In this document: piece by piece, positions 1-53,651 of the stretch | Numbering within the stretch: the first letter of the stretch is position 1 | How the letters are laid out: the number at the start of each line of letters is the position of its first letter | Source: Prorocentrum cordatum | Taxonomy: Eukaryota | Direction: 5' to 3' | NCBI GenBank assembly: GCA_963575745.1 | Contig: CAUYUJ010000304.1 | Coordinates: forward strand, 62,001 to 115,651 | Length of the DNA stretch: 53,651 bases | Position numbers and translations under genes: made by a program | Notes under the pieces: generated by a model | Seen by the model: the letters and a program-made list of their open reading frames with translations, nothing else | Databases searched by the model: none | Told to the model about the DNA's origin: nothing

Positions 1-104
1 TCCCTCCATCCCCTCCTCCATCTCTCCATCCCTCCATCCCTCCATCCCTCCATCCCCTCCTCCATGCCTCCACCCCTCCATCCCTCCATCCCTCCCTCCC
101 AGGA

Positions 105-720
105 CCCCCGACGCCGTGACCTGTGCGCAACGTGGGCCCCGGGACGTCTCGGCGTGTCCTGTTCCCGGACCAGATGCCCCATCCTCAATCTACTCGTGGG
201 GGGCGGCCCCCAGGGCCCGGCAGGGGCCCCCACAGAGGCTGCACACGGTAGCAACAGACGTCGTGATCTGCTCACAACGAGGGCCCCCGGACGTTTCGGG
301 GCCAAAGTTTCCCGGACTGGATGTCTCATCCTCAGCACAGTTGTTGGGGGCGGCCCCGGGGCCCGGCGGCAAGGGACCCCAGAGACTGCCAAGGGACCAG
401 GTGCCTCCTCCTCCGTACAGTCTTGGGGGAGAGGGGGCGGTCCTGGGCGCCTGCAGTCGGAGGCAACAAACGTCGTGATCTGTTCACGGCGTGGACCGCT
501 GGGCGTCTCGACCAACTTGTCCGGGACTGGGTGCCTCATCCTCCGTACAATCTTGGGGGAGGGGGCGGCCCTGGGCGCCTGCAATTGGAGGCAACAGACG
601 GCGTGATCTGTTCACGGCGTGGACCGCTGAGCGTCTCGACCAACTCGTCCGGGACTGGGTGCCTCATCCTCCGTGCTTGCAATCTTTTGGGGGGGCTGCC
701 CTGGGCGCCCCGCAGGGGCT
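105..720 (+). repeat. Tandem ~125-145-bp repeat units
   Basis: Recurrent CGTGATCTG..CCGGGACTGGGTGCCTCATCCTC units; distantly similar to the family C interior. Confidence 0.75.
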
Positions 721-951
721 CCCGGGAGGCCCTCAACGGCACGCCGTACCCGTTCTTCACGGCGCGAGGGGGGGGGGCCCTGGGCTCCTCCTGCTGGAGT
801 GCGCCCGCCACCAATGCAAGAAGCCCCCCCTGTGGGTGGTTTGTGTGTGGAGGGGGGGGCCGGCGCTTCGCTGCTCGCCGCCCGGGCAGGGCGACACACA
901 GATAACTACCGCCGACACACTGCCCCATTTGAGCACGGAGTCCAGACGTGT

Positions 952-1749
952 CCTCCTCCTCCTCCTCCTCCTCCTCCTCCTCCTCCTCCTCCTCCTTCCT
1001 CCTCCTCCTCCTGCTCCTCCTCCCCCTCCTTCTCCCTCTCCTCCCCTCCTCCTCCTCCTCCTCCTCCTCCTCCTCCTCCTCCTCCTCCTCCTCCTCCTCC
1101 TCCTCCTCCTCCTCCTCCTCCTCCTCCTCCTCCTCCCCTCCTCCTCCTCCTCCTCCTCCTCCTCTCCTCCTCCCTCCTTCCTCCTCCTCCTCCTCCTCCT
1201 CCCCTCCTCCTCCTCCTCCCTCCTCCTCCTCCTCTCCTCCTCCTCCTCCTCCTCCTCCTCCTCCTCCCTCCTCCTCCTCCTCCTCCTCCTCCTCCTCCTC
1301 CCCCTCCTCCTCCTCTCCTCCTCCTCCTCCTCCTCCTCCTCCTCCTCCTCCTCCTCCTCCTCCTCCTCCTCCCCCTCCTCCCCCTCCCCCTCTTCTCGTC
1401 CTCTCCTCCTCCTCCTCCTCCTCTCCTTCTCCTCCTCCTCCCTCCTCCTCCTCCTCCTCCTCCTCCTCCTCCTCCTCCTCCTCCTCCTCCTCCTCTTCTT
1501 ATTCGTATTATTATTATTCTTCTAATTATTATTATTATTCGTATGATTACTCTTCGTATTGTTATTCCTATTCTTCTTCTTATTATTAGTGTTCTTCTTA
1601 GTATTCGTCTTTTTCTTCTTATTATGTGTATTATTCGTATTCTTCTTCTTATTATTATTATTCGTATTATCATTATTATTATTCTTCTTAGTATTCTTCT
1701 TCTTCTTTTCTTCCTCCTCCTCCTCCTCCTCCTCCCTCCTCCTCCTCCT

Positions 1750-1781
<32 letters not shown>

Positions 1782-1856
1782 TCCCCCTCCCCCTCCCTCC
1801 TCCTCCTCCTCCTCCTCCTCCTCCTCCTCCTCCTCCTCCTCCTCCTCCTCCTCCTC
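952..1856. repeat. (CCT)n-(TAT/TCT)n-(CCT)n compound microsatellite
   Basis: Direct reading. Similar CCT/GGA tracts occur at 5712-5995, 7110-7240, 8222-8600, 12908-13470, 14915-15380, 29540-29670 and 35310-35545. Confidence 0.95.
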
Positions 1857-4800
1857 ATATGAGGACGGGTGGCGAGGACGCAAGACCTTGGGAGGCCGGC
1901 CGAAGCCGGGACTCTGGGGCGGCGGGCGGCCCGCGAGCGCGGGACAGGGCGGGCCGCAGAGGCAGGGACGCGGGGGCGCCCTGGCCGAAGGCGCGCGCCC
2001 CGCCCAGGCGCGCTGCTGGGGCCCCAGGCGGCGCTGCGGCTCCCGACCACCTCTCCTCCCGCCAAGAGCCGATCCGCTCCCACGCCCTGCCCCCTTGGCC
2101 CTTCCCGGGCGCGGGCGCGGGCGCGGGCGGGCCAGACGCTCTCCGGCGCCGCGAGGCTCAGGAGGCCGTAGGCCCCGGGCACCGCGCGGGCGCAGGCCGC
2201 GTGGCGGAGGTCCAGGTCCTCCCGCTCGGGCGTGCGAAGGGGCGCCCCGTACAACCCCAAGCCCCCGACGTCATGACTTTTTCGTGACGTCGACCCCCAG
2301 GGGTCACCCCCCCCAGAGATCCGACGTCGCGCTTTTTTCAATGTACGGGGTCCCTGGAAGTCTCGACCCATCCCCCAAGACCGATTTTCCGTCCTGAGCC
2401 GTTTTTCGACGGTCCCCGGGCCCGGCGAGGGCCCCCAGAGGCCGAAAACTGCGAAAAAACTCCGCTGTGATTTGTTCTATGCCTTGCATCTCTGGGCCTA
2501 CAGTGGCCCAAGGAGCAGGCCTCAGCCCACGTCATAGAGGTCCCTCGCAGCTGGCTGCGCGGGACACGGCAAACTTCCAGGGGCACGGTCGCCTGTGGCA
2601 GCGCGGGACCCTTGCGAGGGCTTCGCCTTCGACCAGCACCCAGCCAGACCCAAGTGTCGGCTGCAGGGGTACAGTGGAGGCCAGTCCACAAGAAGCCTTC
2701 CACAGGAACCCCAACCCTGAGACCCCGGGATGTCCTTTGATTCTTGGTGTGGGAACGTCGCGCTCTCCATGGCAAACCCCTCGAAACCCGAGAAAACCAG
2801 GGCATCCTGGAGGCGAGCAGGGCAGGAGAGCCCAAAATCGAATCGATAAGTCGGACCGGCGACCGAAATGAATCGGATCGGCGGAAATCGGCAGACAAGT
2901 CGGGAAAAGTCAAATCGGGCGACATCGGCAGGCCAGTACGCCTCCAGTGAGGAACCGGAGCCCAGATCGGAATCCCGAGTCGACTCGGCTTGGAAGCGGA
3001 AGCCATCGAAGTCGACTCGGATCGAGCCGGAGGAATCGACACGGGCCGTGGCAGGGTGCTTCTTGGCATGGGCCTCCACCGTATGTTGGATGCTCGTTCT
3101 GGGGACCTTCCTGGAGCCACTCGCTCCACTCGTGCGTCGAAGCTGCGTCGAACGTCAGTCGATTTGGGTCGACCCTGAGTCGACCCTGAGTCGAACCTGA
3201 GTCGAACCTGAGTCGAACTTGAGTCGAACTTGAGTCGAACTTGAGTCGAACTGGGGTCGAACAGATCCGTTAGGTGGGCTCCAGGAAGGTCCCCGAAACG
3301 AGCATCGAACGTATGCCTTTCCACCGCAGGCCCTCCGCCAGCGGCGCGGCTCTCTCTCGAGAAATGCAGGGCCGTGGCCTGCGTCCACCGCCACGCGCGC
3401 CGTCCACGCCGCCGGCGCGTGGCTCGCAGGGGGAGGAGCGAGGCATGGGAACGAGGAGCAGGAGGAGGAGGAGGAGGAGGAACGAGGCATGGGAATAGGA
3501 GGAGGGAGGAGGAGGGAGGAGGAGGGAGGAGGAGGAGGAGGAGGAGGCGAATGGGGCCAGGACCCTGCGCGAAAGTCTACTGCGGTCGGGTGTGCCCGAG
3601 ACGGGGGGGCGGAGACCCTGGGATCCTCGAGTCGTGAAAATGTACGGCGTAAGTTTTTGATAGGCCCACCAGCCCTCTGGGCGCAGGTGGTCTAGAGCGT
3701 TTCCTTTTCCGGGTCCTCCTGGGGAGGTTGAACCTTCTCTCCCCCTTCCTGAGTCTAGACGGGGGGGTTGCGAGGGGGGGTTAGAGCGCCCAAGAGGGCC
3801 CAAGATGGCCCCAAGCGGGCCCAAGATAGCCCAAGATGAGCTCCAAGAGGCTGAGGATAGCCGAACATGGCTCAAGATAGCCTCCGACATACCTCCAGGA
3901 AGCTCCAAGACGCCCCCAAGGCGGTTAGAGGTGCTATCGGAGCCCTCCAAGGACCCTCCCAAGAGGCCAAAGCCATTCCAAAACCTAAGGTTTGTCAGTG
4001 TGTTTTGCCTCCTCGCCGTGCGGCCTCAAAATGACCCAAGATGGCCCAAGAGAGTCCCAATATGGCCCCACGAGGCTCCCGAGAGGGCCCCAAGAGCGCC
4101 CAAGAGACGCCCGAGAGCGACCGAATGGGGGTCTCAAGACGCGATTTGTCAGCCTCCCAGGGGGGGAAAGGGGGGCTGATTTCAGTCTTCGCCTGTTTGT
4201 GAACCATGGCCTCAAAGATCCCCTCAAGAGGGCCCGAAGACCCCCCCCAGGAGCCCCAAGAGGCCCCCAAGACGGGGTTCAAAAACGCTGCCAGAATGGC
4301 TCCAAGATGGCTCCAAGAGGCTTCCACGAGGCTCGCGGAGCGAAAGCTCCGCGAAGGCTTCACGGGCCCGCTCAGGCTGACCCTGGGCTTCAGTTCGACG
4401 GCTCCCCCGGCTCTTTGTCCCACTGCACGCTGCCCCACTTCCCTGATCAAGGAAAATCGTCTGGACATCGTTGCTGGCTGGAAGGGATACGCGATGATTA
4501 GCCGTACAAGCACCCCCAAACATTTGGGCGGCGACCTCAGTTAGGAGGCCAATGGCATTAGGGATAGGGTTTCTTTTTCTGCAGATGTCGCAAAACCGAA
4601 CAGGATGTCGGACTCCCTCCGATGATAAGCAATAAACGTACCCCTAATGAGCCCGTTGGAAGGGGACATGAGTTAAGAGGGCGAAAGACATTAGGGATTA
4701 GGGGGCTTGCTCTGCAGATGGAGCAAAACCCAAACACCCAGACGTATTGCCCTTGATGCAAAGGCGGGGACTTCAGTGAGGCCACGTCTTCACTATGCTA

Positions 4801-5092
4801 GTAGTTAGAGCTAGGGGTTCTTGCATCCTCGACGACGCGAAACGTCAAGAGCTCTTGTTAGTAGTCGCGGTGGGTGGACAAAAAGTGCCCACACCCATCG
4901 CACCAAGATGATACGACATCGAACTGCGTCGAACCAATATCCATAGCCCCCCCCCCCAACTCAAAGCTGCCAGGGTTGGGTGCGAGGCAACGCGCGGGGG
5001 ACAACACATGGACACTTCAACTTTGGGCTTGGGGGTGAGGGGGAGCGAGCCACGTGTATAGATTGCAACTGTCGTTGCCATCATGCCTGATA

Positions 5093-5284
5093 CCAAGACC
5101 CCCGACGTCATGATTGTTTCATGACGTCGGCCCCCAAGGGCATCGACCCATTCCCCAGGACCTGTTTTTCATCCTGAGTCGGTTTGTTCACGATCCCGCG
5201 GCCTGGTGAGGGCCCCCAGAGGCCCGAGACGTAGAAAAACCTCCCGTCATGATTATTGTTGTTCATTACTCGAGGGGGTCTGGG
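5093..5284. mobile_element. MITE family C (CCCAGACCCCC..GGGGGTCTGGG termini, TA target)
   Basis: TA/TA flanks. Related copies are at ~2255-2470 (degenerate), 12510-12722 and 27743-27939. Confidence 0.65.
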
Positions 5285-5449
5285 TAGCTCAGGTTGTTGC
5301 TTTTGTTGCCTGCCATCGGGGGGACATGTGGCTGCATGTGGCTGCATCGGGGGACAGTTGTCCAGCTGGGTACCCCGAAGAGTCAGGGATGCTTTTGTTG
5401 CCTGCCATCGGGGGGAGTCCCGCTGTGGCGATGGGCCAACAAAAAGAGT

Positions 5450-6645
5450 GAGTCAGGAGGGGAAGAAATATACACAGACACAATCAATCGTCGATTCCCT
5501 AGAAAATATGAGGGAATATGGGAAGTGGGGGGGAAGACGAACATCCAAAAACTATATGGAAAAATGTGGGAAACCTGCTAGTTGTGTCTATTTGTTTGGG
5601 TGTCCCAGGGTCCCTTCAGTGAGGAACGCCCATCGGCTTCTGCCCTCGAGCTCTCTCGGCGAGGTGCCGCGGCCGGCAAGCATTAAGTCGGGCCTGTCCT
5701 TCTACAGGCCTCGTCCTCCTCCTCCTCCTCCTCCTCCTCCTCCTCCTCCTCCTCCTCATTCTCCTCCTCCTCCTCCTCCTCCTCCTCCTCCTCCTCCTCC
5801 TCCTCCTCCTCCTCCTGCTCCTCCTCCTCCTTTTTCCTCCTCCTCCTCCTCCTCCTACCTCTCCTCCTCCCCTTCCTCCCCCTCCCCCCCCCCCTCCCTC
5901 CTCCTCCTCCTCCTCCTCCTCCTCCTCCTCCTCCTCCTCTTCCTCATCCTTCTCCTCCTCCTCCTCCTCCTCGTCCTTCTCCTCCTCCCTCCTCCTGGAC
6001 GACGACGAAGACGAGGGAGGCAGCCAGAAACCCGCCCCAACCCCGGGGCGTCCTGCAGGCGGTGCAGCAGCGACAAGGCGGGCCAGCCGCTGAAGAAAAA
6101 GCGCCTGCTCGAGCGGAGGTGGAAGGCAACGTCGACGACTAACGACGACGGCGACGACCACAACAAGGACGACGAGGAAGACAAGCACTCCCCAGACAGT
6201 GCTTGCACTCAGGGGTGCTCACGTCTCTTTCAATGCTCGGCGACGAGCCCACGGGGGGAAGTGAGAAGGGGCGGGCCTTCTCAGAAGGCTCGGAAGTCCC
6301 CCGGCCTTCTGAGAAGTTTCCTGAGCCTTCCCCGAGGACACAGAAAGCTCCTCAGAAGGCGCGAGAGCTTCTGAGAAGTCCCGCCGCCTTCTGAGAAGGC
6401 CTTCTCCTTCTCGCTGCCCCCCCTCGCTCGCCGCCGAAACGTAATCGGGTGGGTCCGCCGAAGTTTCTGAAGGGGCCCCGGGACACACAAACAGATAGAC
6501 ACAAAGAACAGGATCCCCCTATACTCTCCCAGATGTTCCGGGCTCTTGCCTTCCGCCCCCCCCCCCCACTCCCCAGAATTCCCACATCTCCCTGGGGGTC
6601 GGCGATCCATCGTGTCTGTATGTGCGTCTCTTCCCCTCCCGAGTC
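5450..6645. mobile_element. Degenerate foldback element with ~170-bp imperfect inverted arms
   Basis: 5582-5619 (TTGTGTCTATTTGTTTGGGTGTCCC..) is the inverted match of 6467-6503, and weaker similarity extends outward. No TSD seen. Confidence 0.5.
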
Positions 6646-7413
6646 TCGCCACGCGCCCGGCGCCCACTGCGCGCTCGTGGGCGCCCCCCGCGCCCGGGGC
6701 TCTTATCGATCGGTCTCAGCATCGATCTCATTTCCCATCTCTCTGTCGATCTCACCATCGATCTCACAATCGATCTCGCAATCGATCTCGCAAGCGATCT
6801 CACTAGAGATCGCACGAGCGATCTCGCGATCGATCTCCCTATCGATCTCATTGAATCGACTTCACTCTCGGTCTCACGATCGACCTTACAATCGTCAACT
6901 ATCGATTACACTATCGATCTCAGTATCGATCTCACAATCGAGGCGCGCCGAGGCGCGCCGCGGCGCCTTTTCACCCGCCCGCGCCACGGTGCTGGCGCCT
7001 CCGTGGGCGCCCCGTGCCCCGCGAGTGGGCAGCGCAGCTCACGCTGCACGGCTCACGCCGCAGAGACGGACAGGCCCGTCTTCTACCACCACCGCCACCA
7101 CAAGTGGGAGGGGGGAGGAGGGAGGAGGAGGAGGAGGAGGAGGAGGAGGAGGGGGAGGAGGAGGAGGGAAGGAGGAGGAGGAGGAGGAGGACGAGGAGGA
7201 GGAGGAGGACGAGGAGGAGGACGAGGAGGAGGAGGAGGACCCCCTCCCCCTCCAGCATGTGGTGGTGGTGGAAAGCAAGCCCATCATAGACTACACCGCA
7301 CGACCGTCGGACACAGGCGAGAAGAACACCCCCTCGGGAACACGAGGCCCTCCGCCGGCCAAAACGCACGGAACATCCGAGGGCACCCTGGCCCAAGATG
7401 CACGAGAGCCTCC

Positions 7414-7477
<64 letters not shown>

Positions 7478-7483
7478 CACACA

Positions 7484-7516
<33 letters not shown>

Positions 7517-8604
7517 GAAGAAGAATAACTTTAGGGCACCCTCCCTGGACCTCGACCTTATACCTCAGACCGACTGCACTTACACAGCATAGCTCACACA
7601 GGAGGGCACGATGCACGGGAGAGATAAGCGGGAGGGGAGCGCCACAAGGCGCGGGGGCACGTTGCGCGAGCCTCCTCTGTGGTAACGTAATAGGTGGAGC
7701 TTCCTCTGGGGCAGGATCCGTGCAAGCGGTGTGCCGAAATGAGCGGGGGTCGCCATGCGAACTGTGTCTCTGGGGCCGTAGGTGGAGCGCACTGTGGGGC
7801 ACAACCTGTATGAGGGGCGTGCAACAAAAAAAACACCGCCGACAAGTCCAGCGTCGCCACCCCGGCCAAAACCTCACATCGCGCACCCCGCAAATGACCA
7901 GCCCGCCACGACAGCAGGGTGGCGTGGCAGAAGAACATGTTAGGGTCTCAAAACTTCTCTGCGACCGCCGTGCTCGTTTCCACTGGACCCCCAAACAACC
8001 ACAACCACCACCACCACCTGGCGGCGAGCCCTGGGGCAAGGGCTTTCAGTGAGCGAATGCGCCTCGGGGCAGGTTCCATGCATGTCGACGCATGTAAATG
8101 AAAATAGAAAAGGGTGCCCGACCGCATGCGCTAGGAAAACCTGGAGTCACCTGGAGGCCGACCTGCAATGAGCGAGCCAACACGCGAGACCTTGGCCAGC
8201 GCAGATAAACAGAGACGGGCGCAGGAGGAAGAGGAGGAGGCGGAGGAGGAGGAGGAGCAGGAGGAGGAGGAGGAGCAGGAGAAGGAGGAGGAGGAGGAGC
8301 AGGAGCAGGAGGAGGGGGAGGGGGGAGGAGGAGGAGGAGGAGGAGGAGGAGGAGGAGGAGGAGGAGGAAGACTGTCCTGCACATGCGGCCCCAGACGCGG
8401 AACCCAGACCCCGTGCCCGAGCGCCGTGGATCGCATGAGCAGGCTCGCGCGCACCAGGGGACCCAGGGGGAGAGAGGGAGAGGAGAGGGAGGAGGAGGAG
8501 GAGGAGGAGGAGGAGGAGGAGGAGGAGGAGGAGGAGGAGGAGGAGGAGGAGGAGGAGGAGGAGGGGAAGAGGGAGGAGGAGGAGGGAGGACGGAGGAGGG
8601 GGAA

Positions 8605-10776
8605 ATCCCGCCGACCCCTTGGGGTTCATCGGCGTGTGAGACGTTCCCCCTCCCCAAACCCCTCCCCCGGGAGCCCGGTCCGGTCGATTTGGAGGGGGGG
8701 GGGGGTCGGGCCTGACCCCCCGGATGGGAACGGAGGTGGGGGGGGGGTCGGGCCGGATCCCCCGGATGGGAACGGAGGGGTCATCCGCTCCCGAAAATCG
8801 TGCAAAACCTAGTGAAAATGGCTTTGGGGCGCCCAACGAGCGCTCCAAGCCGCCCAAGGTGGCCCAAAGAAGGGCCACGAGGCGTCCTCGACGGCAGAAG
8901 AGGCCCCCACGAGCCCCCCCGAGGGCCTCCGAGATGCGCCCCACGAGGGTCTCTAGATGCAAAAATTTGCCCATTCCCTTCGTGAAACGTACATTTTTCA
9001 CAAATTCGGCTTTGGGCCTTTCCGATGCTACCCGACGGCCCAAGAGGCCCCCAAACCCGCTCCCAGACGGCCCCAGGAGCCTCGCAGAGGGTGCCCCACA
9101 TACCCCTAGAGGGCCCCAAGACGGGCCAACAGGCGCAAGAGGGCTCCGAAAACGGCTCCAAGAGCGCTCCAGGAGCGTTCCGAGTGGCCTCCACAAAGCT
9201 CCACACGGTCCCAGACGGTCCAGGAGCGATCACAAACATCGACGACGGCCTCCCAACGGCCCAACAGGCCCCCATGACGGCCCAAGAGGCATCCAAGATT
9301 CGCCCCGAGAGGCCCTCTAGACGCAAAAAATCGCCCGTTCCCTTCGTAAAACGTATTTTTTACACGTGCGCCTTTCGGGGTGCCCCCCGCTCCTGGACGG
9401 CCCCAGAGCGCCCCAAACCTTTTGGTGCGTTCCCCGCTCCTGGGCGGCCCCAGGGCCCCCCAAGACCGCACCAAGACGGTCCAAGAAGCCTCCACGAGGG
9501 CCCCGCGACAGCCCAAGAGGGCGCCAAGACGGGTCAAGAGGGGCCGAGGACGGCCCAAGAGAGCCCCGAAGACGGCGCGCGCGCGCGCGACTCGCGGTCA
9601 GATTCCTCGCAACTTGCGTTGCTCCCCGCCGTGCTCGTCACTTGCTTCCGCAGGGCGTTTCGGCGGGTCTCTTCGAGGCGCCCGTCCCGCCTTATAGCAC
9701 TTGGCGCAAACCACCAGATTGCCCCGGTGGAAATAATTCTTCTTCTGGTCTTTCGAAACTTCGCCATCTGCCTTTGCCCGTGGCACGCTCGGCACACCAC
9801 CGAGCGATGGGCCGAACCCTTCTTGAAGAAGGCGTTCACTTGCTTATCTGTCAGATGCGTCCTGTCCGTGAATTCTCGCTCTTTCCCATCTGCTTCTTTC
9901 GGGCACGCGGAGCACGTGAGCACTCGCGACTGATTGCGTTCTTCCTGGCACGCGCGGCACATGACTGGGCGATGGTCCGAACCCTTCGCGAGAAAGTGCT
10001 CCACTTGCTTATCTGTCAGATGCGTCCTGTCCGTGAACTCCCGGCCTCTTCCATCTGCTTCTGTCGGGCACGCGGAACACCTGAACACCCGCGAGCGTTT
10101 GTGATGCGCGTCGCAGTCGCGACATGTCACTGGCCTATGGCCTGCGCCCGTCTGATAATAGTGCTTGGTTTGGTCTGCTGTCAGATGCCTCGCATCCGTG
10201 ATTTCCCGCCCTCGGGCCCTGGCCGAAGGCCCCACCGGATCCACCTGACCCCGAAATCCCCCAGATCGCCTCCAGGTCGCGCCAAGAGGGTCCACCAGGC
10301 GACGGGACGACCCGCGAGAGCTCCAGGACGGCTCCCGAGAGGTTCATGGCGCGCCAAAACAGCCTCTAAGGACGCCGAGACGGTTCCGCTTAAGGTCAGG
10401 AAGGGCCAAGATAGCTTCACAATGGCCTGAAACGATTGAAGGTCACCCCACGGCCGCCCCTGACGGTTCCAAAAGACACCGCAAAGCAGTTCTGAGGTCA
10501 CCAAGGGCATACCACAGTCCTCGGCAACAGATGGCGACGGCCAAGACGGCCGAAAAGAACGCCCAGAGCGCCCCATGACAGCCCAAGAGAGGCCGATGAC
10601 AGCCCAAGAGAGCCCCAAGACAGCCCAATACTGCCACAGGACGGCCTAAGGTGCCCCAAGACAACCCAAGAATGCCCCCAGAATGGCCCAGGGGCCTCAG
10701 ACCACCCAAAGAGGCGACCAGACCACTGCGCGATTCTTCATAAGGGGTCGGCGGATGTGGCGCAAGCCTGAAGAAT
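8605..10776 (+). mobile_element. Putative non-autonomous Helentron/Helitron2-like element
   Basis: The 5' CCGCCGACCCCTT (8608-8620) is perfectly inverted subterminally at 10742-10754. It is followed by the mini-hairpin GGC-GCAA-GCC and TGAAGAAT. The body consists of CCAAG-rich repeats. Confidence 0.45.
9598..10215 (-). pseudogene. Fragment with tandem 55-aa C4 zinc-finger repeats (CxxC..HLTDKQ..CxxC), frameshifted
   Basis: 165-bp nucleotide period (9841 vs 10006). The repeat continues in another frame (SKDQKKNYFHRGNLVVCAKC). No convincing start; embedded in repeats. Confidence 0.6.
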
Positions 10777-11657
10777 AACAAACGCCAGGCTCCCGCTGCC
10801 CCACGCGAAGGGGCGAGGCCCTGCCTCGGGCCAGTCTTCCCTCCCCCTCTCGTTTGCTGCCACGATCATGTCATATCTGATTGCCGCCACTGTCCATCGT
10901 CCTCCCTTTTCGGCAGCCTTTCCTAAAACGTCTCCGCTGTGCGCCTCATGACTTGGCAAAGAAAGAACGAAAAGAAAAAAACAAACGCGTTGCGTGGGCA
11001 TCCCCGATGGCTCGGCCAACCGTTGACATAAGCACGGAACAGACGCCACGGAGAAGGAGGTAGAGGGAGGACAGCAGTGCGGGCAAGATGCATACCATCG
11101 ATTCCACTATTCGATTCCACTATCGACCTTACAGTCGTCAACTATCGATCCCATTATCGATCTCACAATGGACCTCAAGATCCATATGACTAATTTTCAA
11201 ATCATCCACTGATTGGGGTTTTCCCAGGTGTTATTGAATATTCTTCCTGTAGAGGGACACGCCCGCCTTAAGGGGGGCCCCATCGGGGCACACCTCAGGG
11301 AGAAGCATACAGGGGCACTGGACGTGCCGCTGCACAACGTACACTCGGCCCGTATCAGAAGGATGCGCGGTCTAAGGATGCAAGGGCCTCGGACACCCAG
11401 TTCGAAGCTTTCTTCGAGCGGGGCGCGGCCAACGAAAGCGGCCAAGGATGGCCCGAGGAGGCAAGGATGCAAGGGTACCCTTGGCAAGGTTGCCCATCCT
11501 TAATCTGGGAAGGTTGCCCACCCTTGCTTTTGACATCCGCTGCGAGCTGTTACATACACACGATATCATGCCATGCACAGTACGCCACCCTTTTTGTTGC
11601 GCATCGTGCCCCCCTCAGGCCCCGACCTCTGACGCCGTGCCTTGCTCCCGCGGAGTA

Positions 11658-11851
11658 TCGGGAGCGGCCAAGAGGGGGGTGTCCAAGAGGGGGGGGTGCA
11701 AATCATGACCGGCGGCATGTGCGCGGCCCAGCGGGGGAGCCAGGGACGTAATGAAACAAGACGAGGCACCAGGAAATCTGGGGAGATATCATGGCCCCCG
11801 CCATGATATCCACCCCCCCCTAGTCATCACCCCCCTCTTTGCCGCCCCCGA
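11658..11851. mobile_element. MITE family A (TCGGG.. TIRs, 5-bp TSD GAGTA)
   Basis: ~24-bp imperfect TIRs, with GAGTA on both sides (11653-11657 and 11852-11856). A second copy is at 40687-40883. Confidence 0.85.
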
Positions 11852-12509
11852 GAGTAGGACGGCGGAGAGGAGGCCGGGAGGCCCTCCGGGAGAACCAGCA
11901 CCACGCACAGACCGAGCCAGGTGCGCTCCCAGTGTCAAGTCGGGCCTGTCCTCCTATACATTGGATTTTCGACGAAAAATGAAAAATACCTCCAAAATGA
12001 TCAAAAAATAATCCGAAAATAGTCTGGGAACTATTTTTTGAGTATTTGTTAACCTGTTGGGGGCATTTTTGGGGTATTTTTTGTTTTACGTCGAAAATCC
12101 CCCTGTAGGGGGATTTTCGACGAGCCCGGCATAATCCCAGTGGACCCCATCGGCCCTCGACCCCGAGCCCAGGCCTCCCGCGCCTCTCGCCAGGGACAGC
12201 GCGATGCCCGCTGCCCCGGCGCCGAGGGGCGCAGAGCCCAGACCCCCTTCGATGCCGCGCCCTTTGCACGGCGCGGCCCCCAAGAGATCTCGACCCACTC
12301 ACCGGGCCCAGCTGCTCATCCCGAGTCGCTGTGTTGACGGTCCCGGGGCCTCCCAGGGGCGGGAAAAACGTTCCGCCCCCCCCCCCCCCCCAATCGTGCC
12401 TTTGTTCACGACGCGGGGAGGTCTGGGAAGCCCCCGTCGTGACCTTGCTCGCGACCCCGCCCTCCTGTCGTGCGCCGCGGGGCCGCCTTCTGGGGCCTTC
12501 GAGCCCGTA

Positions 12510-12722
12510 GCCAGACCCCCGACGCCATGATTTGCTCCTAACGTCGACCCCCGAGGCCTCGACCCGCTCCCCCAGGACCAAGTCTTCATCCCGAGCCGTT
12601 TTTTGACGCCCCCGTGGCCCGGGAAAGGCCGCCGAAGATCGAAAATGGAAGAAAGGAAAAACAAAAAAAAAAAAAAAAAAAAACTCCCGTCATGATTCGA
12701 TCATTGCTCGAGGGGGTCTGGG
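12510..12722. mobile_element. MITE family C copy
   Basis: Similar to 5093-5284; flanks TA/TG. A partial related copy precedes it at ~12237-12430. Confidence 0.65.
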
Positions 12723-13493
12723 TGGCGCTGCCTCCTCCGCCGCGTCCTCCTCCCGCCGTCGTCGCCCCCCATCCTACGCGTCGTCGGCGGCACCGCGGAC
12801 AGCACGAGGGCCCGGGCCCCTTTTCTGCCGCGGCGCCCCCCCTGCGCGCTCGGAGGCCGGCCGAGCCGGGGCGGAGCGCGGGGCTGCGGCCGCGCCGCGG
12901 CTGCAGGGGGGAGGAGGGGGAGGAGGAGGAGGAGGAGGAGGAGGAGGAGGAGGAGGAGGAGGAGGAGGAGGAGGAGAAGGAGGGGGAGGAGGAGGCGGAG
13001 GAGGAGGGAGGAGGAGGAGGAGAGGAGGAGAAGGAGAGGAGGAGGAGGAGGAGGAGGAGGAGGGGGAGGAGGACGATAAAGATAAGAAAAGAAGAGGAGG
13101 AGGAGGACGAGAAAGAGGAGGAGACAGTCAGAGGAGGGTGAGGAATGGGGGGCAGGAAAAGCAGCAGGAGAAGGGGAAGGGGGGAGGGGGCCAGGAAGAG
13201 GGGGAAATGATGAGGGGAAGGGAGGAGGAGGAGGAGGAGGAGGAGGAGGAGGAGGAGGAGGAGGAGGATAAAGATGAGAAAGAAGGAGGAGGAGGAGGAT
13301 AAAGATGAGAAAGAAGGAGGAGGAGGAGAAAAAGGAGGAGACAGTGAGAAGAGGGTGAGGAAGGGGGGCAGGAAAAGCAGTAGGAGAAGGGGAAGGGGGA
13401 GGGGGCCAGGAAGAGGGGGACATGAGGAGGGGAAGGGAGGAGGAGGAGGCGGAGGAGGAGGAGGAAGAGGCGGAGATGGAGCGAGGAGGCACC

Positions 13494-16400
13494 CTATCTG
13501 TAGATGAAGAACTCCACTCCTCGCTCCTTGGCGACCTTCTTGGCAAGCGGACCCAGCTGCTCCCAGCTGTAGCCAGCGCCCCGTAGAACCATGGGGGGGG
13601 GGGGCTGACTGAGAAATCCAGGGCGAGGCATGGTGGCGAGGGGGGACTGAAACCGCCACCGATCCTGGCCCGGCGGACCCTGCACCCAGGATCGGCGTGT
13701 GCGCCTTCCTGCCGCCCTGGCTGAGCCCGGATTCGGCTGTTCCAAAAGGGGCTCCAGCTGAAAGGGGGTGGCGCACTAGATGTGGAGCAAGTGTATTGCA
13801 AATGTATTGCGCCAGAGAAATGTATTGAATTGGGTTGCAGCTCATGTCTCTCACGTGAAAGTCCAGCAGTGCATCCGCGCACCGGAATGTACTGCAGGCC
13901 CCAAATCTATTGCAACCCCCCCCCACATCGATCGCACCAACAACTCTATTGCACCACGCCCTTTCAGCTGGACCCCCTTTTGGGTCAACCAGACCTGAGG
14001 GCGCGCAAATATACATCAACTCCGGCCGGGATCGGCTCCGGCGCACGCCTGGCGCCGCCCTCGGCTCGGTCCCTCACTGCACACGGCCTAAAAACAGGCG
14101 CTCGCCGCCGAGGTGCTGCGGGGGCGAACCCCTTCCCGCGCCAGAGTCGGAGCAGGGCGAGCTGGCACGGCGACGGCTCAAGCTCGCTCGGCCCCCAGAC
14201 GCCTCCCAGGGGCGCCAGCGCACCAGTGCTCCGAGCTGCGCCCAGCCACGTGGCGACGAGGGAGCCCCCCAAAGACCAAGTAGTACCCTTTCTCTCACCT
14301 CGCCCTCTGCTGACCCACCGCGCCAAGGGTCATGGGCCACTCTGGCTGCCGGGCCACTCTTGCGGGGGCGCGCAGATGTGGATGAGCGATGCACGTATTC
14401 GGCGCGCGGTCGCCAAATCCATGGACCAGGGGAGGTGCCCTCCCCGAAATGCGGCCGGTGCCGCCTGGCTCGGGGGCGGAAATCCGTGATCTCCCATGGA
14501 AACGGGACCCGTCGCGAATCCACGCCCCCTTGATTCATCTTTGCGATCGCCTGATCTCTGACCCTCGGCCCTACTCAAGGGACGATCCCCCCCCATCCGC
14601 CTTCGGACATCGCGGGCGCGCCGGCGGGAGCGCCGCGCGGTCGGGTGCGCCGACGAGGAGAGCCAGGACAAGGGTTAGGTCGGGCATGTCCCCCTACCGG
14701 CGGATTTTGGACGGAAAATTAAAAATATGCCCCCAACGATCAGCTCTGCCACCCTCCCCTCCCCCCCCCGACTGCTCGGCCGCCGCCGCATGGGCATGTG
14801 CACCGACGCCCCGGTCTCGGCGGCCCGGCGCCCCACGGCGCGCAGCGCCTCCTCCGCCGCGCAGGCGTGCGCCTCCCCAGGGCGTCCGAACAGAACGAAG
14901 ATGTCAGCCATTCTTCCTCTTCCTCCTCCACCTCCTCCTCCCTTCCTTCGCTTCCTCCTCCTCCTCCTCCTCCTCCTCCTCCTCCTCCTCCTCCTCCTCC
15001 TCCTCCTCCCTTCCTCCTCCCTTCCTCCTCCCTTCCTCCTCCTCCTCCTCCTCCTCCCTTTCCTCCTCCCTTCTCCTCTCCTCCTTCTCTCCTCCTCCCT
15101 CCTCCTCCTCCTCCTCCTCCTCCTCCTCCTCCTCCTCTCCTCCTCCTCCTCCTCCTCCTCCTCCTCCTCTCTCCTCCTCTCCTCCTCCTCCTTCCTCACC
15201 TCCTCCTCCTCCTCCTCCTCATCCTCCTCCTCTCCGCCTCCTCCTCCCCTCCTCCTCCTCCTCCTCCTCCTCCTCCTCCTCCCCCATCCCTCCTCCTCCT
15301 CCTCCTCCTCCCCTCCTCCTCCTCCTCCTCCTCCTCCTCCTCCTCCTCCTCCTCCTCCTCCTCCTCCTCCTCCTCCTCCTGTCAGCCATTGTGGACACCA
15401 GGCAGCGAGTCATTGAGATGTGGAGGTGACACCTGTGCGGTGCAAACTGAGGGTTGTAGGCCATGTCGTGTAAGCTATGCAGTGTGAACTATGGGGGTAG
15501 GCTGTGCTGTGCAGCATAAGCCGTGTAGGCTATGCCCTGTGTCGTATGAGCCGATGGTGGAGGCTATGCTGCCTAAGCTACGTGGTGCAAGCTATGCTGC
15601 GTAAGTTATGCGGTGTACGCTATGCAACTTAACGCAAGCTAAGTCGCGCAAGCTCTGCGGTGTAAGCTCTGTGGTGTCGTGGCGCAGCCTCGGCAACCCC
15701 CCCCCCAGCGCACGGGTCGCCCACGAGCGCCCACGAGGCGGCGCGAGCGGCAAAGCGGCGCAGCCTCGGCAACCCCCCCCCCCACCAAGCGCTCGGGGCG
15801 CCCACGAGGCGCCCACGAGAGGCGGCACGAGCGGCAGCGTGGCGCAGCCTCGGCTGACCCCCCTAAAGAGAACGAAGCGCCCACGAGGCGCCCACGACGC
15901 CCAACGAGGCGGCAACTTGGCGAGAACCCAGAATACCTTTTTTTGATTAGACAAAAAACAAAAAACAGAAGAAGAAACAAACAAAAAAAACTGAGTGCAA
16001 GCACTGCCTTGAGAAAACATTGCAGATGTTTGGCGTTGGGCGTTGGGTGGTGAAGATGCCGATCCCAGACCTCTCAACGTACAGATGACCTCTCAACGTA
16101 CAGAAAAAAAAGGAAGACCCTATTTTCGGGCCCTGGGACCATCAGAGGGCGGCTCGGGATGCAGAGCTGGCCCTTGGCGGAGAGGGCCGAGACTGAGGAG
16201 GTCAGGCCCTGCGGGGCCCAGCGACGCAGCCGGAGCCGCGTCGCGCAGCAGGCACTTGCGAGAACAAATCTTGCTGCCAGAATTATGTCGGGCGTGTCCC
16301 CCTACAGGGGGATCTTCCACGAAAAATAAAGAATACCCCAAAAATTCGCCAAAAAGGTGAAAAAATATTAAAAGATGCTCTCCAGACAATTTTTGGACTA

Positions 16401-19400
16401 TTGTTCAATTAATTTTGGGGCATCTTTTATTTTTCGTCGAATTTTTCCCCATATCCTAAGATGGGGTTCTTGTTATTACTTGGACGCCTCCTACTCCTCC
16501 TCCTTCCTCCTCCTCTTTTCTCCTCCCCTCCTGTCGGGCTTACTCATACTCAGACTTGCTCATACACAGACTTACTCATACTCAGACTTACTCATACTCA
16601 GACCTACTCATACTCAGACTTACTCACACTCAGACATACTCATACACAGACTTACTCATACACAGACTTACTCACACCCAGCCGTACTCATACACAGACT
16701 CACTCATACCCAGACTTACTCATACACAGTATTACTCATACTCAGACTTATTCACACCCAGACGTACACATACACAGACTTTCTCATACACAAACCTACT
16801 CATACCCTGACTTACTCACACACAGACTTACTCATACACAGACTTACTCATACTCAGCACCCCTAAGGGGAGCCGCCAGGAGTGGTTGCACGGGCTCGTT
16901 CGCGGCCATTTTGTGGGGATGTCTCAGGCGGTTTGCCTGTTTCTGGGCCCGACATCCTTCGCTTGGAGAGCAGATTGTGAGGATGTCTCAGGCGGGGCGC
17001 TGGTTTCAGCACCCCTAAGGGGAGCCGCCAGGGGTGGTTGCACGGGCTCGTTCGCGGCCATTTTGTGGGGATGTCTCAGGCGGTTTGCCTGTTTCTGGGC
17101 CCAACATCCTTCGCTTGGAGAGCAGATTGTGAGGATGTCTCAGGCGGGGCGCTGGTTTCAGCACCCCTAAGGGGAGCCGCCAGGGGTGGTTGCACGGGCT
17201 CGTTCGCGGCCATTTAGTGGGGATGTCTCAGGCGGTTTGCCTGTTTCTGTGCCCAACATCCTTCGCTTTCGGAGCAGATTTGGAGGATGTCTCGAGCGAG
17301 GCGCTCATTTTCACCCCCCAGGTGGGCCAGATTTTGAGGATGGCTCGATCGGTTTGCTAGTTTGGGTGGCCAGGCTCGTGGGCGCAGATTCTTCTCAGGA
17401 TGCCACAGGAGGCTCCAACAGGGAGGCTCCAGGAGACCACATGAGGTCCCAGGAGGCATCAGGAGGCCACAGAAAGACTCAAGAGGCTACAGGATGTCCC
17501 AAGAGGCTCCAGGAGGCCCCAGGAAGCTCCAGAAGGCTTCAGGCGGTTTGCCTGTTTCTGTGCCCAACATCCTTCGCTGTCGGAGCAGATTTGGAGGATG
17601 TCTCGAGCGAGGCGCTCATTTTCACCCCCCAGGTGGGCCAGATTTTGAGGATGGCTCGATCGGTTTGCTAGTTTTGGTGGCCAGGCTCGTGGGCGCAGAT
17701 TCTTCTCAGGATGCCACAGGAGGCTCCAACAGGCTCCAGGAGGCTCCAGGAGACCACATGAGGTCCCAGGAGGCATCAGGAGGCCACAGAAAGACTCAAG
17801 AGGCTACAGGATGTCCCAAGAGGCTCCAGGAGGCCCCAGGAAGCTCCAGAAGGCTTCAGGAAACCACAGGAGGCCCCAGGAGGCAACAGGAAGCGCCAGG
17901 AGGCCTCGGAAGGCAACGGGAGGCCCCGAGAGGCCCCAGGAGCAGGAGGCCTCAGAAGGCAACAGGAGTGGCTCCAATCCCATGTGTTTTACGTATGCTC
18001 CTATCGATTGGGCCTCACCTGGAGCACGATTCTTTGATGTTCTACGTATGTTTCTATAGTCCTTGGTGTTTTACGCGTGTTCCTATAGATTGCCCTTCTC
18101 CTGTGGCTCTAATCCGCAATGTTTTATGTACGTCTGTTGCTATAGATTGCGCCTCTCCTGGGGCACGAAACCTTCCTAGGAGGTCCCAGGAGGTCCCAAG
18201 AGGCTCCTGGAGACCCCAGGAAGCCCCAGTAGGTTTCAGGAGGCCCCAGGAGGCCCCAGGCTCATGCACAGAGACGCGCTTGTACTACTGAGGCTCATTC
18301 ACACTCCAATTCATTCGCAGTTAGATTGATGTCCAGACCGTCACAACTGACGCACGTTAATATTCGAAAGCGCTTGCGCCTAGACATTCACGGCGGACAG
18401 GTCCATGCGAGTAGATGCACATATGGGGAGCTCCACGCAGTGAATAATTTATTTTTCGTCGAAAATCCCCCTGTAGGGGGACACGCCCGACATAATGCCA
18501 GAAGGCACGTAAGGGCATACTTCCCATCCATACTCGGTCCCGTCCGGCACCCCACGGCTCCCAAGGACCATCGGTGAGCCCATCGCTTCCATCGGGCACC
18601 CGCCGGCAGGCCAGCCTCCAGTGCGGAATGCCCGCTGCAAAGAGCCCCAGGGAAGGGAACGTCTCCCGGGGGGTGCCCGGGCAAATGGGAGAGAGGCTCG
18701 CGCCGCATCGCCGATACACCGGCGACGTCGGCGAGGAATCGGCACCGCCGGCGTGGAAAAAAGCGGGCTCCGCGTCGAACCGCATCTCCGCTGCACCGGC
18801 GACGCGGCGCGATCCTCCAACTCCGTCTATTCGGACCTCATTTGGGAGGCTCGGGTTAAGGAACGGAGACCCTTCCTATACAATAGTAAACGAAGCTCTA
18901 CACAAACGTGTTAGCCATCGTGGACACCAAACAGTGCGCGTCTAGCAATACATGCTGTGCAATACATGCGGTGCGACCCACGTTGTGTAATCTACGTGGT
19001 GCAATCTATGTGGTCGAACCTACGCAATGCGACGTGTTGCGCAACATGTGTGGAGCTCTGCGGGCTGCAACTAGCACTGCCGAGCTCGAAAAAGTCAACT
19101 CCACCTCTCGCGCAATCATCCCACACGCGCCCACCGGAAACTTAGTTTGCAAAACCCATGCGGCGGCGATTGCGATGACTGCTTGGTGCTGACTGGTGCA
19201 TCGCTGCGGCCGCGCGAGCGCGCGCAGGCTCGCGCGCAGAGCGGCCAGCTAGTCTGGCGCGACCGACGCGGCCGCCGTGGCGCTGACCGCTGGGGACTTC
19301 CCAGCGCGTCTCGCTTGCCGCGCTAACGAGCGGGCAATTTCTCGCGAGTCGGTGACTCGGGCGGGCGGGGTATGATGGGAGCGTCGACGCCGGCAGACAC

Positions 19401-22400
19401 GATGATAATAGTAGCGATGCTGGCGACGAAGACACTGACGACGGCAGGGCCGATGACGGCGTCGATGCTGGTGATGACGATGATGGTGTCTGCGTGTCGG
19501 CGATGCAGGTTTTGCGGGATTTCGACATGCGCGCGTAGCGGACGGGTGGGTGGGACTAGTTGACCGTGACCAAGCCTTTCCAGCACGCGCGCAAAGGCGT
19601 TCGAATGATTTTGACATGCGCGCGCGAGTGGCCCGTCGCATTTGATGCACATGTTGAAACTCGATGGTTCTTTCAGGATTCGCACGTGCTTGCGCACAGA
19701 CCTTTCGTCCACAACCACGTTGCCATTTCAGATGTTTGTTATACATGTTCGGGGAACTCGGTTTAGGAGCCCCCACGAGACCGATGGTTGCGTTTAAAGA
19801 AATGAAGCATGCACGCGCAGCGACGCGCGCGCGCATGAAGTTCATCACGTTTTTTGCTGCAAAGGGCGATTGAAACTGATGACCCTTGCCGAACGAATGC
19901 GCGCACATAATGCGATTTGACGTGAACGAATGGGGCGTCGATAGTGGCGCGGCTGGCGGGGCGGCGGGACGTCAACTGCACATCCCCAGGGTGTGCGGAT
20001 AATCCTGGGGGGAAGAAATCCTGATTTCTTTTTGGAGGCGGAATATCTCCGGCGTGCAATATATAAGGTGTAATTCACAAATGCCCGCAAAGAGTTGTCA
20101 ACTCCACTGCGCGCGCAATCATCCCACCCGCCCACCCGCAACTCGATTCGCAAAACCCACGCGACGGGGATTGCGATGAGTGCTTGGCGCTGGCTGGTGA
20201 ATGTCTGCGGCCGCGCTAGCCCGCGCGAGCTCGCGCGCGCAGCGGCCAGCTAGTGCGGCGCGACCGACGCGGCCGCGGTGGCGCTGACCTCTGGACACTT
20301 CGCAGGGGGCACTTCAGTGCGAGTCGGTGACGCAGGGGGGCGCGGTATCATGGCGACGCCGACAACAGTAGACCCGACGATGAGAGTAGCGATGACGGGG
20401 ACACCGGCGGCGATGACGACGGCAAGGCCAATGAAGGCGCCGACGTTGATCACGCCCGCCGATAACGACAGCGATGTCCTCGCGTCGGCGATGAAGGTTT
20501 TGGAAGGGGATCGACACGCGCGCGGCCGACGCGCGCGAGTGGCCCGCGCCGCCATTATCTGACACGGGTCGCGACGCCCCCAGCACGCGCGCAAAGGCGC
20601 TCGGATGAGTTCGACACGCGGCGCGAGAGCCCCGTCCGGCAGGATCGGATGAGATTGTTGAAAACCGGTCCCTTGAGACTTCGCACTTCGCGTACGTTTG
20701 TTAAAAATGGCGCTGCGAAACAATGCGCGTTAAGACGTGCTCGGGACACTCGGTTTGGGAAATCCCACGAAGCCTTTGGCTTTTGACAGATTCCGGCACG
20801 CGCGCGCGACGACGACGCGCGCGCACTTCGCCCCATTGTTTGCCACGGACTCTTGCGACAGCACGCGCGCAGAGGGGTTCGAACGATTTCGACACGCGCG
20901 CGCGAGAGGCCCGTTCGGTAGAACGTCGTGAACATGTTGAAAAGCCTGCGGCATTCTGAAAAATACAAGAGCGCGAGCGCAAGCTTGTTTTGAAAACCCT
21001 CGTAATGAAACCATGCGTAAAAAAAAACGCGGCATTCGGTTTTCAAACCCTTACCGAAACCGCAGGTGGCTGAAAGATTTTGGCACGCGCGCGACGTAGC
21101 GCGCGTGCAATTCGACCCGTGTTTAGCAAAGGGATGATTGGAAACTGTTGTTATGTCATAGACGAGTGCGCGCGCATAATATCGCAAGCAGAGGGTGAGG
21201 GAGGAGTCGACACCAGCCCGCCTGCGATGGTAGGACCTCAGATTTAGGATGGTCGACGGGGCAACATCGCACGAAAGTTGGCACACGAAGAACCGGGCGG
21301 TCAAATCCAGGGGGGGGGGTCGATCCCATTGCTCACTGAAGAAGGAGGATCTACTGCGTGGAAAACTATGTTCAGTGAGCTGTCAGATCGATTGCCCGCG
21401 CAAGCATCCCACCTAGCCACTGGCAACTGGGCTTGCACGAGCCCACGCGCCGGCGATTGCGCTGAACGCTGGGCGTCGGTTGGTGCATCTCCGCGGCCAC
21501 GGCCACGGCCACGGCCACGGCCACGGCCACGGCCACGGCCACGGCCACGGCCACGGCCAGCCACGGCCACGGCCGACCACAGGCCACGGCCGCGCTGGTC
21601 GACGCGCACTGCCCGAGCGCGCAGCGGCCTTCCTGGTTCGGCGCGGCCGGCGCGGGGCCGCGGCGGCGCTTTCTTTCCAGCGGGCCCTTCGGTGCGACTC
21701 GGTGACTCGCGGGGGGGCGGGGCAGCACGGCAACGACGTCAGCGGCACTCCAGATATCGTAATAAAAGGGAGGGGGGGTCTCGTTTCGGGGGGGCCTGGG
21801 GGGGTCTGGGGACGATGTTTCGGAGGGTTCTCCCACGGGGGGGGGGTCTGAAATAGCTCGTCTTGGAGGGTCCAGACCCCCTCCCCTTTTATTACGAAAT
21901 CTGGAGTAGACACCAGGACGATCGTAGCAAGGCTGGCGACGAGGACGACCGCGACGACGGCAGGGCCAGCGACGGCGCCGATGCGGATCACGCCGACAAC
22001 GATGACGGCGTCCTCGCGTCGGCGATGAAGGTTTTGGAAGGAGTTCGACATGCGCGCGCGGGGCCGAGGCGCGCGAGTGGCGCGCGCGGCATTATCTGAC
22101 ACGGAGCGCCCCCCCACAGCACGCGCGCAAGGGCGCTGGGATGAGTTCGACATGCGGCGCGAGAAACTCGTTTGGCAGAATTGAACGAAAATGGTCAAGA
22201 ACTGATGATGTTCGTCCGCATTCACAGAAGCGCGAGCGCAGGCTTTTTTTCAAAACTGGCGCTGCAAAGCCATGTTTTTTATGTTTCGGAACATTCGATT
22301 TTGAGATCCCGAAGAAACCTGAAGTGTTTGAAGGATTCCGGCGTGCGCGCGCGACGGCGCGCGCGCGCACTTCGACCCATTCGACTGCAAGGGATTATTG

Positions 22401-23240
22401 CGATAGCGCGCGCACAGGGGCGTTCGAATGATTTCGCCACGCGTGCGCGAGAGGTCCGCTTGGTAGCATGTCATGAAAATCTTGGGGGAACTATGGTGTT
22501 TTAAGAATTCGCGCAAGCGCAGGCGCAAGCGTGTATTTGAAAACTCGCGCTGCGAACCCACACGCTCTTAAATTTTGTCGGGGCGCTCGGCTTTGAAATC
22601 CATCCGAAGAGCAAGAGTTTTAAAAGATTTTGGCATGCGCGCGCGACGACGCGCGCGTGAACACTTCGTCCCATTCGTTGTCAAGGATTATTGAAAACTG
22701 GTGATTGCTGATAAACAAATCCCCGCGCATGCTTTTGCAGAGGATGAGGCGGGGGGGGACATATCGGCCTGCCTGGGACGGCACGAATTCACAATTCAAG
22801 GTGGGCGATGGGGCAGAATCAGATGTAAATTGCAAGACGAAAAAGAGAGTCGTTAATTCCAGGGGGGGGTCTAGAAAGGAGAACCGATGTGGCGCAAACG
22901 ATGCTGCGAAACCTATGTGGTGCAATAGAAGCTGCGTAATCATATGTTGTGCGATCTATGCTGCACAACCAATGTGGTGCAGTATATGTTGTGCGACATG
23001 CGTGGTGCAGCCTACGTTGTGCGACTCACTTTGACTGTCTTGAAGCTGTCCTATCCACTGCTCGTGCAAACATCCCACCCTCCCACTCGCAACTTGGTCG
23101 CAAGACCTCTTCAGACCGCGACGGCAGGTACCAAATGGCACTTTGCAACAACACCGACGCCGACGCCGACAGCGACAGCGACGACGACGACGACGCCACC
23201 GACAACGACTACGACGACACCGACAATGTCTCCAACGACT

Positions 23241-23272
<32 letters not shown>

Positions 23273-23508
23273 ACCGACGACGACGACGACGCCGACGACG
23301 ACGATGACAACGCCGACGACGACACCGACGACGACGACGACGACGTCGCCAACGAAGACGACGACGACGACGAGGGAGGATGGAGGACGACAACGGCGAC
23401 AACGACGACAACGACGAGGGAGGAGGGAGGACGGCGACGACGCGAACGACGAAGAAGGAGGGAGGACGGCGACGCCGACGACGACAACGCCGAGTGAGGA
23501 GGGAAGAC

Positions 23509-23540
<32 letters not shown>

Positions 23541-24167
23541 CGGCGACGAAATAACCCCAGGAAGCATTTAAGAAACCCCCCGGCGATATCTTAGCACCGC
23601 ATTTTTATTCGATATTCCGAGGGGCCGAAATAACCGCACGATAGGTTTAGCACCCGGACACACAACAAATTCGCGGAGGCCTGGCCCCTGGGCTACAATC
23701 GAAATTCGAAATTCAAATCTGCGTGGCTCTCATGAAAGACTCAGGATGTCGCTTGGAGGAGGAGGAGGAGGAGGAGGAGGAGGAGGAGGAGGAGGAGGGG
23801 GCAGGAGGAAGTTCGTGGGTGGAGGAGAGGAGGAGGAGGAGGAGGAGGAGGAGAGGAGGAGGAGGAGGAGGAGGAGGGCTCCTGGTGCCAGGTAACGCTT
23901 CCAGGGTGCGGAAGGGTTATCGATTTGCCGGAAGGGGGGGGGGGTTCTTAAATGCTTCCTGGGGTTAGGAGGGACGACGAAAAGACGCCGACGACGGACG
24001 ACGACGAAAACGACGACGACGACGACGACGACGAGGGAGAAGGAAGGACGACCACGGCGACAACGACGACGGAAACGACGACGACACCAAAGAGGACGAC
24101 GACGACGACGACGACGAGGAAAGACAGAGGACGACGACGGCGACTACGACGACGAGGGAGGAGGGAG

Positions 24168-24214
<47 letters not shown>

Positions 24215-26684
24215 AAGAGCGCGCGCGCACGCATTTATTGAAAACCCGCGTTGCGAAACCCTGTGTTTCTGCATGGTGTTTGACACTCTATTTCTTTCTC
24301 TTCGAAAACGAAGGTGTTTGAAGGATTTCGGCATGCCCGCGCGACGACGTGCGCATGTGTGCACTTCGTCCTATTTTTGGGAGGCGGTTTTCGCGACGGC
24401 ACGCGTGCAAGGGCGTTCAAGAGATTCGAGATGCGCGCGCGAAAAACATGTTTGGTAGTACGTTTTGAGAACATTGAAAAGCCGATTGTTGTTTCCTCAA
24501 ATTTCGCAAGACCGTGCGCGTAAATTTGTGTTAGAAATTTCGTGTTGCGAAACCATTTGGTGTTGTATGCTGTATGGGATTTCTATTTTGACATCTCTCC
24601 GAAAACTCGGGTTTTCTTTCTGATGTCGGCATGCGCGCGCGACGACGTTCGCGCGAACGCTTCGTCCAACTTGTTAAAGGATTTTTGGCAACTTATGATG
24701 TGTGATGAAGGAGTGCGCGCGCATAGTATGTTTTGCAAAAGATGGCAAGGGGGTGGGGGGCGATACTGGCTGGGCTGGGATACTACGAGTTCAAAGGTAA
24801 GGCGGACAGTGGGTCAGAATCCGCGGGGGGGGAGGGGGGTATAACCTATTCTCCTTTTAAATAGGAGAATCTATGTGGAACCATCTATTTGGTGCAATAG
24901 ATGTTGGGCAATCTACGTGGCGCAGTTCAGTTCACCTTATAGAAATTGGAATTGTCAACCACTTGCTCGCGCAATCACCCCACCCACCAACCGGAAACTT
25001 GGTTTGCAAAACCCATGCGGCGGCGATTGCGATGACTGCTCGGCGCTGACTGGTGCATCGCTGCGGCCGCGCGAGCGCGCGCAGGCTCGCGCACACATTG
25101 CCAGCTAGTTTAGCGCGACCGACGCGGCCGCGGTGAAGCACTTCCCAGCGCGTCTCGCAGGCCGCGCTGACGCGCGGGCACTTCAGTGCGAGTCGGTGAC
25201 TAGGCCCGGCGCGGTAGCATGGTGACGTCGACAGCGGCAGACACGATAATGACAGTAGCGATGCTGGTGACGAGGATGACGATGACGACGGCAAGGCCAA
25301 TGACGGCGGCGCTGCTGGTAACGCCGCTGACGATGATGGCGCCCACGCGTCGGTGATGAAAGTCTTGGAAGCATTCCGACATGCGCGCGCGGCCGACGCG
25401 AGCGACTAGCCCGCATAGTACGATCTGACAGGGATACATTGTACATGTATGATGTTGATAAATGGGTCCACGCACACAGTACACTTTGACAGGGATGACA
25501 GAGGGGCCTGGTTGCGACTGTTTAAAACCATGTTTACAATGAGCGATGGGGCCGTATCAAATGTAAAGGGTACCGATAATTCCGGGGGGGGATCCGAATT
25601 TCTTCCTAGAAAGGAGAAAATATGTGGTGCAACCTGTGGCGGCGACGAGGCGACGACGGGTCGGCGACGGCGGCAGCGTAGCCGCCAGACCGACCGTCAG
25701 GCCAAGACGGCGAGCGGCAACGAGGCGGCGACGGGGCGGCGTCGGCGGCAACATGGCCACCTGACCGACCGTCAGGCCCAGTTCCTTAGAACAGGACGAA
25801 GAATCCCTAAGCGCAAGCACTGTTCGGGGACTGACCTTTCGGAGGTCCTCGCCGGTTTCTCGGATAGGCACTGAGCCCCCTCGGAGCGCGCCATGGGCGG
25901 CGCTGGAGGCGCCCCAGGTGTATGGTTTGACTAGTCTGAATATTCCTCCTGTAGAGGGACATGCCCGACGTAAGGGCAGGGCTCGCAATCGGTCGCAGAC
26001 GGGTGGTAGATTCCATCGGGCCGGGGCCTCCCGGATGCGCCCCGAGGAGCCCTTTGCGACGTGCGACTTGCTGCCCTGCTGCCCGATCATGTTCGCCACC
26101 TCCACCAGGGGAGCGACCTTCATGCAGGATGACGTCTAAGACAAAAACAAATTCAAAACAAATATTGGTTCAAGATTTGGAATACAATATATATGAAGGA
26201 GAAGAGAACTCAGAAAAAAATGTCTACCGCTGGGAGAAGCTCAAGGTGGAAGACGACACACCAGCGAGCATGTCTGGAAACGCATGTGTCAATCATCGCC
26301 CAGAAGGCGCTGCTGCGTGACGGTCAGAAGACCAGGGTACAGGACCCGCTTTCCTCGGGATCCAGCGTCTCACCCTAAAGACCAGACCTTGCGAAACAAA
26401 AATCAACCAGTGCCAACGACACCTCTTTCTGCTCCGTGCTTCTAGCCGAATCGACCCGTGACCGTCAGTGTCCCGGAGCCCGAAGCAAGGCAACATCACC
26501 CCTTGCCAAAACACGCTGCGGCGCCAGGATCTCAGGGCACGGCGAGCGCGACCTGCACAAACTGCACCGCACCCAGCCGGAAGCCGCTCTGCGGCCGGTC
26601 CCGGTGCCACTCGAAGTAGGCGCGCGAGGGGGCGGGGCCCCACTCGCGCTTGATCTCCTGGAAGAAGCCCCGCCCGCCGTTGCC
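13494..26684 (-). CDS. Host macrodomain protein (Poa1p/TARG1-like, Appr-1''-p processing type), 5'-partial and highly fragmented into exons
   Basis: Collinear exons: 26684-26553 GNGGRGFFQEIKREWGPAPSRAYFEWHRDRPQSGFRLGAVQFVQ; 26117-~26051 VAPLVEVANMIGQQGSKS; ~14857-14790 EEALRAVGRRAAETGASVHMP; 13664-13654 IGG; ~13582-13494 GAGYSWEQLGPLAKKVAKERGVEFFIYR*. These follow the GxWGxGF / LGxVQFV / VANMIGQ / ASVHMPRIGxGxAGxxW motif order I recall for this family. Confidence 0.8.
16286..18492. mobile_element. Non-autonomous TIR element (TGTCGGGCGTGTCCCCTACAGGGGGAT.. TIRs, TA flanks) filled with tandem repeats
   Basis: ~45-bp imperfect TIRs. The same terminus recurs at ~5686, ~11265, ~11939, ~14678, ~25968 and 27347-27558. 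Confidence 0.65.
16540..17860. repeat. Compound tandem array: ~16-bp TACTCATACACAGACT minisatellite, 152-bp units and a ~310-bp duplication
   Basis: 152-bp unit starts at 16855, 17007 and 17159; duplicated block ~17229-17539 and 17539-17858. Confidence 0.9.
21748..21906. mobile_element. MITE family B (CTCCAGATTTCGTAATAAAA TIRs, TA target; Tc1/mariner-Stowaway-like)
   Basis: ~30-bp TIRs with CA/TA flanks. Other copies are at 37044-37223 and 42710-42895. Confidence 0.8.
23554..23965. mobile_element. MITE with a perfect 21-bp TIR (ACCCCAGGAAGCATTTAAGAA) and TA TSD, inserted into a (GAC)n tract
   Basis: TIRs and TA/TA flanks read directly from the sequence. Confidence 0.85.
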
Positions 26685-27742
26685 CTGGGCCGGCTGCACT
26701 CGGGTCGGGCGAAAGGGGGGAATAGCAAAGGGGGGGTTTGAGCATCAGCTCGCGTAGCTGATTTTCCCGGCGCCTCCGAGGCGCCGGAGGCGGCTATGTT
26801 TCGAGGAATGGGCCCCTCGGTGAGGCCGAAACCAGCTGCATGCAGCAAATTTCGTACCCCCCCCTTTCCCAATCCCCCCCTTTCTTTCGGCCGGCTGCAC
26901 ATATACGAGAGACCCCAGGCAAGAGTGGCCCCTGGTGCGCGGCTGAACGGGGGGCGCGGGGGGGCCAGGCGTAGGCGCGCAGGCCGCCGCTGCCGCCTCG
27001 CGTTCAGCGACCAGGGCACCCCAGGTGTTACCAGCCTGGAACATATCCCTATCCCGGTGTTGGGCATCGCCTCATCACGATGGCGATCTTAGGGATTCCC
27101 TCAGTTTCTGCGGGTGTATCCCTAAGATTGTCATCTCCTTTTGGGGTGTCAATCTTAGGGATAGGGATAAGTTCGAGGCTGGTGAAGGTGGGCCCGCACC
27201 AGAGGTCACTCCTGGCGAAAGGGCACTCCAACGTCCGGTCGACTGGGGGGCGGCCGCAGGGGGAGCCCTGCCCCGGCTGGGCCCCAGATCCTGGGGGAGG
27301 GGGGGGGCTCCCAGGGCGAGGATCCTCAGTGCGCGTGTTGGCGTTCGGTCGGGCGTGTCCTCCTTCAGGCGGATGCTGGACGAAGAATGACTAATGACCC
27401 AGAAATGGTCCTAAAATGTTCAAACATACTCCTAACATTTATATATATATATATATATAATAAAGTAAAACATTTTTTAAACAAAACAAAAAAAACGTCC
27501 CCCGACTTTTTGCTCTACGATGTTTGAACACTCCTCCTGTAGAGGGACAGGCCCGACCTAATGTTGGCGCCAACCTGTGCGTGCGAGCGACGATCAAAGA
27601 CGGGTCCCTCCCGCGGGCTGGCACAGCGGCCTTATACGCCGCAGCTTACACGCCACCACACTGGAGACGAGGGGGGCGCTTCGCGCGCGGCCTCACGCGG
27701 GGCAGCTTGCGCCGCCCGTGCCGGCGAAGACGCACCCATCCT

Positions 27743-27939
27743 CCCAGACCCCCGACGTCATGACTTGTCCACGGCGTCGACCCCCAGGGGTCTCGACCCA
27801 TTCCCCGGGCCGGGCTCTTCTCATCCTGAGTCGTGTTGTTGACGGTCCCGCGGGGCCCAGCCAGGGCCCCCGGAGGCCGAAAGTGGCGACAGGACCCACC
27901 GCCACGATTTTGCCGTCTCGTGACTCGAGGGGGTCTGGG
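27743..27939. mobile_element. MITE family C copy
   Basis: CCCAGACCCCC..GGGGGTCTGGG termini and internal similarity to 5093-5284. Confidence 0.65.
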
Positions 27940-28585
27940 TACGCGCCATATGTCGGCGAAGACGAACCCATTGTCCTGCGTCGCGCATTTGTCCACCGAA
28001 GCCCTTCTCGGGCGTTGCCAGAACTGGGTTTCGTGGAACCTGGTTTAGTGGTCTGTACCGGGGGCGCCCCCCCGTTCCATTTTCCACTAACCGGAACTGC
28101 CGTCACCCGAAGAAAAAAAACACACCAGCTATGGCAAACCTGGTTTAGTGATTCTGGCTAATTCAAAGGCTCCGGTAAAACGACGCGAAAATCGGGACAA
28201 AATCGGATCGGGATGTTTCGAAATCTCTGAGAATCGGCAGGTTTGGAGGATGTATTGGGCGCCGCGGCCGCTCCAGAGCGTCCCGGAACGCTCTAAGAGC
28301 GCTCCGGAACGCTCTGGAGCGATTTATCCCGATCCTAGCCCTGTTTTATCCGGGGCCCTACCACCAACCGGGTCCCCTCACCTGGGGCCCTGGCCACACC
28401 CGCCCTTCCAGGCGACGCAGGCGGTGCGAGGAGGGCCGGCGCCGGCAGCGTGACCCGTGTGCCGGCGGCGCCCGGGCGGGGTAGCCGCGGACACCGCTCG
28501 GCCATTTTGTATGAGGCGCACGCCCGGAGCAGCACTGGCCGGGCACTCGTGGGAGGCCTCAGCAGCCGCGGGGCAACAGGGGACA

Positions 28586-28616
28586 CCCAGATCATCCGTT
28601 ACCGGAAAAATCCAGG
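28586..28616 (+). repeat. Left TIR of the giant element (CCCAGATCATCCGTTACCGGAAAAATCCAGG)
   Basis: Reverse complement of 51483-51513 with 2 mismatches. Confidence 0.9.
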
Positions 28617-30284
28617 TACGAGCGGGCGCGACCGGTAACGGCGAAATCTAGTGCGTCAGCGGTCGCGACCAGTCGCGACCGACATTGTCAGATTGAAGAT
28701 TCCCGATGATCCGTTACCGATCCGTTACCGACCGTTACCGACCGTTCGACTGATCGATCTGACGATGATCTGACGTCAGATCATTGTCAGACCAACAGTT
28801 CGATCTGACAATGACCATTGTCATATGTATTTCCCGTATGACAATGACCATTGTCAGATATATTTTCAGTCTGACAATGATCATTGTCAGATGACCATTG
28901 TCAGAGGCATTCCTTTCGAGGGGAAGGAGAGGAGGGAAGAGGAAGAGGAAGAGGAAGAGGAGGAGGAGGAGCAGGAGGAGAAGGAGGAGATGATGGCGGT
29001 AAGGAGGAGGAGGGTGAAGATGCGAACGTGCGAACGTAGGTAACGTATCCTGCTCCTCCTCATTCCTCTTATCCCCCTTGTCCATCCCTCCCCAGACGCT
29101 CCTTCAATTCCTCGGACCTCGAAGCACGGGAACTTTCAATTTGTTCCGAGTCGCATCCAGCCGTACAGACGAGGTCGTCAGAAATTGACGTCAAGCGAAA
29201 ACGTGCGAAACCATAGCATTTTAGACAACATCTATCCTCAACTAACCCCTTGTCAGAATTTCGAAGCAAGTCCAGCCGTGACAACAGTCGATGAAGCCAA
29301 AACATGACCATGATTGAAAACTGAGAAAAACAAAATTCCTCGTTCCTCGCTCTGCAGACTGAGACCGCGCATTTTTCACATGCAGCGTGCGCGTCTCGCG
29401 CACCAAGTCGACTGGCACAGAGCCTCTCTCTTGCCCCCCTCGTCCTCTTCCTCAACTTTTTTTCACCTTGATCATCTCACGGCGTAGGCTCCTGTCAATC
29501 CTCTTTCCTCCCCTCCCGTGTCCTCCTGCTCTTGCTTCCCTCTCCTCTTCCTCCTCCTCTTCCTCCCCCTCACTCCCTCCTCCTCCTCCTCCTCCTCCTC
29601 CTCCTCCTCCTCCTCCTCCCTCTCCTCCTCCTCCTCCTCCTCCTCCTCCTCCTCCTCCTCCTCCTCATCATCATCGCTCACCTTCAATCCTGCCTCTATC
29701 TCCGTTCTCCCTGTCCAGCCTCTTTTCCGCGCGTCCCTATCCATCCCCCTATAGAAAAGAGCTGGCCGAGCTGCTGGCTTAGGCTCCAGCCTAGGCCCTA
29801 GGCCGAAACGCTCGAGGAGGAAACCACAGGCGGTGGAGCTGGGAGGTATAGTGAGACTTAACAAAATAAGGTCAGGGAGGAGGAAGGAGAAGAGCATGGA
29901 GATGACGAGGATATCGTGAGGGCGGTAGCATCAATGCAAAGGGTTGCGGACGAAGGGGAAACAGGCCAGGAGAGTTCTCCGAGGACGAATAGAGGAAACG
30001 CTTGGAGGGTGGACGAGGACAGGGGCATGGAGTTGAGAAGGTGTTCCAATTCGAGCTTTTCGGCCTAGCTATTCTCTCTCTCTCTCTCTCTCTCTACTCG
30101 ACGCAGCCGCGGCAATACTGCAAACCCGCTAGCCTTGCGGCCCCCTGGCTGATGCAGAGCTCCTCTCTCTCTTCGTCCCTCGCCGTCGTCTTCCCATGTC
30201 CAACCTTCCCTCCTCCCCCCTTCCTCTCCTTCTCCTTCTCCGCCTTCCTCTCCCCCTCCTTTTTTTGTTGGATTGCATACAATA

Positions 30285-32968
30285 CTATATGCGCAACCAA
30301 AGGGGGGGGGGGGGGCGAAAGTCCAAACTATACCGACCAATGCGCACGCGCTCGCACACCTTCAATGGGACGCTATAGATCGAGGAACCCATGGCACAAC
30401 CTGCGGCAGTCTTGGTTATAAACCGCTGCCAGTCCTCGGGCTGGTAACACCAGACCCAGCGCGGGTTCAGCGGCCCCATTCTAACGAGGTGGTACATCAT
30501 GTGCTGTTTATTTACTAAACTGTATTTAAACCTCACGGGCACGCTGGTCAGAGCTCTTTGGGCAAGGGACTGGTACGTGATCAAGCATCCATCTGCGGCG
30601 GCCCTGAGACGCGAGCTCTCGTCGTCACTCAAAAACATACCACCATTCTGAACGACGTCGTAAAACCGCACCAAATTCTCCACCATCAAAGTGCGGGTCT
30701 TGCCGCCAGGCCCTGCATCCTGGCATTCCCGTGCCAGGACCAAACCCGCGCGCGCCAAGGACCGAACCTCGGCCGCCTTGATGCTGCTTGACAGCGATGG
30801 GAAGCCTGAGTGCGGCGCATCTGGATCCACAATCATTGTAATTTTGAAATTGGACAGCCGATGCTTCAAATCCAACTCTCGGTATATCTCTTGGATGCGC
30901 CCCCAAACTTTGGAGACGCGGGCAGCAATGCTGCCGCGCCCCTCTTCGTAGATAATCTCGTACAGTACATTCGCCACGGCGCGGCTTGCCACGCCGAGGT
31001 CTACTGCGTGCATGATATCCAGGGCAAGCATATACACAGATACACCCCAAACTGAGAACAGGGGATGGTCGGCGTCGAAACCTCGCTCGTGCAGTGTCCA
31101 ATGGCTGGGGCCCCCATCTGGATTTGCAAAATTGTTCCAAGGGTTGTCGCTTTTGTTAGCTGTGCAAAGCCAGCAGAATTTGTCCGACCCTGCAGCTGGC
31201 ATCCCGAGACTCGAGAAATATTCCAAATCTCCCAAAACTGAATGGATAAACGCTCGAAGCGGCTCCTCCCGACTACATAAGAATGTGCCAGCGAGTTGCT
31301 GGCGAGAGGCATCTAAAGGACCGCCTTTCCAATCCACCGCTCCTCAATGAAGAGCCCCCCTCAGGATGCGAGCCCGACCCCTACATCCGGCCACGACGGC
31401 GACGACGACGCCGACGACCTTCGCAACATCCCTGGCGCGCCATAGCCAATGGAAGACAGGGAACACAACTCGCCCGTCCCTGGCCCCCCATCCCGCGAGT
31501 CTCTCTCCTACCACCCTTCACCGAGGCCCCCCATTCCCCAACCCCTTCTGTCTGCGCAATCTCTCCTCATCCTGGAACCCCCTCTGATTTCTAAACCTTC
31601 TACCCCCAGATCATCCCTTATCTCCTCTCCTTTCCATCACACCCCAAAGCCCCTCTCCTCCCCCATCGCCTCCAATCCCATTCCATCCCCAACCCCATCA
31701 CCCTCTCATTTCCCCCCGCGACCCCCCACCCACCTATGTCACGTCGCACCGCTGGCCGCCGAGCCTCCGAGCCGCCAGGCCGGAAGAAGGGGCAAGGGAA
31801 CTAGACGGAATAGGGGTGACATCGGAAGGCGAGGGAAGGGGGCAGGGAGGGGGATGGGAGAGAGCGAGGGGGAGAAAGGGGCCAGGCGAGAGGGAGGAAG
31901 GGGAAGGGCGAGGGAGTGGGAGAAGGACGGGCGCAGTGGAACAGAAGAACCGCACGGAAGGAGCAGGGGGGGGAGAAGAGGACAGCCGAGGTCCAAAGTG
32001 GGGGGGCGGATTTGGCATGACGAAGCCATATTAATCGCGCGTGGGATGCCTGCCCTCGGCCAGGGCGTTGAACGACCATTTTAACATCTCCCAGATTTCG
32101 ACCCAAGTATCCACCCCGTGCCTCGTCCTCTTACAGGAAACACTGAGCGGGCACGAAATTAAATTCAGGGTCAACGCCTTGGTCTTACCCACGGCCCCCA
32201 ATCCCGTCATGGATACTGAAGTACGGGAGTCGTTGCATAAAAATTCGGCTCCGTCCCCGTGGATTCGAAGGGGCACCAAACAATCCTCTCTGGTCTTCTT
32301 GGGGAGCGCCCATGCTGGGTGGTCGCGAAACCGACGGTCTGTCCTGAGATTGTATTATTAAGTGGTAGCGGGGCGCCGGGCAGGTGGAGGGCGCACCATT
32401 TCTATCGTGGGTGGGGCCAAGTCCCTCTCCCATGGATCAAAACCAATACCCCTTCAACTCTCCAGACCCCGACCAGACGAAACAATGTAAACAAAAAAAA
32501 CGCGGTCCTGGATTGGTGCTTCCAGAAGTCGGCCAGCCCGTCCACGGCGAAAACCGTGTCCCACTCGTCGCGATGATGGTGGTACAAATTAGCGAACCAC
32601 TCGTGCGGCAACAACGCGGCGCAATGCATGGGCTTCACGCTCGCACTTTTCTTATCCCACCCTGAAACACTGAAGGTGTACGGTTCGGGCAGATCAGAGT
32701 CGCCGAATGTCCGCATCAAGTCCCGATGGATATTCCCGGGAGTTGCCCCCCACGTGCCCAATGAGGCCAACAGTTGGACCTCTTCGTGACGGAGCCCGTC
32801 CAGGTGTGCTGCGCGGGCCAGCCTTTGCACCTCGGTGGCGGGCACCGCCCCCCATGCCCAGCTCATCAACAACTTAGTTCCCAGTTGAGAAAACTCGGGG
32901 CCACGCGGGAGCCAGGGGATGCGCCTCTGCAACGTCTCCCTCCTCATCGTACGACAAGCGCCCGGCAT
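30285..32968 (-). CDS. CMC (CACTA/Mirage/Chapaev)-like DDE transposase, 3 exons, ~605 aa
   Basis: Exons 32968-32508, 32343-32037 and 31334-30285 join in frame. Motifs in order: LRIHGDG (D1), VLGDLEYF (D2), CWLC (CxxC), LDIMH, KQHMMYH (H-x3-H), WCYQPED (E). This is the CMC/Transib signature order. Intron 1 is GA-AG (164 bp); intron 2 has ambiguous boundaries. Confidence 0.85.
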
Positions 32969-33017
32969 TATGCTTCTTTGGAGGCACGGCTCCAAAGCTT
33001 CTGAGCCCAGGGGGGGC

Positions 33018-33039
33018 CTCGAGCCCCAAAGGCTGGCAC
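33018..33039 (-). other. Possible degenerate relic spliced leader upstream of the transposase
   Basis: Minus strand core AGCCTTTGGGGCTCGAG matches the SL 3' core AGCCATTTTGGCTCAAG at 13/17. It lies ~50 nt upstream of the ATG and just after a 68-nt poly-T. Confidence 0.4.
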
Positions 33040-33042
33040 GTG

Positions 33043-33112
<70 letters not shown>

Positions 33113-33270
33113 AGAAAACGAAAAAAAAACGGGGCCAGGCCGACGAGGGCATCGCGGACTCGGAGACCCGAAAACAATGGAAGGGAGGAGGGGGGAGGCG
33201 AGAGGGTCTGTGGCAATGCAGAAACGGATGACAGCTGTTGTTTTTTTGTGTCGGAGGGGAGGGGGGGTTG

Positions 33271-33306
<36 letters not shown>

Positions 33307-34186
33307 GGGGGGGGGGGGGGAGATATGAGGGAGAGAGGGTGAGTTGGGAGATGGGGGAAGGATCATGAGGGGAGGGGGGAGGGACCAGGCGGCCCAGTCG
33401 CTCGGAGTCCACTGCCCCTGTCGGCCTCGCCCCCTAGTGAGCTGCAGCAGGCGCGTGCAACTGGCGCGCCTACAGACAGAGCACAGGCGGGCACTGGCAC
33501 CTCTCTTGCTCCCTTGCCATGCTGAGAGGGAGGGGGGGGGGAACGGGGGGGGGCAGGGAGGAGGAGGAGAAGGAGGAGGAGTGAGAGGAGGAGGAGGATC
33601 AGGAGGAGGGGAAGGGGTAGGAGGAGGATGGGCCCCCCGCTCATCCTCTTCCCCCTCCTCATCCTCCTCTGTCCTCCTCCTCCTCCTCCTCCTCCTCGCC
33701 CTCATCCTCCCTCATCCTTCCTCTAAGAGGGCGTCTCCTCCTGCCCCTAAGAGGGCGCCTCTAAGAAGGGTGTGTGGGGAGGAAGGGCGGGGGGGGGCCT
33801 TCCTCTGATTTCCCGTCCGCTCTCTTCTTTTCTCCCCCCCCCCCTTCTCGCCCCCCCCCCCCCATGCTCCTCGCCCCTATCCTCATCCTCACCCCCTTAC
33901 TCTTCTCTTATCGTGCCCTCCTCCACGTTCGTGAACTCAGACAAGCCTGACCACTCTTGGAAACGTGCTGTCCGCGGGGTTCTGCCACAGCGCGCGGCGC
34001 GCATGCTGTGTTGTCGGGCGGTGCCTGGCATCGTCTGTGGAAGTGGGCGTCGGGCGCGCGCGCCATGTGCCTGCAATCAACGAGCATTACATGTCCGCGC
34101 CGTGCGAACGAAGGCATGTGCGCGCGCTGGTGCGTGTCACGCGCGCTGCTGTGCCCTCTGCGTGGGCTGCGATGGCAACCTACGAT

Positions 34187-37100
34187 CTACTGGCCGTCGG
34201 TCGGCTCGGAGATCTGCTTGATGGTCAGCAGCTCGATGAACGCAATCTGGAAGGGCAAGATGTTGCTCTTCACCTGCTGGGGCTTCGGCTTCTTCTCCGA
34301 GTCCCAGGCGCCGATGGCGCCGCCGAGCTTCTGGAGCTTCGCCATCACCTGGGCTCAGATGGGCGGCAATGGGCGGCAATGTCCCTCACCGTCCAGTCCC
34401 AGCCCTGCCCCCCGATGATACAGCCATCGGCCTGACCTAAGGAACGGGAAATAAGGAACGAAGCCCCTTTGTGTTCCAAGGAACAATGCATAAGGAACGA
34501 TACATATTGAACAACGCAAACGGAACGATGGATAACGCGTGCAAGTCTAGGGAACGATCGAGCCCCTTTTGAAAGGCAACTGTTCCCTACTCACGCCGCT
34601 CACTGTGCGTCGCTTCCTCCTCCTCCTCCTCCTCCTCCTCCTCGATTTCACCACCACCCCTTCTCACCCGCGCCCCTCTTGACTCCTTGCATCCCTCCTC
34701 ACCCTTTCCTTCCCGCCCCCTCACCCTCCTCGCCCACCTTCGCCGCGCCCTCATCGTTCTCGTTCGCCACTGCCCCCCATCTTTTTCAGCCTTTCCCTAT
34801 CGAAGCGATTCATGGTCTGACGACTGCCTGACGTCAGACCGTCGCCAGATCTCCTGGCGCGTCGTTTCAAGCCACGGCGCGGGCACCCTAACTTGCAACC
34901 TGCCTGATTCGCCCGATCCCCTCATCTGCGCCTGCCCGCCGCTTCCCATTCCCATGCAGTGCCTCTGAGCAGTTCAAGGCTGGACACGCGCGAAAGGGGG
35001 GGGGGGGGGGCGAGGCAGGGGATAGGGGGGGACAGGATGGGGGGGGGAGATAAGGAAAGGAGGAGCAACCTGAGGAGGACAGGGTGGGCAGAGGGAACAC
35101 GGGGAGGGATGCCGAGGAGGGCGAGAGGGAAAGGGTGAGAGCCCCGAGGCAGGGCATGGTTAACCATACATTGCCTTCTTGGCCTGGTGGGCAGACGCTG
35201 GGTTCTTCTGGGCCCACTTGCTGTTGTTGATGTAGCCGCCCACCAGCTCGGTCGCCATCTGTCGCGCCATTTATGCGATCAGAGGGGGGAGGGGCGCGTC
35301 GCTTCTCCTCATCACCCTCCTCCTCCTCCTCCTCCTCCTCCTCCTCTTCATCCTCCTCCTTCTCCTCCTCCTCCTCCGTCTCCTCATCTCCCCCTCCCCC
35401 TTCTCCTCCTCCTCCTCCTCCGTCTCCTCATCTCCTCCTCCTCCTCCTCCCCCTCCTCCTCCTCCTCCTCCTACTCCTCTCCCCCATCCTCTCCCTCCTC
35501 CTTGTCCTGCTCCTCCCCCCCCTCCTTCTCCTTCCCCTTCCCCCCCTCACCCTTCTCTTTGGCAAACAGCGTGGCACTCGGAGAGTTCGGAGCAGGACCG
35601 CAGGGCGGGGGAGTTGGGGGGCACGGGACAGGCAAAGCGAGAACCGCGGGGAGGAGGGATCGGGAATGGCGGCGGAGGGCCACGGGATTGAAGTGGTTGA
35701 GAAACTTAGCGGAGCGAGGTCGGCACGGCGTGGGTTGGGCGAGGGCAAAGGAGCAGATGCAGCGGGAAGTTGGGCGGGGTGGGGAAGCGACGGGTGGAAT
35801 TGAAAAGATTGAGATGGAATAGCGAATTGCACAAACAAAAGTTGGTCCGTGAGGCCCTCGGCGCAAGTGTTGGCGGCGATGCCGACGTCGTCGTTGTTCT
35901 TGAGGTCGGCCACCTTGATGAGCTGGATCTGAGCGGTCTGCTTCTTGAGGTTGTCCAGCTTCGACGTCTGAGAAGCAGAAACGAGAGGGGGGGGAGGGCG
36001 AGCTGGTTCTGACATATCGAACTGCGTACAGGCTGGCTCGCTTGGCGTTTCGATAAGGCGTCGCAGCAAGCTGAATCCGCCGAAAAGCCCCAGGCGCGCA
36101 GCAGGGATTGCACAATGTGGAAGTGGTGGCTGCGAAGGACAGGCTGGGCGAGGAGGGATTTGAGGCATCTGTTTTTGCAGGACTAGGGTGGCCAATTTGC
36201 GCTCGGCACCGATGTCCATAGACGCTGACTCTCGGACACGGACACATCAAGTCACAGGGCGGGTAATGGGGGATGGTGGCTTCTGAATTGGGGAAATGTG
36301 ACGTGTATCAAGCCGCGCCCACGGAGGTTTCTGAGTCCGACGACGGATATGCGCTGGGAGGGCGGCGGGCAGCGAGGGGGGGGGGGAGGCCGAGGAGGAG
36401 GGCGAGGGGTGGAGATTACATGGGGAGAAGGAGCACGGGATGAGGCGAGGGAGGTGGAAGCAGAGAAGGGACGAGGAGGAGGAGCACTCGTGCGATGGCA
36501 CATCCCCCAGGATGAGAGGGGGGGTGGAGCGCGGGGCAGGGGCGCATAGGGGGAGAGGTACATGGGAGGAGTGGCACATGTAGGAGAGGAGAAGGAAAAC
36601 AATGCACATCCCCCAATCATCCCTTGCGATGAGCTGCCTTCTGGCGCTTGCTCGCGTTCTCCTCTGTAGCTGACCCGCGCCCTCGTCCGCGTCCGCGGCC
36701 CCTGCCTCCTCCCCCGCCGTCTGCACGGCCATCAAGCAGGGCGGCGTGCTTGGCCCCGCTCTCCACGTCAAGGCCCATGGCAGACATCCCACCTTCGGTC
36801 GCAATATACCAAACCCCCCTGGCATTCGCACTCATTTCCCGAATGTGCACAGGAAGTCGCGTCAGAAGACCTCCCGAGCATCTCAGACAAGATGTTCAGG
36901 CGTTCGTTTCCAGAGAACCGTTGTCACCATCATAGCGCCTTCGTTTCCAGATCGACGCTTCCCGAAGGCAGCCCTCCAGGTCAAATCGGAAGCTTGGCTC
37001 CAGAATGCCATGGGGGACTCGGGCGCAGTGGCGAGTTTCGCTACTCCCGATTTCGCAATAAACGGGAGGGGGTCTGGACCCTCCAAGACAAGCCATTTCA

Positions 37101-39345
37101 GACCCCTCCTGTGGGGGAACCCTCCAAAACATCGTCCCCAGACCCCCCAGGCCCTCCAAGATAACCTGGAAGAGACCCCCTTCCCGAAATGAGACCCCCC
37201 TCACTTTATTGCGAAATCTGGAGTAGCAAATGACGAAGAGGAAGAGTTTGATTGGCATGCTGTAGCGCCATGATTTCGAATGGGCGCTGCAGGGAGAGGG
37301 GGGTGAGGGAGGAGGATGAGGAGGAGGAGAAGGATGATCAGGTCGGGAGGGATGATGAGAATTGGTAGGGGGGAGGAGGATGAGGAGAATGAGGAGGAGG
37401 AGGAGGAGGAAGAGGGGGAGGTTGAAGGCACGGCACAACCAAATGATCAGTGCGATACGCTGTAAGTACACTGCCACCATATGCAGCGCGGTCCTGAGTC
37501 ATGTGGAACCGCTCCATCCCTTCGATGGCGCCGTCGAACTCCTCATCGTTGGCCGTCCCGCTGCGAGTGGCAGTCAGCTGCTTCCCGCGGCCGAACTTCT
37601 TGACGTGCCGATCCTCCTTCGCCTGGTACTGCAGCCTCTTCGGGTTGTCGGGGTTGGGCCGCGTCTGTTGGCGTGCTTCATGTTTCAAATTGTTTCGATG
37701 CAGGCATGTCGACATCACGCCCGAATCACCCCATAAACTTCTTGGGTCGACAACCGACCGTACCTCGGGCCACTTCGGGCCACGCCAAACTGAACACCCA
37801 ACCAGCTGCAAACGATCGCGGTACAATGAAACCAAAAGAACACACTAGCGGTGGTTATGACGCAAAGCGTTGGAAACATACAGCGCATCAAAGCAATGCA
37901 AAAGGAAGAGAACAAAAACAAGCTGGCTTCACCAAGTCCTCCGCGATCATCTCCTCGCCCTCAGACTCCCCGAAGACCTCGAAGAACTGCTTCTTCGCGA
38001 GCCACTTGCTCTCGCGCGACATCTCCTCCGCCCAGTGGATCGTCGCGGTGACGGCCATGAACTTCTCCCCGAGCTGCGGGTCCATGCTGTAGGCGGCCAG
38101 CATCTTCGCCTTCGTCTCGTACTTGCTGGCGCCCGTGACCTTCCCCTCCTCGACCGCGCTCCACTGGCTCTGCGCCTCCTGGCTGGAGTTGCGGGCCGTC
38201 TTGAACCTGCCGTAGAGCGCCCTGGGAGAAGCTTGGTTCAAGACCAACAATGGCAGCCGTCTATCATATCCCCATTCGTCTACCCGCCGTGAGATGCGCC
38301 CAGTGGGCCTCGCAGCGGCAATGCTGCCACGACAGCGCCTTCCAACGCTCAAACCATGCATCGGCTGCCCATGAAACTAGAACATGCACCCCCAGTGAAA
38401 TTCTTAGTGACGTTTTTTGCACGCTGACAACCACTTCGGGAAAACGTGCATACCCGATCACGCAACGGCGGCAATACATCGATGGAGATGCAATCAACAC
38501 ACTGACGCTTCACGAGAAATGTGAAAAAGAGAAAGCGATGCCTGATCTCCGCTGGCGAGAAGATCTGCTTGACCGTCTCGAGGTCGGTGACGTCCCCGTG
38601 GTCGCTTGGAGCATTTTTTGAAATGCAACAAGGTCTGCAATCATGGCCCACGTTGTCTACAATGCCCTTGGCCCACCCATGATCCCGCTGCCTGTGTGTC
38701 TCTCGTGCTGCAACATCACCCTCGTCCTCGCCATCAACGCAAGAACGTTCTCACCATCATCCTCATCCTCATCCTCATCATCATCCTCATCATCCTGTGT
38801 CTCATCGTCGTTCTGCATGCGCACTTCTGCACAACACTAGTCCTCGTCGTCGGCGCGAGACCGAAAAACCAAACAAAAAAACATGGCTGTCCGAAAGATC
38901 TCCATCTTCTCGTCGGTGCTCTTGCCCTTGGTCGAGGCGAGGAGCTTATCCCTGCTCCACCTCGGGGCCGCAGTTATATGAACGGGCCACGACTCGCCAG
39001 CGCCACGGGGAGGAGGATGAGGAGGAGTTGGAACAGGGGGGGAGAGGGGGGGGATGAGGAGGAGGAGATGGGGGGGAGAATACGAGAAGGAGGCGGGCAC
39101 GATAGGTCAGGTGATGAGGGGTGGGGGGGAGCAGGGCGGCAGGCATGACAAGCCAGATTGGCATTAGGACGGTGGTCCATACCCTGTATGTTTTCACATG
39201 GCAATTGTGCCAGACACACCCGAACAAAATGCTGAGGTGGGGGTGGGCCGTGGTTTTTTTCCATCGGCCACTTCGCAGCCGAAGCCGATGCAGCTGCAGG
39301 ACGTCGCAGCACAGCATCTCCAGTGCGCTTCTGCTTCGGCGGCAT
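34187..39345 (-). CDS. Element gene B: multi-exon protein of unknown function (~370-395 aa; basic N-terminus, helical core, RG-repeat linker)
   Basis: Phase-consistent exons 39345-39272, 38960-38892, 38604-38542, 38221-37933, 37664-37510, 36818-36638, 35967-35857, optional 34979-34900 and 34348-34187. Donors are GT/GA/GC with AG acceptors; the last junction needs either a GG donor or the optional exon. Translation MPPKQKRTGDAVLRRPAA...SKWLAKKQFFEVFGESEGEEMI...RPNPDNPKRLQY...GRGRGRGRG...QISEPTDGQ*. Codons are GC3-rich. Confidence 0.7.
37044..37223. mobile_element. MITE family B copy (opposite orientation) in an intron of gene B
   Basis: Same TIRs with a perfect TA/TA TSD. Confidence 0.85.
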
Positions 39346-39694
39346 CGCAGCCCGAAAAGGAAAAAGGTCGGGCCCCTCGCCAGAAGAGAGATGCCTCGGA
39401 GCCTGGAGCGCGAAGCGAGGCGAGCATGGGATACTCACTAGTTTGGGATCACGCCACCAACTTGTTATTTACACAACGCTGACATCACATACAATCGCTG
39501 AATTCAAAACACCAAATTGCCGTTCAAAAATATGCGACTTAATCAGCTACGGTGTGTTAGCGTGTGTTATACATTGTCTGCTCAATGGTGTATTCCTGTG
39601 ACAGTTGACATGTTTGGGCTCAAACTATATCAAAACACACCGAAACATTACAGAACAATTGAAATTGAGAATGACCTGGCGCCAGGTCAGTGCA

Positions 39695-39845
39695 ATATCA
39701 TTGATCTGACAATGATCTGACGACAGACCATTGTCAGATGCATGGTCTGACAATGGTCTGACAATGCCTGACGCCAGGCATTGTCAGATCATTGTAAGAT
39801 CATCGATCTGACAATGATCTGACGTCAGATCATTGTCAGATCACC
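39695..39845. repeat. Internal cluster of the element's palindrome, including a perfect 38-bp palindrome at 39805-39842
   Basis: GATCTGACAATGATCTGACGTCAGATCATTGTCAGATC. Confidence 0.9.
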
Positions 39846-40686
39846 ATGTTCTGCTATATTTGAACCACCACTGCCTATAGCCTGAAACATGCTACAAATG
39901 TGATGGGGAACCAATCAAATTCATTCAATAAAATGTGACATACTATATCAACGACTCGCTGTTACGGTTACGTAGGTTGAATGATTATTGTAGCTGCTGA
40001 TCAAACCTACTCGAAAAATACATTACAAAACATAGAATGTCGTACATATTATTATCCAAACAGCGCTTGGCTAGTTCCCCAGACAGTGCTTGACACTGCA
40101 AAACATAACTCGCCAAACAGACTACATCGCAATATTGAACTGACGAACGTATCTTTCTCACAGATCTCTCGAACATCGATCGCTTGACTTCTTTGGCACG
40201 TTGTGACATTCAATCGGCCTGACTGGGCGAAGTGTGCTGGTGGTGCAACATAATGGTAGAACCTGGTATCCCCTCCTCAGATCCCCCTCCTCATTCTCAT
40301 CCTCCCTCCTTCCCCCTAAGCCTCCTCCTTACATCGAATAGCTGAGCTATGTCTTTACATCAAAACGCAATTCGAGACCGACAGAACATCGCAAATACCA
40401 CAGACCATATGCAGAGTTCGGCTCGTCTGATCATGACCTTCTGGCAGACAACGCGCCAGCGGCGAACGAGCGCACTGATAAGGGGCGGAGGGAGGGTGGA
40501 TATCCCCTGTCATTCTTCTGAGTCAAGCCCTCGCCCTCCTCCTCCTCCTCCTCCTCCCCCCATCACCCTTATCCTCATCGCCCCCCTCCGCGTCCTCATC
40601 GCGCGACTTCTAACGCAATAAATTCCGACGTCGCGCGCCGACCTTCCGACGCGCACGGCTCAAATTAATGGTGACATGTCTCGAGC

Positions 40687-40883
40687 TCGGGAGCGGCTAA
40701 GAGGGGGGTGTCCAAGAGGGGGGGGGGGTGCAAATCATGGCCGGCGGCATGCGCGCGGCCCAGCGGGGGGGCCAGGGACGTAATAAAACAAGAAGAGGCG
40801 CCACAAAATCTGTGGAAATATCATGGCCCGCGCCATGATATCCACCCCCCCCTAGTCATCACCCCCCTCTTTTCCGCCCCCGA
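40687..40883. mobile_element. MITE family A copy nested in the giant element
   Basis: Similar to 11658-11851 along its length; TSD CGAGC/CAAGC (4/5). Confidence 0.85.
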
Positions 40884-41737
40884 CAAGCGAAACGTTCATT
40901 TATTTAACAGCGATGGTTAATCGCGTCGGAAGAGGTTGCGAATATTTTGATTCAAACTCCTGGAGTTCGAATCTTGGCGGAGACATACTTCAGTAGTCGG
41001 GCCACGCATGTCAGCAGTGAGAAAGGAAGCAACGCACATTATTTCTTCCCTGAAGAAGTTGCTCATGCCCGACGATGCGTCAAACTGGGCGGATGCGCCC
41101 ACCAATGAGGCCGTGAGCGCGGCCTGTCGAACGGGGGTCCCCGCGGGCAACCGCGCATGGCCGCGTCTTGCTCCGCGAGACGGCGGATCGTGCAATCGAA
41201 TACTTGAGGTGCAAAAAAAAACGACCCTGCCCTGGGTTACAAGTGCCTGATCTGTGAACCCCCTGGGAACCCCCAAAGCCTAGAGCCGCCGGGACGCGGC
41301 GCATCACGCATGTTTTACCCTATCAGCCCACAGGAGTTTCAGCGCACAGCGCCTCGTAAACCAGGGTAGGTGCGTTGTTTTTATGCAGTTGAAATACATC
41401 GCTGTGCCTGCCCGATGACCCAGATGGCCCATCATCTGAAACCTTCGGATTTCGGTATGGGATTCATCTTTGGATGTCACTAGATTTAGGGAACTCCTGG
41501 GCAAGTCTCGGGCAAGCCTCAATCCGGCCTCGAGTTGGCCGACGCCAGAAACACACCATGCTTAGATTGTGACCTATTGCTGGCCCATGCCTAAAATGAA
41601 AACCTGGCTGGCATCTGAGCCAACCTCATCCCCGGGGACATAACTACCTGCGAAGCAACATCTTGCGAAGTGCAGCTGCCTCTGCCTAAGAGCAAACCTG
41701 GTGGGCGTCTGAGCCCACCCGGTCTCCTGGAACAAAA

Positions 41738-44700
41738 CTACTTGCGAAGCAGCCTCTTGCGAAGCGCAGCTGCTTCTGCCTTGTCCAGGCCCTTTCCCCT
41801 ACATGAAGCGTTCAACAACGCCTCGCGCACGCCTGCGTGGTCCTCTGTCTGGTTCTCATTGACCTCAATAAACAAGCGCGGTTTTGAAGTCTCTGGGTCC
41901 GTGTACGTCATGTACGTCTTCTTGCTGGCATAGACCATCTTGAGCAAGCCCAACGCGGGGTGCTCCAAGCTCCTGGGGCGGTCCCTCTTCTCGACGGCAG
42001 GCTTCGCCTTCTTCCTGGACTTGATCTCGGCCTCAAAGAAACAGCAAGAAAATATCGACTAATCAGTAACATATTGGTTTGAACGGCCCCCTCAATCAAG
42101 TTTAATTTTTGAATATGCTCAAATGCCGACGGGGGGAGAAGTGGGCCAGGGCGATGCATTTGAACATTACATCTTCAATGATACTAGCATGTGGTCGAGA
42201 CTGAGGGCGGCCAAACGTTTGCTGCATCACAAGGCTTTCCGAATATGTTGCCAAGTCAACTAATGATGCCCCCCTCCCCCTAACCCCACAACTCCCGCCT
42301 GATCTTTCGACGCACTCGCAAAACTTGGCCGCCCCTCCCTGCCAACTTGTCTCTCACTCTCTCGCCCTCCTCGTCCGCGTATCATCTATTCCCCCTGGGC
42401 TCAACCATTCTAAAGTGCGAACATGTCCTCGGCTTGTCTGAAATATCATTCTGCTTCCTCCCGTGACCCAACTGATCCCACAAGTGCCTTGAGCTCGCGC
42501 TTCTTCGGGTTCACAACCTTGGACGCCGCCGCCATGGCCAACAGCTCTGCCTCGTCATCTGATGACTGGTGGTCACCGCCGCCCTTCATCCACTTGGCCA
42601 AGTCCTCGGCGGCGGCAGGGGGGGGAGGGGGAGGGGGGGGGAGGAGCGTCGGTGGAGGGGATGAAGGTCGCCAGGGACGGAGACAGTGGGGGCGAAGGCG
42701 CACCAGGCACTCCAGATTTCGTAATAACGGGAGGGGGGTCTCATTTCGGGGGGGGGGGGGGGTCCTTTCCAGGCTATGTTGGAGGACCTGGGGGGTCTGG
42801 GGACGATGTTTTGGAGGGTCCCCCCACGGGGGTGGGTCTGAAATGGCTTGTCTTGGAGGGTCCAGACCCCCTCCCTTTTATTACGAAATCTGGAGTAACG
42901 ATGAGGTAATGAAAGTTGCAAAAGTTGATTGCTATGCATGGGCTTGATTGCTCGCGTTTGGCTACTTCCTCGTGCGATCATTGCATTGCATTCGCCTTGA
43001 TGCGAGCCAAGGTGAAGATCCAGGATGTATTTCAAAATCGGTGCCCATGGGCCACGCGCCTAAAACCTCCCCAGGACTGGCGCCGCCAATGGTTTTAAAT
43101 GTTTGATCGGGCTGGGGGCATAGCTTGTCCTAGCGAGAAAAAACGTGAACTCCCCCCAATGAGGCGGCACTGTCAACTTGCACCTTGGACAAGTGTCCCA
43201 CGTAATGGCGCTCATTCCAAACGGAATTGCATGCGCGAGTGTTTCGCTTCAAGCAACACTAACATTCGTCGAGGGCCCAGAAGATCCCAACCCAAGGGGG
43301 GGGCAACAAAACGGCACGACGCAAAGACACTCTGCGGATGATGGCATCGAAGGAGGAGGGCAGTTGAGGATGAGGGGGAGGAAGGGAAGGAGGGAGAGAT
43401 GGTGATGGTGATGATGATGATGATGATGATGATGATGGCGATGGTGATTATGGTATGTTCTAGGCTACCCCAAACAGCCTGTACATGATCTCACTATGAA
43501 TCTAGCTGGACTGCGCACCAGTAGCACAAAGTGGCGGGCCCAACAGGCGCCGTCCAGCCGACGAGGTTGCCGATGTCGCACCACCCATCGCACCGCCCAT
43601 CCGACGCACATCGTGCTCTAGTTCGTGGTCACCCCGAACTTCAACCAGAGCGCGAGCGCAGACATCTCCGCGTCGGAAATGTCGACCTGCGGCGAGCCCT
43701 CCGATGGAGACGAGCCACGGGAGATCGCCTCGGCCTTCCTAACCTTCTTGGCGGCTGGCTTCTTCGGCGTCGGGGTTCCCACGCTCTTGATCGAGTCGCT
43801 GGAACACGTCGTGCGCATGGAAGTGCACGAGATTCGCTGCGGCACGATAGGCGGCGCACTTGGGAGCGGCAGCGGCGGGAAAACTGAGATCTCTTCATTC
43901 TCCTTGACGCAGTCTGCGAAGAGAGCCTCATGCCGTTTCGCTGCTGCGCACATCCCCAGGGCGCGCGCCAGTCACGGGGTTGAGGGAGCACAGAGGTATG
44001 GAGATCGGCGCAGGGAGCGCAAGTTTGATTATCATCTATGAACCCGTGCCATTGTCGATCTTCAGACTCGGCCCCAGGACCACGAGACGCGTTCCAGTCG
44101 CGCCTCGAACCTAAACCGACCAAAACTTTAAAAAGCGTCGAGCCACCGTCCCAAACAACAAAACGAAACCACCTAACTTGCGCACCCTGCCCTTCCAAAC
44201 CTCTAAACTCGAGCCTCAATGCCGCGCTGCAGCGCGACTTGGGGATGCCTGGCGAAACAGCTAGGCAAACCTGGGGCGGCGTCAGCATCGTGATCGGGGT
44301 CGGGGTGTAGCCCTGGTAGCACTCCTCCGACGGCGACTTCGACTTGATCTTCGGCCTCTTCATCGGCGTGACCAGCGGTGGGGCCAGCGACTGCTCGTCC
44401 AGGGCTGCGTGCTGCACTGAGCGCTTGCTCGGAGCAGCCTTCGGCACCAGCTGGATGCTGGCGCATGGGGAGGCCGATTGCGCCTGCTCTCGCGGCGTCG
44501 CCTGCTCGACTGGGATGTGCCCAGCCTCGTCGGCCTGCTCCGCGGCCTCCAACTCACCGGGATCAGCGCCAACGATCTCGTTGTCTGACGCCGCCTCGAT
44601 CTCCTCCTTCACCGACAAAGACCAATCAACGTCTGATCCGCCCTCTTCGAGATGCTCCTGCGCGGCCGTGCCGCCCTCCTCGTCGGAAGGGCCCTGCTCG

Positions 44701-44870
44701 GCCGAGCCGCCGTCCTCGTCGGAGTCCAACCCGCACAGGTCGGAGCCCATGCCGAGGTGCTGCGCGTCGGCTGGAGCGGCCTGCCCGCGCCCCATGGCAA
44801 CGCGCGCGCCAGGCGCAGCCGCGGCGACCGCCGCCATGGCCGCAGGAGGTGTCACGCCCAGAGGAGACAT
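41738..44870 (-). CDS. Element gene C: acidic, low-complexity N-terminal part plus a compact C-terminal domain; function unknown
   Basis: Exons 44870-44271 (GT donor), 43926-~43630 (3' end uncertain), 42604-42488 (GC donor) and 42031-41738. C-terminus reads LGLLKMVYASKKTYMTYTDPETSKPRLFIEVNENQTEDH..RKRLLRK*. A relic SL lies 35 nt upstream of the ATG. Confidence 0.6.
42710..42895. mobile_element. MITE family B copy in an intron of gene C
   Basis: Same TIRs with CA/TA flanks. Confidence 0.85.
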
Positions 44871-44905
44871 CGTGACGGGCGGCAAAAGCCACAAAGGTCT
44901 CCGAC

Positions 44906-44927
44906 CTGAAGCCCAAATGGCTACAGA
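44906..44927 (-). other. Relic dinoflagellate spliced leader upstream of gene C
   Basis: Minus strand TCTGTAGCCATTTGGGCTTCAG matches DinoSL at 18/22. Confidence 0.75.
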
Positions 44928-45737
44928 TGCGAAACGGCGAGCGCCACACGGCGGGGGGGGGCTCAGAGATGACCCAAGATGTTTCCCACATGCCAAATAC
45001 GTTTCTGTGATGGCCACGGTGGCTCAAGATCATCTTGACCACATCGGCCATCTCAGCCAGACGCATCTTGAGTCAAGATGCGTCTGGATGAGATGGCCGA
45101 GATGTTTCCAGGGTGGCTCACTATGCTGAGGGAAGCGGATAGAGCGGCTCAAGATGCTTATGGGATAACCCAATATGACCAAAACAATGCTAGGAGCGCA
45201 AGACGAACTGCTTTTCTCACGCGAATGTGTCCAGGGCCCCAGGGTGGCGCAATGTTCGAACAACGGTGTCACAGACCTCAGATGGTGGAAAACGCTAGCG
45301 CCTGTGGGCGCCAGCATGGTTTCGGGCACTGTCCTGCACCCCCCCCGCCCCCCATCTCCCCCAACCCCACTGGGGGGGACGGGGAGCTGGGGGGGGGAAG
45401 GGGGGAGGGGGGGGGGGAAGGGAAGAAGGAATACGAGGAATAGGGTGACTAGGAGGAGAAGCTAGGGGTGAGGGGGAGAGGAGAAATATGCTGGGGGGGG
45501 AGCCAGCCCCCCTTGGACTGCCAGCCTGTGGACTGGGAGGGGGCGATTGGGGGCCGCGCTTCAGGCGCTCCCCCTGGCCCACCCCCACACGCGCACAAAC
45601 AACCCAAGTGAGGAGGCTGCTGCTCCTCCTCCTCATCCTTCTCCTCCTCCCCCTCCCTCCCTTTCCCCCCCCATCCCTCCTCTGTTCCTCCTCCTCATAT
45701 TCCTCCTACCCCTCATCCTCGTCATGCTAATCCACCC

Positions 45738-47077
45738 CTACCCCTCTCGTAAAGAAGGGAGTCGGGCATTGTCCTTCAGCTCGATCTCCGTGAACTCGGC
45801 TCGCGGTTCATCATGTGGAGCTTCTGGTTCATCACGTGGAGCCCTTGGTTCATCACGTGGAGCCCTTGGTTCATCACGTGGGGCCCTTGGTTCATCACGT
45901 GGGGCCCTTGGTTCATCACGTGGAGCGCGTGGTTCAGCACGTGGAGCTCTTGGTTCATCACGTAGAGCTTCTTGTTCATCACGTGGAGCTTCTGGTTCAT
46001 CACAACGAGCTTCTGGTTCATCACGGTCTGAACCATCATCGAGAGGAACTGGAACCCTCTCCTAAGATCGGCAGTCGGCGGAAGAGAAGGCGGCGGAGCG
46101 GATAGAGGGATGGGGAGGGGGGGGGGGGGGGGGGGGAGGGGGGGGGGAGGCGGCAGAGATGGGGAGGTGCGAGGGGGGAGGGGGGGGGGGGGGGGGAGGG
46201 GAGGGGGGGAGGGGAGGGGAGGGGGGGGGGTGGGGGGGGGGGGTGGGGGGGGGAAAGGGAGAAGAAAGGGCGGGGGCGGGCGAGAGAGAAGGGCGAGGAC
46301 GAGGCGATGGGAAGGGGGGCGCGGGAGAGGGGGGGGAGGGAGGGCGTGAGATATAACCCCCTGGCCACCATCGTCAATGTTGTTCGAACTGTCGGTGTCC
46401 AAGTCGCCCTCCCTCCTATCATCATCGCCATCAACATCATCAGCCGATCCTCCGCGCCCCTGTCATCCCACCCCCCCCCCTGTCGGGTCATTATTCTTAT
46501 TCCTCTACTGATCCTCCCGCCTCTGCCCCATGCATGTTGGAAGGGGAAACCAGCTCCTGCGACCTGAACAGCTCTGCGGAGCTCGCCCTCCGAGCCAGCG
46601 GGGTCGGGGTAGTGGGCGACCTGGCAGGCGCACTCGTGGCCCGTGGAGGCGGAGTCCTTTAGTAGGGGCGAAGGCGCCGAAACGAAGGGAGGAAGGCGGA
46701 TGGTGGAGGACACGATGAGAAACCGCAAGGGGGAGCAACTGAGGAGGAGGAGGAGCAGGATAGGGCAAAGCATGGGGCAAAAAAAAAAAGTATTTTTTAT
46801 TGAGGCGCGGAGGAGCCCTCCTCCTTCTTCCTCTCCTCCTGCTTCTCCTCCTCCCTCGCCACCCCCCCCCACCCCCCCCCCCCCCCCCCCTTTCCACCCC
46901 CCGAGCCCCCCCCCCCCCCCCCCCCCCCCCCCACCACCACCACCACCCCACCCCGCCCCCTTCATGTGCCCCCTCCTGTTTGCGCGGAGGAGCGCGAGGG
47001 TGGGCCCGGAGGGGGGTCGGGGTTGTGTGTGTGTGTTGGTGTGTTGTGTGTGTGTGTGTGGGTGTTGTTTGTGGGTG

Positions 47078-47167
<90 letters not shown>

Positions 47168-47315
47168 TGGGGGGGGGTGGGGAGGGGAGGGAGAGGGGGG
47201 GGGGGGGGGGGGGCGGGTCCCTCCTTACCCCTCCGCCTCCCCCTACCTCCTCCCCTTTCTCCTTCTCCTCCTCCTTCCTTCCCTCCTCCTCCTCCTCCTC
47301 CTCCTCCTCCTCACC

Positions 47316-47363
<48 letters not shown>

Positions 47364-49871
47364 CCCCCCCCCCCACTCCTCCTCCTCCCCTCTCCTCCTC
47401 CTCCATCGCTTCCCCGCGCGCGCCAGCCCTTTTCCGAATTCAAGCTCCATCCTCCGCATCTCCCTCATTATTCCCCTCCTTCTCTCCCCCTCCCCATCCC
47501 TCTTCCCGCCCCTCCTCCTCGCCCTCGCCCCCCTCACCCCACCCCACTCCCTCCCCCACCCCCACCCCTCCTCTCCAAGTCAAAGCTCCTGCCACCTCAT
47601 CCTCCCGTCCCTTAGAAGTTCTAACCTAGGCAACGTGAAGCACGCCCCCGATCCCCCTGCTGCCGTCCAACCTAGTCGCCTCCTCCTGCGGGCGGAATGG
47701 AGGGTGCGGGGCGTGTCCTCAGCATAGTGTTCTCGTCATCTGGGACACCCAGCATGTGCAGCACGTACATCAACCTCTCGGCCTCCCTGCGCAAGCAGCC
47801 TGCCAGGGCCTCGTTGGGAACTGGAGAAGTTAACGGCCTCCACCATCCTCCCTCCGCCCTCCTTCTTCCTCTCCCTACTTCCTCCTCTTCCCTATTCCTT
47901 CTCCATCTCCCTACCTCCGTCCCCACCCATCCCCGATCCTCTCACATCCAAGTTCATTCCTACTTATCCACCTCCTCCTCCACCTCCTCCTCCGTCTCCT
48001 CTCTCCCCTCCCACCCCCCCTCCCACCCTTCTGCCGTCGCCGTCGTTGACGCCGAAGTCGACGTCCTCATCGCCGAACTATCGCCATCGTGATCGTGGCC
48101 ATTTCGGGCACCCGAGTGCCTGCCGTCGCCTCGTCGGGTTGTCCCTGATGCGCCTGCAGTGTTTCAGCAGGCAGCTAATCTTGTCTGCGAAGCTCGACGC
48201 ACGCTTCACCAGCGGGCCAGGAGGCTCTCGCCCCACTGTGGGGTGCCTCGGAAAGGGGTGCAATAGGGCACCCCGCAGTCATTCCCCTGTCCTCACTGCG
48301 CTCCTCCTCCGTCCTCCGCCTCCTTCTCCTCCTCCTCATTCCCCCCTTCCTCCCCCCTCTTTCTCCTCCACCTCATCCCTCCGCCGCTTCCTTTTCATCA
48401 TTCCTCGCCACTCTGCGATCTGACGACCGTCTGACGTCAGACGATCGTCAGATCTGCATGTGTGATCTGACAACCGTCTGACGTCAGACGATTGTCAGAC
48501 ATGTGTGTGCGACCTGACAACCGTCTGACGTCAGACGATCGTCAGACATGAGTGTGCGATCTGACGAACGTCTGACGTCAGACGATCGTCAGATCTGCGT
48601 TTGCGACCTGACAACCGTCTGACGTCAGACGATCGCCAGATCTGAGTGTGCGATCTGACGACCGTTTGGCGTCTGACGATCGCCAGATCTGTGTTTGCGA
48701 CCTGACAACCGTCTGACGCGAGACGATCGTCAGATCCAGATTTGCGCCGCGACTACAGTCGATCGTCAGACGATCGAAGATGAGGTGATGAGGGGTGAGG
48801 ATTAGATTTCGAAACAGGAGGAGAGAGGATGGGACAAGCGGATCAGGAACGGAGGGAGGGGGGGGGGGGGGCGGAGCAGGAGGAGAGAAGGAGGAACCAA
48901 GAGAGATGAAGGAGGAGGAATACGTCTGCTGGAAAAAATCATGTTTTGAAAATCTCTGCTTCTCGTCATCCTCCTCTTCCTGATCTCATCCTTATCCTCC
49001 TCGTTCGCTGTCGGAGCCTCTGCAATGCCATCTCCATGGCAGCGCGGAGCTCGACGAAACTGATGTCCGCCTCGGGGCTAGCGTTCAGCAGGATCTCCAA
49101 CTGGGCGGATGCCCCTCCCCCCCCAAAAAAAAAAAAACAACAGCAACATGCTCCACTGTCTGGATTAATTTCAGGGCCCCCGGAGAGCTTTAGGGCACCG
49201 CGAAAATTCCAGAACCTTGGACCGCAGTTTTTTATGAAACAGTTTTCCAGGAGCCAAGATTCGCCGTCGGGCCCTGATTCCCCTGGAGGCAGTAACGCAT
49301 TCGCAGGCCCTCAAATCTGAAGACGCCTTGCGATGAGGGGGAGGAGGAGGAGGAGGCTGAGCAGAAACACGAGGCGGAGGAGGACGATAGAGCGGAGAAG
49401 GATGGAGGAGGAGGACGGGAGAAGGAGGAGGTCCCGCCCGAGGCTGATCCTCCTCATCATCATCACCATCATCATCATCAGCAGCAGCATGATCATTATC
49501 ATCATCATCATCATCACCATCATCATCACCATCATCATCACCATCACCATCATTATCACCATCATCATCAACAATCAGCTCTTATTGTTTTCCTGTCCGT
49601 CTTTCTGCTGCACTCCCGCTTCTCTCCTGATCCGCTTTCTCGCGCCTCCTCGCACGCTCTCCTCTCGCCCCCCCTCTCCCCCCCATGGGCAGCCAGCCAC
49701 CAAGCTGTCCAGCTGCGCAAGGCTCGGGCCATGCACGGCATGGTCTTTGTGGAGGTGGAAGTATTGGCCCAACCGAAACGCACCCCTCACCCCCTCGGAG
49801 TCTACGTACGAAAGGAGGGCCTGCCCGAGGGACGTCGGGTCACCGTCGCCCTCGAAGGGCGGGCAGGCCAT
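45738..49871 (-). CDS. Element gene D: helical N-terminal domain plus a 7-aa tandem-repeat tail; function unknown
   Basis: Phase-consistent exons 49871-49701, 49100-49018, 48246-48120, 47809-47718, 46620-46564 and a last exon starting at 46056 or 46061. Donors are GT, GC, GC, GA, GT. Translation MACPPFEGDGD...FRLGQY...LDSLLEILLNASP...LLKHCRRIRDNP.... A relic SL lies 56 nt upstream of the ATG. The 3' end and final frame are uncertain. Confidence 0.65.
45805..46025 (-). repeat. 21-bp coding-type tandem repeat (~10 units)
   Basis: GGTTCATCACGTGGAGCCCTT units; they encode (PRDEPRA)n or (LHVMNQG)n on the minus strand. Confidence 0.9.
48414..48781. repeat. 47-bp tandem array of palindromic units (TCTGAC..TCTGACGTCAGA..GTCAGA), 7 full plus 1 degenerate
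   Basis: Direct reading; same core as the giant element's subterminal palindromes. Confidence 0.9.
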
Positions 49872-49927
49872 GACTCGCTGGGGGGGGGTGAGGGGTGCGT
49901 GCTGGGCCTGGAGAGGGCGAGAAGGCC

Positions 49928-49949
49928 CTGGTGCCAAAATGGCTATGCA
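49928..49949 (-). other. Relic dinoflagellate spliced leader upstream of gene D
   Basis: Minus strand TGCATAGCCATTTTGGCACCAG matches DinoSL DCCGTAGCCATTTTGGCTCAAG at 18/22. Confidence 0.75.
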
Positions 49950-50305
49950 GCGGCGTTGCACGTTGCTCCTCATCCTCCTTGTTGCCCTCCTGTCCCACTT
50001 TTCCTCTTCCTCTCTCTTCCTTCCTCCTTCCTCCCTCCTTCTGTCTCCCTCCTTCCTCCATTCGTCGTCCTCTCTCCTTCCTCCCTCCTTTTCCCTCCCT
50101 TTTTCACTTTCTATGTGTCTTATGTTTCTATATGTCTCTCTCTCTCTCTCGCTTTCTGTGTCGCACTACCCTTTGGGCCCCTTCCGAAACATATCATCGC
50201 TCCATCGCCGCCATTATCGTCATCGCCAAACCCAGCATCACACATCACACCATCATCATCATCATCGTCATCATCATCATCGTCATCATCCTCATTATCA
50301 TAATC

Positions 50306-50336
<31 letters not shown>

Positions 50337-50346
50337 TCATCATGAA

Positions 50347-50379
<33 letters not shown>

Positions 50380-50494
50380 TCTCATCATCATCAACAACAT
50401 CAGCGTCACAAACATCATCATCATCACCAACATCGCATTGGCGTCCACCAGTCACAATCAGAGTGGCCATCATTTTGAAGGTCCCCTTGAACCC

Positions 50495-50910
50495 TCAGCG
50501 GTGGACGAACCACTGGGCGGTCTCCCCGCCCCGCGTCAGCCGCGGCTCGCGCTCGTAGCGCAAAGACCTGCGGGAATGGGCGCTTATAGGGGGGGGGGGG
50601 AAGTGGAGAAAGAGGGAGGCGTGGGCGACCCTCGAAAGCGGCCGCCCCAGCAGTGCCACACGCACTGCAGGTGGCCGTCTTCGTAGTCGAAGCGCAGCCA
50701 CTGCGCGCCATTGTCTGGCGGCAGGGGCGCCGACAGGCACCGCGCCCGCCGCCAGTGGGTCCCAGCGCCTGGCATGTCCCACTCGGCCTTGGACCACCCC
50801 GCTGGGATCCGCCAGCAACGCGGCGCCCATGGTGGGCGCTGCGCGGGGGCGGGGTCCGCCCAGAAGGCGGGCTTCGGCCCCCTGCGGTCGGTCATCCCGC
50901 CAGAGCCCAT
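50495..50910 (-). CDS. Element gene E: small Trp-rich protein (~117 aa), 2 exons
   Basis: Exons 50910-50630 and 50567-50495 join in phase across a 62-bp GT-AG intron: ...QWLRFDYEDGHLQCVWHCWGGRFRG|SLRYEREPRLTRGGETAQWFVHR*. No family recognised. Confidence 0.45.
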
Positions 50911-51482
50911 ACAGCATCGCCACCATCGTCATCAACAACATCACATTAATCATCAAAACAGTCAGGAGTAATGAGTATCTCTTCGTCGTAGTTTCATTCA
51001 TCACCGACGGCGTGAATCGTCATCCATTCCTCCTCCCTTCTCCTCTGCTTCCCTCCTCACTCTTCTCACCCCCGTTCCCTCCACCCCTCTCTTTTCCCTT
51101 CGTACACAAAGTGCGCGAAGCTACCCTGGCAAGGGATAGGCAGAAAGAAAAGGAGAGGCGCGATGCAGAAGGATGATAGGGGGAGGAGGGATGCGAAGAA
51201 GAGGAGAATGCAGAGGAGGAGGAGGAGGAAAATGACGTCTGACAATGATCTGACGTCAGATCGGTGTGGGAATGCTCAGTCTGACAATGATCTGACGTCA
51301 GATCATTGTCAGATTTCAAGTTCGGAAGCATTGTCAGATCAGAACAGGCTCGCGAACCATGCCAAACTCATACAACAACCGACCGTTACCGACCGCGACC
51401 GACCGAGACCGTTACCGATCGCGACCGCCGTTACCGGTCGCGACCGGTCGCGACCGGAGCGCGACCGTCGCGACCGGTCGCG

Positions 51483-51513
51483 CCTGGATTTTTCCAGTGA
51501 CGGATGATCTGGG
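51483..51513 (-). repeat. Right TIR of the giant element (reverse complement CCCAGATCATCCGTCACTGGAAAAATCCAGG)
   Basis: Reverse complement of 28586-28616 with 2 mismatches. Confidence 0.9.
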
Positions 51514-51719
51514 TCCTCCCACTCCGGCTCTCTCTCCTCCTGATCTTCCTCCTCCCCCTGCAGCGTGTTCCGGAAGGCTCCCGCCGGAACATGCTGTGCA
51601 CAAGTGCTGTCACTGCTCCCGCCACCGCGCCCTGGGTGGTGGGTCAGAGGCCTCATGGGTGGTGGTTTGGATCTCGTGGTTGGCCTGTCGGGGACGTCGT
51701 GAAGGCAGTTTCGCAGCTT

Positions 51720-52443
51720 CTCGGTAGCCGTTTTGGGGCCGTTGTGGGGCCTCCTCGGGGCTGTTTTGTGGCCTCTTTAGGCCTCGTTTGGGCCTCCTGG
51801 GTGCCTCTTGGGGGCCTCCTGGGGCCTCTTTGGGGCTCCTTGGGGCCTCCTGGGGCACTCTTCAAGTGGGAGGGTCGAATTTTGGAGTCGTGGTCCCCCT
51901 CTTGGGCGCATCTTGGGGCCGTCTTGGGGCTCTGTTGGGCTGTCTTGGGCGACTCTGGGGCCGTCTTGGGGCCCTCTTGGGCCCTGTCTTGGGGCGCTCT
52001 TGGGGGCCTATTGAGCCGTCTTGGAACGTCGGACAGCCGAAAAAACTGGAATACCAAAATCGTTCGAAAACCATAGTAAAGTTGACGATTTCGGCCTCTT
52101 GAAGCGCACTGGAGAGGCGTCTTGAATCGTCGTGGAATGCCTTGGGGGGCCTCTCGGGCCGTCTTGGGCCTATCTTGGGCGTCCTGGAGCGGTCGTTCGG
52201 CGACTCGGGGCCCGCTTGGGCCGTCTTGGGAGCCTCTGGAAGCCCTCCTGGGCTATTTTGGACCTCCCCGGCCGCCCCGCCCTCCCATGGGAGGTCGGAG
52301 GCAGCGGCCTCCGAGGCCCAGGACGCGGAAATCTTGTTTAAAAAACACAAAGAAAATGAGCCCCGGCCCCGCCATGGGGGGTCGGGGCACCTGTCCTGGG
52401 GCCCCCGGCCTCGCCCCCAGGGATATATATATATACACATACG

Positions 52444-52478
<35 letters not shown>

Positions 52479-52650
52479 CAAGGGATGGTAGGGGGGTGTC
52501 GTGATGGGCTCTGGCTGGCCCCAGTCGCCTGGGGGTGTGTGTTTATGAATAGGGAACAATGATAAACCCCTCCCCGAAAGGGGAGAAGGAGTGGCGGCAG
52601 AGGAAGCGCTCTCAACCACCGACGCCCAGAGGGCTGGTGGGATTATTCCA
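51720..52650 (-). repeat. Dispersed CCAAG/CTTGG-rich repeat family, an inverted relative of 3660-4330 and 8800-9590
   Basis: The terminus CCCACCAGCCCTCTGGGCG is shared between 3665-3684 (+) and ~52623-52641 (-). Confidence 0.6.
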
Positions 52651-53651
52651 GCTGCTAGAATCCATTGAACGCGCGGGCGCGTGTTTTTCCATGGCGGGCG
52701 GCGCGCGCGCACGCGGCGCGCTCTGCAAGCGCGTTCGACTAGCTGCGGAGGAGAGGGGGGGGGGGCGGCGAGCGCGCGAGGTTGCTGCGCAGTCTGAAGC
52801 ATGCAAGCGGACAGGCAAGAACGCGCGGTTCGCAGCGCTCGCTCCAACCGCGGCGCGAGGGCGCCGTCTGCGGCGGAAGTAGCCGGCGGGGTTCGGGGGC
52901 CAAACCTCGCCTCCCGACCTTCTCGGCGTGAGCGACCTTGGCGAAGCTCCCGCGAGCGCCCTGCGCCAGCTCTACCTGGCGACGCTGCCGCGCCCGACGC
53001 CAGGCGCAGCGGGTGGCGAAGGCAGGGGGCTGACTGCGCCGGGCTCCAAGACCAGGGAGAACGCGCCCACCTGCATCTTTTGCGCGTTCGCTTACCCGGC
53101 CCACGCGCGCGGGCGGCAGGCGCGCAGCCTGGCCGCGCTAAAGCAGGCGGGGCGGTGGAGATGGCTCCGCGGGCCAGACGCGGCGCTGCGGCGGTCGGTC
53201 GGTGCATGACCGCCTCGCAGTCAGCCTCGGCGGCGGCTAGTTTTCGGTTCGCGCTGGCCGAGGAGGTTTTTGCTACGGCGGCAAGGGCCGGTCAGCCACC
53301 GGGCGCTGCTCTCGCGCAGGGCACTAGAGCAGCGCTCGATGCCCGGCCGCGGAGTCGCCGCAGAAGACCGCTAGCGGCCAGCGTTAGCGGCGCGATGTTC
53401 AACGCAGAACAGTGCCCCGATGGCCGAGCTGCGCCGCGACGCATTCGCAACGCTGACCCAGAGCAGGTCAGCGACTGCGCCCGGAATTGTGCGCGGGGGC
53501 CTTCGGGGCGGAAAGGGGGAGTCGTTATTCTTGATGTCTTTGCGTGCGATGTTCGGTCGATTTGCGATCGACGCCCCTGAGTGATCGAATGTTCCCTTGA
53601 TGGACGTGCCAATGGCGAAGATGGCAACGCTCGAAGAGCACCCGGGGAACG

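What the first reader, a model, noticed from the sequence alone, without database searches (positions are those of the whole stretch)
30285..32968. Intact intron-containing CMC/Transib-like DDE transposase
The spliced model gives ~605 aa with no internal stop. The catalytic D (HGDG), D (GDLEY) and E (QPED) are present with the CxxC, MH and H-x3-H motifs that characterise CMC and Transib/RAG1-type enzymes. Intact catalytic motifs plus near-identical TIRs suggest a recently active or still competent element.
Basis: partly seen in the sequence, partly recalled or inferred. Interest (0 to 1): 0.7.

Follow-up and report, generated by a model that had tools for sequence, protein, structure and literature searches.

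The report
Intact RAG1-fold transposase gene, two introns
This is an unbroken, intron-split gene for a cut-and-paste transposase shaped like the antibody-gene recombinase RAG1; it belongs to a large unnamed family of marine protists and is a fairly ordinary mobile-element gene.

Summary
The gene is real. Three minus-strand exons (32968-32502, 32343-32039, 31342-30288) splice into a 609-codon frame with only its terminal stop. That frame matches a profile of 60 full-length relatives end to end (E 5e-178). Intron 1 is GT-AG (158 nt). Intron 2 (696 nt) needs a GC donor. The D, D, E, CxxC, DxxH and HxxxH residues sit in the family's invariant columns.

A full-length relative folds with pLDDT 95. 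Its best solved matches are RAG1 and RAG-like cores (Z 12.6-16.0, about 450 residues), ahead of P element and HzTransib. No Pfam model and no PDB sequence matches. I therefore place it in the CMCT clade (EnSpm, Mirage, Chapaev, Transib, Plavaka and others), in no named lineage.

No inverted repeats flank the gene closely. One pair (28/30, then 45/52) lies at 28585 and 51514, with matching subterminal repeat arrays, and may bound a 22.9-kb element. I found no target-site duplication and no second copy, and no RNA data could be listed, so activity is untested.

Earlier notes of this scan report other RAG1-fold transposons on other DNA of the same genome.

The parts
32502..32968 (-). Exon 1, from the ATG at 32968. 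N-terminal helical part, aligned by structure to the RAG1 dimerisation/DNA-binding and pre-RNase H region.
   Evidence: Profile positions 12-156, E 1e-42. The ATG aligns with the start M found in 87% of 60 relatives.
32344..32501 (-). Intron 1, 158 nt, GT..AG. A GA donor 6 nt upstream scores slightly higher, so the boundary is uncertain by 2 codons.
32039..32343 (-). Exon 2: first half of the RNase H-like core with catalytic D186 (HGDG, 32255-32253).
   Evidence: Profile positions 157-257, E 2e-25. This D is invariant in 60 of 60 relatives.
31343..32038 (-). Intron 2, 696 nt, GC..AG, low-complexity (pyrimidine-rich then purine-rich). If retained, the frame stops at TAA 32033-32031.
   Evidence: None of the 12 best of 37 open in-frame donor/acceptor pairs uses GT. 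The acceptor could also lie 3 nt downstream, with an equal score.
30285..31342 (-). Exon 3 plus stop codon. Holds D296 (GDLEY), C314/C317 (CWLC), D366/H369 (DIMH), the helical insertion domain, H538/H542, E560 (QPED) and the C-terminal helices.
   Evidence: Profile positions 256-591, E 6e-99. Own model pLDDT 92.0. RAG1 chains head its Foldseek list, best E 2e-3. Residue coordinates.
28585..28636 (+). Candidate left terminal inverted repeat. With base 28584 it reads CACCCAG, then 13 nt, then GGAAAAATC.
   Evidence: 45 of 52 against 51514-51464. The 30-nt pattern occurs twice in the window and 0 times in 100 shuffles.
51464..51514 (-). Candidate right terminal inverted repeat.
28637..28905 (.). 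Left subterminal repeats: GGTCGCGACC, CCGTTACCG/CGGTAACGG and CTGACAATGATCTGACGTCAGATCATTGTCAG-type palindromes.
51237..51463 (.). Right subterminal repeats: the same three motif kinds, in the same order reading inward.
39705..39840 (.). Internal cluster of the same palindromes, without the terminal 30-mer.
48414..48776 (.). Internal 47-bp tandem array (about 7.7 copies) of a related palindrome with the CTGACGTCAG core. A single related copy lies at 34813-34851.

Best explanation
The locus is an intact nuclear gene for a DDE cut-and-paste transposase with the RAG1/Transib-type architecture. That architecture is an N-terminal helical DNA-binding/dimerisation part, then an RNase H-like core carrying D186 and D296, then a large helical insertion held by a Cys2-His2 site (C314, C317, H538, H542), with E560 on the following helix.

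Shown:
- the open spliced frame;
- end-to-end membership in a family of at least 1630 sequence clusters;
- retention of the catalytic and metal-site residues;
- the RAG1-like fold.

Inferred:
- the two introns are removed by the spliceosome (GT-AG and GC-AG);
- the protein dimerises on the ends of its element, nicks them, and moves the DNA by the hairpin route known for RAG and Transib;
- the element is the 22.9-kb segment 28585-51514, bounded by a 52-nt inverted repeat and marked throughout by palindromic repeats that may be binding sites.

Within the CMCT clade it fits no named lineage by sequence.
For: Gene and family:
- 1630 relatives at E<=1e-3, 603 at E<=1e-10 and 39 at E<=1e-30 among 1.84 billion cluster representatives. 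Typical length is about 600 aa.
- The three exons are collinear on the profile, and the spliced frame scores E 5e-178.
- 52 of the 56 columns that are at least 80% conserved are kept in the window copy.
- D, D, C, C, D, H, K, H, H and E are nearly invariant across the 63 rows of A1 (60 relatives plus the 3 window exons).

Fold:
- Relative P0004 (37% identical to the spliced protein) models at pLDDT 95.3, pTM 0.93.
- Foldseek gives 39 matches at E<=1e-3, and all those listed are RAG1.
- An all-against-48161-chains search gives 8 chains with Z>=8: RAG1 15.0, 14.9, 14.2 and 12.3, BbRAGL 14.6, P element 10.3, HzTransib 9.7, ISCth4 8.2. The RAG1 alignment covers model residues 7-594 against RAG1 460-1005. 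The second look agrees.
- The window's own exon 3 model is headed by RAG1 chains.

Context:
- The motif signature equals that of the CMCT clade (PMC12730594, passages).
- GC and GA donors are normal in dinoflagellates (PMC12584245, passages).

Element:
- The inverted repeat and its subterminal arrays.
- 10 of 10 CTGACGTCAG sites in the window lie inside 28585-51514.
Against: - No sequence-level link to any named transposase family. Pfam gave 0 transposase families for the 3 exons, for 15 relatives and for all 63 rows of A1. PDB sequences gave nothing better than E 0.37, and none of those hits was a transposase.
- The full fold evidence comes from a 37%-identical relative. The window's exon 3 alone reached only E 2e-3, with 0 matches at E<=1e-3.
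- No target-site duplication at the candidate ends (and direct reading).
- The right end starts with G where the left has C.
- The ends lie 22.9 kb apart, with two unrelated MITE copies and much low-complexity DNA between them.
- Pfam recognised no other gene in 102 flanking ORF pieces.
- Only one copy of the gene is in the window.
- The 10 palindrome sites form only 5 clusters, so their confinement to the segment is weak statistics.
- Intron 2 needs a non-GT donor and is unverified.
Confidence: 0.8

Rival explanations
1. The gene is intact but immobile: a transposase-derived host gene or a stranded autonomous gene. The inverted repeat at 28585/51514 belongs to some other, non-autonomous repeat family whose two copies or ends merely lie either side of it.
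For: - No target-site duplication, and 22.9 kb between the ends.
- A third palindrome cluster at 39705-39840 lacks the terminal 30-mer, so such clusters can occur away from an end.
- The termini do not read CACTA or CACAATG.
- Small ORFs with high GC at third codon positions, which look like ordinary genes, lie inside the segment at 34187-34354 and about 35150-35262.
Against: - The two ends face each other and share the terminal 30-mer (28/30) plus three motif kinds in the same inward order.
- All 10 CTGACGTCAG sites of the 53.6-kb window lie within the segment.
- The family has at least 1630 diverged clusters, which is typical of mobile elements.
- Earlier notes of this scan describe 11-16-kb multi-gene elements with RAG1-fold transposases in the same genome (unchecked here).
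Confidence: 0.3
2. The copy is dead. The 696-nt low-complexity block is an insertion rather than an intron, so translation stops at TAA 32033-32031 and only a truncated protein of about 260 residues could be made.
For: - No GT donor is available.
- The block is simple-sequence DNA of a kind that fills the whole window.
- No RNA evidence exists.
Against: - A GC..AG pair sits exactly where removal restores the frame. It also restores the family's usual 17-residue spacing between the HP and LAG motifs (and my reading).
- 351 further codons downstream stay open and keep every conserved residue. That is unlikely if they were untranslated for long.
- GC donors are normal in dinoflagellates (PMC12584245, passages).
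Confidence: 0.12
3. The ORFs are chance open frames in GC-rich DNA.
For: Long spurious ORFs are common in this window: 133 ORFs of at least 150 aa.
Against: Profile E-values of 6e-99, 1e-42 and 2e-25 in collinear order, and a 64%-identical protein from elsewhere.
Confidence: 0.01

Closest known systems
CMCT clade of DDE transposons (EnSpm/CACTA, Mirage, Chapaev, Transib, Plavaka, ESTA, Lanisha, plus RAG1), as defined by Kojima 2025, PMC12730594 (passages read)
   Same: - D-D-E triad, with C(2)C after the second D, a further conserved H, and H(3)H before the E.
- RAG1-like fold.
- Long insertion domain: 264 residues from the second D to the E.
- Subterminal repeats, as in CACTA elements.
   Different: - No sequence model of any named lineage matches.
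- The candidate terminus reads (C)ACCCAG..., not CACTA or CACAATG.
- No 2-5 bp duplication was seen.
- The candidate element is 22.9 kb.
RAG1 core and RAG1-like transposase of amphioxus (PDB 4wwx, 5zdz, 6b40 and others)
   Same: - Best structural match: Z 12.6-16.0, about 450 aligned residues spanning RAG1 460-1005.
- The Cys2 and His2 residues sit about 18 residues after the second D and 18 before the E. As I recall, the mouse RAG1 residues D708, C727/C730 and H937/H942, E962 show similar spacing; this was not checked in any call.
   Different: - 9-12% identity in the structural alignments, and no HMMER match.
- The match does not extend to the RAG1 region before residue 456.
- No RAG2-like (kelch) gene was recognised nearby by Pfam.
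Transib (HzTransib, PDB 6pqn and others; consensus TIR CACAATG - 23 bp - AAAAAAATC and 5-bp TSD, Kapitonov and Jurka 2005, PMC1131882, passages)
   Same: - Same fold class.
- The left end can be read as a CAC-heptamer, a spacer and an A-rich nonamer ending in ATC.
- The two mismatches inside the first 33 nt fall in the spacer.
   Different: - The structural score is lower than for RAG1 (Z 8.9-10.0, rmsd 7.5-9.6).
- The spacer is 13 nt, not 23.
- No 5-bp duplication.
- The right end starts with G.
- The bipartite reading rests on a single pair of ends.
Plavaka transposases (Pfam PF18759)
   Same: Nearest named cluster in the protein-language-model search (score 0.90, 146 shared features). This is a lead only.
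   Different: PF18759 matches 0 of the 63 rows of A1.

Membership tests
CMCT clade (Kojima 2025) | Catalytic D, D, E on an RNase H-like core | tested here: met
   D186, D296 and E560 fall in columns that are 100%, 100% and 98% conserved among 60 relatives. The fold matches RAG1, P element and integrase cores.
CMCT clade (Kojima 2025) | [quoted passage not shown] | tested here: met
   CWLC lies 18 residues after D296. H538-x3-H542 lies 18 residues before E560. H369 (DIMH) is in a 100% conserved column. The feature definition comes from PMC12730594, passages.
CMCT clade (Kojima 2025) | Termini 5'-CA..TG-3' and 2-5 bp target-site duplication | tested here: inconclusive
   The left end can start CAC at 28584 and the right end starts GAC. 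No direct repeat of 2-10 bp flanks the pair. There is only one pair and no other copies.
Transib superfamily | Detectable sequence similarity to Transib/RAG1 core | tested here: not met
   A profile of the 63 rows of A1 against all PDB sequences gave 5 hits, all at E>=0.37 and none a transposase. Foldseek and VIA-align retrieved RAG1, BbRAGL and HzTransib chains from the held PDB structure library. Pfam gave 0 of 63 rows matching any RAG1 family.
Transib superfamily | 5-bp TSD and TIR of the CACAATG-spacer-nonamer type | tested here: inconclusive
   A heptamer/nonamer-like reading is possible at 28584-28612, but with a 13-nt spacer and no 5-bp duplication.
CMC: EnSpm/CACTA | Tnp2-type transposase sequence and CACTA termini with 3-bp TSD | tested here: not met
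   No Pfam transposase family matches in 63 rows of A1. The termini do not read CACTA. Subterminal repeats are present.
RAG-like (RAGL) transposons | Adjacent RAG2-like kelch-repeat gene | tested here: inconclusive
   Pfam recognised no kelch or RAG2 domain in 102 ORF pieces of at least 90 aa between 23952 and 53649. Short exons would be missed.

The most novel reading that the evidence does not exclude
The gene is the autonomous transposase of a 22.9-kb element whose ends are built like recombination signal sequences: a CAC-heptamer, a 13-nt spacer and an A-rich nonamer. It belongs to a very large protist lineage that is structurally nearer to RAG1 than the insect Transib is. If so, it is a deep, unnamed sister of the RAG/Transib line that could inform how heptamer-nonamer recognition arose.
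Probability: 0.12. Interest if true: 0.7.

Novelty: new variant of a known kind. Interest (0 to 1): 0.4.

Why it matters
It adds a well-supported intact example to a very large family of RAG1-fold transposases: at least 1630 clusters at 50% identity. Pfam does not cover that family, and I could not find it described for dinoflagellates or related protists in the papers searched.

Such families bear on the deep history of the RAG/Transib/CACTA group. They also help explain the repeat load of giant protist genomes.

For this scan it is not a first. Earlier notes report other RAG1-fold multi-gene transposons on other DNA of the same genome, so the added value is modest. What is new here is a different sub-lineage, different termini and a GC-AG intron.

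Tried and rejected
- Whole genome: none is held, so copy number, empty sites and dN/dS could not be done.
- RNA: no RNA holder was listed for 30285-32968.
- Related loci: the metagenome scan with a 3-sequence alignment gave 157 pattern matches, none confirmed. The viral scan gave 64 pattern matches, none confirmed.
- Exact-pattern scans: the terminal 30-mer in viral contigs and a 25-nt palindrome in metagenome contigs each found 0.
- Second copy in the window: none by blastn or by the family profile.
- Close inverted repeats: blastn, seed-and-extend and register scans within about 8 kb found only low-complexity DNA, palindromes and MITEs. The wider scan added only the 28585/51514 pair.
- Names for relatives: only three carry an organism label. 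These are the EukProt labels 'Pyramimonas sp.' and 'Alexandrium andersonii', and NCBI 'Symbiodinium sp. CCMP2592'. Ten clusters looked up carried no name. The profile word search added little.
- Viral structure library: 0 matches at E<=1e-3.
- Language-model search of the 460-aa ORF 43644-45023: no usable hit.
- A recalled dinoflagellate spliced-leader motif: 0 matches for the long form. The short form gave 3 against 1.85 expected. This window therefore gives no direct proof of a dinoflagellate origin.
- Yuan and Wessler 2011 (PMC3093488) is not held. I cite it only through Kojima 2025.
- A dimer prediction was not sent, because two chains exceed the size limit.

Full report
OBSERVATION

The region 30285-32968 holds three long minus-strand ORFs. 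I took 60 full-length relatives (560-720 aa) found by an exhaustive search with exon 3 and built a profile of 601 positions.

I ran that profile over all 1453 stop-to-stop ORF pieces of the window. It hit exactly three, in collinear order:
- 32405-33433, profile positions 12-156, E 1e-42;
- 32034-32354, profile positions 157-257, E 2e-25;
- 30288-31343, profile positions 256-591, E 6e-99.

Nothing else in the 53.6 kb matches, so the window holds one copy.

GENE MODEL

The exons are 32968-32502, 32343-32039 and 31342-30288, with the stop at 30287-30285. Joined inside a script, they give 1830 nt and 609 codons with only the terminal stop. The product gives a single profile hit at positions 13-591, E 5e-178.

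Intron 1 is 158 nt and GT..AG. Intron 2 is 696 nt and GC..AG.

I enumerated every GT, GC, GA or AT donor and every AG acceptor near both junctions.
- Intron 2: 37 pairs keep the frame open. The best four use the GC donor at 32038 or an AT donor at 32035. No GT donor is among the best 12. The acceptor at 31344-31343 and the one 3 nt downstream score alike.
- Intron 1: the GT donor at 32501 scores 579.0. A GA donor 6 nt upstream scores 583.4, so that junction is uncertain by two codons.

A paper on Amphidinium carterae reports GC and GA donors as usual for dinoflagellates (PMC12584245, passages). With the chosen sites, the distance between the conserved HP and LAG motifs is 17 residues, as in the family consensus (my count).

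No RNA run could be listed, so splicing remains inferred.

CONSERVATION

Among the 60 full-length relatives, 56 alignment columns are at least 80% conserved. The window copy has the consensus residue at 52 of them.

The nearly invariant residues of the family are all present:
- D186 (HGDG) and D296 (GDLEY);
- C314 and C317 (CWLC);
- D366 and H369 (DIMH);
- K536, H538 and H542;
- E560 (QPED).

The second D to the first C is 18 residues, H542 to E560 is 18, and the second D to the E is 264.

FAMILY

The exhaustive search found 1630 cluster representatives at E<=1e-3, 603 at E<=1e-10 and 39 at E<=1e-30. Most full-length members are about 590-630 aa.

The closest relatives are P0151 (64% identity; a EukProt record labelled Pyramimonas sp.) and P0001 (59%). 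The full-length relatives are 30-37% identical. Other labelled members come from Alexandrium andersonii and Symbiodinium sp. CCMP2592. Ten further clusters carry no name.

Pfam recognises nothing:
- 0 families for the three exons at E up to 10;
- only two chance hits among 15 relatives;
- for all 63 rows of alignment A1, 22 families matched by one member each, best E 0.005, none a transposase family.

The sequence searches against the PDB also gave nothing. There were 0 hits for exon 3. The profile gave 5 hits, all at E>=0.37, none a transposase.

FOLD

I therefore folded the relative P0004 (594 aa, 37% identical to the spliced product) with alignment A1. The model has pLDDT 95.3 and pTM 0.93.

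Foldseek against the PDB gave 39 matches at E<=1e-3. All the listed ones are RAG1 core chains (best E 6e-6, TM up to 0.51). BbRAGL and HzTransib follow at E 5e-3, and P element at 3e-2.

An independent alignment to 48161 representative chains gave 8 with Z>=8:
- RAG1: 15.0, 14.9, 14.2 and 12.3;
- BbRAGL: 14.6;
- P element transposase: 10.3;
- HzTransib: 9.7;
- ISCth4: 8.2.

The next rows, at Z 7.6 and below, are unrelated helical bundles. The RAG1 alignment covers 448 residues, model 7-594 against RAG1 460-1005.

The second look over Foldseek's best chains (997 aligned) gave RAG1 12.6-16.0 over 30 entries, BbRAGL 14.6, P element 10.9, HzTransib 8.9-10.0 and Hermes 5.3.

The window's own exon 3 (351 aa, alignment A5) models at pLDDT 92.0. 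RAG1 and BbRAGL chains fill its Foldseek list down to rank 37. The best E is only 2e-3, and there are no matches at E<=1e-3. That is expected for a piece that lacks the first half of the RNase H core.

A protein-language-model search named Plavaka (0.90) and RAG1 (0.87) as the nearest annotated clusters. These are leads only.

CLASSIFICATION

Kojima 2025 (PMC12730594, passages) makes three points:
- He names this group the CMCT clade.
- He gives 5'-CA..TG-3' termini and 2-5 bp duplications as usual for it.

The present protein meets the protein-level features. It matches no named lineage by sequence, so I file it in the clade and in no lineage.

RAG-like and Transib elements are already known from protists and one bacterium (Tao 2022, PMC9435367, part 1 of the text). 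A 2026 preprint notes that true Transib transposases also lack InterPro hits but match RAG1 by HHpred (10.64898/2026.08.26.747230, passages). I could not run that test.

ELEMENT BOUNDARIES

Within about 8 kb of the gene I found no inverted repeat with a flanking duplication. There was only low-complexity DNA, palindromes and MITE copies.

Comparing three clusters of a palindromic motif showed that the clusters at 28.6 kb and 51.4 kb share more than the palindromes. A terminal stretch at 28585-28636 pairs with 51514-51464 at 45 of 52. A 30-nt degenerate pattern built from the two outer ends (Y at the two positions where they differ, hence 28 of 30) occurs exactly twice in the window. It occurs 0 times in 100 shuffles.

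Reading inward, both ends continue with GGTCGCGACC repeats, then CCGTTACCG/CGGTAACGG repeats, then palindromes with a CTGACGTCAG core.

All 10 CTGACGTCAG sites of the window lie inside 28585-51514. They form five clusters, including a 47-bp tandem array at 48414-48776.

This makes a 22.9-kb element plausible, with the transposase gene 1.7 kb from its left end.

Against it:
- There is no target-site duplication.
- The cluster at 39705-39840 has no terminal 30-mer.
- Two unrelated MITE copies lie inside the segment.
- Pfam recognised no further gene.

LEAD ON THE ENDS

With base 28584 included, the left end reads CACCCAG, then 13 nt, then GGAAAAATC. Within the first 33 nt the two ends differ only at position 1 and at two spacer positions.

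Kapitonov and Jurka 2005 give the Transib consensus as CACAATG, a 23-bp spacer and AAAAAAATC (PMC1131882, passages). With one pair of ends, this resemblance cannot be told from chance.

MECHANISM

Shown: an open, conserved gene with a RAG1-type catalytic architecture.

Inferred from the families it resembles:
- a dimer binds the element ends;
- the D-D-E site nicks them and forms hairpins on the flanking DNA, as RAG and Transib do;
- the Cys2-His2 site holds the insertion domain in place;
- the palindromic repeats may be extra binding sites.

CONTEXT IN THIS SCAN

Earlier notes on other pieces of the same genome describe RAG1-fold, multi-gene DNA transposons of 11.6-15.6 kb. Two of them have CTGAG termini and TA duplications. 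They were judged to be new branches of the CMCT clade (unchecked by me).

A look-up by sequence found no look-alike of this gene or of its ends in earlier windows. This is therefore another sub-lineage with different ends.

Those notes call the organism a dinoflagellate. This window holds no spliced-leader relic, so I did not confirm that here.

VERDICT

This is a real, intact, intron-split transposase gene of the RAG1/Transib/CACTA clade, in an unnamed family. The evidence for an element around it is moderate, and there is no evidence yet on activity. Interest is moderate to low, 0.4.

Noticed in passing
window 21747-21907, 37055-37220, 42709-42896: Three copies of a 160-190-bp MITE with its own terminal inverted repeats (ACTCCAGATTTCGTAATAAAAGGGAGGGGG type). 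Two of the copies lie inside the candidate 22.9-kb element.
   Followed up: partly
window 48414-48776: A 47-bp tandem array (about 7.7 copies, 83-85% matches) of a palindrome with a CTGACGTCAG core. It is related to the subterminal palindromes at 28.7, 39.8 and 51.3 kb and to a single copy at 34813-34851.
   Followed up: partly
window 33043-33129 and 33256-33320: An 87-nt A run and a 65-nt G run lie 75-350 nt upstream of the transposase start codon; they read as T and C runs on the coding strand. The whole window is unusually rich in homopolymer and CTC/GAG-type simple sequence.
   Followed up: no
window 34187-34354 (-) and about 35150-35262 (-): Two short ORFs with a start codon, a stop codon and high GC at third codon positions. 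They look like ordinary small genes or exons. Pfam had no match for the first; the second was scanned only within a larger ORF piece (34925-35278), which had none.
   Followed up: partly
window 39300-40100: An AT-richer island (about 50% GC against about 60% around it) holds the internal palindrome cluster. It has no recognisable terminus.
   Followed up: no
window 45805-46025: A 21-bp tandem repeat (10.5 copies) that reads as a repeated heptapeptide in both strands' ORFs. It lies next to long G, C and TG runs at 46.1-47.4 kb.
   Followed up: no
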